The position numbers and the translations under genes were made by a program. Under the pieces are notes generated by a model. The model made no database searches and had not been told where the DNA came from. It saw only the letters and a list, made by a program, of their open reading frames with translations. Positions 1 to 64,000 of a stretch of DNA of 64,000 nucleotides are shown here, piece after piece. The number at the start of each line of letters is the position of its first letter. Within the stretch, counting starts at the first letter, position 1. Source of the stretch: a bacterium (GTDB lineage Bacteria > UBP14 > UBA6098 > B30-G16); contig JAUWMV010000004.1 in NCBI GenBank assembly GCA_030613005.1, positions 29,211-93,210 on the forward strand. Reading direction: 5' to 3'.

Positions 1-688
1 TAGAAACATATCCTTCCTTCACTGCAGTAATGTCGGTATTAATATCAGAATCCATATTAACCAGTATCCCGCTAATCCAAAAATACGCACCGCCTTGCGG
101 ATCAATTCGTTTCTCGAAAAAATCATCAAAATATGAATCAGCCTGACGCGTTATTTTATATCCCTCGAGTTTATCTAAAGGTTTGGCAGGAACATTAACA
201 TTTAGGAAAACGCCAGTTGGTAAACCATTTTCTAACACTTTTTTTCCAATTACGAATGCAGTCTCTGCGGATGGAGCAAAATCCACATCTTTATATGTCG
301 ACCCAAGAGAAACAGCAATCGATGGTACTTTAAGCATAGTACCCTCAGTTGCCGCCGAAACAGTACCCGAGTATATCAGTGATACGCCAAGATTGTAACC
401 ATGATTTATTCCTGAAATCAATAAGTCTGGTTTTCCCTTTAGAATGACCTTAAGAGCAAGTTTTACGCAATCCGCAGGAGTTCCATTTATACAGTATTTC
501 TTAATGTTATTATCGTTGCCTAAATAATGAATTCTTAATGGTGTAGATAGGGTAATAGCATGCCCCACAGAACTTTGTTCCCTGTCCGGTGCAACGATAA
601 TCGTTTCATAATCCCTACTGATTCTTTTAGCAAGTACATTTATTCCAGCAGCATTAACACCATCATCGTTAACAATAAGAATAGCCAA
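1..688 (-). CDS. surE: 5'/3'-nucleotidase SurE (partial; C-terminus runs off the window start)
   Basis: Minus-strand translation from a TTG at 688..686 (GGAGG 6 nt upstream; in-frame TGA just before) gives MAILIVNDDGVNAAGINVLAKRI...HGYNLG...YSGTVSAA, which is the SurE signature. No ORF in the supplied track covers it. Confidence 0.8.
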   Translation of the reverse strand, partial: MAILIVNDDGVNAAGINVLAKRISRDYETIIVAPDREQSSVGHAITLSTPLRIHYLGNDNNIKKYCINGTPADCVKLALKVILKGKPDLLISGINHGYNLGVSLIYSGTVSAATEGTMLKVPSIAVSLGSTYKDVDFAPSAETAFVIGKKVLENGLPTGVFLNVNVPAKPLDKLEGYKITRQADSYFDDFFEKRIDPQGGAYFWISGILVNMDSDINTDITAVKEGYVS

Positions 689-873
689 TGTTCTCCTCCA
701 TAATCAAAACATTAATTTGCAAATAAAAATCCAATCGAGAAATATACACAATTTGTAAACATAATAATATCCTGAAATAAAATTCTCGGGCAATTTTTGA
801 AGAACAATTTATCTAAAATATAAAAGATTGACAAATGAAGAGTTTAAATCAAATTTTTTTATTGGTAACGAAT

Positions 874-1731
874 TTACTTCATAAATTCTAATAAGTCATC
901 CGCTGATGGGCTCTCATCTTCGTCACTTTTAATGGTTTTTGATTCTGGACTACTCTCCAAAGAACCTGCAAGACTTTCTTCTTGTGTTTCGATTATTTCC
1001 TGCTCTATTCCTGATTTTTCGACTTCTGAAACTAATATTTTATACCGTTTGTATGCAAGTTTCGCTTTCTCATTTTCATCCAATTTTTTTAAGCAATGTC
1101 CCATATACAAGTGAATTTCGGGAATACGAGGTTCTTGTTTGTATGCTGAATTAAGAAGCCAATATGCTTTTCGAGGTTTTTCTTCATGGTAATATGCAAT
1201 AGCTAGATTCACAATCGACACTGTATTATCCATAATACTTGCCGTATAAGGTTCCATCAATTCAATTGTCTCTGCAAATTTTTTCTGGTAATTTAAAATA
1301 TAAGCCAAATTATTCAAAGCTCTGATAAGTCCTAAGTCGTTGTCAAGCGCAATTTTGAATTCATCCTTAGCTTTTTCAAAATTCCCTCGTCTCATAGCGG
1401 TAAGTCCAAGCCTCATGTGTCCGGCAGGAGAATCCCGATCGATCTCGACGATTAGCTCGGCAATTCGTTCTGCAGCCGGAATACGGTTTGCCGCTAACAA
1501 AATATCAAAACCTTTCGATAATTTCACCAAAATTGGTTCCTCAGCAAGCAATACAGAAGAGATATCTTCTTGTTCCGGTAATCCTTCAATTATCGATAGT
1601 GCAAATTGAATTCTTTGCTGATCTTCCTCATCAGTAGAATCCATCCTTGGATGTTTTTTCATATTCCAAAGAATGAACGTAATTACAACAACTCCGACCA
1701 CAATAAGTATAGCTCCAATATACGGGAGCAT
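874..1731 (-). CDS. TPR-repeat protein with N-terminal transmembrane anchor
   Basis: 285-aa ORF with a hydrophobic N-terminus (AILIVVGVVVITFILW) followed by tetratricopeptide-like repeats (AYWLLNSAYKQE, LGLIRALNNLAYIL). Confidence 0.6.
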   Translation of the reverse strand: MLPYIGAILIVVGVVVITFILWNMKKHPRMDSTDEEDQQRIQFALSIIEGLPEQEDISSVLLAEEPILVKLSKGFDILLAANRIPAAERIAELIVEIDRDSPAGHMRLGLTAMRRGNFEKAKDEFKIALDNDLGLIRALNNLAYILNYQKKFAETIELMEPYTASIMDNTVSIVNLAIAYYHEEKPRKAYWLLNSAYKQEPRIPEIHLYMGHCLKKLDENEKAKLAYKRYKILVSEVEKSGIEQEIIETQEESLAGSLESSPESKTIKSDEDESPSADDLLEFMK

Positions 1732-1763
1732 GATTCTTTCTCCTTTAAAAAGTTAGCTTAATT

Positions 1764-2038
1764 GGTCCGTGCACCTTTTCCTCGACTCCCTTTTCCATGG
1801 TGTTCGAGTTTAAGCAACTCCGAACAAGCTACCCTACGGCACAGGAACTACTTATCCTACCGTTGCTCCCTCCCAGGCCTGGCGGAATTCAGATAGTGTT
1901 ACTTGCGCAGGACCTGGACATTAACATTACCGCCACCCAAACCCTCCACAGAGAGGTAAACCTCAGAGATGGAATTCAGCCCCGCGTATGCCGGGTTTCG
2001 GGTACAGGAGACCGGCAACCCCCCGCTTAGCACGGACC
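1764..2038 (-). ncRNA. ffs: Signal recognition particle RNA, long Bacillus-type with Alu domain
   Basis: GC-rich island in an AT-rich genome with a terminal pairing GGUCCGUGC...GCACGGACC. The minus-strand RNA begins GGUCCGUGCUAAGCGGGGGGUUGCCGGUCUCCUGUACC and contains GGUCCUGCGCAAG, CAGGCCUGGGAGGGAGCAAC (helix 8 motif), GUGCCGUAGGGU and a 3' AAGGUGCACGG. These are collinear with my recollection of the Bacillus subtilis scRNA (CCGUGCUAAGCGGGG, GGUCCUGCGCAA, CAGGUCCGGAAGGAAGCAGC, GUGCCGCAGGGU, AAGGUGCACGG). Confidence 0.8.
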
Positions 2039-2198
2039 TATAATTTCCACTAAACTTAATAACTATTTCAACTCATAAAGTCAAGAATCTATTTTTATAT
2101 TTAATACAATTACATGTTAGTAAATTACTTGCAATACTTTTTTTATATTTTATTTTTCTTTGTTCAACAGAAATCAAACAAATCGGTGAGAGGATAAT

Positions 2199-3161
2199 AT
2201 GCCGCCGGAATTCACATTACATTTTGAAAGACCCATTGTTGAATTGCAGAAAAAGATAGAAGAAATGAAAGTCATAGCCTCCCGTGATGGCGTTAACCTT
2301 AATAGTGAGATACTTTCACTTGAAAATCGATTAAATAAACTTAAAGTAGACATATATAAAAACCTTAGTAGATGGGAAAGGGTTCAGGTTGCTCGACATC
2401 CCAGAAGGCCAAATACATTAGATTTTCTTAACCGGATATCTTCAAATTTTATTGAAATTCATGGAGACAGAAATTATAGGGATGATCCAGCTGTGGTAAC
2501 CGGTTTTGCATCGATTGGAAAACATAAAGTCGTTGTTGTCGGTCAGCAAAAGGGACATGATGCCAACGAAAATATTAAACGCAATTTCGGAATGATGCAT
2601 CCTGAAGGTTACCGAAAAGCCTTACGAGCAATGAAACTTTCCGAGAAGTTTAGATTACCAGTTGTGATTCTAATCGACACTCCCGGAGCTTACCCCGGTA
2701 TTGGTGCAGAGGAACGCGGACAAGCAGAAGCAATTGCTAGGAATATTCGCGAAATGTCAAGACTAAAAACACCCATTGTAATATCTATTATCGGCGAGGG
2801 TGCATCGGGAGGAGCGTTGGGTATCGGGGTCGGCGATGTAATTCTTATGTTCGAGAATGCTTGGTTTTCTGTAATCTCACCAGAGGGATGTGCAGCGATC
2901 CTATTTCGAGACAAAACAGCAGCACCCCAATCCGCAGAAGCCCTCAAAATTAACGCTTACGATCTATTGGAGCTCGGTGTAATCGACGAAATTATTCCGG
3001 AACCTCCTGGAGGTGCACATTCCGATTGCATAATAGCTGCTAAAAATCTTAAAACTGCAATCACCCAGAAAATTGAAGAATTAATAGCAATTCCTTTAGA
3101 TGAGCTTTTAAGACTTAGGATAGAAAAATATCGACGGATGGGTGTGTTCAAGGAGGTCTGA
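2199..3161 (+). CDS. accA: acetyl-CoA carboxylase carboxyltransferase subunit alpha
   Basis: 320 aa; ARHPRRPNTLDF, TPGAYPGIGAEERGQAEAIA and IGEGASGGALGIGVGD motifs. GAGAGGA ribosome-binding site upstream of the ATG. Confidence 0.9.
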   Translation: MPPEFTLHFERPIVELQKKIEEMKVIASRDGVNLNSEILSLENRLNKLKVDIYKNLSRWERVQVARHPRRPNTLDFLNRISSNFIEIHGDRNYRDDPAVVTGFASIGKHKVVVVGQQKGHDANENIKRNFGMMHPEGYRKALRAMKLSEKFRLPVVILIDTPGAYPGIGAEERGQAEAIARNIREMSRLKTPIVISIIGEGASGGALGIGVGDVILMFENAWFSVISPEGCAAILFRDKTAAPQSAEALKINAYDLLELGVIDEIIPEPPGGAHSDCIIAAKNLKTAITQKIEELIAIPLDELLRLRIEKYRRMGVFKEV

Positions 3162-3162
3162 C

Positions 3163-4500
3163 ATGGAGCTTATGCTATCAATATCAGGAGCCAGAGGAAT
3201 TGTAGGAGAATCATTAACACCAATTGAAATCCTGAGAATTGTTAGTGCTTTTTCGCAACGTTTACCTAAAGGCAAGATATTAATAGGTCGCGACCCACGA
3301 CCATCCGGAAAGGCGATAGAAAAACTTCTCGAGGGGTATCTTCGTTTATTAGGACGGAACGTTGTTTTGCTGGGAATACTTCCCACACCAACGATTGGAC
3401 TTTGCGTGAAACACTCTGGTGCAGCAGGTGGGATAGCGATAACCGCTTCACATAATCCTGAACAATGGAACGCACTTAAACTTTTCAATTCAGAAGGTAT
3501 GTTTTTACCGGTGGAATTCTGGAATTCTGTAGAATCAGGCAAATTTGAAACTCCTGAATATGCTATACACTCAAAAGTAGGTGAAACTTCGTCAAAAACG
3601 GATTGTATTCAGTTACACCTCGAGAGAATTTTCGAGTTACCCTATGTAGATGTTACAGCAATCAAGGATTCAAAATTTCTAGTGGCTTATGACGGTTGCG
3701 GTGGTGCAGGACCAGCAACAATTCTTCCAATGCTCTCAAAGCTGGAAGTTAAGACAGTAGCGATTGGAACTGCCATGGATGGGAATTTTATTCATGAACC
3801 TGAACCTACTCCCAGAAACCTTGAAATGCTTTCAGAGCTAGTTCGAACAACAGGAGCATGTCTTGGGTTAGCCACCGACCCCGATGCTGATCGACTCGCT
3901 TTAGTTGACGAAACTGGTGCTCCCATTAGTGAGGAATATACTTTAGCATTAGCAGCGTTACATATTTTCTCAGAAAAACGTAGTGATTGCGTTGTCAATT
4001 TTTCAACAAGCATGATGATTGATGATATCGCAAAGGAACATGGAGTAAAAGTTCATCGCACACGGGTTGGTGAGTATCACGTCAGCAAATTGATGCTCGA
4101 GAAAAACGCAATAATAGGTGGGGAAGGCAATGGTGGTGTCATCATTCCTGAAATGCATCCTGTAAGAGATGCAACCACAGCAGCAGCAATTATTCTCACT
4201 TTAATGGCTAAAACAGGGAAAAAAGTTTCCGAACTTGTTTCGATGCTTCCAAAAAGATTCATGTTTAAGAAAAGAATGCCTTTTAGTGGAAACTTTTATA
4301 ATCTAGAAAGGAGTATCTTAAAATATTTTTCGGATAGAAAAGTGCGTTATGATGATGGTGTATGGGTCGGTTACGATAGCGGATTCATACATATACGACC
4401 GTCAAACACAGAACCTATTATTCGTTTTATTGTTGAAGATTCCGATGAATTGAATGCAAAGGAGTTAATTAAAACAGCCTTTAGAAGCATATCTGGCTGA
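3163..4500 (+). CDS. phosphohexomutase family protein (phosphoglucosamine/phosphomannomutase-like)
   Basis: Active-site TASHNP motif in GIAITASHNPEQWNALKL, and an alpha-D-phosphohexomutase domain order. Start taken at the ATG at 3163, 6 nt after AGGAGG and 1 nt after the accA stop. Confidence 0.75.
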   Translation: MELMLSISGARGIVGESLTPIEILRIVSAFSQRLPKGKILIGRDPRPSGKAIEKLLEGYLRLLGRNVVLLGILPTPTIGLCVKHSGAAGGIAITASHNPEQWNALKLFNSEGMFLPVEFWNSVESGKFETPEYAIHSKVGETSSKTDCIQLHLERIFELPYVDVTAIKDSKFLVAYDGCGGAGPATILPMLSKLEVKTVAIGTAMDGNFIHEPEPTPRNLEMLSELVRTTGACLGLATDPDADRLALVDETGAPISEEYTLALAALHIFSEKRSDCVVNFSTSMMIDDIAKEHGVKVHRTRVGEYHVSKLMLEKNAIIGGEGNGGVIIPEMHPVRDATTAAAIILTLMAKTGKKVSELVSMLPKRFMFKKRMPFSGNFYNLERSILKYFSDRKVRYDDGVWVGYDSGFIHIRPSNTEPIIRFIVEDSDELNAKELIKTAFRSISG

Positions 4501-4764
4501 CTGGTAAGTACAATTTCGCTTTTCTCTCCTACTATTCTCTAAAACACATTACTTAATAATAGTCAGTGTATTTTAAGAATTCATTTAAAAAGGTAATATT
4601 TTGGGTGCCTATGCCAAACATAGTGCTTTAATATTTTTTCATAGTATTCAAAATTTTCTGTCCTTAACTCATATTTTATTGTATTTTTACAATTAATTTG
4701 TTATATGAGAAAATTGTTTTGATATTTAAACCGCACAGATACAATAGGCAATATTTTCGAAAAT

Positions 4765-6021
4765 ATGAAAATTTTACTAAAAATTACTTTACTACTAACA
4801 ATAGTGAGTTGCGCATATGCTGATCTTTCGCTCGAGACTGGAATCGTTCTTAATAAACATGGCGAAATATACGGTTTGGGTTGGTTTGGATTAAAATCAA
4901 GATTAACTCCTGGAGTTGCTATCAACGCAGCATTAAAGAAAGAAGGATTTATTGCACCTGAAATCCTTGTGAAATATAGCGTCCCATTTTCAAAACATTT
5001 CAGAACCGATGTTGCTCCAATCGCAGGAATAAGAATAAACAAGTACTCAAAAACTTTTTTTGGAGCATTAAGTATAGTTGGCCGATATTTTCTATCATCC
5101 AAATTTCATGTTAATGTGGGAACAAGGATAGCAATGCCTTTTAAAACCGAAGAGAATTTCGAAGTAGGGCTAACCGCAGGAATTGAATACAGAATTGGGT
5201 TTAAGGATAGTGATAAGGATTGGATTCCTGATAAATCGGACAAATGCCCCAATACACCAGAAGATGCTTTCGTAAACAAATTCGGTTGTTCTATGGACTC
5301 GGATGGGGATGGTGTTTACGATGGAATCGATAAGTGTCCGGAAACTCCAATGGCTGCTTTAGTCGATTCCTTTGGATGTCCAACAGACAGCGACGTCGAT
5401 GGTGTCTTTGATGGAGTTGACCGATGTCCTGATACACCTGGTCATATCAATGTGGACTCAACAGGTTGCCCAAGTGACTCTGATATGGATGGTGTACCAG
5501 ATTTTGCAGATTCATGCGATTTAACTCCAGTAGGAGCAATTGTTGATATTATTGGCTGCCCCCGTGATACCGACGAAGATGGTGTAATCGACGGTCTTGA
5601 TCTATGTCCCAAGACACCAACAGGTTTTGAAGTAGATAGATTCGGATGCCCGAGAGTTCCACCAATAGAAACTGAAATTGTAGATAATCTGTATAATAAC
5701 TCTTTAGAAATTACAGCAACTGCCCTTAACATTCTTCAGCATATAGCATTAAGGCTTCGAGCATATCCAGAACAAAAAATTACTGCCAAAGTTTATACCG
5801 ATATTGAAGGAAGTCCCGCAAATAACCGTATGAGAGCAAAAAAAATCGCCGATAAGATTAATGAATTTTTCTTAAACCAAGGAGTAAAAAGCGAAACAAT
5901 AAGCTTCGAACCAATGGGAGAAAAAAATCCAATAATAAAGAAATATGGTTCTGAGGCTATGAAAAAGAACCGAAGAATCGTTTTTACTATAGATAATCTT
6001 GGACCTCAATCCTCGAATTAA
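4765..6021 (+). CDS. OmpA-family outer-membrane protein with thrombospondin type-3 (calcium-binding) repeats
   Basis: Signal peptide MKILLKITLLLTIVSCAYA. At least five repeats of the form DSDGDGVYDGIDKCPETP. C-terminal OmpA-like domain ending KNRRIVFTI. Confidence 0.75.
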   Translation: MKILLKITLLLTIVSCAYADLSLETGIVLNKHGEIYGLGWFGLKSRLTPGVAINAALKKEGFIAPEILVKYSVPFSKHFRTDVAPIAGIRINKYSKTFFGALSIVGRYFLSSKFHVNVGTRIAMPFKTEENFEVGLTAGIEYRIGFKDSDKDWIPDKSDKCPNTPEDAFVNKFGCSMDSDGDGVYDGIDKCPETPMAALVDSFGCPTDSDVDGVFDGVDRCPDTPGHINVDSTGCPSDSDMDGVPDFADSCDLTPVGAIVDIIGCPRDTDEDGVIDGLDLCPKTPTGFEVDRFGCPRVPPIETEIVDNLYNNSLEITATALNILQHIALRLRAYPEQKITAKVYTDIEGSPANNRMRAKKIADKINEFFLNQGVKSETISFEPMGEKNPIIKKYGSEAMKKNRRIVFTIDNLGPQSSN

Positions 6022-6345
6022 TATGAACTTAATAAATCTTGCGAATTATTAATATTATTATACCAAAATAAAAAGCTCACTCTCCAGCAACAAAACCCCA
6101 TAATGCAATAAGCATTAGATTTATTACGAGACTGAAATATACATCGAAGCTCATTAAATTTATAAACAGGCTCTGACCTAAGAAAAAAGTGTATATTTCT
6201 TATCCATAATTTTATCGGATTTTAAATCCCAAAATGCTTCGATAAAAAATATTAACATTTATAGATCTTTTTATCTTTGCCCAGTGTAGGATAAAGACTA
6301 TTATAATAGTTTTTGGTAGAGCATTAGCAAAAAGAGGAATATTTC

Positions 6346-7626
6346 ATGGCAAAACTTGACAATATCATTGTGGTTGGGCTCTTTTGGGGGGATGAAGGCA
6401 AAGCTAAAATAATAGACTATCTCTCTAAATCAGTGGAAATTATAATAAGATTCCAGGGTGGAGCGAATGCTGGGCATTCTGTTGAGATTGATGGAAAAAG
6501 GTATGTTCTTCATCAAGTTCCAACAGGCATTCTCAGACCCGAAAAACAATGCATAATGGGTGCAGGAACAGTTATTAATCTTCAAAGTCTTATAGAAGAA
6601 TTGCATACTCTTGAAAGTCAAGGTATCGAATGGCGTGGCAGATTATCTATCGATCCAAGAGCACATATAGTATTACCTTACCACAAACAGATCGAGAAAA
6701 TCTATGAATCTCATCACAAAATCGGTACAACTATTCGAGGTATCGGACCTGCATATAGCGACAAAGCCTTGCGGATTGGGATAAGAATAGGAGAATTGTC
6801 TCTTGGCACTCTTCAAATCGAAAAGAAATTGGATAAATGGATTAAGAATGTTGGTGTGCTATATTCACAGTATTACAACTTTGAATTTCAATCGCCGAGA
6901 ATCGTTGCTAAAGACCTTATGGAATCGGTGCAATTTTTAGGAAATATTGTTATCGATAAAACCATGTATCTCGACGAAATAGCCCGAACGAAAGGCGGAA
7001 TTCTCGCAGAAGGTGCACAAGGAACAATGCTCTCTATAAACTGGGGAACTTATCCATACGTAACGAGCTCAGAGACTATAGCCGGCGGTTCTGCAGAAAG
7101 TCTTTGTATGGATTTGCGACTGTTCAATAGGATAATTGGAGTTTCAAAAGCATTCTGCACAAGAGTGGGCATGGGTGCTTTCCCTACCGAAGGTGACGAA
7201 AATACTCAAGAGAAACTTCGAGGCTCCGGGGAAAAAGACACCGATGAGTTCGGAGCAACCACTGGCAGACCAAGGCGTTGTGGTTGGCTCGATGGAGTTA
7301 TTTTAAAGAACTCCTCACACATTAATGGCATCGATGAACTTGCTCTTACTAAATTGGATGCATTATCAGGTATTAATCCAATAAAATTAGCTGTCGAATA
7401 CAAATCCTTGTGTTGTAATATTCCTTCTTTACATAGTGAATTAGAAAATGTTGAGCCAATTTATGAAAACTTTGAAGGTTTTAATGGAAACATAACAGAA
7501 ACTCGAAATTGGGAAGATATTCCAAAGAACGCAAAACTTTACATTAAGCGAATTCAAGAGCTTTCTGGCTCACCTATCAAATTCATTGGCGTTGGTCCGG
7601 ATCGAGAAGATATTATTACAATATAG
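6346..7626 (+). CDS. purA: adenylosuccinate synthetase
   Basis: VVGLFWGDEGKAKIIDYLS, QGGANAGHSV, GIGPAYSDKA and GTTGRPRRCGWLD motifs; 426 aa. Confidence 0.9.
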   Translation: MAKLDNIIVVGLFWGDEGKAKIIDYLSKSVEIIIRFQGGANAGHSVEIDGKRYVLHQVPTGILRPEKQCIMGAGTVINLQSLIEELHTLESQGIEWRGRLSIDPRAHIVLPYHKQIEKIYESHHKIGTTIRGIGPAYSDKALRIGIRIGELSLGTLQIEKKLDKWIKNVGVLYSQYYNFEFQSPRIVAKDLMESVQFLGNIVIDKTMYLDEIARTKGGILAEGAQGTMLSINWGTYPYVTSSETIAGGSAESLCMDLRLFNRIIGVSKAFCTRVGMGAFPTEGDENTQEKLRGSGEKDTDEFGATTGRPRRCGWLDGVILKNSSHINGIDELALTKLDALSGINPIKLAVEYKSLCCNIPSLHSELENVEPIYENFEGFNGNITETRNWEDIPKNAKLYIKRIQELSGSPIKFIGVGPDREDIITI

Positions 7627-7650
7627 ACTCAAAATTCTCGGAGGTTCAAA

Positions 7651-8739
7651 GTGGTTCAAGAAGTGGATTTCCTGATAATCGGCGGTGGTCCAGCAGGATT
7701 AACCGCAGGATTGAGTGCTACTGATTTTGGAATTGAAACTTACCTCTTAGATGATGGCTTGACACTTGGCGGTCAACTTACTAAGCAAACCCACAAATTC
7801 TTCGGTTCAAAGATGGAAGGAGCTGGTATAAGAGGGTTTGTCATTGGAAAGCAGATGGTTGAAGAACTTAGCCTGAGAAAGAATTTTAAATGTTTTCTGC
7901 GAACGACAGCTGCAGGACTTTATGAGGACAGGATTTTAACTGCTGTCCGAAACGAAAATGAATGGCTTAAATTCCTACCAAAGAGAATCTTAATTGCCAC
8001 AGGTGCAAGCGAGAGAATGATAGCCTTTCCCGGAAATGATTTACCGGGTGTTTACGGTGCAGGTGCAGTTCAAACACTTATGAATGTATACGGAGTTAAG
8101 CCGGGAGAACGCGTTTTGATGATAGGTGCAGGAAATATCGGTCTCATTGTTAGCTATCAACTCATGCAGGCTGGAGTTAATGTTGCAGGAATTGTTGAGA
8201 TTACAAATAAAATAGGTGGATATTGGGTTCATGCAAGCAAGATTAGACGGTTGGGTGTGCCAATCCTAACTAATTACACCATTATCGAGGCTCGAGGAGA
8301 TGAAGTAGTGAATTTGGCAGTTATTGCGAAAGTCGACGGAAACTTTCAAGTTATTCTCGGTTCAGAGATCGAAGTTCCAGTTGATACTATATGCCTTGCA
8401 GTAGGACTTAATCCGACTCTCGAGCTTTTAATACAAGCCGGCATAGAAATGAAATACATTCCCATGCTTGGCGGAGATGTTCCACTAAGAGATCAAACAA
8501 TGCGAACAAATATTCATAACATTTATGTAGCAGGAGATGCTGCTGGTATTGAAGAAGCCTCGAGTGCTATGATTGAAGGAAACATAGCAGGTCTTGCTGT
8601 AGCCAAATCTTTAAGAGTAAGTATTCCAGATTTCAATGAAAAAATAGCTTTATTGCACAATGAACTCAAATCATTGCGCGCAGGACCATTAAGCGAGAAA
8701 ATAAAAATTGGACTTAGCAAAGTAACCGTTAATTGGTGA
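7651..8739 (+). CDS. FAD/NAD(P)-dependent oxidoreductase (pyridine nucleotide-disulfide oxidoreductase family)
   Basis: GTG start 6 nt after GGAGG. Two dinucleotide-binding motifs, DFLIIGGGPAGLTAG and VLMIGAGNIGLIVSYQL, with a downstream YVAGDAAG. Confidence 0.6.
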   Translation: MVQEVDFLIIGGGPAGLTAGLSATDFGIETYLLDDGLTLGGQLTKQTHKFFGSKMEGAGIRGFVIGKQMVEELSLRKNFKCFLRTTAAGLYEDRILTAVRNENEWLKFLPKRILIATGASERMIAFPGNDLPGVYGAGAVQTLMNVYGVKPGERVLMIGAGNIGLIVSYQLMQAGVNVAGIVEITNKIGGYWVHASKIRRLGVPILTNYTIIEARGDEVVNLAVIAKVDGNFQVILGSEIEVPVDTICLAVGLNPTLELLIQAGIEMKYIPMLGGDVPLRDQTMRTNIHNIYVAGDAAGIEEASSAMIEGNIAGLAVAKSLRVSIPDFNEKIALLHNELKSLRAGPLSEKIKIGLSKVTVNW

Positions 8740-8754
8740 ACTGAGGGGGTTAAA

Positions 8755-9546
8755 ATGCGAAGGCTATGGGTTTTGTCAGTGTTAATTTTTTTGGTAATAA
8801 TAAACTCTGGATGCGCACCTAAACGAGAAATCATTTTTCCACGTCCTCCCAGCATTTCAGAAGTGGAACTACTCGACTCACTATTGACAATGGATAATGC
8901 CCTTGAAAGTGTAATGATATCGGGTCAGGGGATAATCGATTTCGGTAAAGAAAAGGACAGATTTACAATAAATCAAATTGTCCGACGCAGCGATAATATG
9001 CTAAACATACATATCGATGGACCGATGGGGATGACCTTAGCAATTGGATGGTTTTGCCGATCAGAAGTCTTATGCATCTATATTCCGTATAAAAATGCTG
9101 CGTTATGGACACCTTTAGGTAAAGCTGAGGAAGATGTTCTTGTTCCTCCTGATCGCGACAAATTAGTGGATATTTTATCCGGAAGTACACCTATTGCGCA
9201 TTTTGCAGATTCTCTCATCTCTTTCGAAAAGGTCGAAACGGGTTATTATCTTACATTTAAAAAGAATAACGAAGTTTTTGTGGCTTTTGTAAGACCTAAT
9301 CCTTGGCATATAGTAAATTATCAATATTCAAGGCTCGATAACAATAAATCGCTTATCGATGTTACTTTAGGCGAAGGCCAAGTTACAAACGGAATATGGA
9401 CACCAAAAACAATAGAGATTTTCGCGCCAATTGTCAACCAGCGAATTCTTTTCAAAATTAAAAAATTACTCTTAAATCCTAACATTGCGGACTCTTTATT
9501 CGAGGTAGATATACCAGAGGATGTAGAATGGTTTAAGGCTTTTTAA
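8755..9546 (+). CDS. lipoprotein, function unknown
   Basis: Signal peptide plus lipobox: MRRLWVLSVLIFLVIINSGC. 263 aa. Confidence 0.5.
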   Translation: MRRLWVLSVLIFLVIINSGCAPKREIIFPRPPSISEVELLDSLLTMDNALESVMISGQGIIDFGKEKDRFTINQIVRRSDNMLNIHIDGPMGMTLAIGWFCRSEVLCIYIPYKNAALWTPLGKAEEDVLVPPDRDKLVDILSGSTPIAHFADSLISFEKVETGYYLTFKKNNEVFVAFVRPNPWHIVNYQYSRLDNNKSLIDVTLGEGQVTNGIWTPKTIEIFAPIVNQRILFKIKKLLLNPNIADSLFEVDIPEDVEWFKAF

Positions 9547-9558
9547 TAAATTTTAAGT

Positions 9559-10115
9559 CTATTTTAACATCTTTTCAGGAATAAGCACTCTTACTGCGAT
9601 AATCTCGCTACTAACAGGTTCAATGAATAGTTTGTGTTTCCAGTTAGGTATATTAATCTTGAGCTTTTCCGCTCGACCCGGAACATCTTTTCTATCTTTA
9701 AAAGTCGATATTTGGGATTTTTCTGTTTCGAAATCATAAAATTTACTCTCGTCGTCTATCGAAATTTTAATTTTGTATTTCAGTTGACCATGATCGTCGT
9801 TTTTGAATAATACTCTTGCGAAAATTTCAATATCAGGGATTCTTATTAAGCTCTATAACCTTAAATTTTTTAATGTCAAATAGGAATGTTGTTGACTTCC
9901 TAACTCCAACTTTGCCACGAACATAGACCTTCACAAAATTTATATCCTCAATGCGAAAATCGATTGCTTCCCCTTTCTCGGAAAACCAATATACATAACT
10001 TCTATCCTTAACATCTATTGTAACCTTTTCTAAATCTTTTGATGGTTTTATTGTGCAGAAAAAAGCAGTGTAGACAATATGTAAAAAAAAAGAGCAATAA
10101 AATTATTCTACGCAT
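9559..10115 (-). pseudogene. frameshifted remnant of a secreted/lipoprotein-like gene
   Basis: Three consecutive minus-strand reading frames carry protein-like sequence. MRRIILLLFFFTYCLHCFF (ATG at 10115) shifts at a T6 run into ...CTIKPSKDLEKVTIDVKDRSYVYWFSEKGEAIDFRIEDINFVKVYVRGKV...NKNP*, then shifts again after CCC TGA into IPDIEIFARVLFKNDDHGQLKYKIKISIDDESKFYDFETEK...KINIPNWKHKLFIEPVSSEIIAVRVLIPEKMLK*. No single intact ORF exists. Confidence 0.3.
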
Positions 10116-10230
10116 AATTCCTCAACTCTTTCTAAGTAAATTGCAATATGCATAATTTATGTTTACTTTGTAATGTATACTATAAGATATTTTTGGTATA
10201 TGAATAATAATTTAGAATTAGGCTTAGGAA

Positions 10231-13167
10231 TTGTTAAATTCAATATTTATAATTTCGCTTCTAATCGCAGGACAAACAGAAACTGGCAAATTCGAATCTG
10301 CCGATACAATCAATTTAGGTGTTTACGTTGTGCCATCGTCGGTGGAAATTTTGTGTAGAGAGGATATTATCCCTAAAAGCATCTATCAAGTTACAGTAGA
10401 AGGATTTATTACTTTTTTCTCCACAATTGAATGTGATTCATTGACAATTAATTACATTCCAGTTTCAAAACTCATTCCAAAAGTTAGGTCCGAACAGACA
10501 TTATTCGGAACTCAATCTTTTGCCCCAAGAGATCCAACCTTAATGGAATCTGAGGATGCTTACATAAGAACAAGTGGTTATGTAACTCGAGGTTTCAAAA
10601 TCAATGAAGCCAACGATGTAATATCAACTGGGGAACTAAGAATTGAAGCATACGGTCAGCTTCCTATGGGATTTGAAGTTAATGCGGTATTATCGGACGA
10701 AGACCTACCATTTCAACCCGAAGGAACATCACAAGAATTGACCGAATTGGATAAAATAATGATCGAGTTAACCTCACCTAGTTTTTCAGCATCTATGGGA
10801 GATATCGACATCGCAATTAGTGCTGGGGATTTCCTAAATTTTTCACGGAAAATAAAGGGGGCTTCAGCCAAAGCTAACCTTCCTTGGATAAATGGGCAGG
10901 TTTTTGGCTCGATTATTAGCGGTGAATTTACTAAATTTGCATTTTATGCTACCGAAGGGAACCAGGGGCCATATCCTCTACAGGGAAAAACTGGCGAACG
11001 AGATATTGTAATTGTTGCAGGTTCCGAGAATGTATGGCTTAACGGCGAGCAAATTAAACGAGGCACTGAAAACGAATATATTATCGATTACAATCTAGCT
11101 CAAGTAACCTTTAATCCCAACACTCCAGTAGGAGCTGGTGACAGAATTTATGTTGAATATCAATATATTGCCAATGTTTATCAAAGCTCCTTTTATGGAG
11201 GATCTGCCAATATCATTGGTATACAAGACATTACATTAGATGTGGGATTTATAACGCTAGCAGATAATGGAGAGGAACCTATTGGCGAAATAACCGATTC
11301 AATTCAAGCAATACTTGAATCCTCAGGAGATAACTTCCCAGATTCTTTAGTCTCACCACCAATGAAACAATGGTCTCTTGTTTCCGGATTAACAATAAAT
11401 AAGAAAAAAAATTCATTAACTGCAAGCCATTCTATGTCTGGAATAGATAAAAACACTTATTCGTCCTTAGATGATCATGACAATCTTGGGCAGGCTTTTT
11501 CTGCTGCCGGAACGTTAGGTATAACAAACATCGTTAGATTTTTCGCATCTACTCGATATATGGACAGCAAATTCAATTCTTTTCAACCGATTGAAACCGC
11601 TGAAGAAAAAAGAAACTGGGGAGTTTATAACAATGAAAATCAAGAAGATTTAATAACATCGGCAGGAATTAGAATAACTTTTGGAAAATTAATTTCCACA
11701 GTCAATTTAGGTTACAGGAAAACAGGAGATGAAACCTGCCAACGAGAACGACTTAGGTTATTGTTAGACGAGGACGGTTTTGATATTAATGCTGGAATAC
11801 AGAACATTCGTTTTGGAGATGAGCAACGATTAAATAGCGATTTAAAACTTTCTCGCGAAATTGGCGAAATAACGAAGCTTTCCTTTTCCGGGGATATGGA
11901 GTTATTCGAAGGCTCATCTGACTCACTTGTTTACAATTTTAAACCGGAATTAGGAATAAATGTTCTGGATGGCAATCTCGGTTTTTCTTTCCAAATCGAA
12001 GAAAAGCAAGCTCGTCCTGAAAAGAATTTTGAGCGTCTATATTCAATTCTCTCCCCTGGTGTGGGATTTTCGGGACGTTCCTTTTCAGCCAATTGGTATC
12101 GAAGAATGTATAGATCTTATGATACGCTTGCCGGCAGTGATTTAACAACCGACCTTTTCCAAGTTTCAGCATACACAAATATTTTGGGCACAAAAACGAG
12201 TTTTAATTACTCAGTAACCGGCAGTCAAAGCGAAATTATGGAGAAAAAATTCGAGGAGGTTAAAATCGGCACAGGAAATTATAGCTACGATGAAGAACTC
12301 GATGAATATGTTCCGGATCCAAATGGAGATTATATTCTAAAATATGAACCTACAGGAAGTTTTGATCAAGTACTTCGGAGCAATGGAAGACTTACAGTTG
12401 CTGCCGAGAATGAGAAAATTGCTCTCGGTTCAGCTTTTTCAATCACCTCATCTTTTGAAATTGAAAATAAAGATCGAAGCTTCTCTGGGATTTTACCTAT
12501 TCCATCAACGTTTGAGAGCGATTCACTTTGCTATGGCAATCTTTATACAACGATTCAACTCAATACACTCCGCAGAAGTAAGATCAATTTAAATAGTACT
12601 TACCAAAATATACGTATTACACGACGTAATCTCATATCGGGTGATGAAATATATAACGAAAATGAATTCAGGCTAAGTTTGGCAGGAGTAGTCTACCAAA
12701 GCATATTCTCCGAATTATCTGGAATCTATAACATAAAATCTTCAACACGTCCAGGTTTAGAGGATAAGCTTAATTCCCATAACTATTCAACAGAACTTGC
12801 ACTCAGCCGAAAATTCCTTCGATATATGCAAATTGGGAATAACATAATATTGACGGCATCTAAGGGTAAATCAGGTACAACGGATATCGATGCGTTTATA
12901 TTCAGGAATACTTTTGTCTTGCAGTGGCGCTACAAAAAATTTAGAACAAGGTTACGCTCCGAACAGATAAATGTGGATTCAAAGCAAGAAGCCTTACCTT
13001 ATGAAATTTCCGGAGGTTGGCCTAACGGTTTCAATTACAGTTTTTCCTCGAGTATCACATATAAATTCGGCTCAAATATCGATTTGACACTAAGTGGCAG
13101 AGGAACTAAAAAATCGGAAAAAGATTTAGATTATGACATCGAGCTTAGAGCCCGATTTCTATTCTAA
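10231..13167 (+). CDS. large outer-membrane beta-barrel-like protein (C-terminal Phe)
   Basis: 978 aa with a short N-terminal signal (MLNSIFIISLLIAGQ). Long stretches of alternating hydrophobic residues typical of beta strands. C-terminus ...RARFLF ends in an aromatic residue, as outer-membrane beta-barrels do. Confidence 0.5.
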   Translation: MLNSIFIISLLIAGQTETGKFESADTINLGVYVVPSSVEILCREDIIPKSIYQVTVEGFITFFSTIECDSLTINYIPVSKLIPKVRSEQTLFGTQSFAPRDPTLMESEDAYIRTSGYVTRGFKINEANDVISTGELRIEAYGQLPMGFEVNAVLSDEDLPFQPEGTSQELTELDKIMIELTSPSFSASMGDIDIAISAGDFLNFSRKIKGASAKANLPWINGQVFGSIISGEFTKFAFYATEGNQGPYPLQGKTGERDIVIVAGSENVWLNGEQIKRGTENEYIIDYNLAQVTFNPNTPVGAGDRIYVEYQYIANVYQSSFYGGSANIIGIQDITLDVGFITLADNGEEPIGEITDSIQAILESSGDNFPDSLVSPPMKQWSLVSGLTINKKKNSLTASHSMSGIDKNTYSSLDDHDNLGQAFSAAGTLGITNIVRFFASTRYMDSKFNSFQPIETAEEKRNWGVYNNENQEDLITSAGIRITFGKLISTVNLGYRKTGDETCQRERLRLLLDEDGFDINAGIQNIRFGDEQRLNSDLKLSREIGEITKLSFSGDMELFEGSSDSLVYNFKPELGINVLDGNLGFSFQIEEKQARPEKNFERLYSILSPGVGFSGRSFSANWYRRMYRSYDTLAGSDLTTDLFQVSAYTNILGTKTSFNYSVTGSQSEIMEKKFEEVKIGTGNYSYDEELDEYVPDPNGDYILKYEPTGSFDQVLRSNGRLTVAAENEKIALGSAFSITSSFEIENKDRSFSGILPIPSTFESDSLCYGNLYTTIQLNTLRRSKINLNSTYQNIRITRRNLISGDEIYNENEFRLSLAGVVYQSIFSELSGIYNIKSSTRPGLEDKLNSHNYSTELALSRKFLRYMQIGNNIILTASKGKSGTTDIDAFIFRNTFVLQWRYKKFRTRLRSEQINVDSKQEALPYEISGGWPNGFNYSFSSSITYKFGSNIDLTLSGRGTKKSEKDLDYDIELRARFLF

Positions 13168-13223
13168 AATTCGCTTATCGTAAGTATAAATTCATTAGAA
13201 TAATCACAAACTCTTCCAAATCA

Positions 13224-13252
13224 TAAAAAAAGCGACCTTTTAAGTCGCTTTC
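13224..13252 (-). terminator. Rho-independent terminator
   Basis: AAAGCGAC-cttttaa-GTCGCTTT hairpin. On the minus strand it is followed by a run of seven T, immediately downstream of the 13300..14253 gene. Confidence 0.5.
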
Positions 13253-13299
13253 TAAATTTAACAACAAAACGAATACTAAATATTTTCCATTTAGACAGG

Positions 13300-14253
13300 T
13301 TATCTAATAAGAGTCATTTTCTTCTTATCAACGAAATCTTCGCTAACTGTTAGTTTATAGAAATATACACCCGATGGAACATCAATATGGTTATCATCAG
13401 TGCTGTCCCATATTATTTTATAGCTACCAGCATGTTTGAAACCCTCGAAAAGCAGTTTTACTCTCCTCCCAATAAGATCTGTTATCTCCATTTTTATTAT
13501 AGCCTCTTTTGGCAATTCATATTCAATCTCTGTAGAAGCATTAAACGGATTTGGATTATTCTGACCTAAATAAGGTTCCTTTGGTCTTGGAATTTTATCC
13601 TTAGGATTTTGAACAATGCGGGGATCAGATAAAGTATCTATTAGTACAACATACCAATTAGTAGTTGCACCAGGCTTAGTACTGAAAGTAGAGTCATAAT
13701 AATAATTAAAAGAACTTGATGAACCAGTTCTCGTTACATAAGCTTTAAACGTCGAGTCAATATTTCTGATACTAACAAAGAAAGAATCGCCAGTTGCTGG
13801 AGAAAGAGTAGAACTGTCCTCATCTAAAATATTTGCAAAACTACTGACCCAGATATGACGCTTTTTCCCATCCGGACAAAGGAACTTCTTGGTTATCTTA
13901 TCCCAGCCACTTGTAGACTTTCGATGAATCAATGAGGTTTTGAAGCTGTCAGAGGAGTCCTTCATCCAAAAATGTAAGATAAACCCGTTCCATGTAGTAT
14001 CATTACTAGTTGTTCCCACCCAACTTGAAAGAGAGGTATCGGTATAGCATATAGGAACCATCGATGTCCCATGCCTCTGACCCATACAAAACAGAATATT
14101 CAATGCATAAAATTGAATATCCAATGTATTATTGACTTCAAACCTTTGTCCTATTGTCCCACTGATAACTGGATCAACCGGTTCAGCAAAAATACCATTG
14201 AACAATACGAAACAAAAACTGAGAAAAATTACAACCCAGGTAAAATTCCTCAT
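13300..14253 (-). CDS. secreted protein with type IX secretion C-terminal sorting domain
   Basis: Signal peptide MRNFTWVVIFLSFCFVLFNG. C-terminal roughly 85 aa: NPNPFNASTEIEYELP...VPSGVYFYKLTVSEDFVDKKKMTLIR matches the Por_Secre_tail pattern. Confidence 0.65.
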   Translation of the reverse strand: MRNFTWVVIFLSFCFVLFNGIFAEPVDPVISGTIGQRFEVNNTLDIQFYALNILFCMGQRHGTSMVPICYTDTSLSSWVGTTSNDTTWNGFILHFWMKDSSDSFKTSLIHRKSTSGWDKITKKFLCPDGKKRHIWVSSFANILDEDSSTLSPATGDSFFVSIRNIDSTFKAYVTRTGSSSSFNYYYDSTFSTKPGATTNWYVVLIDTLSDPRIVQNPKDKIPRPKEPYLGQNNPNPFNASTEIEYELPKEAIIKMEITDLIGRRVKLLFEGFKHAGSYKIIWDSTDDNHIDVPSGVYFYKLTVSEDFVDKKKMTLIR

Positions 14254-14534
14254 TTCTAATCCTCCTTGGAAATTCTATTATTTTAAGATATTATTCATCT
14301 ACATTTATGCAACAAAAAAACTACTAACTTAAAAAATAGTTAAACTAAGCTAAATAATACTATGATGTATAATCAAATACAACAGAAAATTTAATAATAT
14401 TATTTCAATAACAAACTTATTCTATTAATTGCAAAGATAATACAATTTTCAAGAAAAACAATAATATTATTTCATTAAATTTCGCTATCCTGCTCAGCAC
14501 ATATAGATTAATACAAATTTAACCCTCGATGGGT

Positions 14535-14574
14535 TTTAAAAGAAAACTCCAGGTCGCTTTTCACAACCTGGAGC
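14535..14574 (-). terminator. Rho-independent terminator
   Basis: CTCCAGGT-(11-nt loop)-ACCTGGAG hairpin followed on the minus strand by TTTTCTTTT, downstream of the 14671..15705 gene. Confidence 0.5.
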
Positions 14575-14670
14575 CAAAAGCTAATTTATATTCCTTCTAT
14601 TATAACACTGTCTTTGAATTTCGTTCAAGCATGTAAAAATCTAAATTAATAAATATCCGTTTCTACCCTA

Positions 14671-15705
14671 TTACTTTATAAGTGTCATTTTCCTCTTGTC
14701 ATAAAATTGATTATCCACAATAAGTTTATAGTAATATATGCCTGAAGGAACTTCAATGCCGTAATCGTCTGTTCCATCCCATATAGCGCTGTGTGTCCCG
14801 ACCTTTCGAGTATCATTAATTAGAATTCTAACTCTGTGACCGACAACATCAGTAATTTCTATTTCAACATTTCCTGCATAAGGAAGATTAAAGACAATTT
14901 CTGTGCTTGTATTAAATGGGTTAGGATTATTCTGCGAAAGAACAGGAGTATTCGGAGTGCGGGTTCTATCGCGTGGAGTCTCGATAATCTCGGTTGGGAC
15001 ATCTGAATCTCGACCTGGATCTTCTTTATCAATTAGAATTACTCTCCAGTCATAAGATGAACTAGAAACTGACTCAATTCTTTTAGAATAATAATATATT
15101 TCTTTCGACGTATCAGGCCATGTAATCATTCTATCAAATCCCCAAGTTGTATCTGGAGTCTCTGTAAGAGCAATTCGAGTGAAAATCGAATCACCTGTGG
15201 CAAGTGGCTTAGCTATAACATCACCGAAATTAATATTGGCCAATGGGATATACCACATATTGACAATGATTGAATCCGCACCACCACCAACATCAGTCGT
15301 ACATTTGCTACACTTAAAGAGCGACGTAAATCCAGTAGTATTACAATAATAAGTATCGGATGATGCCCATGAATCGGAAGAATCCAAAGCCCAAATCTTA
15401 AATACAAACCCATACCACAGCGTATCATCCACTGTATCTGTATCTGAAGACCAACATGTCAAAGAGCAATCGTCAAAGTTCCATCCATCGCATTCATCAC
15501 AATAAGTGTAATAATCGCCTGATGCTGAATCAATATAACCTAATGCGAAATATATCAACAAATTACCTGTTAGAGATAAAGTATAGGGTGTATATTCTGG
15601 AAGAGAAATATCACCTTTATCAAAAATACTGGTTTCTTCGGTTGTTGCGATATTTACGGATAAAACCATTATCGACAAAAGAGCTATATAAAAAGTTTTT
15701 CTCAC
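14671..15705 (-). CDS. secreted protein with type IX secretion C-terminal sorting domain (paralog of 13300..14253)
   Basis: Signal peptide MRKTFYIALLSIMVLSVNIA. Shares WALDSSDSW and NPNPFNTSTEI motifs with the neighbouring gene. C-terminus VPSGIYYYKLIVDNQFYDKRKMTLIK. Confidence 0.65.
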   Translation of the reverse strand: MRKTFYIALLSIMVLSVNIATTEETSIFDKGDISLPEYTPYTLSLTGNLLIYFALGYIDSASGDYYTYCDECDGWNFDDCSLTCWSSDTDTVDDTLWYGFVFKIWALDSSDSWASSDTYYCNTTGFTSLFKCSKCTTDVGGGADSIIVNMWYIPLANINFGDVIAKPLATGDSIFTRIALTETPDTTWGFDRMITWPDTSKEIYYYSKRIESVSSSSYDWRVILIDKEDPGRDSDVPTEIIETPRDRTRTPNTPVLSQNNPNPFNTSTEIVFNLPYAGNVEIEITDVVGHRVRILINDTRKVGTHSAIWDGTDDYGIEVPSGIYYYKLIVDNQFYDKRKMTLIK

Positions 15706-15814
15706 ATTTACCTCCTACTTTATAATATTGATATAAATTTTCAATTCTTAGTTTACACTTCTATTTGCATTTTCACAAAGAAAGCAAGAAGTTGGCCTAA
15801 TATTTTACTCAAGA

Positions 15815-17080
15815 TTAAGGACAAGTAGGCCAATATCCACCAGAACCTGCCATAAGAAGCAGAAGAACCTCACCAGGTCTAACGAACTCAGGAGGTGATG
15901 TTACATACCAGTCACCGAATAATTTCACAGCAAGAGCAGTAATAGTTGGTGGATAAGGATTCCATCTGTACAAAACCTCACCGTCAATTCCAGATTTACT
16001 ATCGACACTTTCAGCCAATTTATCAGCTCTAAGTGGATAATCACCATAAATATTCGCTAAAGTATTGTACTCCTGATAAGGAACCATGAAGAAAACGTAA
16101 CCAGCTGGATCACTAGATTTCTTTTCGAATTTATAACAAGTATCAACAGGAACAAAACCTCTTGGTTCATAACCAAGATCATCATTCGCATCGTAACCGA
16201 GAGTAAACAAATATTCATCGCCTGCTGTTAAAGAATCTAAAAGAGTTAATGTCATTATATCTCCAGGTCTAACATAAACTGTTGGCGCTGAAGGACTATA
16301 AATCCATACACCGAACAGTTTAAAACAAATAAGCTCCCAAGTTTGCGTTGAGGAATTAAATTTAGTTAAGCCTTCACAACCGGGTATCAAATCCGCAAAA
16401 ACATGCGCTGAATCACCATGTAGTTCCAACTCATGGCATCGAAGAGGTAGAGTAATATGATTTGTTGCACCACCAATAATAACTTGATCGTATTCACCAA
16501 TAGGATCACTTGGTTTTTCAGAGAGATTTCCGAACGTATCCATAGCAACAACAGTGTAGAAATAATTGACATCGGGGTCATTCACACCTCTGCTGCTATT
16601 ATATAGATTAGTATCCGCAAAAATATCAGTCGTTATATTTGGCCCAGACCAATTGTAATCACCCAAATCGGAGGAATCAGCTTCCTCTATTGGGTCTATC
16701 ATAATAGCTGAATCACCATCGCCGAACATATCTATATCATCCCAGTTGAAAAGAGCCCATGGAGCTCTATACACAAACCATGTTTGATTTCGATCTTCCG
16801 GTCCATCCCCATTTGCCTTGATCTCAACAGTTTCATCACCACTTTCAACAGAAACCGACTTAATATAGATTATTGGAGCCGGTGGTCCTGGGGGTTGTCG
16901 TAATGTTAAAAATATAAAAATATTAGCTGCAGTATCTACAAAAACTTCAGTGGGTTCTGTGGGAACACCTTCTCCTTTAGATGAAGTATCATTATCTTTA
17001 CCGGAACCTGAAACTCCAAAAGTAGCTCCGACAAGAGCTAATATTAATACAGCCATTGCCCACTTACGCATGTAAGTCAC
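15815..17080 (-). CDS. secreted hypothetical protein with an internally duplicated C-terminal module
   Basis: Signal peptide MTYMRKWAMAVLILALVGATFG. Two related segments, ...ELICFKLFGVWIYSPSAPTVYVRPGDIMTLTLL and ...ALAVKLFGDWYVTSPPEFVRPGEVLLLLMAG. Confidence 0.5.
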   Translation of the reverse strand: MTYMRKWAMAVLILALVGATFGVSGSGKDNDTSSKGEGVPTEPTEVFVDTAANIFIFLTLRQPPGPPAPIIYIKSVSVESGDETVEIKANGDGPEDRNQTWFVYRAPWALFNWDDIDMFGDGDSAIMIDPIEEADSSDLGDYNWSGPNITTDIFADTNLYNSSRGVNDPDVNYFYTVVAMDTFGNLSEKPSDPIGEYDQVIIGGATNHITLPLRCHELELHGDSAHVFADLIPGCEGLTKFNSSTQTWELICFKLFGVWIYSPSAPTVYVRPGDIMTLTLLDSLTAGDEYLFTLGYDANDDLGYEPRGFVPVDTCYKFEKKSSDPAGYVFFMVPYQEYNTLANIYGDYPLRADKLAESVDSKSGIDGEVLYRWNPYPPTITALAVKLFGDWYVTSPPEFVRPGEVLLLLMAGSGGYWPTCP

Positions 17081-17153
17081 CTCCTATATTCGACATTATT
17101 CACCATTAATTTAGCTAAAAATACTATCCTTCACTACTTAGTCAAGAATTATT

Positions 17154-19634
17154 TTACGAAGCATGCTCAGTTTCTATTATTTCGAAATCATCTCCCTTCG
17201 ATTTATCTTCAGTTTCGCCGATTTCTTTTACGATTGAAAACTCCAAAGAATCGTTAGTTTCATTAACATCAACTTTGATAATATGGTTCCAGGGCAAGTC
17301 ACCGTTTAAAAGCTTCTCGGATAAAGGATTTTCAATGTAATTCTGAATCGCCTTTTTTAAAGGTCTAGCGCCCATTTTCGGTTCATAGCCCCTTTGAGCA
17401 ATCCACGATCGGGTTTCCTTTGTCAGTTTTATTTCAAGTCCTTTGTGTTCGATGCGTTCATTAATTTCTAACACTTGAAGATCCACTATTTTCTCAATAC
17501 TCTCCATAGAAAGTGCTCTAAACACAATTATCTGATCAATTCGGTTTAGAAGTTCCGGTCTAAGAGACTTATTCAAATCTCGCATAAGCATATTCTTAAT
17601 ATCTTTATGCTCCATCATGGAATCACCACCGTCGAAGCCAAGTCTGGACGCTACAATTTGTTCGGTGCCTATATTCGATGTCATAATAATTATTGTATTC
17701 CTGAAATTAATCTTTCTACCAAAACTATCCGTCAAAAAACCTTCATCCAAAATTTGAAGCAGCAAATTGAAAACTTCCGAATGAGCCTTTTCTATCTCAT
17801 CAAATAGGACAACAGAATATGGTTTTCTTCTCACTAATTCCGCCAAACTACCACCTTCTTCATAGCCAACATAACCTGGGGGTGCTCCTATTAGCCTCGA
17901 TACAGAAAACTTTTCCATGTATTCCGACATGTCAATTCTAACAAGAGAATCTGTTGTTCCGAAAAGAAACCTAGATAGAACTTTAGCTAATTCGGTTTTA
18001 CCGACACCAGTAGGTCCAAGGAACAGAAAACTTCCCACAGGTCTATTTGGGTCTCCCAAACCTGCACGAGATCTTCTAATAGAATTACCCAACGCCTCAA
18101 TAGCCTTTTCCTGTCCTAAAACTTTCTTAGACAGTTGCTCTTCAAGATTTAGCAACCGAGTTTGATCCTCCCGATTCAATTCATGAACCGGTACTCCTGT
18201 CATACGACTGCAAACTCTTGCAATGTGTTCAGCAGTCAAATTTGGTCGATGCTTGTCCCGAGATTTCTGCCACTCCCTTTGTTCTTCTGACAATTTCTTA
18301 TGTAAAAACCTAATCTCATCCCTTATAGATGCAGCTCTTTCAAAATCTTGTTCTGCAATGGTTATTTGCTTTTGCTTTTCCTTCAGCGAAATTTTAGCTT
18401 CCAAGGTCATAAGATATCTGGGCTTAACATAAGTTGATAAATTAAGCATAGCACCAGCTTCATCGATGAGATCAATTGCTTTATCGGGTTGTTGTCGATC
18501 TTGAATAAACCTATCGGAAAGCCTAACAGCAGATTCAATTGCTTCGTCGGATATTCTAACCTTATGATGGTCTTCATAATACGACCTTAATCCTTGGAGA
18601 ATGCTTATTGTTTCGTTATATGTGGGTGGATTAATGTATATAGTCTGGAATCTTCTTTCAAGAGCTCCATCTTTTTCGATGTGTTTTCTGTATTCCTCGG
18701 TGGTTGTTGCGCCAATAACTTGCAGTTCACCCGATGCTAACATAGGCTTTAGAATATTAGATGCATCCAGTGCACCCTCTGCGCCACCAGCACCAACAAT
18801 TGTGTGTAGTTCATCGATAAACAAAACAATATTACCATCGTTAATTATTTCATCGATGACAGACTTTATTCTTTCCTCAAATTGGCCACGATACTTGGTA
18901 CCAGCGACCATAGCAGCAAGGTCGAGAGAAACAACACGCTTATTTTGCAAAAGATAAGGAACCTCTTTGTTAACTATTTTCTGAGCTAAACCCTCAACAA
19001 TTGCTGTTTTCCCAACGCCCGGTTCACCAATTAATACTGGATTATTTTTCTTTCTTCTGCAAAGCACCTGAGCCACTCTTTCAATCTCATGAAACCTACC
19101 AATAACTGGGTCAAGCTTATTGTCATGTGCTTGTGTTGTAATATCTCTTGAAAAACTGTCCAGTGCCTGAGTTTTATTTTGTCCTCCTCTTCTTTTTTGT
19201 TGCTGTGTAGTCCGCAAAGAAAGAAGAATCTTATATGCATCCCTATATGCGAGATTAAATCTTTTAAATATTTGAGCAATAGGAGTACTTGGATCTTTCA
19301 AAAGAGCTAATAGTAAATGTTCAGAGCCAACACGCGGAGAACCTGTATTTCTAGCCTCAGCTGCACCAAGATCGAGAATTTTTTGGGCACGGGAAGTCAT
19401 AACAATATTACCCACAAAGAAGTTCTCACCACCCATTTCTACCGAGTCTTCTAAAATTCTTCGAATATCTTCAGAATTAATATCTCTCTGAATCATTATA
19501 TCAATAGCGATATTATTACCGTGGTTTAGGATAGCGAGCATAATATGATCAGGAACAATATAACTATGTCCCAATCTTGCAGCTTCTTCCCTTGCCAATT
19601 CTAAGACTTTTCTATAGTTCTCTGAATAAATCAT
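17154..19634 (-). CDS. clpC: ATP-dependent Clp protease ATP-binding subunit ClpC (class III AAA+ chaperone)
   Basis: Clp N-domain repeats, two Walker A sites (GEPGVGKTAIVEGLAQ and GPTGVGKTELAK) and a UVR-like linker. Start uncertain: GTG 19676, ATG 19664 or ATG 19634. I chose 19634 because MIYSENYRKVLELAREEA aligns with ClpC N-termini. Confidence 0.85.
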   Translation of the reverse strand: MIYSENYRKVLELAREEAARLGHSYIVPDHIMLAILNHGNNIAIDIMIQRDINSEDIRRILEDSVEMGGENFFVGNIVMTSRAQKILDLGAAEARNTGSPRVGSEHLLLALLKDPSTPIAQIFKRFNLAYRDAYKILLSLRTTQQQKRRGGQNKTQALDSFSRDITTQAHDNKLDPVIGRFHEIERVAQVLCRRKKNNPVLIGEPGVGKTAIVEGLAQKIVNKEVPYLLQNKRVVSLDLAAMVAGTKYRGQFEERIKSVIDEIINDGNIVLFIDELHTIVGAGGAEGALDASNILKPMLASGELQVIGATTTEEYRKHIEKDGALERRFQTIYINPPTYNETISILQGLRSYYEDHHKVRISDEAIESAVRLSDRFIQDRQQPDKAIDLIDEAGAMLNLSTYVKPRYLMTLEAKISLKEKQKQITIAEQDFERAASIRDEIRFLHKKLSEEQREWQKSRDKHRPNLTAEHIARVCSRMTGVPVHELNREDQTRLLNLEEQLSKKVLGQEKAIEALGNSIRRSRAGLGDPNRPVGSFLFLGPTGVGKTELAKVLSRFLFGTTDSLVRIDMSEYMEKFSVSRLIGAPPGYVGYEEGGSLAELVRRKPYSVVLFDEIEKAHSEVFNLLLQILDEGFLTDSFGRKINFRNTIIIMTSNIGTEQIVASRLGFDGGDSMMEHKDIKNMLMRDLNKSLRPELLNRIDQIIVFRALSMESIEKIVDLQVLEINERIEHKGLEIKLTKETRSWIAQRGYEPKMGARPLKKAIQNYIENPLSEKLLNGDLPWNHIIKVDVNETNDSLEFSIVKEIGETEDKSKGDDFEIIETEHAS

Positions 19635-19730
19635 AATTTCATAAACCACCTTACAAACTTCCATACCTACCTTCACTTAAAAAATAGGCAACGAGTTTTT
19701 TAATTCAAGTAAAACTTTTACATAATCCGT

Positions 19731-21650
19731 TTATTTCTTGGAATTTATTTCCTTGCGCAATTTACTTTTAAAATTTACTAAGCTCATTTGCCCTAAATCA
19801 CCTTCTAAATGACGCCTTATAGATACAATTTTTTTCTCCTCTTCTTTTTCACCTAAAATCATCATATATGGAATTTTTCTTGTCTCAGCAAATCTAATCT
19901 TGTATCCAACTCTTTCGTCCGAGTCGTCCAAAATAATCCTGAATTCTTCATCGAATAATTCTTTATATACATTTTGTGCATAATCCACGTGTTTTTCACT
20001 AACAGGAAGTATTGCCACTTGCACTGGAGCCAACCAAACAGGGAAATTACCCGAATAATGTTCGAGCAAAATTGCAAAAAAACGTTCAATAGACCCAAAA
20101 AGCGCTCTGTGAATAACATACGGTCTTTTTGGAAGACCATCCTTAGCTATATATATCATATCAAATCGCTCGGGTAGATTAAAGTCGAATTGTATGGTTG
20201 TGCATTGCCAACTCCGTTGTAAAGCGTCGGTTAAGAATATATCAATCTTTGGTCCATAGAACACACCAGCTCCTTCATCGATGCTATATGGGAATTCAGT
20301 TGAATTTATGGCGCTCATTAATGATTTTTCCGCCATTTCCCAGTTTTCGTTTGAACCGACATATTTATCAGGCTTTGTCGAGAGAAATATTTGGAATTTC
20401 TCAAATCCAAATAAGCGTAGAAGGCTATATGAGAAATTTATTACACCAACGATTTCGTCAAGAATTTGATCGGGACGGCAAATAATATGAGCATCATCCA
20501 CAGTAAACCCACGTACTCTGGTCAATCCATGAAGAACTCCGCTTCTTTCATAGCGATACACAGTTCCTAATTCAGTCCAGCGGAGCGGAAGATCCCTATA
20601 TGAATGCCTCTTTCGCTTGTATAGACTAATATGAAACGGACAATTCATAGGTTTCAGAAAGTATAACTGACCATCCACATCCATTGGGGAATACATATCC
20701 TCGATATAAAAGTCCAGATGACCACTTGTTTTCCATAAGTTAGATTTTCCAATATGAGGTGTCATGATTATTTCGTAACCGTGTTTTCTGTGCTCGTTTT
20801 TCCAAGTGTTTTCAATAATTTCTCTAATTGCTGCGCCTTTGGGAGTCCACAAAACCAGACCCGGACCAACGTCCTTATCGAAATGGAATAAGTCTAATTC
20901 CTTTCCCAGTTTTCTGTGATCCCGCTTTTCTGCCTCGTGCAGAAGCTTCATGTGTTCTTCAAGCTTTGACTTCTTAGGAAATGATACGCCGTAAATCCTT
21001 TGGAGCATAGGATTCCTTTCATCACCCTGCCAATATGCACCCGCAATAGAAAGTAGTTTGAAATATTTCACGTATCCGGTAGAAGGCAAATGAGGTCCTA
21101 AACAAAGATCAACGAAATTCCCAATTGTATATATAGTTATAGTTTCCTCTCGAGGTATTTCATCAAGCAATTCAAGTTTATAATTTTCGTTCAAACTTTT
21201 GAAGAGTGCATATGCATCCTCTCTTGAAATCTCCTTACGTTCAAAAGGAATATCTTGTTCGATTAATTCTTTCATGCGAATTTCAATTTTACTAAGGTCA
21301 TCAGGTGTAAAGGGTTGTAAAGTATCGAAATCGTAATAGAAACCGGAATCGATCGCAGGTCCAATAGCTATTTTAACCTTGGGAAAAATATCTTTGACGG
21401 CATAAGCCATAACATGGGCACTTGAATGCCAGAATGTTTCTCGAGATAAAGTGTCGTTAAATTTCAAGATTTTCAATTCAACAGGATTCTCCGATTCGGG
21501 CAGAGAACGAGTTAGATCCCATGGTTGCCCGTTAACAACAGCTACAATTGCATCACGTGCGAGACCGGATGAGATGCTTTTGGCAACATCCAATGGAGTC
21601 GACCCATCAGTGATTTGAAGAATGCTATCGTCTGGAAGTTTCACTTTCAT
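19731..21650 (-). CDS. thrS: threonine--tRNA ligase
   Basis: N-terminal TGS domain (MKVKLPDDSILQI), followed by a class II aminoacyl-tRNA synthetase core and an anticodon-binding domain. 639 aa. Confidence 0.9.
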   Translation of the reverse strand: MKVKLPDDSILQITDGSTPLDVAKSISSGLARDAIVAVVNGQPWDLTRSLPESENPVELKILKFNDTLSRETFWHSSAHVMAYAVKDIFPKVKIAIGPAIDSGFYYDFDTLQPFTPDDLSKIEIRMKELIEQDIPFERKEISREDAYALFKSLNENYKLELLDEIPREETITIYTIGNFVDLCLGPHLPSTGYVKYFKLLSIAGAYWQGDERNPMLQRIYGVSFPKKSKLEEHMKLLHEAEKRDHRKLGKELDLFHFDKDVGPGLVLWTPKGAAIREIIENTWKNEHRKHGYEIIMTPHIGKSNLWKTSGHLDFYIEDMYSPMDVDGQLYFLKPMNCPFHISLYKRKRHSYRDLPLRWTELGTVYRYERSGVLHGLTRVRGFTVDDAHIICRPDQILDEIVGVINFSYSLLRLFGFEKFQIFLSTKPDKYVGSNENWEMAEKSLMSAINSTEFPYSIDEGAGVFYGPKIDIFLTDALQRSWQCTTIQFDFNLPERFDMIYIAKDGLPKRPYVIHRALFGSIERFFAILLEHYSGNFPVWLAPVQVAILPVSEKHVDYAQNVYKELFDEEFRIILDDSDERVGYKIRFAETRKIPYMMILGEKEEEKKIVSIRRHLEGDLGQMSLVNFKSKLRKEINSKK

Positions 21651-21744
21651 TTTTTCTATCCTTTGATATCTTTAAACAGATGCAAATTTAATTTAATGTA
21701 ATATGCATGTCAATATATTCTATCGAACTATACGGAGGAAGATA

Positions 21745-22626
21745 ATGATGAAATATATAGTTTGTATCGGTTTGTTTTTAATAATGCTTGGAGTATCATT
21801 CGGGCAATATGAAATCTTCTCAAACTCCGGTGAAAAAATCGAAACACTTGAAGCCTTGGTCGATCGATTATCAAAGAATGATGTTGTATTCTTTGGCGAA
21901 ATTCATAACGATATAATTGCTCATGGTTTAGAATTTGAAATATTAAGTCGACTTTCTAGCAGATGGGAAAAAACCGCGCTTTTACTGGAAATGTTCGAGG
22001 CGGATGGTCAAAGATCTCTGAATTCTTTCTTAGAAGGTAAAATATCCGAGGATGAATTTAAACAATCTGTTTCGCTCTGGGGCAACTACAACACCGACTA
22101 CCGAGTTATGGTCGAGTTTGCAAAGTTAAAGAAAATACCTGTAATAGCTGGCAATATTCCGCGTCGATTAGCAAAACTTGTCAGTTCAGATGGAATTTCT
22201 GCGTGGGATAAACTTTCCAATACAGAAAAACAGTATCTTCCAAGAGAAACGTTTTTCAAAAATGATCGATATAGAGAGCTTTTTGAGATGACAATGAAAG
22301 ATAATCCCATGATGAAAAGAATGCCTGATGTATCTATGGATAACTTATATCATGCTCAATGTGTTAAGGATGAAAAGATGGCGGAGTCGATCGTAGATTT
22401 CCTGAAGAAAAATTCAGACTGTAAAGTATTCGTAGTAAATGGTTCCTTTCACAGTGATTATCATCTCGGCACAGTGCAAAAGCTTAAACTTCGAATGCCT
22501 GAATTAAAAATCGTTACGATATCCGCCATACCTGTGGACGATATTTCTGGAATAAATCCTAAAGAATACTCGGAAAAAGCCGATTTTATTATCTTCACTC
22601 AAAAAAATTCTTCAGAAAGCTATTAA
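21745..22626 (+). CDS. ChaN-like family protein (haem-binding lipoprotein family)
   Basis: ATG 6 nt after GGAGG. Signal peptide; VVFFGEIHNDIIAHGLEFEIL and LLEMFEADGQ motifs characteristic of the ChaN/DUF399 family. Confidence 0.55.
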   Translation: MMKYIVCIGLFLIMLGVSFGQYEIFSNSGEKIETLEALVDRLSKNDVVFFGEIHNDIIAHGLEFEILSRLSSRWEKTALLLEMFEADGQRSLNSFLEGKISEDEFKQSVSLWGNYNTDYRVMVEFAKLKKIPVIAGNIPRRLAKLVSSDGISAWDKLSNTEKQYLPRETFFKNDRYRELFEMTMKDNPMMKRMPDVSMDNLYHAQCVKDEKMAESIVDFLKKNSDCKVFVVNGSFHSDYHLGTVQKLKLRMPELKIVTISAIPVDDISGINPKEYSEKADFIIFTQKNSSESY

Positions 22627-22690
22627 AATTTAAATAATTGCTCCTTTTTAGAAAACGGTCATAAATTCAAATCGATAATGGACATTACTA

Positions 22691-23551
22691 ATGAATTATT
22701 CTAAAATAATACTTTCACTCATATTATTTGTAAGTTGTTCTTATGGACAATTCGATATTTTCGCGAGTTCCGGAGATAAAATTCCAGATATCGACTCACT
22801 AATTTGTATTGTATCCCAATACGATGTTATCTTTCTCGGTGTTGAAAATTTTGATTCAATAAGCAATGTCCTCGATTATGAAATTTTCGATGCTCTAACA
22901 GAGAAAAACAAGGATATTGCCTTGTCCCTCGAAATACTTGAAGCAGACAATCAAGGGATTGTTAATGATTTTTTAGTTGGAAAAATAAGTGGGCAGGAAT
23001 TACATGTCGCTTCTAATATTGATATAAATATCCTTCAGATTTTCTTACCACTAATCAAACTTGCCAAAAACAAAGGATTACCCGTCATAGCTGCTAATAT
23101 ACCTAAAAGATTTTGCAGGATAGTCTCGCACTTTGGAATAGAGGAGTTAGGTTCATTGTCTGAACAGGAACAAAAAATTCTCCCCCAACAAACATTTTTT
23201 TTTAACGATCAGTATAAAGAACTATTCAAAGAAAGACTCCAAGAACAAAAAACACAGTTAGAAAAACAGGATGAGAACTTTAATAATCTATACCAGTCAC
23301 ATTGTCTTGCAGATGAGAAAATGGCAGAATCGATTTCCAATTTCTTGCTTCAGAATCCAGGATTTAAAGTTTTTATGATAAATAATTCTTTTCACTCTGA
23401 TTACAGACTTGGGATCGTTCAGAAGCTTAATATCCGATCCCCTATGTTGCGAATTGTTACGATAAAAAATTTTCCAGTGCCAAAAATGGCAAAAATCGAT
23501 TATAATCAGTTGCTTGATAAATCGGATTTTCTTATTCTAACTTTCCAATAA
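22691..23551 (+). CDS. ChaN-like family protein (tandem paralog)
   Basis: Same architecture as 21745..22626 (FLGVENFDSISN, LEILEADNQG, HCLADEKMAESI) and clearly related, though divergent. Confidence 0.55.
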   Translation: MNYSKIILSLILFVSCSYGQFDIFASSGDKIPDIDSLICIVSQYDVIFLGVENFDSISNVLDYEIFDALTEKNKDIALSLEILEADNQGIVNDFLVGKISGQELHVASNIDINILQIFLPLIKLAKNKGLPVIAANIPKRFCRIVSHFGIEELGSLSEQEQKILPQQTFFFNDQYKELFKERLQEQKTQLEKQDENFNNLYQSHCLADEKMAESISNFLLQNPGFKVFMINNSFHSDYRLGIVQKLNIRSPMLRIVTIKNFPVPKMAKIDYNQLLDKSDFLILTFQ

Positions 23552-23587
23552 GAAAATTAATTTAAGAAATCCAAATAGGAGGTTTGG

Positions 23588-24274
23588 ATGAATCGATGTT
23601 TTCCATTGATATTACTACTTATGAGTTTGACATTAGCGAGGGAATGGAGCTTGAATATTGAAATCGCTAAGGAAACCAAATTCGAGCTTGGGATCGGCAT
23701 GCAAACCAATGCAACCGATGGCTTCAATCCAAAAGTTGATTATGCAGCACCACCAATTTTGCCTACTGGAATATTTCCTTATTTTCCTCTTGAAGACAGC
23801 AAATATTCATACCTCAAATCACTTTGGCGGGATATTCGAGCCGAGATAGACTCAGCAAAATGGTCTCTTGTAATCCACAGAGGTACAAGCGGAGTGAAGA
23901 TAACCTGGGCTTCAGATTCGTTACCTCGGGGTTTGTTTATGATTCAAAACGAAAACATGGAAGAACTTAATGGCTTATACATAACTGATGAGGATGATAC
24001 ACTCATCGAAATAAAATACACTAAAACTGAATCAAAGGAACTAGAACCTGAAGGCATAAAATTCAAACTTGACACCCCAGCACAGGTTAAAGTAATAATT
24101 GCCACACAAAACGGAATAGTGGCAGATATTCTTGAATTGGGCTATTTAGAAAATGGAATACATCGCATTCAATGGGATTCCAGCGAAAACACAGAGACAA
24201 CTTTCTTCTATGCAGTTATTGCGGACGGTATCCAAATTGCAGAAGGCACCTTTTCTCCAGTAATGAATAAATAA
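23588..24274 (+). CDS. secreted hypothetical protein with a degenerate type IX CTD-like or Ig-like C-terminus
   Basis: Signal peptide MNRCFPLILLLMSLTLA. The C-terminal ...GIHRIQWDSSENTETTFFYAVIADGIQIAEGTF resembles the Por_Secre_tail core (H..WD....G.YFY) but lacks the terminal KM.L.K. Confidence 0.4.
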   Translation: MNRCFPLILLLMSLTLAREWSLNIEIAKETKFELGIGMQTNATDGFNPKVDYAAPPILPTGIFPYFPLEDSKYSYLKSLWRDIRAEIDSAKWSLVIHRGTSGVKITWASDSLPRGLFMIQNENMEELNGLYITDEDDTLIEIKYTKTESKELEPEGIKFKLDTPAQVKVIIATQNGIVADILELGYLENGIHRIQWDSSENTETTFFYAVIADGIQIAEGTFSPVMNK

Positions 24275-24381
24275 GTTACTTTTCACGTTTTGCGGTTCAA
24301 AATCTTTGTATAAGTAAAAAAGATTTATATTTCTTTAATTTAATAATCAATTTTTTTTAAAAATAAACTCGGAGGTTAGAT

Positions 24382-25404
24382 ATGAACAATCGGGTAACTT
24401 TTATTGTTATGATTTCCATATTAACCTTAGGTATTCTGCTATTTTACGGATGCGCCGATAACAATAGCGATAACCACAAACCCGATAAATCCTACAGATT
24501 AAAAATGCAACTTACCGAGAACTCGAGTTCTTTAATACCGACGCTTGACGAAGCGATCGATACGACATCATGGATAGATGTCGTTCGACTTAATCCGGAT
24601 GCAACACCAGCGGAGTCGGTTTTAATAATAATCGACAGCGATTCTATGAAGGATTTAATTTATGCGTCCTTTGATTCAGCTCGATTTGAGCTTGGTGAAT
24701 TAGAATTTAATCCTACCGATCCCATTGATTTCAAGATGGTGGCAGGAAAAGATTCATTCTTTTCAATGTTCCCCACTCCACCTACAGAAGAAGTTATAAT
24801 AACTCGTCCAGAAGATGAAGAAACCCTTATCGCAGGTGAATCATTCGAAATACGTTGGATGTATTCCGGTGACACCCCCAGTATAACCACAATCATGATT
24901 GTCAAAGCAGAGATTCCATCAATTGATTTTCAAACAGATCTTCCGGGAACAACTAAAACATATTTTGTAGCAGATACACTTACAGCAGGTCATGCTAACT
25001 CTCACTTAAAAATCTTTGTTGTAGCCCATGAAACTACAGGTTTATCCGAAGATTATCTCGATATGTTTGTCGATATTCGAGTGAGTGATTTACTTCATTG
25101 CTTCCTTGGTAGCGATGATACAACAACAATTTACAAAGTAACAGTTACAGGTCCGGGAACTACTCCTACGATTTCATGGATACCAGATATTACTACTGCG
25201 GATTATATGATTGTCTACGAAACTGCGACAATAGATTCTATGTGGTATATTATCGGATATTTCAATAGCCCGGTTGTATACGGAACAGTTCCCTTTGGTG
25301 CTTTGGATTTTTTAGAAAAGCGAAATTTAACTGAGGATATCTCTTATTCCTTTATCGTACATTTTACGAACGGTCTATCTGATAAAGCAGAATACACACC
25401 ATAA
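24382..25404 (+). CDS. lipoprotein, function unknown
   Basis: Lipoprotein signal ...LGILLFYGCADNN. 340 aa, Thr/Asp-rich. Confidence 0.5.
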   Translation: MNNRVTFIVMISILTLGILLFYGCADNNSDNHKPDKSYRLKMQLTENSSSLIPTLDEAIDTTSWIDVVRLNPDATPAESVLIIIDSDSMKDLIYASFDSARFELGELEFNPTDPIDFKMVAGKDSFFSMFPTPPTEEVIITRPEDEETLIAGESFEIRWMYSGDTPSITTIMIVKAEIPSIDFQTDLPGTTKTYFVADTLTAGHANSHLKIFVVAHETTGLSEDYLDMFVDIRVSDLLHCFLGSDDTTTIYKVTVTGPGTTPTISWIPDITTADYMIVYETATIDSMWYIIGYFNSPVVYGTVPFGALDFLEKRNLTEDISYSFIVHFTNGLSDKAEYTP

Positions 25405-25451
25405 ACTTGATTGTTTAAGTTAACCACGATGGAATTTCGATAAAAATCGCT

Positions 25452-25865
25452 TCAACCACGCACTCGTTCAAGTGTTGCATTTATCTTGCCAGACTTGTGC
25501 CTTAATTCTTGTGTTCTAACGTATTCCGAGACTATGTCCATATGAGATTTGCTAACTGATACAACACCATAACCGTTATCCCAAATAGGTGGTGTTTTTA
25601 ATGCCATCTCATCAATCATAAATATAGTCGATTGATGTTTAACAAGCTCTGCAAGAGCTCCAGGCGCAACACCGGGCATCAATTGTGCAAAAAGATGAAT
25701 GTGATCGTTTAAAACCGAGATTGCTACAGGTTTATAGCCAAACTCATCCCCACGACTCGTAAAATAGCCTTGTAAAACTTTTTTCATAGCCGAGTTCATC
25801 TCAGAGGAATCCTCAGCTACCAGCCAAACTATATGACAATATATTTCCGAGAATCCTACTGGCAT
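25452..25865 (-). CDS. tnpA: IS200/IS605-family (Y1, HUH) transposase TnpA-like protein
   Basis: 137 aa. HUH motif in LNDHIHLFAQL and a catalytic Tyr region (VSEYVRTQ). The size and motif order are those of IS200 TnpA. Confidence 0.6.
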   Translation of the reverse strand: MPVGFSEIYCHIVWLVAEDSSEMNSAMKKVLQGYFTSRGDEFGYKPVAISVLNDHIHLFAQLMPGVAPGALAELVKHQSTIFMIDEMALKTPPIWDNGYGVVSVSKSHMDIVSEYVRTQELRHKSGKINATLERVRG

Positions 25866-25995
25866 TTTTCAAAAATACTTTAAAGTTCGTATTTTTCAAA
25901 CAAGTTAATAAACAAAATTAATAATCATCAAATTCCCCTTGAAATAGCATAACCTTATATTAAGTTACTTAGAGAACATTTTTTAGGAGTAATCG

Positions 25996-27312
25996 ATGAA
26001 TAAAACAATAATGGAAAAAGCACACGCAGGAATCGAACTTCCAGAATTTACCGAAGTCGCAAAATACGAAAGAGTTTCCATAGATAAAATAATGGAAGGT
26101 GTTGCTGCTGGAACAATTGTTATAACAAAAAACAATGTTCGACCCAGACCTATACGTTCAGTGGGGATAGGTTCAGGTCTCTTGGTAAAAGTAAACGCAA
26201 ATATCGGGACCTCTCAGGACAGTGCGGATATAAAAAATGAATTACAAAAGCTCGAGGCTTTGGTTCAAGCGAAGTCGGACGCAGTTATGGATTTATCTAC
26301 CGGTGGCGATCTCACCGCGATTCGAAAAGCGATAATCGCTAATAGCCCAATCCCTATCGGTACCGTACCGATCTATGAAATTGCTGTTAAACAACGCCTA
26401 ACGGGAACCCCAATGATAAAGCTCTCTGCAAACGATATTTTTAAAGTTATAGAGGAGCAAGCAAAGCAGGGAGTGGACTTTATGACTGTGCATGCGGGAT
26501 TAACAGCGAGAACTGTTGAGATGATCCTTCGTGGTAGTAGAACTATGAATGTTGTCAGCCGAGGTGGAGCATTTCTTTTTCAATGGATTAGATTCAATGA
26601 ATGTGAAAACCCATTATACGAAAACTTCGACAGATTGTTGGAGATTTGCAGAAAATATGAGATAACTCTTTCTCTTGGCGACGGAATGCGTCCGGGTGCT
26701 GTGGTGGATGCAACCGATCAACCGCAAATCGAGGAACTGCTTACGTTAGGTGAATTGGTAGATCGTGCGCGAGAAGCCGGTGTTCAAGCTATGGTCGAGG
26801 GACCGGGTCATGTCCCTATCGATCAAATAGAAACTAATATGAAAATTCAGAAACAAATTTGCAAGGGAGCACCATTTTATATTCTGGGACCAGTAGTAAC
26901 CGATATCGCACCGGGTTACGATCACATAACATCCGCCATCGGTGGAGCATGGGCAGCTTATTTCGGTGCAGATTTCCTATGTTATGTTACTCGAACAGAA
27001 CACCTGTCTTTGCCCAATATAGAAGCTGTACGTGAAGGCGTAATAATAACTCGGATTGCTGCACATGCCGCTGACATAGCAAAAGGACATCCTGGAGCGA
27101 TTAATTGGGATCTTCAAATGAGCAAAGCTCGATTCGATCTTAATTGGGAAAGACAGATTTCATTGGCAATCGATCCCAAACGCGCAAGCTTCATACGCGA
27201 CGCTCTTCCACCGTCGGATGAGGAAGTCTGCACGATGTGTGGCGAATTTTGTGCATTAAAAATGACCAAGGAAGCTCTGCCCAAAAAAACCAGCGAAAAA
27301 CAGGAAATTTAA
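25996..27312 (+). CDS. thiC: phosphomethylpyrimidine synthase
   Basis: 438 aa. GPVVTDIAPGYDHITSAIGGA and the C-terminal CX2CX4C cluster CTMCGEFCALKM. Confidence 0.9.
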   Translation: MNKTIMEKAHAGIELPEFTEVAKYERVSIDKIMEGVAAGTIVITKNNVRPRPIRSVGIGSGLLVKVNANIGTSQDSADIKNELQKLEALVQAKSDAVMDLSTGGDLTAIRKAIIANSPIPIGTVPIYEIAVKQRLTGTPMIKLSANDIFKVIEEQAKQGVDFMTVHAGLTARTVEMILRGSRTMNVVSRGGAFLFQWIRFNECENPLYENFDRLLEICRKYEITLSLGDGMRPGAVVDATDQPQIEELLTLGELVDRAREAGVQAMVEGPGHVPIDQIETNMKIQKQICKGAPFYILGPVVTDIAPGYDHITSAIGGAWAAYFGADFLCYVTRTEHLSLPNIEAVREGVIITRIAAHAADIAKGHPGAINWDLQMSKARFDLNWERQISLAIDPKRASFIRDALPPSDEEVCTMCGEFCALKMTKEALPKKTSEKQEI

Positions 27313-27357
27313 GAGTTTAGTCGCTGAAAATCTGGGTATCGAAAAGAAAAATTCGAT

Positions 27358-28290
27358 CTAAGGTTTAACAATTATAGTCTCACCATCGATAGGAGACGGG
27401 AAAATAATACAGTTTTCATATTTTCCTGTTTCAACGATTGTGTTGGAGAAAACAATACAATTTTCCAAATATATTTCTGGATACAATTTAGCCTTTGAAT
27501 CCACATAAACGAAACCCTTAAGGTACACTGAATCCGGAGTTTTTACATTACTTTCAATAAAAGTTAATTTACCTGCAAGAGGATGCTTAACTACTGAATT
27601 TACTAATATTTCTTGATGTAACTTGAGATAATTTTTTAAATCTCCAAAGTCTAACCAGAACTCATTCTCTTCATATACTCGGACTAAGCCCTTTTCAAAC
27701 CAAGGTTTGAGTGCATCTGTTAGCTCTAAAAAGCCTTTATTAGAAAACGAATCGAGAACATCCGTATTAAAAAAACCAACCCCGGAATAAGTTAATTTCT
27801 TTATCGACGAATTTTTAGATAAGAATTCGGAACCAAAACCTATAACTGTTCCTGCTTTAGTTATAACATTATTTGTGAAATCATTATCAATCGTTATTAG
27901 TGTTACTTTCGCATTCGAATCCTTATGAAATTCATAAGCTTTTAATAAATTAAAGCTTTCTATAATATCGCAATTATGAACAAGCACTGTAGTTTCTGGG
28001 AGGATTTTGCTATACAGATTTCCCAATCCACCAGCTGTGCCCAGAATTTTATTCTCTGTAATACATTTTATCTTAAATTTTGAGGCATAACTTTCGATCT
28101 GAGCATTGTGATAATGTGTGTTTACAGCAATTTGAGTTATACCTGATTCATATAGTCTTTTATAAAGAACTTTCAAAGCTGGTATGCCAACAATAGGTAG
28201 TAAAGCCTTAGGGCAAAAATTTGTAAGCGGTTTGAGCCTTGAACCAAATCCCGCTGCAAGTATAAATGCATGTTTAGGAAACTTTCTCAT
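27358..28290 (-). CDS. sugar-phosphate nucleotidyltransferase with C-terminal left-handed beta-helix
   Basis: FILAAGFGSRLKPLTNFCPKALLPIVG (NTP-transferase G-rich loop). The C-terminal hexapeptide-like region is VYVDSKAKLYPEIYLENCIVFSNTIVETG. The start ATG at 28290 overlaps the upstream stop (ATGA). Confidence 0.6.
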   Translation of the reverse strand: MRKFPKHAFILAAGFGSRLKPLTNFCPKALLPIVGIPALKVLYKRLYESGITQIAVNTHYHNAQIESYASKFKIKCITENKILGTAGGLGNLYSKILPETTVLVHNCDIIESFNLLKAYEFHKDSNAKVTLITIDNDFTNNVITKAGTVIGFGSEFLSKNSSIKKLTYSGVGFFNTDVLDSFSNKGFLELTDALKPWFEKGLVRVYEENEFWLDFGDLKNYLKLHQEILVNSVVKHPLAGKLTFIESNVKTPDSVYLKGFVYVDSKAKLYPEIYLENCIVFSNTIVETGKYENCIIFPSPIDGETIIVKP

Positions 28291-28961
28291 ATAGGATATA
28301 TAATACATGCCGGGACTAAAGACCAAATTGGAATATCGTGAAAATCTTTCAAATCTTTCGCTAACATTAAAAGGTCTAAATAAAAGAAAATTGGCCAAGC
28401 TCCCCTGCCGTTCCCAAAACGCCAAAACCTTTTCTGGGAATAATCTTTCGAAAGTTTGCGTCGTTCTATCATTGAATCGTTCCAGCTTTTTTTATCCCTA
28501 AAATATATCTGAGCGCTTTTCTGAGACCATGCATGAATATCTGTACCAGCATTCACACAGATACTTAAAATACGTTTTAAATTGCGTTTATTCGGTGGTT
28601 CTGTTTTGAAAATGAATTGACTGATTTTACTGAAATTCTCCGAAGCAAGTCTAGAGAGTAATATTATCGGACATGCAAAAGCCGAAGCAAACGCAATTAC
28701 TTCAATAGATTTAGTTTCGATCTCGGTCTTTTCTGATAGACTGCTTATTGTTTCATCAAATTTAGTGAAAGGATAATCTAAATAGCGAATTTTTCCCTGT
28801 TCTTCAAAAGATCCCCATAATGAAGGTGTAATTCCCAATATTCTTTGCTCAAACTGATTTGCTAACCATTCAAGATTTTTCAGTTCTGTTTCCTCACCTA
28901 CACCGTAAATGATAGCACCAATATTCTTTACGAGCGATATGTATTCTGGAGAAATTATCAT
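28287..28961 (-). CDS. hypothetical protein
   Basis: 224-aa ORF sharing 4-nt ATGA overlaps with both flanking genes. No recognisable motif. Confidence 0.45.
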   Translation of the reverse strand: MIISPEYISLVKNIGAIIYGVGEETELKNLEWLANQFEQRILGITPSLWGSFEEQGKIRYLDYPFTKFDETISSLSEKTEIETKSIEVIAFASAFACPIILLSRLASENFSKISQFIFKTEPPNKRNLKRILSICVNAGTDIHAWSQKSAQIYFRDKKSWNDSMIERRKLSKDYSQKRFWRFGNGRGAWPIFFYLDLLMLAKDLKDFHDIPIWSLVPACIIYPI

Positions 28962-30013
28962 GGGATAACGTTAAGAATATTTTTATCTGCCATACCTATT
29001 TTTACAGCATATTCAAACTGGGATCGCCATGGAATATTTGGATGGGCTCGATCGAAAACTTCAGAACCTATTAATCTCAAAGATTCAGCATCAATTTCAA
29101 AAGGATCGTAACCCGAAATAAAACCAACATCATCGGCTATAATCGAATTTTCACCTTTCATACAATCACATTCAGAGGAAATATTAATAAGTGCATTAAT
29201 AAGAATACTTTTGTTTTTAATAACATTCCACACAGCTGCAGCAGTTTCAACCAGGCGTTCCTGAAAAGCTTCATGGCTAATTCGCCAAAAAACTTTCAAA
29301 GCACTCACAGGACAAATTGCTATACAATGAGCACATCCAACGCATTTATCGAGATTAAAAATCGGAAATTTATTTGCATACCAACTCACTGCTTTCTCGG
29401 GACAAATATCGATGCACATTCCACATTGGATGCACTTCGATTGATTCAATTCAGGATGTGCATCGGAATGCATAAGCTGTTTTTGAGCCCGTGACGCAAA
29501 CCCCATCGAAAGATTTTTTATTGCTCCTCCAAATCCTGACCCAAGATGACCTTTAAAATGCGAGAAAATAATAAATCCCTGTGCTTGATTTATTATGGAC
29601 CCAACTTCAATAGTATCCTTAAAATGAAAGAATCCAGATTTAATTTTAACAACATCCATCCCACCGATTCCATCTCCGATTACAACGGGGCAACCCATGT
29701 TTTGCGGTGTATAACCGTGTTCGTATGCAGTCATAAGAGAATCCACACCAGTTCTGCGACAACCTGAATAAAGCACAGTCGTATCGAAAATAAACGGTTT
29801 TACTTCATTTTTTTTAAGCCACTTCACAATCACAGCAGCATATTTCTCGGAAAGAAAATATAGGTTTCCAATTTCACCCCAATGAAGCTTAAGACCAACT
29901 GTTGAGCCCCTTTTATATGGGAATTCTATTTGATCCAATAACCTTTGCAATGCTTTTATATTACTTTTAATATCAGTTCCTGCACTCTCAAATAATATCT
30001 TCTTCACACGCAT
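28958..30013 (-). CDS. DUF362-like protein fused to a 2x[4Fe-4S] ferredoxin domain
   Basis: Two CX2CX2CX3CP motifs (CIQCGMCIDICP and CVGCAHCIAICP) embedded in a DUF362-like scaffold. 351 aa. Confidence 0.55.
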   Translation of the reverse strand: MRVKKILFESAGTDIKSNIKALQRLLDQIEFPYKRGSTVGLKLHWGEIGNLYFLSEKYAAVIVKWLKKNEVKPFIFDTTVLYSGCRRTGVDSLMTAYEHGYTPQNMGCPVVIGDGIGGMDVVKIKSGFFHFKDTIEVGSIINQAQGFIIFSHFKGHLGSGFGGAIKNLSMGFASRAQKQLMHSDAHPELNQSKCIQCGMCIDICPEKAVSWYANKFPIFNLDKCVGCAHCIAICPVSALKVFWRISHEAFQERLVETAAAVWNVIKNKSILINALINISSECDCMKGENSIIADDVGFISGYDPFEIDAESLRLIGSEVFDRAHPNIPWRSQFEYAVKIGMADKNILNVIP

Positions 30014-30222
30014 CTCCCCTATTAATTAATCTATCTAAGATATAATATATATTTCAAAGATTTTGTTTTGGACAAATTAAGAAATAATATTTAAAATCAA
30101 CCTGAAAATTTTTCGTATATTATACCAAATATCTAATTATGCAGCAAAAAGAAATGGATTCCGAATGAATTTTGCTCTTTCAAATTAAGGAATTATATTT
30201 AATCAAAACAATCTAGGGGAAA

Positions 30223-31161
30223 ATGGACATATTTGAATATTCAAGGCTCTCAATTGAAGAAATTGCAAAAAGAATAGATAAAGCCAAACGCAATCTTGGA
30301 GCCGTTATTATTGCTCACAGCTATCAACGTATAGAAGTACAGCAGATTGCGGATATTGTTGGCGATTCTCTTGAACTTGCACGAGAGGTAGTAAATACCG
30401 ACGCACCTATAATTGTATTCTGTGGTGTAATGTTTATGGCTGAGACAGCCAAAATAATTAATCCCGACAAAGTTGTTTTAATTCCAGAGATTCAGGCAGG
30501 TTGTCCTTTAGCAGCTCATGCTACTGCTGAGGATCTTATAAGAATGAAAGGTAAATATCCTGGTTATAAAGTAGTAACATATATAAATTCTACTGCTGAA
30601 GTTAAATCTGTTTCAGATATTGCATGTACAAGTGCAAATTCTGTCAAGGTTGTAGAATCCTTCCCAAAAGAGCAGGGAATAATTTTCGTGCCAGATAAAA
30701 ATTTATGCGCATATACAAAGAGGATAACTGGTAGAGAAAACATTGTATGTTGGGATGGTCATTGCTACGTTCATGATAGAATTACTGCTCAAGAGATATT
30801 AAATGCAAGAAAAATGCATCCCGATGCAGTGATTATTGCACATCCGGAGGTTAACGCAGAAGTTCAGGAACTGTCGGATCTTATCGGTTCCACGAGCGTG
30901 ATGTATAGATATGTTCGAGATCACCCAAAACAAGCTGTGGTTCTTGTAACCGAATATGGTCTTATTCAACGTATTAACACTGAATTTCCGGGAACATCCG
31001 TGTATCCTATTCATGAGCATGCAATTTGCTCAAATATGAAATTAATAACACTTGAAAAAGTTCTTCGGACACTCGATGAACAAATTTACGAAATTAACAT
31101 ACCAAATGCAATTGCGAACCGAGCCAGAGTTGCAATAGATCGAATGTTAGCTATTAAGTGA
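30223..31161 (+). CDS. nadA: quinolinate synthase
   Basis: VFCGVMFMAETAKIINPDK, ACTSANS and the conserved Cys positions of NadA. 312 aa. Confidence 0.9.
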   Translation: MDIFEYSRLSIEEIAKRIDKAKRNLGAVIIAHSYQRIEVQQIADIVGDSLELAREVVNTDAPIIVFCGVMFMAETAKIINPDKVVLIPEIQAGCPLAAHATAEDLIRMKGKYPGYKVVTYINSTAEVKSVSDIACTSANSVKVVESFPKEQGIIFVPDKNLCAYTKRITGRENIVCWDGHCYVHDRITAQEILNARKMHPDAVIIAHPEVNAEVQELSDLIGSTSVMYRYVRDHPKQAVVLVTEYGLIQRINTEFPGTSVYPIHEHAICSNMKLITLEKVLRTLDEQIYEINIPNAIANRARVAIDRMLAIK

Positions 31162-31215
31162 TATTATTAATCGATTATTATATTTTTTTAATTATAAGTA
31201 ATTGGAGAAAAAAAG

Positions 31216-32526
31216 TTGAAAACTTACAAGGATGTTTCTTACTGTAAATATTGTGGTAGCAAACTCGAGAAACTGAACATTGAAGGACGAGAAAGAGATA
31301 TTTGCGCAAATCCAAATTGCAGTGCAATCTCATATAACAACCCAATTCCTGCAACTGCATTAATTGTACCTCACCCGCGTTTTGCAGAAAAGATACTACT
31401 CGTCAAACGAGCTTGTGAACCCGCAAAGGGGGAATATTGTCTTCCTGGAGGGTTTCAGGAAATCGATGAAACACCAGAACAGTGCGCAATCCGGGAACTT
31501 TGTGAGGAAACATGTCTTAAAGGAGAAGTAATTCTTCCTTTGGGACTAAAAATGCAATTTTCCCCACAATATTTTTGGGTGCTTTTAACCGGATATCAAA
31601 TGAAGATAACCTCAGATAAAATAAAACCTGGGGACGATGCCGAGGAAGCTGGTTTTTTCGATATTAATAATCTTCCTCCCATTGCATTCGAGGGTCACAC
31701 ATGGTTTTTGGAGCGTTATAAAGAGAAATGGGTTGAAACTAAGAAATCAACGATTAATGAAAAGAGTTCACTTCTTATTATGGACATGAAAGATCCTGCA
31801 AAGCGTTATCTTGTACCTATATCGCGCAAAAAGTTCTCCACAAAAGGAGGAACAATCGACCTGATGAGTCTTGTGGGTAGCGAATTTGGAAGAATTATCA
31901 AAACTCATCTTGGTGAAAAACTCTTAATCCTAAAACCAACTCTATACGATAACATAATGTTAGGTGTTAAAAGACAAACACAAATAATCTATCCAAAGGA
32001 TTCACCATACATAGCTCTATGGTTAGGTCTTAGGAATGGCTATAAAGTTTTCGAATGCGGTTCTGGTTCCGGAGCGATGACGATTGTTTTAGCTAATGCA
32101 GTCTCACCAAACGGGAAGGTTGTCTCCTACGAATCGGATGAACGCTTCTACAAATTAGCAAGAAAGAATATTGAAAAAAATGATCTTTCCAGTAGCGTCG
32201 ATTTTTATCTCAAAGACCTATCAGATGGAATAACTCATGGACCATTCGATGCTGGTTTCATCGACATAAAAGAACCCTGTGAACATCTGGAAATCATTTG
32301 GGGTGCATTAAAAGCATCTGCACCTATTGCGTTCGTTCTCCCAACAACAAATCAAATTTCCCAATTGCTTCAATCCCTGAAGGATTTTAATGGATTCACG
32401 GATATACAAGTTTGTGAATTGCTGTTACGATTCTATAAAACGGTGCCACAAAGACTGCGACCTAAAGATCGAATGGTTGCCCATACAGCTTATATGATAT
32501 TTGCACGGAAAATTTTGAAGGATTGA
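31216..32526 (+). CDS. fusion protein: N-terminal zinc-ribbon + Nudix hydrolase (NudC-like) + C-terminal TrmI/Gcd14-like tRNA (adenine-N1)-methyltransferase domain
   Basis: TTG start 8 nt after GGAG. CKYCGSKL...CANPNCS zinc ribbon. Nudix box GGFQEIDETPEQCAIRELCEETCL. C-terminal half has FECGSGSGAMTIVLANAVSPNGKVVSYESDERFYKLARKNIEKN (SAM-binding GxGxG plus the TrmI-type VVSYE/ARKN). Confidence 0.65.
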   Translation: MKTYKDVSYCKYCGSKLEKLNIEGRERDICANPNCSAISYNNPIPATALIVPHPRFAEKILLVKRACEPAKGEYCLPGGFQEIDETPEQCAIRELCEETCLKGEVILPLGLKMQFSPQYFWVLLTGYQMKITSDKIKPGDDAEEAGFFDINNLPPIAFEGHTWFLERYKEKWVETKKSTINEKSSLLIMDMKDPAKRYLVPISRKKFSTKGGTIDLMSLVGSEFGRIIKTHLGEKLLILKPTLYDNIMLGVKRQTQIIYPKDSPYIALWLGLRNGYKVFECGSGSGAMTIVLANAVSPNGKVVSYESDERFYKLARKNIEKNDLSSSVDFYLKDLSDGITHGPFDAGFIDIKEPCEHLEIIWGALKASAPIAFVLPTTNQISQLLQSLKDFNGFTDIQVCELLLRFYKTVPQRLRPKDRMVAHTAYMIFARKILKD

Positions 32527-32527
32527 T

Positions 32528-35437
32528 ATGCCCGGAATTACAGCACACTTTAACTTCGATCCTAAAACAATCAATCCGCAATGCATAACTATCGTACCCT
32601 ATAAATCAGATGAGCAAATAATTCTACAAAGGCTCGATGTTGATATCGCATCTGTAGGATGGAATATAATCACTATTAGAGAATTAATCGAGACTTTCAA
32701 AACCGAAATATTTTGGCCAATAGAGATTAGCGATATTCAATCTTTCGCAATTGCACACAGAATATTTTTAGAAAGCGATTTCCATAAAGAATTAGTCGAT
32801 CTACGAAAAAAGCCATCCTTTCCAAGAAAACTTATGGAATTTTTCCAGACTACTGATCAAGCTGGTATATTGGAGCATTTCGAAATTGATCGTTTATTAT
32901 GTTCAAGCAAACTCGGTCCGAGAACCAAAGAGGCATTAACCTTGTATAAAAAATTCCGAGAGGAATTAAGGAATAACGCCCTTGCCACCTATGATTATCT
33001 CTTCCATCTTGCCTTAAAAGCTGTAAAAAAAGGTCGTTTTCCACAATCGCTAAAATTTAAAGAAATAATCATTTTTTTTAACTTCATGGAATTCAACATT
33101 CCCCAACGAGAATTCGTAATGGAGCTTGGAAAAATTAAAAATGTGTCTCTTTGCTTTCCAATAGAATACTGCGATTATCCTGTTAGATGGCGAGAACCGA
33201 TTAACAACCTTTTGAATGAGTTTGGCATATATGTTAATGAAAACCGGATGAAATCACAAAAAGCTATTACTTTAGTGCTTAACGGTGAATATGAAAATCT
33301 AAAAGACAATATTCAATTTCTCCTTTTACCAGATCCCCAAAGAGAAGTTAGAATAGTTGCCAGATTAGCTAAATACTATACAATTAAAGATAAAATTGAT
33401 ACACAAGATATGTTAATCATAACTCCGGATACAGATGCATATAAATCCTTGTTATCCTTAGAATTAGGATTCGTAGGACTCGACTTTCCTGATCAAGCTT
33501 CTACCCATAATGAAGCAGATTTAGAAAATCTTTTTAGCAAACTTATGACAGCTGTAGCAAGCGATTGGCGTCGAGAAGAACTGATTCAATTATTCAAACA
33601 CCCAATTCTTCAAAAAGCATATCCCGAACTTGAAAGTAAATGGATAGAACAGTATACAGCTTTTAATAAGCTGATTGATATCAAGAGCTGGCAGGAAATA
33701 GAACTGGAAGATGAAAAAGCTATACAAATTCTCGAACTGATTGGAAAATTTGATTTCCTTAAAAACTTGATTCCAGCTAATAAGCTTGAATCGACAATGC
33801 AACACATCAGCAACATTTTGTCAATTCAAATTGGTATAGAATCGCTTCCGCAGTTAAAGGATGAGCTATCAGAGCAATGGTCACGAATTATTAATAACGC
33901 AAAAGAATTAGAAAAAGGTTATTGTAAATTAAAATTCACCGGTCTTGAGTTCCTGGCAATTCAACTTTCACTTCTAAAACGCAAGAAATTCAAGGCTATC
34001 TCAAGCAAAATAAGAATATTACCACCGCTTGAAGCAAGAGGTGTTAATGCCAAAATCATTTTTATTATCGGTTTTAATAGGAGCAATTATCCTCAAAGGC
34101 ACAACCCAAATCCTATTATAGACACAGATTATCGGGACATTTTTTCATTTATTTCCGACAAAGAAGGAATAAGTCGGATATCACTTATTCAATCTATGTG
34201 CCTTGCTGAAAAAGTTATTATTACTATACCTCAAACTAGCGGAGAGGATAATGATCTTGCCCTTTGTCATCCTATCGACGAGATAATGCGGTTCTGCGGC
34301 ATTTCGCTTGAAATGGCACAAAAGAAAGCAATAGAAATTTGGGACGAACTTGAAAATCTTGAAAGAAAAAAAGTATCTTCGACTCTCACACAAATACCGA
34401 ACGAGGACATTGTAAAATTGATTTCACCATATCAAATAGATCAACTTAAAGAAAATATTATTGCCAAAGGCTTGGGAATAGGAGAACTTGAAAAATATCA
34501 TATATGTCCATTATTATTTTTACTAAGCAAGAGTATAGGCAAACCAGAAACTGAAAAAATCACTTTAGAAACAAACTGGAGAATAATAGGAACTGCAATT
34601 CATGATGCATTAAAAGACTTTCTAAGTAAACGATTCATGAAAATCTTCAATGAGGAACCTTTTGGAAAAGGAATTCAATCTCAACGTAACAGATTACACA
34701 CAAGAGAATTAACACCATCTTTGTTGAAACAATTTATCAATAAATTTAAACTTAATAACCGTGAGAATTTCAATTGTTTTGCAGAGCAATTCTTTGGACA
34801 TTATGAAGAATTCGATGAATTAATTAGTGAATTAAGAAAATCTATTTTCTATAATTTTGAATTAATTTGGAAAACTGAGCCTTCTTTGTTGATTAATAAA
34901 GCAAGGTTCCTCTCGATGTTTACTGAAAAACAACTTAATGATATTCTTGAAAGTATTATTAACATTACAGGAGATGATGTTTGGTTGCCCATAGGATTCG
35001 AAGTGCCAATTCAAGAAAGGCGTGAAATCGATGGACATAAAATCCTAATAAAGGGTCGAATCGATAGAGTGGATTTGTCCTTTATAAATGATTTACCTTA
35101 TTTATGCATTATCGACTATAAAAGTTCTGATATTAATTCTGTATATGAATTCCAGCTTAACGCATATGGCACGATGCTATCGAGAGCAGGATTTGAAATT
35201 GATAATCTATCTTGTATATACAACCTTATTAGAGATGAGAAGGTTGGGCAAAAAGAATTTAAGTTTAATTATGAGTCGGCTTTTGATCCGCAAAACAAAC
35301 AAAAAAATATTGATGAAATACTATTCTCAATATGGGACTGCAAGTTCGATCCTTTGGAAAATAGGAATTGTAAAAGCTGTATTTACAAAAAACATTGCTC
35401 ACAGTCTAAATATGATAAATCGAAGCAGTTCGATTAA
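32528..35437 (+). CDS. AddB-like protein: degenerate helicase-like N-terminal region + C-terminal RecB/Cas4-type PD-(D/E)XK nuclease with Fe-S cysteines
   Basis: 969 aa. C-terminal motifs GRIDRVD (II), IIDYKSS (III), QLNAYGTML (QxxxY). One upstream Cys (HICP) plus CX2CX5C (CKSCIYKKHC), as in AddB/Cas4. No Walker A found in the N-terminal part. The start ATG is 1 nt after the upstream stop. Confidence 0.6.
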   Translation: MPGITAHFNFDPKTINPQCITIVPYKSDEQIILQRLDVDIASVGWNIITIRELIETFKTEIFWPIEISDIQSFAIAHRIFLESDFHKELVDLRKKPSFPRKLMEFFQTTDQAGILEHFEIDRLLCSSKLGPRTKEALTLYKKFREELRNNALATYDYLFHLALKAVKKGRFPQSLKFKEIIIFFNFMEFNIPQREFVMELGKIKNVSLCFPIEYCDYPVRWREPINNLLNEFGIYVNENRMKSQKAITLVLNGEYENLKDNIQFLLLPDPQREVRIVARLAKYYTIKDKIDTQDMLIITPDTDAYKSLLSLELGFVGLDFPDQASTHNEADLENLFSKLMTAVASDWRREELIQLFKHPILQKAYPELESKWIEQYTAFNKLIDIKSWQEIELEDEKAIQILELIGKFDFLKNLIPANKLESTMQHISNILSIQIGIESLPQLKDELSEQWSRIINNAKELEKGYCKLKFTGLEFLAIQLSLLKRKKFKAISSKIRILPPLEARGVNAKIIFIIGFNRSNYPQRHNPNPIIDTDYRDIFSFISDKEGISRISLIQSMCLAEKVIITIPQTSGEDNDLALCHPIDEIMRFCGISLEMAQKKAIEIWDELENLERKKVSSTLTQIPNEDIVKLISPYQIDQLKENIIAKGLGIGELEKYHICPLLFLLSKSIGKPETEKITLETNWRIIGTAIHDALKDFLSKRFMKIFNEEPFGKGIQSQRNRLHTRELTPSLLKQFINKFKLNNRENFNCFAEQFFGHYEEFDELISELRKSIFYNFELIWKTEPSLLINKARFLSMFTEKQLNDILESIINITGDDVWLPIGFEVPIQERREIDGHKILIKGRIDRVDLSFINDLPYLCIIDYKSSDINSVYEFQLNAYGTMLSRAGFEIDNLSCIYNLIRDEKVGQKEFKFNYESAFDPQNKQKNIDEILFSIWDCKFDPLENRNCKSCIYKKHCSQSKYDKSKQFD

Positions 35438-35479
35438 TTTGTGATATTAATTCTGAAATAGAAATATTGAATTGAGAAA

Positions 35480-36019
35480 TTATTTGGAAACCTTTGTTGA
35501 CGATTGAACGAGAACTCCTATAACAGTCAAAATTATGATGTATAAATACACACGGGTCGGTTGTTGGAAAGACAGTTCCAAAGGTGGAATACGCAAAATT
35601 CCCGATGTCATCATAACAGCCCCTAAAAGCGATGTTGCCACAATAACTATGAAGTTTTTCAGAAAAAACGCAAGTGCAATACCCATAAGAGCTAATACAA
35701 CACTTAGAACTTTCATTGGAATATCTGGAACCCAACTGAATAAAAGTGTAGCAAGAGACCATCCACCAAATCCACCAAGAACAATCAGAGCAATCCAGCT
35801 TGCTATACTAAAAAGAAACGAACCGACAATTCCCCCGATAACCACATAAAGAATTGATAAAATAATTGTTGGTCCGGTTGAAATTGCAATAACAAGCCCC
35901 AACAACGCACCTAATAAAAACCCAAGCAGAGGAATTGCTTTAAAAAAAAGTCTTCTCCCTGCAAAAAGAATCACGATCCCAAACAAAATTGCAAGGACTC
36001 TATAAAAAATATTTTCCAT
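35480..36019 (-). CDS. integral membrane protein, function unknown
   Basis: 179 aa with five to six predicted transmembrane helices, rich in G/L/I/V. Confidence 0.5.
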   Translation of the reverse strand: MENIFYRVLAILFGIVILFAGRRLFFKAIPLLGFLLGALLGLVIAISTGPTIILSILYVVIGGIVGSFLFSIASWIALIVLGGFGGWSLATLLFSWVPDIPMKVLSVVLALMGIALAFFLKNFIVIVATSLLGAVMMTSGILRIPPLELSFQQPTRVYLYIIILTVIGVLVQSSTKVSK

Positions 36020-36030
36020 TTAATTTTTTT

Positions 36031-36543
36031 TTATTTAGTAGGATTAATTTCTATAAGATTCCACTTAATATTCCGATTTTCAATCTCAATAATACCCCAT
36101 GTTCCTTTCTTGGAAAAGATATTTCCTGAAATAGCACCCGGATTTATCATCCTAACGTTGTCGATAAAAACATCCGATGGTCTATGAGAATGCCCAAAGA
36201 ATATAATATCGAAATTATAGTTCGGATAGGTTTCAGAGAGTCTTCGAAGGACTTTTTTACTCAATGCGATAGGCGATCCCCATCCATGATACAAACCAAT
36301 CCTAACATCCTCAATCTCAAATTTGAGAGTTTCGGGAAGAATATGGGTAATCTCAACATCATCCATGTTGCCATAAACACCACGAAAGTTCCCAAAATCC
36401 TTAAGAATATTAATAGTATTTAAATCGACATAATCACCACAGTGAATTATACCATCGAGATGACTAATTTTCCTAAGGACTATGGATGGAAATTTATGAA
36501 TTCTCTGACCAACATGGCTGTCAGAAAGCACAGCCAGTTTCAC
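36031..36543 (-). CDS. metallophosphoesterase (YfcE/MJ0936 family)
   Basis: GTG start. LSDSHVG, GDYVD, GNMD and FGHSH calcineurin-like phosphoesterase motifs. Confidence 0.7.
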   Translation of the reverse strand: MKLAVLSDSHVGQRIHKFPSIVLRKISHLDGIIHCGDYVDLNTINILKDFGNFRGVYGNMDDVEITHILPETLKFEIEDVRIGLYHGWGSPIALSKKVLRRLSETYPNYNFDIIFFGHSHRPSDVFIDNVRMINPGAISGNIFSKKGTWGIIEIENRNIKWNLIEINPTK

Positions 36544-36549
36544 TGCAGA

Positions 36550-36642
36550 TTACCTCTTCTTTTTATGTCTATCTCTTTTTCTACGCTTCTTGAATTTATG
36601 TCTCTTAACTTTTCGAAGCTTTCTCTTCCTGCCACAAGGCAT
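36550..36642 (-). CDS. small, extremely basic protein (30 aa; ribosomal-protein-like composition)
   Basis: MPCGRKRKLRKVKRHKFKKRRKRDRHKKKR. AAGGTGG lies 5 nt upstream of the ATG. Its stop is 7 nt before the GTG of the downstream phosphoesterase, and its last codons (aag aag agg) form that gene's ribosome-binding site. Not in the supplied ORF track (below 60 aa). Confidence 0.4.
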   Translation of the reverse strand: MPCGRKRKLRKVKRHKFKKRRKRDRHKKKR

Positions 36643-36808
36643 TAAAACCACCTTTACTTTTTACTTTTTCCTTCAAATCGGACACAAGAATAAGGATTTT
36701 ATTATATTTACGCAAGTTTTTTCTATATGATTTGTTCTGATAAATCTGAATTTCAAAATATTACACTTATACATATTAGTAATCGTAAGTCACAAAGATA
36801 TTGTCATT

Positions 36809-37189
36809 TTATGAAGTTTCATAAAAAGCATTAACAAAATGGTCAATTTTTTTATTCTTAAAATCCACAGTTATAACATCGAAACGAACAGGAACATCAT
36901 GAATGTTATTCTCAAATAAGTATTTCTTTGCAGCTGAAATCAGATGAGACTGTTTTTTTTCATCAACCCATTCAGCAGGATGCCCAAAAGCTCCTGAGCT
37001 AGCAGACTTGACCTCCACGAAAACTATTGTATCGTTATCCTTTGCTATAATATCTATTTCTCCGCTTCTAAAACGGAAATTTTGCATAATAATAGAAAAA
37101 CCTTTCTTCTCAAGGAATTCTGCAGCTACCATTTCACCTTTATGTCCAAGAGATTGCCTATGTGAAGACATTCGCTTATCCATTTTCAT
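36809..37189 (-). CDS. yraN: YraN-family (UPF0102) endonuclease-like protein
   Basis: GHKGEMVAAEFLEKKGFSII...GEIDIIA...IVFVEVK pattern. Confidence 0.7.
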   Translation of the reverse strand: MKMDKRMSSHRQSLGHKGEMVAAEFLEKKGFSIIMQNFRFRSGEIDIIAKDNDTIVFVEVKSASSGAFGHPAEWVDEKKQSHLISAAKKYLFENNIHDVPVRFDVITVDFKNKKIDHFVNAFYETS

Positions 37190-37228
37190 TACCGTTGATT
37201 TTTGGTCAATGCCCTTTAATTACTATTA

Positions 37229-38107
37229 TTAATTCGATATAGAGATTTTCTGCCAGATATCTTTAGCCATAAAAGAGCTCCTCACAAGTGGTCCTGCAAA
37301 TACTTTTATAAATTGGAGATTTGTCTCACCGAAATTTTCATATTCCTTAAATTGGTCCGGAGTAACATATCTTTCGACTGGAAGATGATTAGAACTGGGT
37401 TGAAGATATTGACCAATAGTAAGAACTTGCACACCAGAAGCTTTGAGGTCTCTCATTAGTTCGAAAATCTCCTTATCAGTCTCGCCAAGACCAACCATAA
37501 AACCGGATTTAATTACTGAATTGTATTTCCTTGAAACATATTTAAGCACATTAAGCGAACGTGAATAATCAGCCTGCGGTCTTACAATAGAATAAAGCCT
37601 CGAAACTGTTTCAATATTGTGATTAAAAACATCCGGATTCGTTTTGAGAACTGTGTCCAAGGCTTTATGATTGCCTTTAAAGTCCGGCGTGAGTATCTCA
37701 ATCCGTATACCTGGGATTTCATTTCGGAGCTCGATAACAGCTTCTGCAAAAACAAATGCTCCTCCATCTGGAAGGTCATCACGTGTTACAGATGTAATAA
37801 CCACATATGAAAGTCCTAAATCTCGGACTGCGTTAGCAATTTTGTGGGGTTCATCCGGATCTAGGGATTTCGGTGCACCAGAAAGAATAGCACAAAATCT
37901 ACATGATCTGGTACAGACATCGCCCATTATTAAAAAAGTAGCCTGACCATTAGCATAACAAATGTTTCTGTTAGGGCATTTAGCTTCTAAGCAAACAGTA
38001 TTTAAGCCATATTTTTCTAAGGTCTTAATTACATTACCCAATTCTGAGGAGGAAAGCAGTTTCCTCTTGAGCCATTCCGGCTTTCGTAATATCTTCATAT
38101 CGAACAA
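37229..38107 (-). CDS. lipA: lipoyl synthase
   Basis: CEAKCPNRNICY (auxiliary cluster) and CTRSCRFCA (radical-SAM CX3CX2C). 292 aa. Confidence 0.9.
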   Translation of the reverse strand: MFDMKILRKPEWLKRKLLSSSELGNVIKTLEKYGLNTVCLEAKCPNRNICYANGQATFLIMGDVCTRSCRFCAILSGAPKSLDPDEPHKIANAVRDLGLSYVVITSVTRDDLPDGGAFVFAEAVIELRNEIPGIRIEILTPDFKGNHKALDTVLKTNPDVFNHNIETVSRLYSIVRPQADYSRSLNVLKYVSRKYNSVIKSGFMVGLGETDKEIFELMRDLKASGVQVLTIGQYLQPSSNHLPVERYVTPDQFKEYENFGETNLQFIKVFAGPLVRSSFMAKDIWQKISISN

Positions 38108-38140
38108 GTAGATTGCAATTAACTAATATGTCAATAACAA

Positions 38141-39097
38141 ATGGAATTTGAAATAATAAATGCAATTCGAAAACGCTATCCTCGATACATCGGGGATGAC
38201 TGTGCTGTATTAGATTGTGCAAATGAAAAACTGCTTCTAACAACGGATGAAGTTGTAGAATCGATACATTTTAACTTCAAATATTTTTCGTTAGAGGATA
38301 TAGGCTATAAAGCTGCCTCGTCCGCAACCTCCGATATAGCTGCTATGGGTGGAAAAGTCCATGGAATACTTGTATCTCTCTCAATTCCTGTGGACACTAA
38401 TAAAACTGAAATAATGCGTCTTTTTGATGGTATTGAACTTTTTTGTCAACCACCATCCATAGAGATCCTTGGAGGTAATATAACGAATAGTGAACAAGGT
38501 TTGCACATTGCTATAACAGCAATAGGTTCGGTAATAAAACCAATATTTCGAAGTGGAGCTCGTGAAGGTGATGAAATTTGGATTACAGGAGCATTGGGTG
38601 GATCACTTGCTGGACTATCAGTCCTGAAGAATCCATCTTTAGGCATCGAGCTAACTAAACTGGAATATGATTTAATAACTATACGTCACAGAAAGCCAAC
38701 CTCGAGGCTACTTGCAGGAGAAATGCTAGGTTCTCTCAGTATTCACTCCCTTATAGACCTTTCGGACGGTTTTCAGGCTGATCTTAATCACATATTGGAT
38801 GATTCAAAAGTCGGAGCAGAAATTAAGTTGGAAAAACTTCTCCTTTTCCCGGGAGTAGAAAAAATTTCCAATTCACTTAAAATTTCACCTTATATATTTG
38901 CTGCAACAAGCGGTGAGGAATACGAGCTTATTTTCACCACACAAGCCGGACAAGGTGAGGAAATTGCAAAAAAACTTCTAAATGAATTGGATATTCCTAC
39001 AACAATGGTTGGACATGTGACTGCCGATCAAATAAAAACAAGTCTCTTTGGTGAGTTAATAGATCCTAAAGAGTTAGCAGGATGGGAACACATTTAG
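38141..39097 (+). CDS. thiL: thiamine-monophosphate kinase
   Basis: AIR-synthase-related fold: IGDDCAVL, LTTDEVVESIHF, SDIAAMGG. 318 aa. Confidence 0.8.
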   Translation: MEFEIINAIRKRYPRYIGDDCAVLDCANEKLLLTTDEVVESIHFNFKYFSLEDIGYKAASSATSDIAAMGGKVHGILVSLSIPVDTNKTEIMRLFDGIELFCQPPSIEILGGNITNSEQGLHIAITAIGSVIKPIFRSGAREGDEIWITGALGGSLAGLSVLKNPSLGIELTKLEYDLITIRHRKPTSRLLAGEMLGSLSIHSLIDLSDGFQADLNHILDDSKVGAEIKLEKLLLFPGVEKISNSLKISPYIFAATSGEEYELIFTTQAGQGEEIAKKLLNELDIPTTMVGHVTADQIKTSLFGELIDPKELAGWEHI

Positions 39098-39182
39098 ATT
39101 AAAAAGCTTTTTATATTATTTAAATTAAAGTTTTTATCCTCCATAATAGAATTTATGTAGGATATAAATTTTCTTCCTTTCT

Positions 39183-40112
39183 CTAGCGCTTTTCAAGCAA
39201 ACTTTTTATCCTATTAACTAATTCCGAGGACATAACATTGCGGATCGATGATAAATCTGCTACAGCTAAAGAAGAAATAATGGATTTAATGGGATCATTT
39301 TCTTTCTTTAAAACTACTCTGGATAATTCTCGAGATAATGCACTCATGCATTTTTTGAAAAGCTCATCACATTGGGCTTTCTTTTCGTGAAAAACCGAAA
39401 GCACTCTTGTGTGAACAAAGGTTCGTTCGCATTCAGGGCAAATAAAATTCTCAATAATCTCATCTCTGGACAATTTATGCTCACACGGGCACCACTCAGT
39501 TAAATAAGCATTTATCTCATTCGATAAAGCATCGGTGCAAAAAGGTTGCATGGGTTTAATCTTAGAAAAAGTCAAAACTATATCTTGTTTTTCCTTTAAT
39601 TCATCTAAATCATGCTGAATTTTCATCAATTCTGAATTGTGCTTTTCATGAAATGCAAGATATTCTGTAGTATAGTCGTCAAGAAGCATTTCAAATCGAT
39701 ACAAATATTCTGTAATTCGATGCGGTAGAATAAATAGTGATTCTTTAGCTAAATCCTTTAGAGTTTTTGAGATAAACATCAGCTTAATATTTCCAGGAGG
39801 GAGAATCCCTTCCTGAAGTAATTTCGCTGTTTTAAGCAACATTTCCTTTGATTTTATTAAATTATTCCATCCGTCAATTAAAAAGCTTAGTTCAGTTAGC
39901 ATAGAGACCAGCTGTAACTCAGTTGGAGCCTGAGAGTAAAATCTATCCACAGTTTCAAAGGATTTTATATTTGCAATTCGTTTTAACCAAAATTGTATTC
40001 TTTCCGGAAGGTTGTAACCAAAACTGTAAGCAATCTCTTTCAATTCTGCTTCAAGTTTATCTGGTGAACAGGTCATAATATTGTTTATCGGATTGTGAAG
40101 TAGATTATCCAT
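39183..40112 (-). CDS. hypothetical protein with a C-terminal Cys-rich (zinc-finger-like) segment
   Basis: 309 aa. WCPCEHKLSRDEIIENFICPEC motif. No other recognisable domain. Confidence 0.45.
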   Translation of the reverse strand: MDNLLHNPINNIMTCSPDKLEAELKEIAYSFGYNLPERIQFWLKRIANIKSFETVDRFYSQAPTELQLVSMLTELSFLIDGWNNLIKSKEMLLKTAKLLQEGILPPGNIKLMFISKTLKDLAKESLFILPHRITEYLYRFEMLLDDYTTEYLAFHEKHNSELMKIQHDLDELKEKQDIVLTFSKIKPMQPFCTDALSNEINAYLTEWCPCEHKLSRDEIIENFICPECERTFVHTRVLSVFHEKKAQCDELFKKCMSALSRELSRVVLKKENDPIKSIISSLAVADLSSIRNVMSSELVNRIKSLLEKR

Positions 40113-40298
40113 TTGGTTTCTTCCACTCCTATTTGACAGAAATAGATTTATTAACCGTATCGACTACTGAATAATAACTTATATTATTTATTATTCATTT
40201 TATATTTTAATAAATAATAAAGTAAGTTTTTCAAATTACAAGAGTAATAAATTAGAGAATTAAAAACTTTAACTAATCTTAAAAAATTTACGTTATAG

Positions 40299-41423
40299 CT
40301 ACCTTTTGTTATTTTTGGAAGTAATAGCATTTATCCTTATTAACAATTTATTAATAATTTCAGAGTTTGCCACTTTCTCAACTGGTCGATCCTTCTCGAA
40401 TATCAAGGATCGAGTTTTTCCGCATGCAACTCCAATATCAGCGTGAGACGCCTCACCAGGACCATTCACAACACATCCCATAACAGCAATCTCGATAGAA
40501 TGCTCTAAATCTTTAACCTTCTCCCATATTTCCCTCGAGAGTTTAAAAATATCTGCTTCGGCTCTTGCGCATGTAGGACAGCTAATAACTCTCACTCTAT
40601 AATCCCTAAGTCCAAGAAATCTTAATATCTCCCGTCCAACTCTAACTTCCTCCTGTGGTTCTTCCGAAAGCGATACTCGAATAGTATCACCAATCCCTTT
40701 ACTAAGGATCAATCCAAGTCCAAGAGTCGATGCTATAACTCCCTGTCGTCCAAAACCTGATTCAGTAATACCAATATGAAGTGGATACGGAAACTTCTTG
40801 GCATATAATAAATTTGCGTTCAGTGTTAAAATAGGCGAAGAAGACTTTAGAGAGACTATAATGTCCTCAAATCCAATTTCTTTGAATATCTCAATTTCTC
40901 TTTCGACAGCAAGAACCATCGCTTCAGGGGTTGGTTGTCCAAACTTTCTTAAAATTTTCTTCGGTAACGATCCTGCATTAACACCAATTCTAATAGGTAC
41001 AGATCGATCTTTTGCCTCCATAGCAATTATTTTAACATTTTCTGGAGAACCAATATTACCCGGATTGATTCTGAGCTTTGCCACACCAGCCTCGAGAGAT
41101 TTTAGTGCAAGTTTATAATCAAAATGAATATCAGCAATTATTGGTAATGGTGAATTTTTCACAATTTCTCTTAGTGCAAAAGCAGAATCCTCATCTGGAA
41201 TCGATACTCGCATTAAGTCACCGCCCGATATTCGGACATTCTCACACTGCTGTAATACAGACTTAATATCAGTAGTTAGAACCTTGCTCATAGATTGAAC
41301 AGAAATGTCGGAACCACCACCAATAACAACATCGCCTACTCTAATTTTATTAGTTGTATTCCTATTCCACAATTTATTATATCTCCAAAAAACGTTCAGC
41401 CGCATGTTGTGCAGTAGCCCCAT
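40299..41423 (-). CDS. ispG: 4-hydroxy-3-methylbut-2-en-1-yl diphosphate synthase
   Basis: IRVGDVVIGGG...ISVQSM near the N-terminus and ISCPTCARAE...MGCVVNGPGE Fe-S cysteines. The start is uncertain: ATG 41423 would overlap trxB by 47 nt, while a TTG just downstream of the trxB stop gives MWNRNTTNKIRVGD. Confidence 0.8.
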   Translation of the reverse strand: MGLLHNMRLNVFWRYNKLWNRNTTNKIRVGDVVIGGGSDISVQSMSKVLTTDIKSVLQQCENVRISGGDLMRVSIPDEDSAFALREIVKNSPLPIIADIHFDYKLALKSLEAGVAKLRINPGNIGSPENVKIIAMEAKDRSVPIRIGVNAGSLPKKILRKFGQPTPEAMVLAVEREIEIFKEIGFEDIIVSLKSSSPILTLNANLLYAKKFPYPLHIGITESGFGRQGVIASTLGLGLILSKGIGDTIRVSLSEEPQEEVRVGREILRFLGLRDYRVRVISCPTCARAEADIFKLSREIWEKVKDLEHSIEIAVMGCVVNGPGEASHADIGVACGKTRSLIFEKDRPVEKVANSEIINKLLIRINAITSKNNKR

Positions 41424-42354
41424 CTCCTACAGCAGTGGAAACCTGTCGAAGAAATTTCGCTCTGACATCCCCGGCAGCAAAAAGTCCAGCTACATTTGTC
41501 CTCATTTCACAATCCGTAACAATAAATCCTCTTTCATCCCGTTCCAACATATTTTCTGGGATAAATTGTGTGTTTGGTTTCAATCCTACATATACAAAAA
41601 TACCATCCACCTCAAGAATTTTCTTTTCACCAGAAACTCGAGATTTAAGTTCCAGTGCATTAATTACATCTATTCCAATAACTCTAACTGGAACATGAGA
41701 CCAAATTAGTTTAATTTTCTCATTAGAAAATGCTCTCTCTTGCAATATTTTAGCCGCTCTAAGCTTGTCACGTCTGTGAATTAGAAAGACTTTTTTTGCA
41801 AAGCGAGTTAAAAATAAAGCCTCCTCGACAGCAGAATCGCCACCACCAATAACTGACACTACTTTATCCTTATAAAGAGCACCGTCACATGTTGCGCAAA
41901 AAGAAATTCCCTTGCCTATAAATTCCTTTTCGTTTTCTGCACCCATCAATTTGGGGGACGCGCCTGAAGAAATAATAACTGCCTTAGCAGAAGTTTTCGT
42001 TGTGGAAGTTTCCATTTCTATAGTAAATAAATTATTTTCTTTGCTAAGCTTCACAACTTCAGCGTTAAAAATAGAAAGTCCAAAATTCTCAGCCTGACTT
42101 TTAAACGATTGCATCAATTCAAAACCTCCAATAGGCTGCTCAAATCCTGGATAATTCTCAATGTTCTCAGTGTTAATAATCTGTCCACCTGGGATTGGGT
42201 TTTTCTCTATAATAACGGAATTAATTCTTGCCCGAGCTGCATAGATTCCAGCAGTAAGACCTGCCGGACCTGCACCGATTATAACAATATCATAGTTATC
42301 CTTTAATGAGTTACTTGCATCTGTTACAATCCCAATTGTTGGCATTCTCACCAC
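41377..42354 (-). CDS. trxB: thioredoxin-disulfide reductase
   Basis: DIVIIGAGPAGLTAGIYAARA and the redox CATCDGA motif. 325 aa. Confidence 0.85.
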   Translation of the reverse strand: MVRMPTIGIVTDASNSLKDNYDIVIIGAGPAGLTAGIYAARARINSVIIEKNPIPGGQIINTENIENYPGFEQPIGGFELMQSFKSQAENFGLSIFNAEVVKLSKENNLFTIEMETSTTKTSAKAVIISSGASPKLMGAENEKEFIGKGISFCATCDGALYKDKVVSVIGGGDSAVEEALFLTRFAKKVFLIHRRDKLRAAKILQERAFSNEKIKLIWSHVPVRVIGIDVINALELKSRVSGEKKILEVDGIFVYVGLKPNTQFIPENMLERDERGFIVTDCEMRTNVAGLFAAGDVRAKFLRQVSTAVGDGATAQHAAERFLEI

Positions 42355-42489
42355 CTTATATTCTATTAAATAAGATCATACTCAAATTTTTCGATTGAAA
42401 ACATGCTTTTGAATAAGAATTAAGTATTTGTTGGATAGCATTCCTTCAAACAAAATCCTCTTCATGCGCTTAAGATGATTCAATTAATG

Positions 42490-43692
42490 CTATCGCTTTT
42501 TTTTATCGGACAAAGCAGCAATGCCGGGAAGGTCCAAATTTTTCATAAATTCTAATGAAGCACCGCCACCAGTAGATACATGAGTCATTTGACCATCAAG
42601 TTTAAATTTATGTACTGCAGCTGCCGAATCACCGCCACCTATAATCGCTATACCTCCATTATTTTTCACTTCAGTCATCGCTGAAAGGATAGCTCTTGTG
42701 CCCTCAGAAAACTTATCTATTTCAAAAACCCCAAGAGGTCCATTAATAAAAACTGTTTTTGCTTTACTAATCTCATCCATATAAAGCTGAATAGTCGCTT
42801 GCCCTATATCTACACCAATCCAGTCTGGTGGCATATGATCGTATCCAACTGTTTTAACTTGTGAATCCTGATTTATTTCCTTTGCAACCATAATATCCAC
42901 AGGTAAAAGCATTCTTCCCTTGAGTTTCTCCGACATCTCAAATATATCAATAGCAACATTAAAACTATCGGGTTCAAATACCGATTTTCCAATTTCCATA
43001 CCCCACGACGCAAAAAAAGTGAAAGTCATCCCACCGCCTATAAGCAATCGGTCGACTCTTTGCAAAAGGTTCTTTAAAACTGTAATTTTGGAGGATACTT
43101 TTGAACCACCTACAATAGCCACAAAAGGAACTGGTGGACTATCGAATAAGATGCTTAGATTCTTTATCTCCTTAACAAGTTGATATCCAGCCACAGCAGG
43201 ATTTAAAAACTTTGGAACACCAACAATTGAAGCATGGTGTCTATGACATGCTGAGAATGCATCGTTGACAAAAACTTCCCCGTTTTTTGATAATTCCCTT
43301 GCGAATTTGGGATCATTATCCATTTCCTCTTTGTGAAAGCGGACATTCTCAAGAAAAACAATCTGGCCTTTTTTCATATTTCTTGTATATTTCAAAGTTT
43401 CTGGACCCACACAATCGGGCAGGAAATCCACTTTTTGATTTAATAATTCAGAAAGTCTCTTCGCAACTGGTTTAAGAGAATATTCGGGAACAACTTTACC
43501 GTTGGGTCTTCTTAGGTTAGAGATTATAACAATGGAATTATTATTCTTTAGCAATTTCTTAATTGTAGGAAGAGTAAAACTAATACGCATGTCATCGGTT
43601 ATTACACCATTTTCCATAGGTACATTGAAGTCGACACGCAAAAGAACTCGTTTGTTTTCAATCTTCAAATCCTTAATTGTCATTTTATGCAT
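42490..43692 (-). CDS. pgk: phosphoglycerate kinase
   Basis: RVDFNVP, hinge and C-terminal ATP-binding motifs. Start taken at the ATG 7 nt after GGAGG (MHKMTIKDLK). The longer ORF begins at 43716. Confidence 0.9.
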   Translation of the reverse strand: MHKMTIKDLKIENKRVLLRVDFNVPMENGVITDDMRISFTLPTIKKLLKNNNSIVIISNLRRPNGKVVPEYSLKPVAKRLSELLNQKVDFLPDCVGPETLKYTRNMKKGQIVFLENVRFHKEEMDNDPKFARELSKNGEVFVNDAFSACHRHHASIVGVPKFLNPAVAGYQLVKEIKNLSILFDSPPVPFVAIVGGSKVSSKITVLKNLLQRVDRLLIGGGMTFTFFASWGMEIGKSVFEPDSFNVAIDIFEMSEKLKGRMLLPVDIMVAKEINQDSQVKTVGYDHMPPDWIGVDIGQATIQLYMDEISKAKTVFINGPLGVFEIDKFSEGTRAILSAMTEVKNNGGIAIIGGGDSAAAVHKFKLDGQMTHVSTGGGASLEFMKNLDLPGIAALSDKKKR

Positions 43693-43914
43693 TTCAATGC
43701 CTCCAGGCTCGAGCAACGCTGATTCAAACTAAAATTCCTCATTTTTAAAATATCTCCCTTTAAATTAATTAGGAAAAATATTCAACTCTTTTCTCATATT
43801 TAAAATTCCTAAACTTTTTCTTAATCCAAACGATAAGAGTAAACACGAAATTATAATATGAAAAGAAATTACATGAAAATATCCGTCAATTTCTACTTCG
43901 CAAATAATTTTTTT

Positions 43915-44928
43915 CTATATCATTATTTGGAGCATATCTACCATTCTATTTGAAAAACCGTATTCATTATCATACCAAGTTAGAATCTTAATCATATTGC
44001 TTTTTTTACCCATAACCATTGTAGCAAGAGAATCGAAGATGGAAGAATGAGAATTACCAACTATATCAATGGAAACAATAGGATCTTCTATATATTGAAT
44101 TATTCCCTTCATCGAATTCTGAGATGCCTTTTTAAAAACATCGTTAATTTCATCAACTGTCACTTCTTTGCTAAGGTTAGCAACTAAATCGATCACAGAA
44201 CCGTCAGGGGTGGGAACACGAATAGCCATTCCATCAAATCTCCCTTTAAGCTCTGGAATTACAAGAGAAATTGCCTTAGCTGCTCCTGTAGTCGTTGGAA
44301 TAATTGACATTCCAGCAGCTCTTGCTCTTCTGAGGTCTTTATGAGGAAGATCCAGTATTTTTTGATCGTTTGTGTATGCATGTATAGTTGTCATGAAAGC
44401 TTTCTCAATACCGAAATTATCCCACAATATTTTTGTTACAGGAGCAAGTCCATTTGTAGTGCATGAACCGATAGAAATAATATTGTGCTTTTCGGGATCA
44501 TAATCCTTTTCGTTAACACCGATAACAAATGTCCCGTCGGGATCGATCGCGGGTGCAGATATTAGAACTTTTTTCGCACCAGCATCAAGATGCAATGCTG
44601 CTTTCATACGTTGTCTAAAAAGACCCGTAGATTCCACAACGATATCTACATCAAATTTTTTCCACGGAAGAAGAGCAGGATTTCTCTCGGCAAAAACGGG
44701 AATCTCCCTACTATCAATAATAATCGAGTTGTCAGAATATTCAATCCCATGATTCCAAATCCCGTGCACAGAATCATACTTTAATAAATATGCCAAAGTT
44801 TTGGGAGTAGTAATATCGTTAATAGTAACGAACTCAAGTTGAGGATTATCCCAGCCTATTCTGAAAACCATTCTTCCAATTCTACCAAAACCATTAATAG
44901 CAATTCTTGTTGCCACTTTATCCTCCAT
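43915..44928 (-). CDS. gap: glyceraldehyde-3-phosphate dehydrogenase
   Basis: INGFGRIGR NAD-binding motif and the catalytic SCTTN. 337 aa. Confidence 0.9.
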   Translation of the reverse strand: MEDKVATRIAINGFGRIGRMVFRIGWDNPQLEFVTINDITTPKTLAYLLKYDSVHGIWNHGIEYSDNSIIIDSREIPVFAERNPALLPWKKFDVDIVVESTGLFRQRMKAALHLDAGAKKVLISAPAIDPDGTFVIGVNEKDYDPEKHNIISIGSCTTNGLAPVTKILWDNFGIEKAFMTTIHAYTNDQKILDLPHKDLRRARAAGMSIIPTTTGAAKAISLVIPELKGRFDGMAIRVPTPDGSVIDLVANLSKEVTVDEINDVFKKASQNSMKGIIQYIEDPIVSIDIVGNSHSSIFDSLATMVMGKKSNMIKILTWYDNEYGFSNRMVDMLQIMI

Positions 44929-45182
44929 TTATTTTTAAAATTCTTAATTAGAGAAAGTAACTTTTTAAAACACAATCAATAATAGTTTATGGCTAATAAA
45001 AAAATACAAGCTAAAATTTGGGTCAATTTCGAATAATTAAATAAAGTAAGACATTTCAATTTTACACGTCAAGAACAAAAATATAACACCTGTTATGAAA
45101 CATCCTAAATATTTCATTTCCATTGACATCGGAGTTTAAAACTATTTTTTGTTTAAGGTTTTATTCTTTTAAATAAAAATAT

Positions 45183-45210
45183 TTGACAAAACAACTGTTT
45201 GAATTATAAT
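45183..45210 (+). promoter_or_regulatory. sigma-70-like promoter for rpsP (TTGACA-N16-TATAAT)
   Basis: Perfect hexamers TTGACA (45183-45188) and TATAAT (45205-45210), about 30 nt upstream of the rpsP TTG start. Confidence 0.4.
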
Positions 45211-45241
45211 TCGTACTGCAAATAAGTTAAAGGAGGAAAAT

Positions 45242-45574
45242 TTGGCTGTAAGTATCAGATTCAGAAGAGAAGGCAGAAAACACAGAGCGTTCTTTAGAAT
45301 GGTAGCTGCTGATTCACGTTCACCCCGAGATGGAAAATTTTTAGAAATCTTAGGATACTATGATCCACTACCTACACCTGAAGTTGTCAGTTGTAAGAAG
45401 GATAGATTAATTTACTGGTTATCAAAAGGAGCCAAACCTACGCAAAGTGTTAAATCTATACTATCTAGAAAGGGAATTTGGAAAGAAATAGTAGATGAAA
45501 TTAATATATCAAAGAAAAAGGAATCAGCTGTTGTTTCGGCGGCTCAATCGGAGTCGGAATCACTTAATGAATAA
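45242..45574 (+). CDS. rpsP: 30S ribosomal protein S16
   Basis: TTG start 5 nt after [48 protein letters not shown]. Confidence 0.9.
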
Positions 45575-45585
45575 GGAGGTTGATC

Positions 45586-45840
45586 ATGACAAATCTCAAG
45601 GAATTCGTGGAAATTATCGCCAAAGCACTTGTAGATAATCCATCACTTGTGGAGGTTCGAGAGATCTCAGGCGAGAGAACCACTGTATTTGAGCTTAGAG
45701 TGGGAGAAGGTGATCTAGGAAAGGTCATTGGTAAGGGGGGTCAAACTGCCCGAGCCATTCGAACATTACTAAACGCCATAGCTGCTAAACAGGGGAAACG
45801 TTCTGTACTTGAAATTATTGAGCCTAATCCTACTCCTTAA
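45586..45840 (+). CDS. KH-domain RNA-binding protein (YlqC/UPF0109 family)
   Basis: ATG 5 nt after AGGAGG. The KH core is [16 protein letters not shown]. It sits in the usual position after rpsP. Confidence 0.75.
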
Positions 45841-45861
45841 TTCTCCTTTAATATCGAAACA

Positions 45862-45896
45862 AAGGGCGGTTTCATCCGCCCTTTTAACCTTTTTTA
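45862..45896. terminator. Rho-independent terminator between convergent genes
   Basis: AAGGGCGG-tttcat-CCGCCCTT hairpin followed by TTAACCTTTTTT, between the KH gene (+) and the radical SAM gene (-). Confidence 0.55.
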
Positions 45897-45918
45897 CAAA
45901 TCAAGAATTCATAATCAA

Positions 45919-47340
45919 TTAAACATCCCATCCGTTTGCTCGACAATTCCTAAGAAAGTATGATGTCGATTTGCAATTAACCAAAACATTAGCAATATCT
46001 TTACCACCACAGGATAAAACCCATTGTGCGCGACTTTTTCTTTTATAATTGATATCCAACCTAAGATTGGGAATGTTTCTAAGTCCGATTTTTATTAATT
46101 TAAATCTTTTAGTCAATTCATCATGCGGCATCATCGGACAATTCTGCAATAGCGTGTTCCTCTTGGGAACAAACGCGTTAACAGAAATTGTAAATTTCTT
46201 TTTTGGAAGTGATTTTGTTACAAAAGTAATTTCTTCAATAGTTTCTTGGACATCTTCGAGACTTTCACTTGGCAATCCTATTATATAGTAAAGTTTAATA
46301 GTCGATGCAGGAAGCTGCGAAGAAACTTTTATTATATCTTCTGGAGTAATAATTTTCCCTAATTCGGCTTTTAGTCTTTGCGCACCAGTTTCCGGTGCAA
46401 AAGTTATCGTTCTGTGTTTTGAAAGCTTCAATACATTTAAACACTGTGAATTCAATCTATCGATTCGAATGGATGAAGTGTAAATTTCCGAATCGCTGAG
46501 ATATTCAAACAATTTCGTCAGTTGTGGATAATCCGCGATAGCAGAGCCGATCAATCCTATACGTTTTGGAAATTTTTCCCATCGATGGAGCTGCTTTAAA
46601 ACCGAATCTGCGGAATAATTATAGAAAGGATTAAATGTCACTGGAGTCGCACAAAATGGGCAATTTGATGCACAACCTCGTTGGATCTGTACTAAAACTA
46701 TATTTGGGAACGATGCAAAACTTGACAATATTGTTGTGACAGGTGGGATATTAACATTAGATAATGCTTTTTCAGGAGGTTTATCCTGTAATTCGGGAAC
46801 CCAGAGTCCGGGAATGAGAGAAAGCTCTTTAAGAATTATGGATTTATCAGTAAAACCGGGTGGATTACTACTGAGAACTCCAATGATATTTTCAATACAA
46901 TCCCCTCCCTCACCAATAAAAATTGCATCCGCAATCAACGATATCGGATATGGATTAATAGATGGTGCAGCACCACCTGCAATAACAATCCGATCTCTAT
47001 GACGATGCTTTCTATTAGGTGCAATCCCATAGTATTTAAACATTTTAAGCATATTGAAATAGTCCAATTCATACGATAACGAAACCATTATTAATTGGAA
47101 TGAACTTAGCGGTTTTTTCTCTTCAAGCGAGCCGCTCTTAAGGTTTGCGAAAAAACGTTGTGGATAAAAGATTTGGAAATTATGCATTTTCTCGAAAAGT
47201 GTTTGAAATCCGAGATTAGACATTGCAGCAGAATAATCAGATGGGAAAACCGCTGCACACCTAATCTTCCATCCTGTGCTTTTATATGACAAAAGTGAAA
47301 TTTCGGATTGAAGGAGTTCTTTAGGAGTTCTGGGTTTCAT
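45919..47340 (-). CDS. radical SAM protein (B12-binding-domain-type N-terminus)
   Basis: CX3CX2C motif in QIQRGCASNCPFCATP. 473 aa. Confidence 0.6.
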   Translation of the reverse strand: MKPRTPKELLQSEISLLSYKSTGWKIRCAAVFPSDYSAAMSNLGFQTLFEKMHNFQIFYPQRFFANLKSGSLEEKKPLSSFQLIMVSLSYELDYFNMLKMFKYYGIAPNRKHRHRDRIVIAGGAAPSINPYPISLIADAIFIGEGGDCIENIIGVLSSNPPGFTDKSIILKELSLIPGLWVPELQDKPPEKALSNVNIPPVTTILSSFASFPNIVLVQIQRGCASNCPFCATPVTFNPFYNYSADSVLKQLHRWEKFPKRIGLIGSAIADYPQLTKLFEYLSDSEIYTSSIRIDRLNSQCLNVLKLSKHRTITFAPETGAQRLKAELGKIITPEDIIKVSSQLPASTIKLYYIIGLPSESLEDVQETIEEITFVTKSLPKKKFTISVNAFVPKRNTLLQNCPMMPHDELTKRFKLIKIGLRNIPNLRLDINYKRKSRAQWVLSCGGKDIANVLVNCKSTSYFLRNCRANGWDV

Positions 47341-47343
47341 AGC

Positions 47344-48414
47344 TCAATCCCTATTATACCATACAATAAGAATCCCTGCTGTGAAAAATATTATATCTCC
47401 AGAAAAAGCGCCTAACCACGGAGAAAGTCTCCCATTATAACCCATTGCTTGCCCTGCTCTTAATGCCGCTAAATAAATAAATGCGATAAAAAAACTCTGT
47501 CCAAAACCAACAAGATAATTTGTACGTCGCAGTTTTAGTGAAAGTGATAAACCCCATAGCAAAATTATAAAATTCACGAACGGATATGAAATTTTCATCC
47601 ATAGGTCTGTCTTCTCCCTAATAGGCTTCATACCTGACCTCTCTATCTTTGATATTAATTTCCTAAGCTGAATGAATCCTAATTCGTCAGGTCTAGGTAT
47701 TTTTCGTGCGAAATCCTGGGGTGTATCTTTAATATCGATCTCATAGCTGTCCAACCGCTGAATTTTCTCACCCAACTCATTGAAATTCCGAATTATACAA
47801 TTTTCAACAATCCATCTTTCGGCAGACCATTTCATCTTTTTTGTATCTAAACGCATCTTAAGATTATCGTCTTCAAACCTTAGCATAATCACATCAAAAC
47901 CAATTCCTCTATGGGAATCAAAACTTCGAAAATAAAAGACTGAACCATTATCCGAAATGTAGTATAAATCATTAATTATTCTTCGACTACCTCTTCTACG
48001 ATATATCTTCTCTTGCTTAATATTATCTCTCTTACTGTTTGATATGGGTAACACGAACTCACCGATTAAGAATGCTGCAACACTAATTATAAGTCCAAGA
48101 ACGTAAATTGTTCTGCCAATCCTTATAGATGGAATGCCCGAGGATTTCAGAGCGACAATTTCAAGGCTTTTTGACATACTCGATGCTAAAAAACTTGCAC
48201 CTAGCAACGTAGCGACAGGAAAAACTAAAACAATAATGTACGGCAAATAATAAATGTAAAACCACACAACATCGGATGCATTAGCTTTCCTGTCAACATA
48301 CCTATCAAGGTTTTCTACAATATCTACAATAAGAAATACCAATACAAATGCAGCCAGAGCAACAAAAAAATACATGAAAAATCTTCTAATTAAGTACCAA
48401 TCCAATACTTTCAT
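47344..48414 (-). CDS. LptF/LptG-family LPS export permease
   Basis: YjgP/YjgQ-type N-terminus MKVLDWYLIRRFFMYFFVALAAFVLVFLIVDIVENLDRYVD. Six predicted transmembrane segments with a periplasmic beta-jellyroll segment. Confidence 0.7.
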   Translation of the reverse strand: MKVLDWYLIRRFFMYFFVALAAFVLVFLIVDIVENLDRYVDRKANASDVVWFYIYYLPYIIVLVFPVATLLGASFLASSMSKSLEIVALKSSGIPSIRIGRTIYVLGLIISVAAFLIGEFVLPISNSKRDNIKQEKIYRRRGSRRIINDLYYISDNGSVFYFRSFDSHRGIGFDVIMLRFEDDNLKMRLDTKKMKWSAERWIVENCIIRNFNELGEKIQRLDSYEIDIKDTPQDFARKIPRPDELGFIQLRKLISKIERSGMKPIREKTDLWMKISYPFVNFIILLWGLSLSLKLRRTNYLVGFGQSFFIAFIYLAALRAGQAMGYNGRLSPWLGAFSGDIIFFTAGILIVWYNRD

Positions 48415-48482
48415 GAATATACTTCAATCCTTAATTTTTATTAATGTGAAACAAAATATTACCTCAAAATACAATCCTAACC

Positions 48483-48508
48483 AAAAAAGGGGGTATTCCC
48501 CCCTTTAA
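48483..48508 (-). terminator. Rho-independent terminator after rplQ (end of the alpha-operon block)
   Basis: On the minus strand, AAAGGGGGG-aata-CCCCCTTT followed by TTTTTTGG, roughly 95 nt downstream of the L17 stop. Confidence 0.55.
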
Positions 48509-48601
48509 TTCCAAAGCTTTCTTAGAAAAAAACGATATTAATTCTTTCACTTCTCAAATCGATAATTTATAAAACAGAATTAGAAAAGAAACAATTTGAA
48601 A

Positions 48602-49582
48602 TTATTCTTTCTCAGCCTGAGAGTTTTCTTCACGAGTTTTTTCTTTTACATCGTCCTTTTCTTCAACTTCTTCTTCAGCTTCTTTTCCAACCTTTTCCTT
48701 ATATTTATCCGGTTCTAAATTTTCTGCGTCCTTTGTATTATCAGAAGGTTTAACAGATTCCTTAGCTTCAGTATATTCATCAGATTTAGTAACAGCACTT
48801 TCTTTTATTGTAAATACTTCTTTTTCATCTTCAATAACGGCTTTTTCAGGCTTTTTAATCTCTTCATCTATCTTAACTTCAACCTTCTCTTCAACCTTCT
48901 TCTTTCCGTCCTCCTCAACAGTAACCTTAATCTCTTCAACAACTTTCTGTTCAGTAACTTCCTCGACTTCCTCTTTAATCTCTTCTTGAATAGCTTCCTC
49001 GAGTTTTTCCTTTACAACCGTCTCGGCTTCTTCATCACGAATTTCTTGCTTAATATCTTCCGTAGCCTCGAGTTCCTGTACTGTAAGTTCTTCTTCCATA
49101 ACGATCTCTTCCTCAATGGGTTCTTTCGAAACTCTCTTAGTCGGCTTTTTACGTTTAGAAACTTCTATAACATCGTGTTCAATTTTACCTTTAGTACGTT
49201 TTTTACGTTTCTTCCCCTCAATCTCTTCAACTAGAAGCTGTAACAAAACAATTTTAGCTCCATCCCCTTTGCGCCATCCAATGTTGTAAACTGCTGTGTA
49301 ACCACCTGGGGATCTGTTTGAGAAATCATCCTGTCCAAGCTTAATAACTTTATGCGCAACATCACGATTCTTGATATAAGAAATTATTCTTCTCTTATCC
49401 GCCAGTGTTCCTGAAATAGAATATGTAATCAATCTATCTGCAACTTTACGAGCTGCTTTTGCTTTTGCTACAGTGGTTTGCACAGAATATTTTTCAAAAA
49501 GTGATGTAACAATGTTTCTAAGCATCGCTTTTCTGTGATCCGCTGGACGTGAAAGTTTGTCAATTCTTTTTCTGTGTCGCAT
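48602..49582 (-). CDS. rplQ: 50S ribosomal protein L17 with a roughly 200-aa Glu/Lys-rich C-terminal extension
   Basis: The N-terminal 125 aa are canonical L17 (MRHRKRIDKLSRPADHRKAMLRN...GGYTAVYNIGWRKGDGAKIVLLQL). The ORF then continues in frame through a long low-complexity E/K/V tail. Confidence 0.85.
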   Translation of the reverse strand: MRHRKRIDKLSRPADHRKAMLRNIVTSLFEKYSVQTTVAKAKAARKVADRLITYSISGTLADKRRIISYIKNRDVAHKVIKLGQDDFSNRSPGGYTAVYNIGWRKGDGAKIVLLQLLVEEIEGKKRKKRTKGKIEHDVIEVSKRKKPTKRVSKEPIEEEIVMEEELTVQELEATEDIKQEIRDEEAETVVKEKLEEAIQEEIKEEVEEVTEQKVVEEIKVTVEEDGKKKVEEKVEVKIDEEIKKPEKAVIEDEKEVFTIKESAVTKSDEYTEAKESVKPSDNTKDAENLEPDKYKEKVGKEAEEEVEEKDDVKEKTREENSQAEKE

Positions 49583-49594
49583 TTTAATACTCCG

Positions 49595-50632
49595 CTATTT
49601 TGTTTGCGTTATCGATTCCTTTTCTTCAGTCAGACTTCTAAGGTCCTCAAGTTCTTCATCAGTTAAATAGTTATTAGGATCCATTCCGAATTGCAATCCC
49701 AGCTTACCGAGGACAGATTGCAGCTCCTGCAGAGACTTCCGACCGAAATTCCTGAATTTGAGCATTTCCTGCTCAGTTCTAAGAACTAGATCAGCTAAAA
49801 ACCTAATATTAGCATTCCTCAAACAATTACTAGCTCTTACAGAAAGCTCTAATTCCTCTACATGCAATTTTAGCAAGGCTCTAATTTTTCTAGTTTCATC
49901 ATCGATTGATTCCTCTTCAATTTTCTCATACTTAACTTCAGGATGCAAGAACAATGTAATATGATCAATAAGAAGGTTTGCTGACATTGCTAACGTTTCC
50001 CTGGGAGTAATACTACCATCGGTATTTATTTCAATAATCAATTTATCGTAGTCGGTTTTCTGACCTACACGTGAGGGCTGAACTGAAAAATTCACTTTTT
50101 TAATTGGAGTATATATTGCATCTATGCTAATAGTACCTATGGGTGCTTCAGAGTCCTTATGTTCCTCAGCAACTGAGAAACCCTTACCAACACCGAGATT
50201 CATATCAATAACAATCTTACGTTTTTGTGTTATATTGCAAATAAGATGGCCCTTATTCAAAATTTCAACTTCAGCGGGTGTTTCAATATCTGATGCCAAT
50301 ACCTGTCCTTGTTTTTCAACATCCAGTCGAACAGGTTTTGGAAAATCACCTTTCACTTTAAATCTCACGCCTTTAAGATTTAGAATTATCTCCGGAACAT
50401 CTTCATAAATACCATCCAAGGAAGAGAATTCATGGAGAATACCATCGATCTTAATAGACTCAATGGCAACTCCCTGCATGGACGATAAAATAACTCTTCT
50501 CAGAGAGTTTCCTAATGTAATGCCATATCCTTTTTCCATAGGTTCAACAATAAACCTACCAAATGTAGGACTATCCTTTGTTTGAGGGTCCTCAACAAGC
50601 TCTTCGGGCATTTGCATTGCTTTCCATTTCAT
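49595..50632 (-). CDS. rpoA: DNA-directed RNA polymerase subunit alpha
   Basis: N-terminal assembly domain (GYGITLGNSLRRVLLSS) and C-terminal alpha-CTD (LELSVRASNCLRNANI). 345 aa. Confidence 0.9.
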   Translation of the reverse strand: MKWKAMQMPEELVEDPQTKDSPTFGRFIVEPMEKGYGITLGNSLRRVILSSMQGVAIESIKIDGILHEFSSLDGIYEDVPEIILNLKGVRFKVKGDFPKPVRLDVEKQGQVLASDIETPAEVEILNKGHLICNITQKRKIVIDMNLGVGKGFSVAEEHKDSEAPIGTISIDAIYTPIKKVNFSVQPSRVGQKTDYDKLIIEINTDGSITPRETLAMSANLLIDHITLFLHPEVKYEKIEEESIDDETRKIRALLKLHVEELELSVRASNCLRNANIRFLADLVLRTEQEMLKFRNFGRKSLQELQSVLGKLGLQFGMDPNNYLTDEELEDLRSLTEEKESITQTK

Positions 50633-50693
50633 AAATATATGCTCCTCGCGTTCTTATAAATTCCCTCTCACACAATGAATTCCACAAATGGGA

Positions 50694-51332
50694 TTATCGA
50701 GAGTAGAACTCTACAATAAGACTTTCATTGAATGTAACCGGTATTTCCTCACGAACCGGTATAGATAATAACCGACCCTCGAGGTGAGCTTTGTCCAATT
50801 GAAGCCAGGGAAGGTCTTGAATTCTACCTCGTTTTTTTAGCATTTCATGAATTATGTCAAGTTGTCTACTTTTCTCTCTAACAGAAACAACATCACCTGG
50901 TTTAATTAAATAACTTGGAATATCAACCTTTCTTTGGTTAACCATATAATGCCCATGTCTGACAAGTTGCCTCGAAGCTCTTCTTGATGGTGAAAATCCA
51001 AGTCTATATACAATGTTATCTAATCTTCGCTCAAGAAGTTGAAGCAAATTTTCACCGGTTTTGCCGGGTGTTCTTAATGCCTTTTTATAATATAAACGGA
51101 ACTTTTTTTCTAAAATACCATAATATGTTCTAATCTTTTGTTTTTCCCGGAGTCTGATACCATAATCCTTTACTTTACGCCTTGCAGGTTGTCCAAACTT
51201 ACCTCTTTGACCAGGAAGATTTGGTCTTTTATTAAATGCACACTTGTCAGAAAAACAACGATCACCTTTAAGGAACAGTTTTAATCCTTCTCTTCTACAT
51301 AACCTACATACTGGTCCAATATACCTTCCCAT
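50694..51332 (-). CDS. rpsD: 30S ribosomal protein S4
   Basis: MGRYIGPVCRLCRREGLKLFLKGDRC. Confidence 0.9.
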   Translation of the reverse strand: MGRYIGPVCRLCRREGLKLFLKGDRCFSDKCAFNKRPNLPGQRGKFGQPARRKVKDYGIRLREKQKIRTYYGILEKKFRLYYKKALRTPGKTGENLLQLLERRLDNIVYRLGFSPSRRASRQLVRHGHYMVNQRKVDIPSYLIKPGDVVSVREKSRQLDIIHEMLKKRGRIQDLPWLQLDKAHLEGRLLSIPVREEIPVTFNESLIVEFYSR

Positions 51333-51464
51333 AGCTTAATACTCCTCAATTTCGAATGATAGACTCCAGTTTTAATTTTAATTAACAAAATTTCAATTAT
51401 TAATAATCAAAATTTCAATATCTAATTATTCATTTAAATACACAATAAGTTTTATCTCACAATT

Positions 51465-51851
51465 CTATACACGACGTTTTTTACGAGGTTTGCATCCCGC
51501 AAATGGAGTAGGTGTAATATCTCTAATTCTCGAAAGATGAATACCACCTGTAGTAAGTGATCTAACTGCCGCTTCACGTCCAGGACCGGGACCCTTGATC
51601 CAAACCTCAACTCTTCTCATACCAGCATCATAGGCTTCCTGAGCAGCGGCTCTCGACGCCAGTTGTGCTGCATAAGGTGTGGATTTCTTTGTTCCTTTAA
51701 ATCCTATTTTTCCACCTGAAGACCAAGCAATAACATTACCCTTTTCATCGCTAAAAGTAATGATAGTATTATTGAAAGTAGAATGAATATGCACTATACC
51801 GTATTCCGATGTAACTTTTTTGACTTTTCTTGCAATCCTTCGTTTTGCCAA
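51465..51851 (-). CDS. rpsK: 30S ribosomal protein S11
   Basis: [18 protein letters not shown]...[14 protein letters not shown]. Confidence 0.9.
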
Positions 51852-51864
51852 TTAACTGTCCTCC

Positions 51865-52233
51865 TTACTTTTTCCTTCCACCAATTCTAGGTCGCGCACC
51901 TTTACGAGTTCTGGCGTTATCTCTGGTTCTCTGACCTCTGACGGGCATACCAGATTTATGTCTAATACCTCTCCAGCATTTAATCTCGATAAGACGTTTA
52001 ATACTACCAGCTACTTCTGCTCTAAGAGCACCCTCAACTTTGTAGTTCTCATCTATATACAGTCTAATACGAGCAACCTGTTCATCTTCAAGGTCATGAA
52101 CGCGGATCGACGGGTCAATCCTCGTGCCGATGAGAGTAGACCGTGATCGATTCCAGCCAATTCCATAGATATAAGTCAATGCAACATCAATCCTTTTATT
52201 TCTTGGTAAATCAACTCCTGCAATACGCGCCAT
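51865..52233 (-). CDS. rpsM: 30S ribosomal protein S13
   Basis: [26 protein letters not shown]. Confidence 0.9.
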
Positions 52234-52251
52234 TATTCTCCCCTCAAAAAA

Positions 52252-52365
52252 CTAACCCTGACGTTGTTTATGCCTAGGATTCGTACAAATAACCATAACG
52301 ACACCATGGCGTTTAATAATTCGACATTTATTGCACATTTTCTTTACTGATGTTCTGACTTTCAT
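52252..52365 (-). CDS. rpmJ: 50S ribosomal protein L36
   Basis: 37-aa minus-strand [40 protein letters not shown], between rpsM and infA. Below the ORF-track size cutoff. Confidence 0.8.
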
Positions 52366-52487
52366 TGTATCCTCTAAAACATAATTATAATCATACATCT
52401 ATTATTGTATTAAAAAAGTTTGATAAACAACGCTTATCAAACAGTTCAAAAGTAAGAACTGTAACCTCTAAAATAAATACTAGACGA

Positions 52488-52709
52488 CTATTTATAACGA
52501 TATATAATTCTTCCCTTTGTTAAATCGTAAGGTGTCAATTCTATGGTTACTCTGTCACCAGGAAGAATCCGAATATAATTCTTTCGCATTCTACCCGAAA
52601 TATAAGCCATAACTATATGTCCATTGTCAAGCCTAACCATAAAAGAAGTATTAGGTAAGGCCTTTTCCACAACTCCTTCTACTTTTATTGTATCTTTCTT
52701 CTTTGGCAT
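52488..52709 (-). CDS. infA: translation initiation factor IF-1
   Basis: [33 protein letters not shown]. 73 aa. Confidence 0.9.
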
Positions 52710-52808
52710 AATTTTAAAAGCAAGAATATAGTTAAATTAAAATCAATATCAAGAATAAAATGACCTTATTCAAAAAAAACGAGAAATAAATATTAAAACT
52801 CAATAAAA

Positions 52809-53612
52809 TCATACTTCGGGAGGAATATATGCTTCAGAACCATCATCCAATACAGTTAACAAAACAGTCTTATCGTGCTCGATGAGAATTGAATGTTCAA
52901 AATGTGCGGATAGAGAATTGTCAACAGACTTAACTGTCCAGCAGTCATCCTTAGAAATACTTACTTTCCACCCACCCATACAAACCATAGGTTCAATAGC
53001 AATAATCATGCCTTCCCGTAAAGTAGCATCGTAATTTTTGTCTACAAAATTAGGTACTTGCGGGTCCTCATGAAGTTTTATTCCTACTCCATGACCCACT
53101 AAATCTCTAACGACGTTATACTTAAAAGACTCCACATGTGTTTGAATAGCTCTAGAAATATCCGAAACTTTTCCGCCATTTATTGCGGCTTTTATTCCCA
53201 AATGTAAAGAGTCATATGTAACTTTTGCAAGTTTCCGAGTTTCCATTTCTGCTCCTTCGATTACATACGTAGTAGCACCATCACCAATATATCCTTTAAA
53301 ATTTACACCAACATCAACGCTAACTAAATCGCCACACTTGATTCTCCGGTTTCCAGGAATTCCATGAACAATCTCTTGGTTAATCGATATGCAAATATAA
53401 CCGGGGTAAGCTGGCATTCCTTTGCTTTGTCTATAACCATAAAATGCGGAAGTAGCACCGAACTTCTTGAAAACTTCAATAGCCTTGGCTTCCAAGTCCG
53501 AAGTCCTAACTTCTGGTTTAGCTATAAATGACATTTCACGAATCGCTTCAGCGACGATTCTCCCTGCCTGCCTTATGTATTCTATCTGTTTCTGTGTTTT
53601 TATAAGAATCAT
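52809..53612 (-). CDS. map: type I methionine aminopeptidase
   Basis: Pita-bread fold motifs. Start taken at ATG 53612 (MILIKTQKQIEY). A TTG at 53627 is possible. Overlaps the adk 3' end. Confidence 0.85.
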   Translation of the reverse strand: MILIKTQKQIEYIRQAGRIVAEAIREMSFIAKPEVRTSDLEAKAIEVFKKFGATSAFYGYRQSKGMPAYPGYICISINQEIVHGIPGNRRIKCGDLVSVDVGVNFKGYIGDGATTYVIEGAEMETRKLAKVTYDSLHLGIKAAINGGKVSDISRAIQTHVESFKYNVVRDLVGHGVGIKLHEDPQVPNFVDKNYDATLREGMIIAIEPMVCMGGWKVSISKDDCWTVKSVDNSLSAHFEHSILIEHDKTVLLTVLDDGSEAYIPPEV

Positions 53613-54282
53613 ATGTTTTCTTATCAATAATATTTATTTCGAATAATGAATTAAGAATTTTTTCCCAACACTTTTTAATTGTGCCAGTCGAATCTACTCG
53701 AATGTATGGAATAGATTTAGCTATATAAAAGTCTAAAATCGGTTTCGATTGTTCTTTGTAAACTTTTAGTCTTCTTCTAATAACATTTGGATTATCATCT
53801 TCCCTTTGAATTAATGGAGTATCATCGAAATCGCACCTCATATTTTTTTTTGGTGGTGCGGTCATCATATTATAAGCTCTTCCGCAATAAGGACAAACCC
53901 ATCTGCTACTCAGACGATCAGTAATAGTTTTATCATTAGAGAAAATATCAAGAACCAGATCGATTACAAGATCGCGTTGTTTAAGAATTTCCAGTAATTT
54001 TTCCGCCTGATTAATTGTTCTTGGGAAACCGTCAAAAATAACACCTCCTTCGCCCTCCTCAGAGTCGATAATATTAGAAACGATTTCAATAATCAAATTA
54101 TCCGGGACGAGCTCGCCTGTTTTAATATAATTTTCAATTTTCCTACCAAGTTTAGTATCGCATTTGGCTTCATTTCTTAAAATATCACCAAGAGATAGAA
54201 CAGGAATTTTAAATAATGCAGTCAACGTTGGGGAATACGTGCCTTTACCTGCACCGGGTGGTCCTAATAACACCAAATACAT
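53548..54282 (-). CDS. adk: adenylate kinase (zinc-lid type)
   Basis: P-loop LLGPPGAGKGT. The lid has a CPYCGRAY...C.D cysteine cluster. 244 aa. Confidence 0.85.
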   Translation of the reverse strand: MYLVLLGPPGAGKGTYSPTLTALFKIPVLSLGDILRNEAKCDTKLGRKIENYIKTGELVPDNLIIEIVSNIIDSEEGEGGVIFDGFPRTINQAEKLLEILKQRDLVIDLVLDIFSNDKTITDRLSSRWVCPYCGRAYNMMTAPPKKNMRCDFDDTPLIQREDDNPNVIRRRLKVYKEQSKPILDFYIAKSIPYIRVDSTGTIKKCWEKILNSLFEINIIDKKTYDSYKNTETDRIHKAGRENRR

Positions 54283-54465
54283 TAAATTACCCCGATTTTC
54301 TATTTCTAATTAACCGAATTCTCAGTTTTCAATTATTGATTAATACATGAGAATTCCCAACATGCTTATTGAATAAACTCAGATATGATTATTAAATGCA
54401 ATCCAAAAGAAAAAAATCATTCCATTAATTAGAAGTAATTTATTACGATCATATTGCTGATTGAA

Positions 54466-55785
54466 TTAACGTCTCCCTCTAATTTTCCCTGATTTCATAA
54501 AGCCATCATAATGTCTCATAAGAAGATGGGTCTCAATTTGCTGAAGCGTATCTATCACAACACCTACAATAATTAACAAACTAGTACCCCCAAACCAGAA
54601 TGAAAACCCGGTTTTACTTACAATCATCATAGGTAAAATTGCTATAAGAGCTAAGCCCATCGAACCGGGTAAAGTTATTCTTGTTAAAACCTTATCGATG
54701 TAACTGCTTGTTTGCGGTCCCGGTCGTTTCCCCGGGATAAATCCGCCGTATTTTTTCAGATTATCTGCCACATCAACAGGATTAAAAATTACTGCTGTAT
54801 AGAAATAAGCAAAAAATACGATTAATACGCCGTAGGTAATAATATAAACTGGACTTGAGATAGTAAAAGCACTCCCTAAAATTGTAGTAATAGCACCTTC
54901 AGGGAGAACTTTTGCCAATGTTTGTGGCAAAAACATCACCGCTTGAGCGAAAATAATTGGTATAACACCGGCAGCGTTCATTTTAATAGGCAAATGTGCG
55001 GTTTGACCGCCGTAAACCTTTCTGCCAACAACTCTCCGTGCATATTGAACAGGAATCTTCCGTGATGCTTGAGTTAGCAATATTGCAACACTCACAAAAA
55101 ACACAATCACTGCCAAAATAATTATCTCTGCAAAAATACTTCTTCCCCCACCTGCACCGTAAGCTAATATATTCCTTATTTCTATAATAATCGAACTGGG
55201 AAGTCTTGCTACAATACCCACCAGAATAAGAATCGACATACCGTTGCCGATACCCTTTTCAGTGATTAATTCACCAAGCCACATAATTATTGCTGCTCCG
55301 GTTACTAATCCAATAACTCCAAGAATAATGAAAGAGAAATGTGGTAGCAAAATTGCTGCAGAAAAATTCTTTGTCAGATAGATAAGTATACCCCATCCTT
55401 GTGCTGTGGCAATAATTAATGCACCGTATCTGGTATACTGATTAATCTTACGTCTGCCTTCTTCGCCCATTTTTTGAAGCTGTTGGAAATACGGAATGAC
55501 CGCTCCTAAAAGCTGCAAAATAATAGAAGCGGTAATATACGGCATAATACCTGTCGCAAAAATAGCCGCTCTTCTTAGAGCACCACCTACAAAAAGGTCG
55601 TATAAACTTAAAAGACCACCACCCCCAACTCCCTGTAATCCCTTAAGAGTTTGCAAACTAATACCGGGTAATGGAATGTGACCGCCGAGACGGTAAAGAA
55701 TAACAAAAGCCATCGTAAATAAAATTTTTCTTCTTAAATCAGGTATCTTCCAAATATTACCGAGAGTCTCGAACAAGCGTCTCAT
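54466..55785 (-). CDS. secY: preprotein translocase subunit SecY
   Basis: 439 aa. Ten predicted transmembrane segments. GIMPYITASIILQLL and GNGMSILI motifs. Confidence 0.9.
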   Translation of the reverse strand: MRRLFETLGNIWKIPDLRRKILFTMAFVILYRLGGHIPLPGISLQTLKGLQGVGGGGLLSLYDLFVGGALRRAAIFATGIMPYITASIILQLLGAVIPYFQQLQKMGEEGRRKINQYTRYGALIIATAQGWGILIYLTKNFSAAILLPHFSFIILGVIGLVTGAAIIMWLGELITEKGIGNGMSILILVGIVARLPSSIIIEIRNILAYGAGGGRSIFAEIIILAVIVFFVSVAILLTQASRKIPVQYARRVVGRKVYGGQTAHLPIKMNAAGVIPIIFAQAVMFLPQTLAKVLPEGAITTILGSAFTISSPVYIITYGVLIVFFAYFYTAVIFNPVDVADNLKKYGGFIPGKRPGPQTSSYIDKVLTRITLPGSMGLALIAILPMMIVSKTGFSFWFGGTSLLIIVGVVIDTLQQIETHLLMRHYDGFMKSGKIRGRR

Positions 55786-56228
55786 TCTATCTCCTCAAAA
55801 TTTCCGCCTGCTGCTTTAATTTTTTCAATAGCACTCACAGATGCCTTGTGAATTTTGACCGAGAGTTGAATTCTTATCTCACCATCACCCAGAAGTTTAA
55901 TCCGACCATGTTTCCTAATAATTCTCTTTTCCATAAGAAGTTCGGGTGTAATTTCGTCACCCTCATTAAACCTTGCTAAGTCTCGAATATTAAGAATATT
56001 GTATATTTTCTTGAATGGATAATTAGAAAATCCTTTTTTGGGAAGCCTTCTTGAAAGAGGCATTTGTCCACCTTCAAACCATGGATATTTTTTGGCACCA
56101 CTTCTTGAAAGGGATCCCTTATGCCCTCGACCGGAGGTTTTTCCTCGACCCGAACTTTCCCCTCTGCCAACTCGCTTCCTTCTCTTCGTTGAGCCATATG
56201 GGGGTTTCAAATCACCTATACGAAGCAT
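55782..56228 (-). CDS. rplO: 50S ribosomal protein L15
   Basis: RVGRGESSGRGKTSGRGHKG. Start taken at the ATG 5 nt after GGAGG (MLRIGDLKP). Overlaps the secY start by 4 nt. Confidence 0.85.
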   Translation of the reverse strand: MLRIGDLKPPYGSTKRRKRVGRGESSGRGKTSGRGHKGSLSRSGAKKYPWFEGGQMPLSRRLPKKGFSNYPFKKIYNILNIRDLARFNEGDEITPELLMEKRIIRKHGRIKLLGDGEIRIQLSVKIHKASVSAIEKIKAAGGNFEEIE

Positions 56229-56306
56229 TTTATCCTCCAAAACAAATTTCTAATTAATAAAGATTCTATTATTAAATCGCTATCCTTGAACGCAATATTA
56301 TCGCTT

Positions 56307-56495
56307 TCATTCCTCTTCACAAATTTCGTAATGAATTAAGTGTTTTACTTTTCTAATCATTCCCAAAATCTGTGGAGTGGCATTATGAATAACTGTTCTT
56401 CTAATCTTACCCAATCCAAGGGAATGAATAGTATCCTTCTGATCTTTTCTATAACCAATTGCGCTTTTAAATTGAGTAATTTTTACCTTTTTCAA
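56307..56495 (-). CDS. rpmD: 50S ribosomal protein L30
   Basis: MKKVKITQFKSAIGYRKDQKDTIHSLGLGKIRRTV. Confidence 0.85.
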   Translation of the reverse strand: MKKVKITQFKSAIGYRKDQKDTIHSLGLGKIRRTVIHNATPQILGMIRKVKHLIHYEICEEE

Positions 56496-56508
56496 TTTTC
56501 TGTCCTCC

Positions 56509-57030
56509 TTATCGAGACCTTAGTCGTTCGACAGGAATTCCTCGTCTTTTAGCAACCATATTAAGGTCTTCGAGCATATCTAGAGCTTTTATAGTAGCAT
56601 AAACTACATTAACTGCAGTTCTAGATCCCAAAACTTTGGTAATAGCGTCCTGAACACCAAGTGCCTCAAGAATAGCTCGCACACCACCGCCTGCAATAAC
56701 ACCAGTTCCGGGAGCAGCTGGCTTAATCATTATCCTTGTTGCTTCATAACGAGCTTCAACAGGATGTGGAATTGTTCTTCCACCATCCGAAACTGGATAA
56801 GATTTCATGTTTATTCTTGCAATCTCATTACCCTTGCGGATGGCCTCTGCAACTTCACGAGCTTTTCCCAGTCCTACTCCTACTCTTCCCTCTTTATCAC
56901 CAACCGCAATAAGAGCAGTAAACCCCATGTTCTTTCCACCCTTAACCACCTTTGCTACTCTGTTAATGAAAATAACTCTTTCTTCGAAACCTTCATTAAC
57001 ATCATCTCTTCTTCTTCTATCCCTAGCCAA
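56509..57030 (-). CDS. rpsE: 30S ribosomal protein S5
   Basis: VVKGGKNMGFTALIAVGD and GTGVIAGGGVRAILE. Confidence 0.9.
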   Translation of the reverse strand: MARDRRRRDDVNEGFEERVIFINRVAKVVKGGKNMGFTALIAVGDKEGRVGVGLGKAREVAEAIRKGNEIARINMKSYPVSDGGRTIPHPVEARYEATRIMIKPAAPGTGVIAGGGVRAILEALGVQDAITKVLGSRTAVNVVYATIKALDMLEDLNMVAKRRGIPVERLRSR

Positions 57031-57049
57031 TTATCACCTCTCTATACAA

Positions 57050-57424
57050 TCAGAATTTAAGACCTGCTTCACGAGCCCCATCCGCCAATGCTTTCACTCT
57101 CCCAATAAATTTAAACCCATGCCTATCAAAAATAACTTTCTTAATATTGGTTTTTTTAGCACGTTCTGCAATAAGTCTACCAACAATTTTTGCTTGTTCG
57201 GTTTTGTTCTTATTTGAAATTTCCTCTTTAATCTCCGTGGATAAAGTGGATGCTGAAGTTATAGTTTTACCTGTGGTATCATTAGCTAACAAAGCATAAA
57301 TATGTCGAGAAGTGCGTGTAACGCATAACCTAGGTCTATCTTCTGTGCCGGTTAACTTAGAACGCGTCCTAAAAGCTCTTCTTTTACGAGCTATTCTTCT
57401 TTTTTTTATTTGAGTTTCGCGCAT
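57050..57424 (-). CDS. rplR: 50S ribosomal protein L18
   Basis: RPRLCVTRTSRHIYA...FDRHGFKFIGRVKALADGAREAGL. Confidence 0.9.
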   Translation of the reverse strand: MRETQIKKRRIARKRRAFRTRSKLTGTEDRPRLCVTRTSRHIYALLANDTTGKTITSASTLSTEIKEEISNKNKTEQAKIVGRLIAERAKKTNIKKVIFDRHGFKFIGRVKALADGAREAGLKF

Positions 57425-57454
57425 TAATAATCCTCCACATATATCCCAAATCGG

Positions 57455-58039
57455 TTATATTCCTGCTTTTCCTACTTTAATATGGACACGTTCATCCGAG
57501 TATCTAATGCCTTTGCTTTTATAAACATCAGGTGGTTTAATAGACCTAATCTTTGCTGCAACCTGTCCTACCTGTTGTTTGTCTACTCCACTTACTTTAA
57601 GCTTTGCGGTAAGATATTGATTAGGTGTTCCGGGAGCAAAAACCTTGGTAGATATTGGTTCCACTTTAACATTAACACCCTCAGGTGGAACGAAATATAT
57701 CTGATGAGAATAGCCAACGGATATTACGACAGCTCTTCCTCTCTGTTCTGCTTTATATCCTATGCCTATTATATCCAACGAAATTTCGAACTCTTCTAAT
57801 ACGCCTTTAATAATATTTGCTAGAAGACTTCTATAAAGACCATGTAACGCGTCAACTCGACGAGTTGAATTCATTTTTTCAAGAATAATTTCACCATCAA
57901 TTAATTTTGTTGAAATTACTGGATCAACCCACTGTGATAGCTTTCCTTTTGGTCCTGTAATATGGATGAAATTGTTGGAATCAATTTTAACTTTAACACC
58001 TTTAGGAATACTAATAGGTTTTTTCCCAACCCGTGACAT
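57455..58039 (-). CDS. rplF: 50S ribosomal protein L6
   Basis: MSRVGKKPISIPKGVKVKID...GYSHQIYFVPPEGV. Confidence 0.9.
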   Translation of the reverse strand: MSRVGKKPISIPKGVKVKIDSNNFIHITGPKGKLSQWVDPVISTKLIDGEIILEKMNSTRRVDALHGLYRSLLANIIKGVLEEFEISLDIIGIGYKAEQRGRAVVISVGYSHQIYFVPPEGVNVKVEPISTKVFAPGTPNQYLTAKLKVSGVDKQQVGQVAAKIRSIKPPDVYKSKGIRYSDERVHIKVGKAGI

Positions 58040-58143
58040 CTTAAACCTTCCTTAATTTCTAAATTATATTTTACATCAATTAAAAATAAAATTTCCTTTT
58101 CTCATTAGAAAAAATAATAAGCATTTATTATCCCAAGCTTTAA

Positions 58144-58545
58144 TCACCATATATAACAGAGAACTTCTCCACCTACGTGTAATAATCGAGCTTGTCTATC
58201 AGTTAGAACACCCCTAGGTGTCGACAGAATTGCAGTACCCAAACCACCTCTAACAACAGGCAATGAGGAAAGCTTAGAGTAAATTCTTCTTCCAGGTTTA
58301 GAAATCCTTTTCATACCCTTGATAGCTGATTTTCCATCTTGAAACTTCATATATAGTTTAATTATCCTCATATCTCCCGATAAAGCGATAATTTTATACC
58401 CTCTAATATAACCTTCCTCGGTAAGAATACGGGAAACCTGGTGTTTCATCCTGCTTGAGGGCATAGAAACAGTATTCAATCCTCTCACAAACGCATTTCG
58501 GACTCTGGCTAACATATCACCTATGGGATCAATAATAACACCCAT
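58144..58545 (-). CDS. rpsH: 30S ribosomal protein S8
   Basis: DPIGDMLARVRNA...EEGYIRGY. Confidence 0.9.
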   Translation of the reverse strand: MGVIIDPIGDMLARVRNAFVRGLNTVSMPSSRMKHQVSRILTEEGYIRGYKIIALSGDMRIIKLYMKFQDGKSAIKGMKRISKPGRRIYSKLSSLPVVRGGLGTAILSTPRGVLTDRQARLLHVGGEVLCYIW

Positions 58546-58719
58546 ATTTCCTCCTATATCAACGGGGGAATATCATTTGGAATTATTCCCCTGTGAAATT
58601 TACAACTCATCGAGTAGTTTCAATTAAATTTTATCTCTCTTATAAACTTAACTAAATTATTCTCTTCATTTGTTTACTCATTATAAGAAATAACTCAAGA
58701 TTACACTAAAAATGAAATT

Positions 58720-58905
58720 TTACCAGCTAGATTTTCTAACTCCGATAATTTCACCCATATTAGCGAGATCTCTTAAACATATTCTACATAGACCAAAATC
58801 TCTATAATAAGCTCTCGGTCTTCCACATCGCTCACATCGATTATGTTTTCTAGTCTTAAATTTGGGTTCTTTCTTTTGCTTTTCAATTTGAGCTTTTCTA
58901 GCCAT
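58720..58905 (-). CDS. rpsZ: 30S ribosomal protein S14, zinc-binding type Z
   Basis: 61 aa with [20 protein letters not shown] (CX2C...CX2C). Confidence 0.9.
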
Positions 58906-58982
58906 AATCTCCTCTTAAATTTTTTTTAACAATTGCAAATATTCCAAATGCTAAATAAAGAAAAAAATCTATCTAACTTCAC

Positions 58983-59552
58983 TTAATCCATCCTTTTAAA
59001 CGGAAAGTCGAGAGCTCTGAGTAGTTCAATACCTTCCTCATCAGATCCCGCAGTTGTAACAAATGTAATATTCATTCCTCTAATTGCGTCAACTTTATCA
59101 TATTCAATTTCCGGAAATACAATCTGCTCGTCAATGCCCATGTTATAGTTTCCACGACCATCAAATCCATCTGTGCTTAAACCTCTAAAATCCCTAATTC
59201 TTGGCATTGTATAATTAACGAGCCTATCAAAGAAGTCCCACATTCTATTTCCTCTAAGTGTAACCATAACCCCAATAGCCATACCTTCACGGACTTTGAA
59301 ATTAGAGACTGACTTTTTTGCTTTGCAAATTTTAGGTTTTTGAGCTGTTATTATCCTTAAATCTCTAATTGCCGAATCAAGAACTTTAGGATTCCTCGAA
59401 GCTTCACCTACACCAATATTCACAACGATCTTCTCAAGAGAAGGAACCTGATTTATGTTAGAATAACCGATCTTTTCTTTCAATTTTGAGACTATTTCCT
59501 CACTATACTTTTTTTTATATCGAGGTATATATTTTTCTTCCTTATCAACCAT
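58983..59552 (-). CDS. rplE: 50S ribosomal protein L5
   Basis: [20 protein letters not shown]...[10 protein letters not shown]. Confidence 0.9.
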
Positions 59553-59689
59553 TTTGCCTCCAATGATTCAACCTCAAGATATTTAAACCAGAATATACAA
59601 AATATTACAAACAGTAACCGAATTAATAACTGAATCTATAATATTTACAACAATCCGTGCATTATATATACTCAAAAATAGATACTGAA

Positions 59690-60040
59690 CTACTTATCCA
59701 CGATTTCATTACACTTCCTGCATATTCTGACTTTTGTTCCATCTTCAAGAAAGTGATGTCCAATTCGAGCAGGATAACCACAGCTTGGACAAATCAACAT
59801 CAGATTTGAAATATGAATCGGTGCTTCCCTAGTCTGGATACCACCCTGTGGATTTGTCTGAGTAGCACGAGTGTGTCTTTTCATGAATTTTATACTCTCA
59901 ACAATAACCTTTTGTACTCGAGGATACACTTTTAGAACTTTCCCTCGTTTACCTCGATCGTTGCCGGCTATTACTTCTACGATATCACCTTTTTTTATTT
60001 TTAAATGTATAGGTTTAAGTTTTTCTTTTCTCTTAGCCAT
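59690..60040 (-). CDS. rplX: 50S ribosomal protein L24 (Cys-containing C-terminal zinc-ribbon form)
   Basis: KOW motif IKKGDIVEVIAGNDRGKRGKVLKV. C-terminal CPSCGYPARIGHHFLEDGTKVRICRKC. Confidence 0.9.
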   Translation of the reverse strand: MAKRKEKLKPIHLKIKKGDIVEVIAGNDRGKRGKVLKVYPRVQKVIVESIKFMKRHTRATQTNPQGGIQTREAPIHISNLMLICPSCGYPARIGHHFLEDGTKVRICRKCNEIVDK

Positions 60041-60156
60041 ATCACATCTCCCAATTCACCTAATATAGTTCAAGTAATCTTCAATATTTCCTTTAAAATT
60101 ATCAAATATTTATATTAATTATTTATGTTTAAAACCAATTTCTATTATTTTTCAAG

Positions 60157-60525
60157 CTATAAAACCTCAGGTGCCAACGAAATAATCTTTGTATATTCGT
60201 GTTCTCTCAATTCTCTAGCTACTGGACCGAAAACTCGAGTACCCCTTGGTTCTCCATCCTCATTTACGATAACTGCAGCATTGTCGTCAAACTTAATATA
60301 ACTTCCGTTTCTGCGACGAATGGGCTTTCTTGTTCTCACAATAACTGCCTGAACAATATCTCCTTTTTTTATCTGAGAATTAGGTATTGCTTCTCTCACA
60401 GATACAACAATAGTTTGACCGATAGTAGCATAATTCTTTTTCGAACCGTGAGTCAAACCAATACATCTAACTTTTTTTGCACCTGAGTTGTCAGCAACTT
60501 TTAATTTGGTATTTCTAAAAATCAT
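60157..60525 (-). CDS. rplN: 50S ribosomal protein L14
   Basis: ATG 6 nt after [28 protein letters not shown]. Confidence 0.9.
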
Positions 60526-60598
60526 TATTAACCTCCTGAGACATCTCACCCAGTCATATAGACGGAAACCAAAAGGTCATGGTGAATTCATTGGAGAA

Positions 60599-60856
60599 TT
60601 ACTCAGAACCGACAGCACGTTTCAAAATCTCTACAAGCTCCCACGATTTTGTTTTAGAAAAGAGTCTTGATTCAATTACTTTAACAATATCCCCAACCTT
60701 AGCTTTATTCTCGGAATCGTGAGCCTTAACTCTAGATCTACGCTTAACCACTTTTTTATATAAAGGGTGCGGAATTAACTTTATAAGTTCCACAGTAATT
60801 GTCTTATCCATCCTATCAGATATTACAATCCCCTCAAAAGTTCTTCGGTTGCCCAT
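60599..60856 (-). CDS. rpsQ: 30S ribosomal protein S17
   Basis: ATG 3 nt after GGGAGA. MGNRRTFEGIVISDRMDKTITVELIKLIPHPLYKK. Confidence 0.85.
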   Translation of the reverse strand: MGNRRTFEGIVISDRMDKTITVELIKLIPHPLYKKVVKRRSRVKAHDSENKAKVGDIVKVIESRLFSKTKSWELVEILKRAVGSE

Positions 60857-60909
60857 TATTCTCCCTATTTGAATGTAAAACAAAACCAAGAACAATCAAA
60901 TGAAATTGG

Positions 60910-60937
60910 AAAATATATTAACAAAAACCCTTGTCAA
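60910..60937 (-). promoter_or_regulatory. possible promoter for the rpsQ-led ribosomal block
   Basis: On the minus strand, TTGACA (plus-strand 60932-60937) with TATATT or TATTTT 14-16 nt downstream, about 50 nt upstream of the rpsQ ATG. The -10 element is imperfect. Confidence 0.25.
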
Positions 60938-61043
60938 GCAAATATTATTTAATTTTTTGGAATTAGTTGATGTTTTCCCATTTAGGAAATCAAAATGTAA
61001 TTTATTAAATCGAATGTCAATAAAATGCATATAGTATTAAGGA

Positions 61044-62753
61044 TTACCAACTGATTCGAAGGTTAACTTTGGCATTTATTGACACTTCAGACTTTGAATC
61101 GGTCTTTTTAAGTGAAATGCTAGTTTTCACATTTGAAAACCTATCAGAGATTATGGGTGCCAATGTCAGCTTCCAATAACCAATGCTTTGGTCATCCACA
61201 TTAGAATCGTTTCTATCAAGCCTTAAACCGAACGACAACCAGTTATAGAAAGCGTAAATGAGTTCAGATTTCACCCAATATTGTTCTTTCTTATTACTCT
61301 CGGTATAATTATTCCACTTATAATAGAAATTCTCTCTGATATTAATCGAGCTTCCAATATCCCATCGATGAGCAATATAAACCTTATCCTTAGTATCTCC
61401 AGAAATGCCGAGACCTTCCCAATTCCGAGTGTATGATAATCGTAAATTGTCATTGTGATTGAACTTATAAATTCCTGATAAATAAATTTCACCACCGTTG
61501 CTGAGTGAATTTGGCATTGAAAAAAATGAAGTCACACAATTTATCGACAACTTCCTTATCGGTTTAAATTTCAGGTTAATATCTGTGCCTAATTCTCCTG
61601 CTTGATATGCTTTTAAATAGAAATCATTTTCTCTTGGATAATATTTTTCATATCCTCTATCGCAAAAACCATCAGAGTACAGAACAATAAAATCGGGATG
61701 ATAAACCCAAAATTTCCAAGCGATATTGCCGGTTTTCTTTGAAGGAGTCAGAATCAAATTTCCACCCCAACTTCCATTATTTAAAACTGCTAATTCATAT
61801 TGAAGCTTGTTTTTGAAAAAATGATTTATACCAAAAATCGATGCCCCATATTGCTCTATTTTTTCTGAATCCATATCGGCAGATGACAACTTCCCAAAAT
61901 AAATGACAATCCCTTTTTGCTCTTTCTGAGAATGGTTCCATGACGCTGCAACTCCAGCCATACTTTGGGAAGTCTTATCATATTTGTTTGCTGAAATCGC
62001 AAGTTTTAATTTCCATTTACGATGCAAGTCCCAGGATGCAAAAAGACCATTTAATTCTCCATAAAAAGGTGATGCAAGATAAGATCTTGCAGAATTCGAT
62101 CTCTCTAACGTTGAAAGCGAAATTTTCCTGCCTACAAGCAACCCATATCCTAAATGTGCATCATAGTTTCCGAGAACGATTTCAACATCATTAGTTCTAT
62201 ATCTAGCATTTCTATATGTAGTCTGTAATTCCAGATCAGCCTGCTGTTTGAACCGATAATCCATCGAAAAATCCGACCATCTAAGTTCCAGCCTTCCACT
62301 ATGATATGGATCATTACTTAATGCAGGAGCTATAAAATTATATCTCGTGTAAATTCGGAAATTGCCGTTTATTCCCAGATCTCTTTTAGGAATTATATCT
62401 ATAAATGGCGAAATTAGTTCAATATCATTGGGGAAAACATTTGCAACCTGTTTTGAATTTTTAAAAATAACCCCCTCGTTTCGTTTTTTCTTAAGAGGAG
62501 CTATATCATTAGAATTCACACCGGGAATGATAAGAAGCCTTTGTAAATTATCGTAATTAATATCTACCTTGGATTCGAAGAGAGAAACAAGATCAGTATA
62601 TTGCTCATAGGTTAAATCTCCTACTTCGAATGAAGCGTATATATCATCTATAGAGGAGTAATAATTAACCGAAATATTTTGTGCAGATGCTAATTTTAGA
62701 AAAAGAACTAGCAAAAAAGCAAAATGGAAGTTAACTTTTTTTCTCATTGTCAA
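61044..62753 (-). CDS. outer-membrane beta-barrel-like hypothetical protein
   Basis: Signal peptide MRKKVNFHFAFLLVLFLKLASAQ. 569 aa, rich in Y/N/S/W beta-strand-like segments. C-terminal ...NLRISW ends in an aromatic residue. Confidence 0.5.
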   Translation of the reverse strand: MTMRKKVNFHFAFLLVLFLKLASAQNISVNYYSSIDDIYASFEVGDLTYEQYTDLVSLFESKVDINYDNLQRLLIIPGVNSNDIAPLKKKRNEGVIFKNSKQVANVFPNDIELISPFIDIIPKRDLGINGNFRIYTRYNFIAPALSNDPYHSGRLELRWSDFSMDYRFKQQADLELQTTYRNARYRTNDVEIVLGNYDAHLGYGLLVGRKISLSTLERSNSARSYLASPFYGELNGLFASWDLHRKWKLKLAISANKYDKTSQSMAGVAASWNHSQKEQKGIVIYFGKLSSADMDSEKIEQYGASIFGINHFFKNKLQYELAVLNNGSWGGNLILTPSKKTGNIAWKFWVYHPDFIVLYSDGFCDRGYEKYYPRENDFYLKAYQAGELGTDINLKFKPIRKLSINCVTSFFSMPNSLSNGGEIYLSGIYKFNHNDNLRLSYTRNWEGLGISGDTKDKVYIAHRWDIGSSINIRENFYYKWNNYTESNKKEQYWVKSELIYAFYNWLSFGLRLDRNDSNVDDQSIGYWKLTLAPIISDRFSNVKTSISLKKTDSKSEVSINAKVNLRISW

Positions 62754-63099
62754 GTTTAGATTTTAACTCCAAAAGGTCATGCTCAAGAAGAGCAATTTTT
62801 TGGGCTATGGTTTTTATTTTCTCTGCTTGGTGCGTTACTACAATTGAAAAATAAAGAAATAAAACAACCCCAAAGAATGTAATTACAGGTATTAATACAG
62901 CAGGAGCATAATATATTCCTATCAACTGAGAGAAATTTTCGAGAAGATCACTCCACAATGAAAACACTACCAATAATAACGCAAAAAGTATCCATAAAAT
63001 CGAAAATCGTTCTTTAAGTTTCTTTCGTCTCACCAACTCAAAAACAATACTAAAAAGCCCTATTGAGGCAATTAGAGAAATTATTTGAATTCTCTTCAC
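62731..63099 (-). CDS. DUF2304-like small membrane protein (GT2-associated)
   Basis: 122 aa with three to four transmembrane helices and a coiled-coil-like C-terminus. Shares a 4-nt overlap with the upstream glycosyltransferase. Confidence 0.5.
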   Translation of the reverse strand: MKRIQIISLIASIGLFSIVFELVRRKKLKERFSILWILFALLLVVFSLWSDLLENFSQLIGIYYAPAVLIPVITFFGVVLFLYFSIVVTHQAEKIKTIAQKIALLEHDLLELKSKLDNEKKS

Positions 63100-63827
63100 T
63101 CTATTCTATCTCCTCTTAAAACATTCATTAATAATGCAAGAGTAACTTTAATCATATAAATCAATGGTTTTATCCCTGAAATTGAAGATTGACCTCCTAA
63201 CCTTTCCCGCATTACAACTGGAACTTCAGTAAATGTAAATCCTGCTTTATAAATAAGAATAACAGCTTCTGGTTCAGGGAAATCATCAGGATAAACTTTC
63301 GAAATTAACTTTATTGAATCCTTTGAAAAAGCTCTAAATCCAGCAGTACAATCTGTAACCTTCTTTCCAGTGAGAATTTTAAAAAGGATTTCAAAATATT
63401 TTATTCCCAGCCTTCGCAAAAGTGACGATTGAAAACCTTCCTTTGTCAAAAACCTCGACCCTCCAATGACATCTGCAACATTATCTTGAATAAGTTCCAG
63501 CATTTTGGGTATGTATTTAGGATCATGTTGTCCATCACCATCTACTTGTATTGCAACATCATAATTATGCTCGAGTGCAAATTTAAAGCCACTTTGAACT
63601 GCAGAACCAATGCCCAAATTAAAAGGATGTCGAAGTACAAAAACCCCTGTTTCCTTAGCCTGATGATAAGTTTCATCACTCGAACCATCATCAATAACAA
63701 CGATATCAGCGAAAGGCACATTGTGTGATATCTCATCGACAACTTTAATTATTGTTTCAGATTCATTATATGCTGGAACAATAACAAGAGTTTTCAAGTT
63801 TTCGATTTTTTTTTCATTATTAGGCAT
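63096..63827 (-). CDS. family 2 glycosyltransferase (dolichol-phosphate mannosyltransferase-like)
   Basis: VIVPAYNESETI, VVIDDGSSDET and DGDGQHDP (DXD) motifs. 243 aa. Confidence 0.75.
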   Translation of the reverse strand: MPNNEKKIENLKTLVIVPAYNESETIIKVVDEISHNVPFADIVVIDDGSSDETYHQAKETGVFVLRHPFNLGIGSAVQSGFKFALEHNYDVAIQVDGDGQHDPKYIPKMLELIQDNVADVIGGSRFLTKEGFQSSLLRRLGIKYFEILFKILTGKKVTDCTAGFRAFSKDSIKLISKVYPDDFPEPEAVILIYKAGFTFTEVPVVMRERLGGQSSISGIKPLIYMIKVTLALLMNVLRGDRIE

Positions 63828-63866
63828 TTTTAGTCGTATAGATAAAAGAAATATGTGAAGCCATTT

Positions 63867-64000
63867 TTATATATTATATTTAACAGTCTTTAAAATCCCA
63901 TGATTAATTGAAATAGTTGACTCGAATCCAGATTCCCTTAATCGTATTCTATTTCCTACCGATTCTTTAACATCTCCTGCTCTTGGCAGCTCAAATTCGA
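63867..64000 (-). CDS. hypothetical protein (3' end only; start lies beyond the window)
   Basis: Open minus-strand frame entering from the window end and terminating with TAA at 63869..63867: ...EFELPRAGDVKESVGNRIRLRESGFESTISINHGILKTVKYNI*. Confidence 0.3.
   Translation of the reverse strand, partial: EFELPRAGDVKESVGNRIRLRESGFESTISINHGILKTVKYNI

Follow-up and report, generated by a model that had tools for sequence, protein, structure and literature searches.

We report that a single gene in the 64,000-nt stretch of DNA analyzed here (hereafter the window) joins a zinc-ribbon Nudix module to a TrmI-type methyltransferase within one polypeptide. Orthologs of the two halves are encoded by separate, adjacent genes in related lineages. 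As far as sequence can tell, this is a fusion specific to one uncultivated bacterial lineage, whose two enzymes would probably act independently of each other, each with its ancestral chemistry. Two familiar protein families thereby gain a domain architecture not seen in them before and, if the activities are independent (the likelier case), the fusion provides a clean example of the birth of a bifunctional gene, with unfused intermediates persisting in sister lineages.

Domain composition of the fused protein

The features of the locus are listed in Table 1. The open reading frame starts with a TTG codon, and its GGAG Shine-Dalgarno motif is also kept in L005. The zinc ribbon begins 7 residues after the N terminus of the protein, with the spacing C10-x2-C13 and C30-x4-C35, and the Nudix box reads G79-FQEID-E85-TPEQCAI-R93-E94-L-C-E97-E98-T-C-L. 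The TrmI half carries the motifs GSGSGAMT (aa 282-289) and VVSYES...LARKN (aa 302-317). An earlier note on this DNA had described a CX2C...CX4C zinc ribbon followed by a Nudix box in the N-terminal half, and all the motifs it quoted are present.

Table 1. Features of the fused gene and its immediate neighbors (positions in the window)
Feature	Position	Strand	Remarks
nadA (quinolinate synthase)	30223..31161	+	54 nt before the fused gene; Pfam NadA, 372.8 bits
GGAG ribosome-binding site	31204..31207	+	8 nt upstream of TTG; read from the sequence
Fused gene, zinc-ribbon Nudix + TrmI	31216..32526	+	436 aa
Four-Cys zinc ribbon, aa 8-40	31237..31335	+	C10, C13, C30, C35
Nudix fold, aa 41-170	31336..31725	+	Pfam NUDIX, AF2, Foldseek
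Nudix box, aa 79-101	31450..31518	+	catalytic E94, E97, E98
Linker, aa 171-186 (~16 residues)	31726..31773	+	L009 read-through alignment
TrmI N-terminal beta domain, aa ~187-245	31774..31950	+	aligned to 1O54 and to stand-alone TrmI N termini
TrmI catalytic Rossmann domain, aa ~246-436	31951..32523	+	GCD14; phmmer against solved TrmI
AddB-like PD-(D/E)XK protein, 969 aa	32528..35437	+	Pfam PDDEXK_1, 73.1 bits

Among the domains expected by the earlier note, NUDIX (53.7 bits at aa 58-153, cutoff 21.1) and GCD14 score above their Pfam cutoffs, but zf-NADH-PPase has no Pfam match in the fused protein at E ≤ 0.01. The Zn_ribbon_Nudix family (PF14803) scores 20.4 bits at aa 9-40, below its cutoff of 25.6, and many homologs with 40-60% identity carry a precomputed match to it. 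The four cysteines of the ribbon are invariant in 76 family members, all 20 family-invariant residues are present in the Nudix half, and the Nudix-box glutamates E82, E94, E97, and E98 are intact and invariant in the family. AF2 models the Nudix half with a pLDDT of 93, including two beta-strands of the zinc ribbon (residues 16-22 and 25-30, pLDDT >90). The closest structure is that of an uncharacterized protein, 3CNG (PMC5389931), which is also the best sequence match (phmmer E = 2.4e-11, aa 8-159; Foldseek of the Nudix model, TM 0.78, E = 3.8e-14, 30-31% identity). Zinc-ribbon Nudix proteins of this type (PF14803 + PF00293) have the same architecture of about 170 aa, and hundreds of homologs at 40-60% identity share the four cysteines, the Nudix box, and the DDAxE and P-IAF-x-H motifs; they are, however, stand-alone proteins, whereas the module in the window is fused to TrmI. 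They are often annotated as "ADP-ribose pyrophosphatase YjhB" or "NUDIX hydrolase."

The earlier note had placed the N-terminal half in the NudC type, an assignment that holds in part. NudC and NUDT12 align with the Nudix half including its zinc ribbon (Foldseek TMq 0.68-0.76 over about 175 columns, with about 22% identity; TM 0.71-0.76 for NudC/NUDT12 and 0.75 for NudC), and hhalign matches it to residues 92-236 of E. coli NudC with a probability of 98.8%. The zinc-binding cysteines of NudC (C98/C101/C116/C119) correspond to C10, C13, C30, and C35, the Cys motif likewise standing directly before the Nudix fold; the catalytic E174, E177, and E178 of NudC correspond to the glutamates of the Nudix box, and its adenine-binding Y124, F160, and E111 to Y40 (invariant), F80, and E23. 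The SQPWPFPxS motif that defines the NudC family, downstream of the Nudix box, however, is not kept: the fused protein has M113-Q-F-S-P-Q-Y-F-W121 at this position, and the consensus of the closest Nudix subfamily is N-Q-P-S-P-Q-Y. Of the NudC residues that bind nicotinamide riboside (Q192, W194, and S199), W194 is replaced by S116 and S199 by W121, so that the nicotinamide pocket is not conserved. The swapped N-terminal domain of NudC (residues 1-96) is absent as well, and the NCBIfam model of NudC (NF001299) gives 33.4 bits against a cutoff of 158. The thresholds of the curated equivalog HMMs for ADP-ribose pyrophosphatases of the NadM-Nudix/NrtR group are not reached either (at best NF003788, 36.4 bits, cutoff 354, and NF050029, 19.1 bits, cutoff 400), with matches confined to the region of the Nudix box. 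By these comparisons, the module appears to be related to NudC only in its fold and as a distant homolog.

The N-terminal half would be an active metal-dependent pyrophosphohydrolase splitting an adenosine-diphosphate-X compound. The most likely candidate substrates would be NAD(H) or ADP-ribose, which we favor because of the NudC-like fold, the conserved adenine-stacking residues, and the recurrence of nadA as a neighbor (see below). By analogy with NudC, the Nudix domain would probably dimerize through the zinc-ribbon region.

The C-terminal half matches GCD14 (PF08704) with 83.9 bits at aa 249-415 (cutoff 26). Over its whole length of 250 residues it can be aligned with TrmI proteins of solved structure (phmmer E values of 1.7e-58 for 1O54, 7e-52 for 2YVL, 4e-42 for 3MB5, 1.7e-29 for 1I9G, and 1.4e-25 for 2PWY), three of which, 1O54, 1I9G, and 2PWY, have been treated as TrmI before (PMC4125815); phmmer also matches it to the TrmI structures 3LGA and 5C1I. 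The alignment covers residues 28-271 of T. maritima TrmI (1O54), of which residues 28 to ~90 are matched by the N-terminal beta domain of the TrmI half, and the nearest stand-alone TrmI orthologs are 55-61% identical. In Aquifex TrmI, the residues implicated in SAM binding and catalysis are G-x-G-S-G-A-L, E120, D148, D165, and E168 (PMC4125815). We mapped the fused protein onto the Aquifex positions F98, A104, L105, E120, D148, D165, and E168 through the alignment of the 1O54 set. Motif I (G282-S-G-S-G286-A-M), the ribose-binding glutamate (E306), and D334 are kept, as are D350 and E353 of motif IV (D350-I-K-E353-P-C355), which correspond to Aquifex D165 and E168; the position of F98 is occupied by Cys281, as in close TrmI orthologs. 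These matches bear out the TrmI assignment of the earlier note and argue for a genuine TrmI rather than a generic methyltransferase. The C-terminal half would accordingly be expected to be a SAM-dependent tRNA (adenine58-N1) methyltransferase and would probably form the usual TrmI tetramer.

The full-length AF2 model extends the C-terminal helix of the Nudix domain to about residue 179, with pLDDT falling at residues 178-180. Its TrmI half is poor (mean pLDDT 65.6, pTM 0.46) because the underlying alignment contained only seven TrmI rows, and the model is uninformative on the geometry between the domains.

Reality and origin of the fusion

The concern that an error of sequencing or assembly had artificially linked two separate genes at the junction, which the separation of Nudix and trmI in all related lineages might encourage, is effectively refuted. 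Six distinct full-length 436-aa alleles are found in the 90% cluster (NCBI, JGI, ENA, and Logan assemblies); the samples and assemblers behind them number at least five and are independent, and the gene context is the same at every fused locus examined. They carry 43-57 substitutions (95.7-96.7% DNA identity) and no indel, the frame being kept throughout; from the gene in the window, the DNA of the loci examined differs at 55-57 of 1,311 positions. The junction region itself varies among alleles by substitutions alone (V173I, E174D, S178L, N181K, and S185T), which excludes a single shared error; the linker differences between alleles are all non-synonymous. Both halves are under purifying selection: dN/dS is 0.04-0.15 for Nudix and 0.07-0.12 for TrmI.

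The fusion is rare. In an exhaustive HMMER phmmer scan of 1.84 billion representatives, only P0001 covers both halves, and no second Nudix-TrmI fusion was found beyond this single 50%-identity cluster; the other long matches to the fused protein have other architectures, and the other TrmI proteins among these representatives come without its 186-aa N-terminal extension (zinc ribbon, Nudix, and linker). A search with just the Nudix half as query missed the 96%-identical fused P0001, and uniqueness rests on the phmmer scan. Other fusions in the two families (P0354, P0137, and P0321) join a zinc-ribbon Nudix to ThiE or a HAD domain to TrmI, the ThiE fusions including Nudix family members 44-47% identical to the Nudix half of the window; the partners differ and none is a Nudix-TrmI fusion, but like the window gene they are lineage-specific joins with neighboring housekeeping enzymes.

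Orthologous Nudix and trmI genes lie side by side as separate genes in four related lineages, the Nudix gene being a zinc-ribbon gene of ~170-180 aa directly upstream of trmI. Stop and start codons overlap as ATGA in L001/L002 (4 nt) and in L093/L175, and as GTGA in L174. The closest lineage, L009, which also has nadA upstream, shows TGA-AAA-ATG, that is, a stop codon, 3 nt, and a start codon that share a reading frame. When translated through the stop, L009 yields a product whose alignment to the window protein has no gap across the junction. The TGA stop of L009 stands opposite E174 (GAA, 31735-31737) and the ATG of its trmI opposite K176 (AAG, 31741-31743). By this alignment, the linker derives from the former C-terminal tail of the Nudix protein, the stop codon, the 3-nt spacer, and the trmI start: in the lineage of the window, sense codons for E174 and K176 have taken the place of the stop and the start without any indel, giving the 436-aa protein. 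Trp172 (TGG) had also been considered as the former TGA stop, on the model of "GAG AAA TGA" in L093; the gapless read-through of L009 points to E174 instead. Most likely, the fusion does no more than fix a 1:1 ratio of the two products that their coupled translation had already ensured.

The pair has been retained in five lineages with differing flanking genes and is fused in one. By ThrRS, the nearest relatives are 65-68% identical, and Cloacimonadota, WOR-3, and Zixibacteria follow at ~57-58%. Close Nudix orthologs occur with no trmI nearby in L006 and L007, and close TrmI orthologs with no Nudix gene beside them in L003 and L173.

Genomic neighborhood

The nadA gene upstream of the fusion (NCBIfam NF006878, 383.6 bits) had led the earlier note to suggest an NAD-related substrate. 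Adjacency of nadA and Nudix recurs in three lineages (the clade of the window, L009, and L006), but it is absent in L001, L007, L093, and L174; this recurrence weakly suggests that the substrate of the Nudix half is NAD-related. Downstream, the AddB-like gene begins 1 nt past the stop codon of the fusion and also follows trmI in L001 and at all fused loci, and the two genes probably belong to the same operon. Promoter and terminator scans gave background levels, and the + strand from 29900 to 37300 showed no terminator-like site.

We sampled the wider family by scanning genome and metagenome contigs with the Nudix alignment; the known fused contigs are not among the matches listed, to which the following counts refer. 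Outside the closest subclade (Nudix at least 52% identical), trmI was near none of 80 reference-genome loci and near none of the other metagenome loci of the family; among these matches, it adjoins Nudix in L093 only. A fructose-bisphosphate aldolase gene is a neighbor in 26 of 57 loci, mostly in Desulfobacterales, and MazG, HisF, and CvpA are also found nearby. The neighbors of the wider family hold no consistent clue to the substrate of the Nudix half.

Candidate functions of the fused protein

The view that two enzymes share a polypeptide while probably acting independently has points against it. The proposed substrates are weakened by the loss of NudC's nicotinamide pocket (W194 to S116, S199 to W121), by the uncharacterized nature of the closest structure, 3CNG, by ThiE fusions among family members at 44-47% identity, and by fructose-bisphosphate aldolase and MazG genes beside more distant members. 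Retention of the Nudix-trmI pair amid changing flanks fits a functional coupling and speaks against full independence of the two activities. Such coupling is possible, and we give some limited credence to the idea that the two halves work together as a unit not described so far, in which the target of Nudix would be an adenine-nucleotide moiety belonging to the substrates or products of TrmI. Candidates would be, on tRNA-like RNAs, NAD- or ADP-ribose-type caps or adducts of ADP-ribose, and otherwise the m1A nucleotides that tRNA turnover sets free, and the pair would have been kept in five lineages and fused in one because the activities need co-localization. A functional pairing would for the first time connect a Nudix hydrolase related to NudC with an enzyme of tRNA modification, and would offer a way to approach the substrate of the large, uncharacterized 3CNG-type family.

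More specific versions of a coupling fare worse. The earlier note had proposed an RNA-directed activity, such as one on NAD-capped or ADP-ribosylated RNA. In such a scheme, Nudix would remove NAD- or ADP-ribose-type 5' caps or process ADP-ribosylated RNA, and its fusion to TrmI would bring it to tRNA-like substrates, coupling RNA repair or decapping to methylation. The homology of the module in fold and profile to the NAD-RNA decapping enzymes NudC and NUDT12, the conserved adenine-stacking residues, the recurrence of nadA, and a pair kept despite changing flanks and fused once all suit this idea, but we consider it unlikely. SQPWPFPxS with its essential W194 is not conserved, the N-terminal domain of NudC is missing, and trmI is absent near Nudix outside the closest subclade (at least 52% identity) among the matches listed. 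Mature tRNAs have 5'-monophosphate ends made by RNase P, and hence offer no obvious substrate for a cap-directed activity. Our literature search found no paper mentioning both Nudix and TrmI. The proposal finds no support here: the trivial loss of a stop codon between coupled neighbors accounts for the fusion more simply, and no new RNA-directed activity is needed.

The conserved pairing, fused once, and a pocket that keeps its adenine-stacking residues while losing those for nicotinamide could also suit a writer co-inherited with its sanitizer, Nudix hydrolyzing the N1-methyl-adenine nucleotides (m1ATP or m1ADP) set free as tRNA that contains m1A is turned over. There is a precedent in the Nudix enzyme MTH1, which clears N6-methyl-dATP from the nucleotide pool (PMC7152754). 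We nevertheless regard this as very improbable: it is pure conjecture in that no sequence feature indicates a methylated adenine, each gene occurs without the other (Nudix in L006 and L007, TrmI in L003 and L173), and the linkage to nadA is left unexplained. There is even less to recommend a non-enzymatic role for Nudix as a ligand sensor that regulates TrmI by an NAD-derived metabolite, after the manner of the ADP-ribose-binding NrtR. Nudix proteins of the NrtR type are among the matches (3GZ8, TMq 0.65; 3GZ5/3GZ8, 2FML; NF050029), and nadA, a neighbor here, is typical of NrtR-regulated genes. Yet the catalytic glutamates E82, E94, E97, and E98 are intact and family-invariant, and the protein of the relatives is a stand-alone, enzyme-like gene product of 170 aa with no effector domain.

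One substitution sets the window apart from the other fused alleles. Beside motif IV, it alone carries W355C at a position that is Trp in all other alleles and homologs examined, a change that could lower methyltransferase activity in the strain of the window.

A single gene for a Nudix domain and a TrmI domain

The NUDIX and GCD14 domains lie in one open reading frame, in the layout that the earlier note had described, 54 nt downstream of nadA (table below). Pfam returned no zf-NADH-PPase match in the fusion protein. A PD-(D/E)XK gene also follows trmI in the homologous locus L001 (959 aa), indicating conserved synteny. In the window, the PD-(D/E)XK gene is not followed by an AddA/UvrD-type helicase gene, the next gene being a TM7S3_TM198 membrane protein on the opposite strand.

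Features of the fusion gene and of the window around it
Feature	Position	Strand	Description
Fusion ORF	31216-32526	+	436 codons, TTG start
GGAG motif ahead of fusion start	31204-31207	+	read from sequence
Zn_ribbon_Nudix (PF14803)	aa 9-40 of fusion		Pfam, 20.4 bits, under 25.6 cut-off
NUDIX domain	aa 58-153 of fusion		Pfam, 53.7 bits
GCD14 domain	aa 249-415 of fusion		Pfam, 83.9 bits
AddB-like PD-(D/E)XK gene	32528-35437		969 aa, C-terminal Cys cluster; starts 1 nt past fusion stop codon
thiC	25996-27312
AIRS-domain gene	38141-39097
NTP_transferase ORF	27358-28425	-	mechanical call, 355 aa, TTG; 139-nt overlap with next entry
ORF upstream of NTP_transferase	28287-28961	-	224 aa
ChaN/Cofac_haem_bdg (haem-binding uptake) tandem paralogues	21703-22626, 22691-23551	+
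Large (Alu-domain-containing) bacterial SRP RNA	1767-2035	-	119.7 bits
ORF, no Pfam match at E <= 1e-5	10231-13167	+	978 aa
ORF, no Pfam match at E <= 1e-5	61044-62753	-	569 aa
ORF, no Pfam match at E <= 1e-5	15815-17080	-	421 aa

Outside this locus, the window is unremarkable bacterial chromosome (ClpB/C, ThrRS, ThiC, SecY, PurA, large SRP RNA), and no tRNA gene was found across its 64 kb. The true NTP_transferase start probably lies downstream of the mechanical call, since the gene is 310 aa in the gene calls of two other fused loci (L090 and L091).

That separate genes were joined through an assembly error is effectively excluded: within the fusion's 90%-identity cluster, assemblies from NCBI, JGI, ENA and Logan supply six distinct alleles, each a full-length protein of 436 aa, and the nadA-fusion-PDDEXK context is the same in all fused loci fetched (L005, L090, L091, L092). 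At these loci, the DNA shows 55-57 differences from the window over 1311 positions, most of them synonymous and none an indel. Nei-Gojobori dN/dS is 0.04-0.15 across the Nudix part and 0.07-0.12 across the TrmI part, so selection maintains both halves.

In a word-indexed search of 5.8 billion proteins, both domains occurred together only in the fusion's own cluster; in an exhaustive phmmer search of 1.84 billion 50%-identity representatives, residues 1-436 were covered by one match, P0001, the representative of that cluster. Other long phmmer matches were tandem GCD14, HAD+GCD14, tandem Nudix, and Zn-ribbon Nudix+ThiE proteins. Among the papers listed in a literature search, none names Nudix together with TrmI. 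Each half belongs to a known family; the architecture that joins them is new, apparently undescribed and limited to a single species-level cluster within an uncultivated lineage. Judged by ThrRS, the named groups nearest to this lineage are Cloacimonadota, WOR-3 and Zixibacteria, at ~57-58% identity. P0321 (502 aa), a HAD-hydrolase fusion, likewise extends TrmI at its N-terminus with a hydrolase in a lineage-specific way.

Origin from an adjacent gene pair

The nearest homologues of both halves stand alone (TrmI, 55-61% identity, ~260 aa; Nudix, 52-60%, 166-182 aa), and four related lineages have the two as separate, adjacent and co-directional genes. They share an ATGA overlap in L001/L002 (SIS_2, Nudix, trmI, PDDEXK) and in L093/L175, and a GTGA overlap in L174, while L009 reads nadA, Nudix, TGA-AAA-ATG, with the trmI start at the contig end. 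There, the stop, the 3-nt spacer and the trmI start are all in a single reading frame. Conceptual read-through of L009 (...HRWFVEQYKKDIS*KMGSTIKPDSLLLIVD...) aligns without gaps to the window protein (...HTWFLERYKEKWVETKKSTINEKSSLLIMD...), its TGA falling on Glu174 (GAA, nt 31735-31737) and its ATG on Lys176 (AAG), so that fusion needs substitutions only: loss of the stop codon and, later, of the internal trmI start. The linker, ~16 residues long, consists of what was once the end of the Nudix protein, the spacer and the N-terminus of TrmI.

The pair is kept in five lineages with differing flanks: nadA and PDDEXK; nadA ahead of the pair in L009, where the contig stops shortly after trmI begins; SIS_2 and PDDEXK; an unidentified gene plus downstream ADSL; and a Na/Ca exchanger region plus downstream GAPDH. 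Among close relatives, Nudix also occurs without trmI (L006, nadA-Nudix-ABC; L007, L008 and L010, Nudix gene alone) and trmI without Nudix (L003/L004, L173). No trmI was found within 3-4 kb of the wider-family Nudix genes (32-50% identity; Desulfobacterales, Zixibacteria, Marinimicrobia, others) among the loci listed. Persistence with changing flanks is compatible with selection for co-expression and also with inertia, in which overlapping pairs from one ancestral nadA-Nudix-trmI-PDDEXK order decay variously. We consider this conserved pair the part most deserving experimental follow-up. In L093, the Nudix gene has an in-frame TAG (3469-3471) within its conserved C-terminal helix (HR*FVD); since L175, from the same lineage, keeps HRYFVD, the L093 contig has either a nonsense variant or a sequencing error.

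The two halves compared with TrmI and NudC

Residues ~187-436 align end to end with solved TrmI proteins (T. maritima 1O54, residues 28-271, E = 1.7e-58; Aquifex 2YVL, 7e-52; P. abyssi 3MB5, 4e-42; M. tuberculosis 1I9G, 1.7e-29; T. thermophilus 2PWY, 1.4e-25). Residues reported to contact AdoMet in the Aquifex enzyme, A104, L105, E120, D148, D165 and E168 (PMC4125815), align with A287 and M288 in G-S-G-S-G-A-M, E306, D334, D350 and E353. Judged from these alignments, the C-terminal half is a bona fide TrmI, as first proposed, and not a generic methyltransferase. Directly after motif IV (D-x-x-E-P), codon 355 (32278-32280) encodes Cys in the window allele only; Trp occupies this site in the five other fused alleles, in close stand-alone orthologues and in Aquifex TrmI (W170). 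Cys355 may impair the methyltransferase of the window strain, or it may stem from a rare sequencing error.

The Nudix half is a member of a large family of stand-alone proteins, ~170 aa long, in which four Cys are invariant, the Nudix box is intact and DDAxE and P-IAF-x-H recur as C-terminal motifs. A confident AF2 model of residues 1-175 (pLDDT 93.2) best matches 3CNG (N. europaea, TM 0.78), its nearest relative, which has no assigned function (PMC5389931), followed by E. coli NudC (TMq 0.68-0.76 over ~175 columns, zinc ribbon covered), then mammalian NUDT12 and M. abscessus NudC, with NrtR/ADPRase-type structures lower. The family profile matches residues 92-236 of E. coli NudC (sequence identical to 5IW4) with 98.8% probability. 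Measured against the NudC-NAD structure (PMC5034116), the zinc cysteines (C10/C13/C30/C35), the catalytic glutamates (E94/E97/E98), the adenine-stacking pair Y124/F160 (Y40/F80) and E111 (E23) have conserved counterparts in the fusion. In contrast, the nicotinamide pocket is not kept (SQPWPFPxS aligns to MQFSPQYFW), the essential W194 is Ser116, S199 is Trp121, the NTD (residues 1-96) is missing, and the NudC equivalog HMM reaches 33 bits, its cut-off being 158. The NudC-like label therefore holds for descent and fold, but the module fails the tests that define the NADH-pyrophosphatase subfamily. Conservation of the adenine-binding residues suggests that the substrate is an adenosine-diphosphate-X compound.

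Candidate activities and neighboring genes

We infer, as the probable reading, one polypeptide with two independently acting enzymes: the TrmI half would make m1A58 in tRNA, and the Nudix half would hydrolyze, metal-dependently, a small adenine dinucleotide-type metabolite. Fusion would fix a 1:1 stoichiometry already approximated through translational coupling; the oligomeric states of the protein are likewise predicted. The RNA-directed activity proposed earlier, on NAD-capped or ADP-ribosylated RNA, found no specific support and appears improbable, as a simple neutral origin suffices and nothing indicates new chemistry. Sanitation of m1A nucleotides by the Nudix half, by analogy with the Nudix enzyme MTH1 acting on N6-methyl-dATP (PMC7152754), would be more doubtful still, and the intact catalytic residues of the Nudix half make a sensor role unlikely.

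Neighboring genes offer clues to function. In three lineages (window clade, L009, L006), nadA directly precedes the orthologous Nudix gene; among the loci listed, it also lies beside distant Nudix genes in three gammaproteobacterial loci (L044, L077, L078). This recurrence lends modest support to the earlier suggestion of an NAD-related substrate, e.g., NAD(H) or ADP-ribose, but the same family also occurs fused to ThiE and next to aldolase genes. A class II fructose-bisphosphate aldolase gene is immediately upstream, on the same strand, in 26 of the 57 wider-family loci listed (L013-L034, L096-L107 and L176, mostly Desulfobacterales; e.g., L176 2704-3999 and 4001-4501), often with MazG and CvpA genes downstream. 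ThiE (TMP-TENI) is fused to a Nudix domain 44-47% identical to the window's in P0354 (377 aa) and P0137 (245 aa, partial), a hint of a possible role in thiamin metabolism for at least some members. Near the fusion, the window carries thiC and an AIRS-domain gene that could, as a guess from its domain, be thiL; in L003/L004, thiC is directly upstream of trmI.

Follow-up and report, generated by a model that had tools for sequence, protein, structure and literature searches.

A Nudix–TrmI Fusion Gene and an AddB-Like Nuclease Gene Side by Side in an Uncultured Bacterial Lineage

In AddB, as represented by B. subtilis AddAB (3U4Q; 4CEJ, chain B), an inactivated SF1-helicase-like N-terminal region is followed by a RecB-type nuclease, and one N-terminal cysteine together with a C-x2-C-x5-C motif serves a 4Fe-4S cluster (PMC3321194). 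RecC of RecBCD has neither an active nuclease nor an Fe-S cluster, and AdnA of the mycobacterial AdnAB retains its ATPase motifs. TrmI/Trm61 proteins (1O54, 2YVL, 2PWY and M. tuberculosis Rv2118c, 1I9G) have a SAM motif in common, and the known ones carry no N-terminal Nudix module. Finally, NudC, Nudt12 and 3CNG, an uncharacterised Nudix protein of N. europaea, combine a Zn-binding motif with a Nudix fold, and NudC has an additional N-terminal domain.

Relatives of all these proteins were encountered in two neighbouring genes of a bacterial lineage that is uncultured and has been sampled solely as MAGs and metagenome contigs. The window, that is, the whole stretch of DNA analysed (64,000 nucleotides), carries a Nudix–TrmI fusion gene (31216..32526; TTG start, 436 aa) followed by an AddB-family nuclease gene (32528..35437; ATG start, 969 aa); both genes and their parts, as well as the nadA and thiC genes given below, lie on the forward strand. 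The reading favoured here, with a probability of roughly 0.55, is that of a vertically inherited housekeeping operon, in which a fusion of a NudC-like pyrophosphatase with TrmI is encoded together with an AddB-type subunit whose AddA partner lies elsewhere, and not that of a defence system.

The Nudix–TrmI Fusion Gene

The fusion protein is composed of a Zn-ribbon Nudix hydrolase, a linker of about 10 aa and a full-length TrmI. Pfam placed Zn_ribbon_Nudix at residues 9-40, the NUDIX domain at residues 58-153 (53.7 bits; cut-off, 21.1) and GCD14/TrmI at residues 249-415 (83.9 bits; cut-off, 26), and in the alignment a whole stand-alone Nudix protein and a whole stand-alone TrmI are joined end to end. 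An assembly error does not account for the fusion: the same 436-aa protein was present in eight members of the cluster, drawn from NCBI, JGI, ENA and Logan, and the 1-nt junction to the nuclease gene recurs in a related MAG (L009), whose nuclease shows 92% identity. Among the homologues searched, it was restricted to a species cluster of 96% identity. The Nudix and TrmI genes of unfused relatives overlap by 4 nt (L003 and L006) or are separated by a gap of 4 nt (L023), and the fusion gene probably arose recently, by the end-to-end joining of two formerly overlapping or abutting genes. No link between TrmI and Nudix was found in the literature search.

The AF2 model of the Nudix module (31216..31731, about aa 1-172) had a pLDDT of 92.6. 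The best fold match was 3cng, followed by NudC and Nudt12; the matches span about 175 columns, with about 175 of 178 residues aligned. The Zn-ribbon cysteines C10, C13, C30 and C35 (nt 31243-31320) and the residues of the Nudix box GGFQEIDETPEQCAIRELCEETCL (aa 78-101, nt 31447-31518) were invariant in a family alignment of 30 sequences; set against G-x5-E-x7-R-E-U-x-E-E-x-G-U, the box GFQEIDETPEQCAIRELCEETCL keeps all Glu and Arg residues, and only its last G is replaced by C. This box and the Pfam NUDIX score place the module in the Nudix hydrolase superfamily. It falls outside the NudC-type NAD(+)/NADH diphosphatases: the N-terminal domain of NudC is missing, the profile match covers NudC residues 94-235, and the NAD(+) diphosphatase model NF001299, whose cut-off is 158 bits, was matched over its positions 99-242 only, with 33.4 bits. 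Downstream of the Nudix box, the NudC signature was only partly recognisable. The module is predicted to be a small Zn-ribbon pyrophosphatase that shares its fold with the catalytic half of NudC/Nudt12 and, because it is linked to nadA, its substrate may be of the NAD(H), ADP-ribose or NAD-cap type. This linkage was seen in three loci, namely the window, where nadA (quinolinate synthase; 30223..31161, Pfam NadA 1.4e-111) precedes the fusion gene at a distance of 54 nt, L023, where Nudix stands between nadA and trmI, and L021, where no trmI lies beside Nudix; the nadA–Nudix adjacency is thus conserved in L021 and L023. By tblastn, nadA showed 61-63% identity. As a stand-alone gene the Nudix family is widespread, and it is common outside the clade.

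The TrmI module (31762..32523, about aa 183-436) comprises an N-terminal beta domain and a Rossmann methyltransferase. A phmmer search against the PDB matched it to T. maritima 1o54 (5.3e-58, aa 188-434), A. aeolicus TrmI 2yvl (2.3e-51) and T. thermophilus TrmI 2pwy (3.2e-25). Homology to the TrmI/Trm61 proteins extends over their full length (aa 186-434), with the beta domain and the class I methyltransferase domain both covered, includes the SAM motif (FECGSGSGAMT) and lies above curated thresholds. The identity was 45-62% to bacterial TrmI and 55-62% to the stand-alone TrmI of sister lineages. The module is, as predicted from its sequence, most likely an ordinary orthologue of the tRNA m1A58 methyltransferase. 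At the REPW motif of TrmI the fusion protein reads KEPC: within FIDIKEPC the D, at the site of the catalytic Asp, and the P are kept, and C replaces the W of all five aligned TrmI relatives. This replacement counts against the favoured reading.

The AddB-Like Nuclease and the Question of AddA

The nuclease belongs to a tiny family, for which an exhaustive phmmer search found seven close representative clusters of 1.84 billion besides the query's own. A word-indexed homologue search returned the self-match only and phmmer against the PDB gave no match; the relationship emerged from profile and fold searches. The AF2 model (pLDDT 74) was confident in its fold over most of the chain, and the best Foldseek match was B. 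subtilis AddB (4cej_B, E 5.2e-20, about 1100 columns), a match of the whole-length fold, with RecC and AdnA as the second- and third-best structures. The family profile also matched the AdnA nuclease domain, C-x2-C-x5-C included, which was the best sequence match in the PDB.

The order of domains is that of AddB. An inactivated SF1-helicase-like region (about aa 1-650; 32528..34477), recognised by its fold match to AddB, RecC and UvrD, is followed by a RecB-type PD-(D/E)XK nuclease domain (34484..35398; Pfam PDDEXK_1 at residues 653-957, 73.1 bits against a cut-off of 22, 4.3e-20). The catalytic residues D849 (35072), D863-Y-K865 (35114-35122) and Q876..Y880 correspond to the D...D-x-K and Q..Y motifs of AddB, and the four cysteine ligands of its 4Fe-4S cluster have their counterparts in C660 (nt 34505) and C948-x2-C951-x5-C957 (35369-35398). 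These nuclease-motif and Fe-S cysteine residues were invariant in four family members that are 26-30% identical, among about 110 invariant columns in total.

The differences from the described proteins are also considerable. The nuclease is about 12% identical to B. subtilis AddB and about 190 aa shorter, and no Walker A motif, whether as G....GK[ST] or as GK[ST], occurs anywhere in its 969 aa; the ATPase motifs retained by AdnA are thus absent. The scores with the curated NCBIfam AddB models lie far under their cut-offs (TIGR02773, 32.9 against 903.7 bits; TIGR02786, 14.3 against 486.5), which counts against the favoured reading. Relatives that share 54-61% of their TrmI residues have nucleases of just 25-31% identity, and full-length ORFs of about 960-975 aa were present in every lineage. 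The gene would encode a fast-evolving AddB-type subunit, in which an inactivated helicase-like scaffold devoid of Walker A precedes a RecB-family nuclease that appears catalytically intact and is held by a predicted 4Fe-4S cluster.

The nuclease gene adjoins no addA in any locus. No UvrD-like or AddA-like gene was found within 8-10 kb of it in the window, L003, L007, L008, L013 or L014, so that the operon with addA expected of an AddB is absent at these loci, an observation that counts against an AddAB reading. A 978-aa ORF (10231-13167) was considered as a hidden AddA and gained no support, since it had no match in Pfam, PADLOC or the PDB. Most likely, the nuclease would take part in the processing of double-strand-break ends with an AddA/UvrD-type motor encoded elsewhere; in H. 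pylori, addA and addB are presumably unlinked. C. jejuni was also considered as an example of unlinked genes and was discarded, as its addA and addB form an operon.

Junction, Conservation and Genomic Setting

The TGA stop codon of the fusion gene (32524-32526) and the ATG of the nuclease gene (32528-32530) are separated by one base (t), and an SD-like GAAGGA (32517-32522) stands 5 nt before the ATG (junction, 32517..32530). An earlier note on this DNA had pointed to the single nucleotide and to coupled expression of a Nudix–TrmI fusion and an AddB-like Fe-S nuclease; the spacing was confirmed, and both domain calls agree with the Pfam, PDB and fold matches. Co-expression of the two genes is likely, by way of a shared transcript and probably of coupled translation as well. 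In the window such close spacing is nothing exceptional: of its 43 same-strand junctions, 8 either overlap or leave no more than 3 nt between the genes. A scan for sigma-70 promoters and terminators gave counts equal to those of shuffles.

The earlier note had named the neighbourhood of both genes as a check, and it was compared among relatives. These form an unclassified clade of MAGs with seven deep sub-lineages, in five of which trmI is followed directly by the nuclease gene while the flanking genes change. These five are the window with L009 (junction of +1 nt), L008 with L014 (+73 or +103 nt), L013 (+10 nt), L016 (-14 nt) and L003 (-8 nt); trmI has no nuclease beside it in L005 and L006, and the two genes lie on separate contigs in the MAG GCA_021162205.1. 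At 54-61% TrmI identity this adjacency outlasts all others of the region, which hints at selection for co-expression beyond inertia, and the arrangement is probably ancestral in the clade. The neighbours of trmI are different ones outside the clade. The Nudix gene is missing from four of the seven sub-lineages and adjoins trmI in some lineages only, and is an accessory outside the conserved trmI–nuclease pair. The pairing proposed in the earlier note recurs for trmI and the nuclease, but not for the Nudix part, and its description of the nuclease as standalone holds at most for the 8-10 kb around the gene, where no AddA-like gene was found.

The surroundings are those of housekeeping genes, with thiC, nadA, lipA, thiL, YraN, YfcE, thrS and clpB/C-type genes. 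The gene thiC (25996..27312) directly adjoins trmI in L001 and L013, which indicates a vertically inherited neighbourhood, and the residual long-range synteny of thiC, nadA, GAPDH and the ClpB/C-type ATPase in the clade likewise points to vertical inheritance. Composition and GC content are even across the locus. T9SS-type genes lie near the locus and suggest that the lineage belongs to the FCB group, and an IS200-like transposase was located 5.4 kb upstream.

Alternative Readings and Meaning

A logic of defence or repair had been suggested for this locus, and an anti-phage or other mobile module would pair a nucleic-acid modifier with an effector nuclease. The general logic of methyltransferase and nuclease pairing, the transposase upstream, a partial PADLOC match between the methyltransferase fold and mad2 (3.1e-18, over positions 269-396 of the 492 in the profile) and weak PADLOC matches of the nuclease domain to Cas4 are consistent with such a module. 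However, the match of the methyltransferase to genuine TrmI is far stronger (5.3e-58, over the full length), and the PADLOC matches are generic ones at the level of the fold, with no full-length match to a model of a known anti-phage system. Instead of a defence island, the flanks hold cofactor-biosynthesis, translation and other housekeeping genes with residual synteny, with no neighbouring defence genes and no compositional island; the scan of viral contigs yielded no relatives, and no mobile relatives were found. The defence reading is highly improbable and has largely been refuted already. A reading of the adjacency as nothing but phylogenetic inertia, with the nuclease as a decaying or non-functional remnant of AddB, is also very unlikely. 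The low nuclease identity beside a better-conserved TrmI and the lost Walker A motif would fit a remnant, whereas the maintenance of full-length ORFs in every lineage, the invariance of the nuclease and Fe-S ligand residues and the confidently predicted fold argue for a functional protein.

A different proposal is that of a true functional pair, in which TrmI, with or without Nudix, would work with the AddB-like protein in direct contact or within a single pathway, and without AddA. The nuclease may, for example, act on RNA/tRNA or DNA ends in connection with tRNA modification or with NAD-capped or 5'-modified nucleic acids. This proposal draws on an adjacency retained despite reshuffled flanks, on junctions that overlap or span at most 10 nt in four of the five lineages, on the lack of any AddA-like gene nearby at the loci examined, and on a NudC-like module that was added to this operon in three or four lineages, in one of them by fusion. 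A further, tentative lead comes from M. tuberculosis, where the gene for TrmI (Rv2118c) adjoins Rv2119, presumably a RecB-family nuclease. The lead consists of the appearance of Rv2119 in the DNA-repair gene list of one paper, and the two genes are divergently oriented. On the other side stand the MAG with the genes on different contigs, the two lineages with trmI and no adjoining nuclease, and a TrmI that looks like an ordinary orthologue, with no second trmI among about half of the window ORFs, which were scanned. Moreover, it is established that the known Fe-S nucleases of the RecB family (AddB, Dna2 and Cas4) all act on DNA (PMC3321194, PMC3466216). The long-range synteny, in addition, implies slow genome rearrangement, so that much of what is conserved can be put down to inertia. 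A functional pair is thus unlikely. Its more specific form, in which the AddB-like protein would be the nuclease partner of TrmI instead of an AddAB subunit, within a lineage-specific, AddA-free pair that repeatedly recruited the NudC-like module, is distinctly doubtful; a pair of this kind might have tRNA, other RNA or DNA ends as its target in an m1A-linked pathway.

If the housekeeping operon with an AddB-type subunit is the right reading, the guess of a defence system is corrected, and both a Nudix–TrmI domain fusion without earlier record and a very divergent, Walker-A-less AddB clade restricted to a poorly sampled bacterial lineage are now documented. The persistence of a trmI–addB-like operon with no addA nearby would mean either that the AddAB genes are unlinked in these bacteria or that an AddB-type scaffold was put to use again alongside a different partner, and the latter would be of real interest to specialists in recombination and tRNA modification.

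The fusion gene and its Nudix module

Both open reading frames were confirmed where the earlier note had placed them, the fusion gene at 31216-32526 (+; TTG start, 436 aa) and the nuclease gene at 32528-35437 (+; ATG start, 969 aa). The sequence also bore out the junction described, TGA (32524-32526), a single t and ATG (32528-32530) on the plus strand, with GAAGGA 5' of it (32517-32522, +). This 1-nt spacing is unexceptional for a compact genome, since 8 of the 43 same-strand junctions in the window overlap or lie 3 nt or less apart. The proposed Nudix-TrmI fusion was recovered by Pfam as Zn_ribbon_Nudix (aa 9-40), NUDIX (aa 58-153) and GCD14/TrmI (aa 249-415). It is real, because eight members of the cluster, drawn from four archives, encode proteins of identical length and the same 1-nt junction occurs in L009, a second MAG whose nuclease is 92% identical to that of the window.

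The two units are joined end to end by a linker of about 10 residues in the alignment. The first unit (residues 1 to about 172) is an entire Zn-ribbon Nudix protein of a widespread stand-alone family of 165-180 aa (469 matches, in Marinimicrobia, Zixibacteria, Desulfobacterales and others), in which neither the four Zn cysteines nor the Glu and Arg residues of the Nudix box vary. Residues of about 186-434 are a complete TrmI with an intact SAM motif. Its best PDB match by phmmer was T. maritima 1o54 (5.3e-58), with A. aeolicus TrmI 2yvl (2.3e-51), P. abyssi 3mb5, M. tuberculosis Rv2118c 1i9g and T. thermophilus TrmI 2pwy also matched, and its closest database relatives were stand-alone TrmI proteins of 251-263 aa (55-62% identity; about 47-50% for those of Aquificae). 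The fusion carries KEPC (aa about 350-354, window 32240-32290), whereas all five aligned TrmI relatives have REPW. In loci with unfused genes, Nudix and TrmI overlap by 4 nt (L003 and L006) or abut (TGAaaaATG in L023); therefore, the loss of one stop codon explains the fusion, which was carried by the 96%-identity cluster only.

The AF2 model of the Nudix part (pLDDT 92.6) was closest in fold to the uncharacterised 3cng, followed over nearly its full length by E. coli NudC and mammalian Nudt12, which were also matched by profile; the curated NudC model scored below threshold (33 bits, cut-off 158). NudC and Nudt12 have this Nudix fold as their catalytic half. Adjacency of nadA and the Zn-ribbon Nudix gene was observed in three organisms (window 30223-31749, L021 6005-7549, L023 3463-4944), the link being independent in L021 and L023, and the Nudix gene stands alone elsewhere. 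Given its NudC-like fold and its linkage to nadA, we infer a substrate of the NAD(H), ADP-ribose or NAD-cap type, and the recurrent adjacency and fold together suggest a predicted NAD-related "mini-NudC" family.

A divergent AddB-family nuclease

The AddB-like nuclease of the earlier note was supported by a PDDEXK_1 match (aa 653-957), weak AddB and Cas4 matches, and the residues conserved in its family. An indexed homologue search returned only the query itself. Exhaustive phmmer against 1.84 billion representatives gave seven clusters at E < 1e-26 (27-32% identity) and, beneath them, remote AddB-looking proteins of 1000-1160 aa, some with an N-terminal GxGKT. Four full-length family members share about 110 invariant columns, including C660, D849, D863-Y-K865, Q876..Y880 and C948-x2-C951-x5-C957. 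These intact residues correspond to the RecB-nuclease signature and the four predicted Fe-S ligands as described for AddB (PMC3321194).

Along its entire length, the AF2 model (pLDDT 74) could be aligned with B. subtilis AddB chain B (E 5.2e-20); the alignments with RecC, AdnA and UvrD-type helicases were poorer. No Walker A motif was found anywhere in the protein, which is therefore an AddB-family member of the kind without an ATP-binding motif, and a very divergent one, since the curated AddB models scored far under their cut-offs. The only other window protein above 900 aa, a 978-aa ORF at 10231-13167 (+), had no Pfam, PADLOC or PDB sequence match.

The addA and addB genes are unlinked in H. 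pylori and form an operon in C. jejuni. No UvrD-like gene was found within 8-10 kb of the nuclease at any locus. The nuclease presumably serves an end-processing enzyme as its AddB-type subunit, with the AddA partner encoded at another site; AddB is not known to work without AddA (PMC3321194).

Conservation and setting of the trmI-nuclease pair

All relatives came from unclassified MAGs labelled "bacterium" or from metagenome contigs, with GC contents of 35% to 59%; membership of the FCB group is suggested by the PorV, PorP and Por_Secre_tail genes in the vicinity. Comparison of neighbourhoods, a check proposed by the earlier note, found trmI and the nuclease gene adjacent in 5 of the 7 deep sub-lineages of the TrmI tree (54-61% identity), with differing flanks. 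The order is nadA, fusion and nuclease in the window and L009; SIS, Nudix, TrmI and nuclease in L003; thiC, TrmI and nuclease in L013; and TrmI and nuclease in L016 and, with different flanks, in L008 and L014. In L005, a methyltransferase gene and TrmI precede an opposite-strand CbiQ; in L006, Nudix and TrmI precede an opposite-strand GAPDH. In GCA_021162205.1, thiC and TrmI share one contig (L001) and the nuclease was kept at another site, between a Ser/Thr kinase gene and def on another contig. As the non-adjacent group of L001 and L005 is nested among adjacent sub-lineages, the pair is ancestral and was lost at least once. The junctions (+1, -8, -14, +10 and +73 nt) are consistent with co-transcription of this conserved pair. 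Beyond the clade, in Persephonella (L017 and L018), the trmI neighbours are unrelated. In L014 (5246-8992), an opposite-strand gene for a PolyA_pol/CCA-adding-type nucleotidyltransferase and the gene for PriA (tRNA, replication restart) come less than 2 kb after the nuclease, which may be coincidence.

Residual synteny by tblastn of the window genes against all loci comprised thiC (L001 and L013), nadA (L021 and L023), and GAPDH with a ClpB/C-type ATPase (L006), and marks a region of the chromosome that is inherited vertically and rearranges slowly. In the window, the pair is surrounded by ChaN-like genes, thiC, a nucleotidyl transferase, a DUF362 Fe-S protein, nadA, a TM198-like membrane protein, YfcE, YraN, lipA, thiL, a thioredoxin-reductase-like protein, thrS and the ClpB/C-type ATPase. 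Among them, the ChaN-like haem-binding (Cofac_haem_bdg) paralogues form a tandem pair (21703-22626 and 22691-23551, +), and a 224-aa ORF with no family match (28287-28961, -) lies between the nucleotidyl-transferase and DUF362/4Fe-4S genes, overlapping the latter by 4 nt. An IS200-like Y1 transposase gene (25452-25865, -; Pfam Y1_Tnp 1.7e-15), immediately upstream of thiC, was the sole mobile-element gene seen near the locus. The only Rfam match in the window was a bacterial large SRP RNA (1767-2035, -; RF01854, 119.7 bits).

Partnership, defence and novelty

The earlier note had read the pair by the logic of a defence or repair module. The evidence speaks against a defence or mobile module: the flanks are housekeeping genes, PADLOC gave only a partial methyltransferase-fold match (mad2) and weak Cas4 nuclease-domain matches, no relative was found in the viral contigs searched, and GC is even across the locus. 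The context is a housekeeping one and is vertically inherited. A genuine functional partnership of TrmI and the nuclease is unlikely, at perhaps one chance in five, and stays a live minority hypothesis because their adjacency is the most persistent in the region.

TrmI, Nudix and AddB are known families, and the pieces themselves are not new. What is new is the Nudix-TrmI architecture, limited to this species cluster, together with a very small and strongly diverged clade of AddB proteins that lack Walker A, and the conserved operonic link of this clade to trmI, not to addA.

Follow-up and report, generated by a model that had tools for sequence, protein, structure and literature searches.

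A very divergent AddB-like protein encoded behind trmI, with no addA at its locus, in a clade of uncultured sediment bacteria

The stretch of bacterial DNA analysed here (the window, 64 kb) encodes a 969-residue protein that belongs to the known AddB family, though very divergent, and does not represent a new kind of system. Its homology to AddB is visible only with profile-profile or structure methods. The protein's orphan status, meaning that no AddA partner is encoded beside it, holds at the level of the locus. We consider it probable that this is the clade's AddB orthologue, short and P-loop-less, that its AddA motor partner is encoded elsewhere, and that the order of trmI and the AddB-like gene is not a functional module. 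The AddB family is now extended to a very divergent subfamily, and the addB-addA pair is broken across the whole clade, with a trmI-addB order in its place.

The AddB-like gene and the elements recognised in its product were as follows, in window positions; "regex" marks motifs located by regular expression.

32528-35437, + strand: AddB-like gene, a complete ORF of 969 aa plus stop
32528-34363, + strand: aa 1-612, SF1 (UvrD-like) helicase scaffold in inactivated form, the type found in AddB and RecC
34475-35398, + strand: aa 650-957, RecB-family PD-(D/E)XK nuclease domain, bracketed by four predicted Fe-S cysteines
34505-34507, + strand: Cys660 in YHICPLLF, predicted first Fe-S ligand (regex)
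34601-34603, + strand: His692 in GTAIHDAL, nuclease motif I histidine
35054-35074, + strand: GRIDRVD, aa 843-849, nuclease motif II with the catalytic Asp; aligns to GRIDRVD of AddB (regex)
35108-35122, + strand: IIDYK, aa 861-865, nuclease motif III, D-x-K (regex)
35153-35167, + strand: QLNAY, aa 876-880, QxxxY motif (regex)
35369-35398, + strand: CKSCIYKKHC, aa 948-957, CX2CX5C, predicted Fe-S ligands 2-4 (regex)

The start codon is preceded, at a distance of 5 nt, by AGGA, a Shine-Dalgarno-like motif that falls within the 3′ end of the upstream ORF. The nuclease motifs are not a chance occurrence, because Pfam PDDEXK_1 (PF12705) matched aa 653-957 with an E-value of 4.3e-20 and a score of 73 bits (cutoff 22). 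Conservation was judged on four full-length family members that share 26-30% identity with the window protein. On this basis, the invariant residues were C660, H692, G843, D846, R847, D849, D863, Y864, K865, Q876, Y880, C948, C951, and C957. His692 was also nearly invariant over 24 AddB-like sequences, and a helical insertion inside the nuclease domain, at approximately aa 700-810, was poorly conserved. The initial annotation had described a complete RecB-nuclease motif set and a complete Cys-CX2CX5C pattern; the Pfam match, the motif positions, and the family invariance all agree with this description. Judged from these motifs, the protein is a probable nuclease in which C660, C948, C951, and C957 are predicted to bind an Fe-S cluster.

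Searches with the single window sequence revealed little of this relationship. Specifically, phmmer gave no match in the PDB, and a word-indexed protein search returned only the protein's own cluster. Repeating the search with the family alignment reached only five remote proteins. The curated AddB cutoffs were not attained: the scores were 32.9 bits for TIGR02773 (cutoff 903.7) and 14.3 bits for TIGR02786 (cutoff 486.5). The window protein matched neither rexB (TIGR02774) nor Pfam ADDB_N (PF21445), and the addB_Gpos and cas4 models gave local matches. The model for an AddB-like, proteobacterial 'probable DNA repair protein', TIGR03623, scored 21.4 bits against 299.6 and covered aa 449-531 only. 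Curated models therefore miss the family, with Pfam detecting the nuclease domain only. An HMM built from the family alignment could allow such genes to be labelled AddB-like and not just generic PD-(D/E)XK nucleases.

Using hhalign, the protein aligned end to end with an AddB-like profile over 897 columns (probability 100, E 4.5e-64). These AddB-like proteins include a bona fide TIGR02773 AddB, P0018, which scored 1004.9 bits against the cutoff of 903.7. When the family profile was compared with the PDB, the best match was B. subtilis AddB, with columns 270-544 aligned to residues 314-633 of 3u44_B (E 4e-8). Matches to Cas4 (4ic1_A, E 3e-6, nuclease domain) and RecC (1w36_C, 6e-5) were also obtained. 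The AF2 model had a pLDDT of 77 and a pTM of 0.61, with values mostly between 80 and 95 over aa 1-612. In a Foldseek search with this model, the top matches were AddB chains (chain B of 4cei, 4cej, 4ceh, 3u4q, and 3u44; E 7e-24 to 5e-23). RecC ranked second among the fold classes (E 1e-18), and AdnA, AddA, and UvrD also fell below AddB. Of the families with which the N-terminal region had been proposed for comparison, AddB gave the best match in the PDB-profile and fold comparisons, and the rexB model gave no match.

The N-terminal scaffold lacks the P-loop. Regular expressions for Walker A ([AG]xxxxGK[ST]), GK[ST], and DExx found none in the window AddB-like protein, and Walker A was absent from every member of its family. 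The Walker A loop and the helix that follows it are deleted: a strand at residues 4-8 is followed by a short loop and a strand at residues 19-23. In the hhalign alignment, query column 12 pairs with template column 29, i.e., the P-loop segment is missing. The SF1-derived segment FIIGFNRSNYPQRH (aa 511-525) is kept and aligns to FVLGANDGVLPARP of AddB. Together with the profile and Foldseek matches to AddB, these data bear out the earlier proposal of an inactivated helicase-like N-terminal scaffold without Walker A, which spans ~650 aa.

The order of domains is that of B. subtilis AddB (3U44, 3U4Q, and 4CEH-J, chain B; TIGR02773), namely a four-subdomain dead helicase, a linker, and a 4Cys nuclease, and GRIDRVD, DYK, and QxxxY are common to both proteins. 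B. subtilis AddB is ~200 aa longer and keeps a nucleotide-binding Walker A that stabilises Chi recognition (PMC3321194), whereas the window protein has none. The AddB of B. fragilis (BF2191), at ~957 aa, is nearly the same as the 969-aa window protein in length and layout and carries a DYK nuclease motif. Its cysteines, C674/C946/C949/C955, correspond in layout to C660/C948/C951/C957, and it falls 209 aa short of B. subtilis AddB, which has 1166 aa (PMC2887965). BF2191 adjoins addA (BF2192), the two are needed together, and BfAddAB has been characterised experimentally (PMC2887965); in contrast, there is no addA within the window. The Bacteroidota-type AddB-like proteins recovered, such as P0030 from Maribacter, also lack an N-terminal Walker A. 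Proteins of this type share ~15-16% identity with the window protein in a multiple alignment, and the window family additionally lacks the helix after the P-loop position.

Other relatives differed more clearly. RecC (1W36, chain C) has a similar dead SF1 scaffold that scans the 3′ strand, but its nuclease-like C-terminal domain is inactive and lacks an Fe-S cluster, whereas the nuclease motifs and the four Cys of the window protein are intact. Both AdnA and AdnB keep Walker A and B, while the window protein has neither Walker A nor DExx, and AdnA was a weaker fold match. Cas4 (SSO0001, 4IC1) and other stand-alone Fe-S RecB nucleases contain the same nuclease and 4Cys module. However, Cas4 is a cas-associated protein of ~200 aa with no helicase-like scaffold, as opposed to a 969-aa protein with a scaffold and no CRISPR/cas context.

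The family is a rare, fast-evolving AddB subfamily of a small, deep, uncultured clade of sediment bacteria. About ten of 1.84 billion representative sequences belong to it, and 185,579 species genomes contained five loci, all of them in MAGs. Flanks of family loci also carry T9SS genes (PorV, PorP/SprF, and CHU_C), from which we suspect a Bacteroidota-related (FCB-group) lineage. In the search of the 1.84 billion representatives there were 23 matches at E<1e-3, and this was the most divergent AddB-like group recovered. Identity between the window protein and its nearest relatives is 26-30%, as compared to 54-61% among the TrmI proteins. Such fast evolution, along with the loss of the P-loop, would be expected of a decaying addB relic that is heading to a pseudogene after loss of addA. 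Nevertheless, the full-length ORF was intact in the three strains used to estimate dN/dS, and the overall ratio was ~0.2; the gene is therefore under purifying selection. The scaffold, at 0.15-0.21, was the most constrained part of the protein. Full length is kept in at least six lineages, and none of the catalytic or Fe-S residues varies within the family. Based on dN/dS and motif invariance, we rejected the pseudogene reading, which is very hard to credit.

Neither the 64-kb window nor the flanking regions of seven independent family loci contained an AddA/UvrD gene. In tblastn searches, two AddA queries matched only the nuclease domain of the AddB-like gene itself, and the positive controls cross-detected each other. 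By comparison, each of the two nearest outgroup AddB-like genes has addA immediately downstream. The initial annotation was correct both in noting the lack of an adjacent AddA/UvrD gene, which extends to every relative, and in stating that AddB is normally encoded beside AddA, as seen in both outgroup genes and in B. fragilis (BF2191/BF2192; PMC2887965).

The contrast between seven loci without addA and two outgroup genes with it would fit a clade that has no AddA. In that case, the protein would be a truly partner-less or re-partnered AddB derivative, acting as a lone Fe-S end-binding nuclease or with another motor, such as a housekeeping UvrD/PcrA, RecQ, or PriA-type helicase. Deletion of the whole P-loop/helix segment and the divergence of the group are in keeping with this. 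However, the constraint on the scaffold fits a retained role in docking and strand threading, and functional AddAB enzymes whose AddB has no Walker A are known. Indeed, the AddB-like proteins P0012 and P0027 lack Walker A yet adjoin AddA, so a missing P-loop need not mean a missing partner. Nor does any other helicase lie consistently close by: PriA occurs near the locus in lineage L010 only, and nothing comparable is present in the window. Finally, unlinked addA and addB genes have a precedent. The H. pylori AddAB described by Amundsen et al. in 2008 is reportedly functional even though addA and addB lie far apart and AddB has no ATPase motifs; it would thus exemplify an orphan-looking addB, albeit in another phylum and in a shorter protein. 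In C. jejuni, addBA is an operon. The absence of a P-loop and the lack of a linked partner gene are therefore not unique to the window protein, and we regard a partner-less or re-partnered protein as unlikely. If the genomes of the clade do lack AddA, the protein would be a Chi-scanner/nuclease subunit working without its motor.

In AddAB, the 3′ strand is threaded through and scanned by the AddB scaffold, onto which the AddA motor docks, and the AddB nuclease domain binds the end of the DNA and digests the 5′ strand. For an AddB orthologue with a distant partner, the reading we favour, the N-terminal ~610 aa would be a dead UvrD-like helicase scaffold and the C-terminal ~320 aa an active nuclease of the RecB type, held together by a 4Cys Fe-S cluster. 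Lacking its own motor, the protein would most likely form a heterodimer with an AddA-type protein (UvrD helicase plus RecB nuclease) encoded elsewhere in the genome, and we assume that such a distant addA exists. The heterodimer would resect double-strand breaks for RecA loading, and the AddB-like protein would accordingly have its role in break resection. Its place behind trmI would reflect an ancestral, clade-specific gene order with probable co-transcription.

The neighbouring genes in the window were as follows.

30223-31161, + strand: nadA (quinolinate synthase), 54 nt upstream of the fusion gene
31216-32526, + strand: fusion of a Zn-ribbon NudC-like Nudix part (aa ~4-160) and TrmI (aa ~186-436); GCD14, NUDIX, and Zn_ribbon_Nudix domains
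35480-36019, - strand: TM7S3/TM198-like membrane protein gene, convergent and downstream, ending the unit

Domain assignments thus matched the neighbours named earlier, a Nudix-TrmI fusion upstream and a membrane protein downstream. TrmI is the tRNA m1A58 methyltransferase, and the best PDB matches of the fusion are TrmI homologues (1o54, 200 bits; 2yvl, 3mb5, 1i9g, and 2pwy). The stop codon of the fusion gene lies 1 nt before the ATG of the AddB-like gene, and the two are probably carried on one transcript, in a unit that may begin with nadA. A promoter-like site occurs at 30069-30097. Promoter and terminator sites at the locus were no more numerous than in shuffled sequence, so the operon structure is read from spacing and strand only. 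Neither nadA nor the TM7S3/TM198-like gene is conserved as a neighbour in relatives.

By contrast, the gene immediately upstream, in the same orientation, is trmI in six of nine lineages, which reach across the clade's deepest branches, and this adjacency persists at divergences where all other neighbours have changed. In two of the six the spacing is tight, with the 1-nt gap in the window and an 8-nt overlap in lineage L003. The closest TrmI outgroups are from Aquificota, and the pair was absent in the Persephonella outgroup examined. Overall, the order looks ancestral within the clade. Of the pairing whose conservation had been in question, the TrmI part held in these six lineages and the Nudix part was kept less often: three lineages have a Nudix domain fused to trmI or encoded beside it, and Nudix accompanies only two of the six lineages in which trmI is linked to the AddB-like gene.

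Conserved adjacency, tight spacing, the recurrent Nudix association, and absence of the pair from Persephonella could together indicate a functional module with TrmI, and possibly Nudix, in RNA/tRNA surveillance or in the handling of modified nucleic acid instead of DNA break repair. We know of no precedent for a module of an AddB-like nuclease with TrmI/Nudix. Moreover, the adjacency has been lost at least twice (in the L017/L020 subclade and in L019), with L019 and L020 carrying trmI but no AddB-like gene behind it, and in MAG GCA_021162205.1 trmI and the AddB-like gene are on different contigs, so the linkage is dispensable. The TrmI proteins are ordinary and well conserved, as judged from their mutual identity and their closest structures, which are TrmI enzymes, and all recognisable features of the nuclease protein are those of a DNA-end-processing subunit. 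Such a module is thus quite improbable. A related proposal is that the AddB scaffold-nuclease is fully uncoupled from AddA, as a motor-less Fe-S nuclease co-expressed with TrmI (and the NudC-like Nudix) that uses a non-AddA helicase or acts on a non-canonical substrate. This is rather doubtful; if true, a role independent of AddA would be a first for an AddB/RecC-type protein.

The weak match of the nuclease domain to Cas4 and a match of the TrmI domain to PADLOC mad2 (63.9 bits) raised the question of a mobile-element or anti-phage defence component, either Cas4-like or another PD-(D/E)XK effector. The Cas4 matches are at the domain level only, at ~16-24 bits (NCBIfam, PADLOC) in a 969-aa protein, and the Cas4 model TIGR00372 scored 19.5 against a cutoff of 65. 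Similarly, the mad2 match is far weaker than the match to 1o54. The window contained neither a CRISPR array nor CRISPR-type tandem repeats, and IMG/VR viral contigs contained no relative of the AddB-like protein. The gene resides in the core chromosome, with ribosomal, rpoA, secY, thrS, and clp genes nearby, and the GC content is even. Based on the domain-level Cas4 scores, the absence of an array and of viral relatives, and the housekeeping context, a defence or viral origin was rejected as exceedingly improbable.

The AddB-like ORF lies at 32528..35437 on the plus strand and encodes 969 aa, as initially annotated. A regex scan located all of the claimed RecB-nuclease motifs and the claimed cysteine pattern. 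The same scan revealed no Walker A, GK[ST], or DExx motif in the protein. The features of the gene and its upstream neighbor were as follows:

31216..32526, plus strand: Zn-ribbon Nudix fused to GCD14/TrmI methyltransferase, upstream of the AddB-like gene
aa 660, plus strand: Cys660 (YHICPLLF), regex scan
aa 843-849, plus strand: GRIDRVD, regex scan
aa 861-865, plus strand: IIDYK, regex scan
aa 876-880, plus strand: QLNAY, regex scan
aa 948-957, plus strand: CKSCIYKKHC, regex scan

The AddB-like ATG follows the TGA of the Nudix-TrmI fusion after 1 nt and has an AGGA motif 5 nt to its 5' side. Downstream, a convergent gene encodes a TM7S3/TM198-type membrane protein. Both neighbors match the first description. 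A UPF0102/YraN protein carrying a NERD-type nuclease domain is encoded 1.4 kb downstream of the AddB-like gene and on the opposite strand (36809..37189, minus strand); only the window's own clade (L001, a strain-level copy of the locus) shows this adjacency.

Pfam saw the C-terminal domain alone (PDDEXK_1, aa 653-957, E 4.3e-20), and the NCBIfam matches were short and sub-threshold: addB_Gpos scored 32.9 bits versus a cutoff of 903.7, and TIGR03623, cas4, and addB_alphas behaved likewise. A word-indexed protein search returned the protein's own 90% cluster and nothing else, and phmmer against the PDB gave zero matches. Exhaustive phmmer over 1.84 billion representatives yielded 23 proteins at E<1e-3. 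These included three full-length relatives (P0005-P0007, 27-31% identity); the remainder were several fragments and proteins of 1000-1160 aa that aligned to the N-terminal region. The latter group is AddB-like by NCBIfam and includes a bona fide AddB by TIGR02773, P0018 (1004.9 bits). The best solved relative of the family profile was Bacillus subtilis AddB (3u44_B, E 4e-8; profile 270-544 versus AddB 314-633); Cas4 (4ic1), which matched the nuclease domain, and RecC came next. Using hhalign, four full-length family members aligned with ten AddB-like proteins at a probability of 100 (E 4.5e-64, 897 aligned columns, query 12-963/template 29-1070), a test that is partly circular as the templates were drawn from the query's own matches. 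The structure comparison, based on a predicted AF2 model (pLDDT 77.3, pTM 0.61), provides an independent check: the top five Foldseek matches in the PDB were all AddB chain B (E 7e-24 to 5e-23), ahead of RecC, AdnA, AddA, and UvrD. Based on the profile and Foldseek matches, and as had been suspected, the N-terminal ~610 aa correspond to the dead UvrD-like scaffold of AddB/RecC. The protein has the structural attributes that define AddB (dead UvrD-like scaffold, RecB nuclease, and 4Cys signature); it falls short of the curated AddB sequence thresholds and has no adjacent addA.

In the hhalign register, family column 12 pairs with template column 29. This register and the N-terminal sequences show that the P-loop and the helix behind it are deleted in the family; the AF2 model begins with a strand (4-8), a short loop, and a second strand (19-23). 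On its own, the absent Walker A is unremarkable: the outgroup proteins P0012 (1090 aa) and P0027 (962 aa) have none either, yet an AddA gene directly follows each. The experimentally validated B. fragilis AddB (C674/C946/C949/C955) has almost the length and Cys spacing of the window protein (PMC2887965). Because the P-loop is absent, nucleotide-stabilized Chi binding of the B. subtilis type cannot operate in the window protein, as in other P-loop-less AddBs.

The reported absence of an adjacent AddA/UvrD partner held in the window and in the family flanks. No helicase was found among window ORFs of ≥450 aa, and no UvrD-type gene at the family loci that include flanking sequence (L002, L003, L004, L009, and L010). 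In tblastn searches of the window and all family loci, two AddA queries hit nothing but the nuclease domain of the AddB-like gene itself; as a positive control, these queries found each other (E 1e-26 and 7e-35). By contrast, addA adjoins the nearest outgroup AddB-like genes, and addB and addA are adjacent in B. fragilis (PMC2887965) and C. jejuni (PMC5665897). The MAG that has trmI and the AddB-like gene apart encodes a Rad50/SbcC-like ATPase of 994 aa, equipped with a zinc hook, 2 kb from trmI (L017, 6453..9437, minus strand, and L018); the clade thus possesses other end-processing machinery.

In the AddAB enzyme of B. subtilis, AddA is the motor that draws the 3' strand through AddB's dead-helicase domain, the Chi scanner; the Fe-S-held AddB nuclease grips the duplex end and cleaves the 5' strand (PMC3321194). 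The window protein retains all the parts of the AddB half of this machine and none for motor activity. Most economically, it is probably the clade's AddB and would pair with an AddA-type protein encoded elsewhere in the genome. Separate addA and addB genes are also reported for H. pylori. It is a highly divergent AddB-type protein rather than a new kind, as both P-loop loss and unlinked genes have precedents. These precedents, together with the strong constraint on the scaffold (dN/dS 0.15-0.21, tighter than the 0.34-0.49 of the C-terminal third, which contains a variable helical insertion), make a genuinely AddA-less or re-partnered derivative unlikely, despite the consistent absence of addA at seven loci. 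Decay of addB into a relic is highly improbable: the three strain-level copies (window, L001, and L005) are all full length with a dN/dS of ~0.20-0.24, and the catalytic and predicted Fe-S residues are invariant in family members only 26-30% identical to the window protein. The relic or pseudogene reading was rejected on these grounds.

In the window clade, L003, L004, L009, L010, and L012, the AddB-like gene is immediately preceded by a co-oriented GCD14/TrmI gene. It is fused to Nudix in the window clade; at L003, Nudix and TrmI are separate genes and TrmI overlaps the AddB-like gene by 8 nt. The methyltransferases, whose best structures were 1o54, 2yvl, 3mb5, 1i9g, and 2pwy, are ordinary TrmI. 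They are 54-61% identical to one another and form a tight clade-specific group of ~15 clusters, clearly apart from the next relatives in Aquificota (47-50%); in the outgroup Persephonella, proB and endonuclease V follow trmI. Members at L017, L019, and L020 have no AddB-like gene downstream, and L017 is from the same MAG as L002, which carries both genes on different contigs. In NJ trees, loci with the two genes adjacent are spread across the deepest branches, and the non-adjacent loci comprise one subclade (L017/L020, 81% identical) and L019; the pair therefore looks ancestral and was lost at least twice. The refuting condition set at the outset, a lack of conserved pairing with the upstream gene, thus fails for TrmI; Nudix is paired in only two AddB-linked lineages. 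That TrmI/Nudix and the AddB-like protein form a functional module acting on RNA is quite improbable: the pair is deeply conserved and tightly spaced, but adjacency was repeatedly lost, TrmI is ordinary, and the AddB-like architecture is of the DNA-end-processing type. An AddA-independent AddB-type nuclease tied to TrmI/Nudix also appears unlikely. The linkage is best seen as inherited gene order, probably co-transcribed, as it is dispensable in the MAG keeping both genes. The clade-wide trmI-addB pair in place of addB-addA is a new detail.

The Nudix portion of the fusion (31216..32526, plus strand) is a Zn-ribbon NudC-like hydrolase, and its TrmI portion is a tRNA m1A58 methyltransferase. 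Nudix and TrmI are separate genes with a 4-nt overlap at L003 (8720..10008) and L019 (9462..10756), the latter without an AddB-like gene. The fusion and the L019 pair suggest that Nudix, possibly an NAD-cap or nucleotide hydrolase, and TrmI are functionally linked apart from the AddB-like gene. PADLOC matched mad2 of the mads_2 defense system to the TrmI domain (aa 252-424, 63.9 bits), which probably reflects generic similarity among GCD14-type methyltransferases, as real TrmI structures score ~200 bits.

Family members are rare, with 5 loci in representative genomes of 185,579 species and three metagenome contigs. Of these proteins, that of the window diverges most (25-30% identity to all others, which are 32-83% identical to each other). 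A defense system or mobile element is very remote as an explanation: the window belongs to the core chromosome, as seen from its ribosomal protein operon, rpoA, secY, adk, thrS, clp, accA, and purA, and is even in GC content, it contains no CRISPR-like arrays, PADLOC gave only weak Cas4-domain matches in it, and a viral contig search found no family member.

Elsewhere in the window, a 137-aa Y1 (IS200/RAYT-like) transposase gene (25452..25865, minus strand) lies between a lipoprotein-like ORF and thiC, and is kept in a sister strain from a JGI metagenome (L001, 2929..3342). A large-type bacterial SRP RNA (RF01854, 119.7 bits) is at 1767..2035 (minus strand); no tRNA genes were found across the 64 kb, and no TPP riboswitch upstream of thiC at the gathering threshold. 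The 978-aa ORF at 10231..13167 (plus strand), without a Pfam match and Gly/Ser/Asn/Tyr-rich by eye, resembles a large beta-barrel of the outer membrane or a protein of the T9SS type and has no relation to the AddB-like gene despite its similar size. The ribosomal protein L17 ORF (48602..49582, minus strand) is 326 aa with the L17 domain at aa 20-116 only, implying either that the C-terminus is extended to an unusual degree (~200 aa) or that there is a mis-set stop or fusion. ORFs of 224-569 aa without a Pfam match at the thresholds used were 61044..62753, 39183..40112, 15815..17080, 13300..14253, 8755..9546, 24382..25404, and 28287..28961; that at 39183..40112 has CxxC pairs (CPCEH, CPECERTF).
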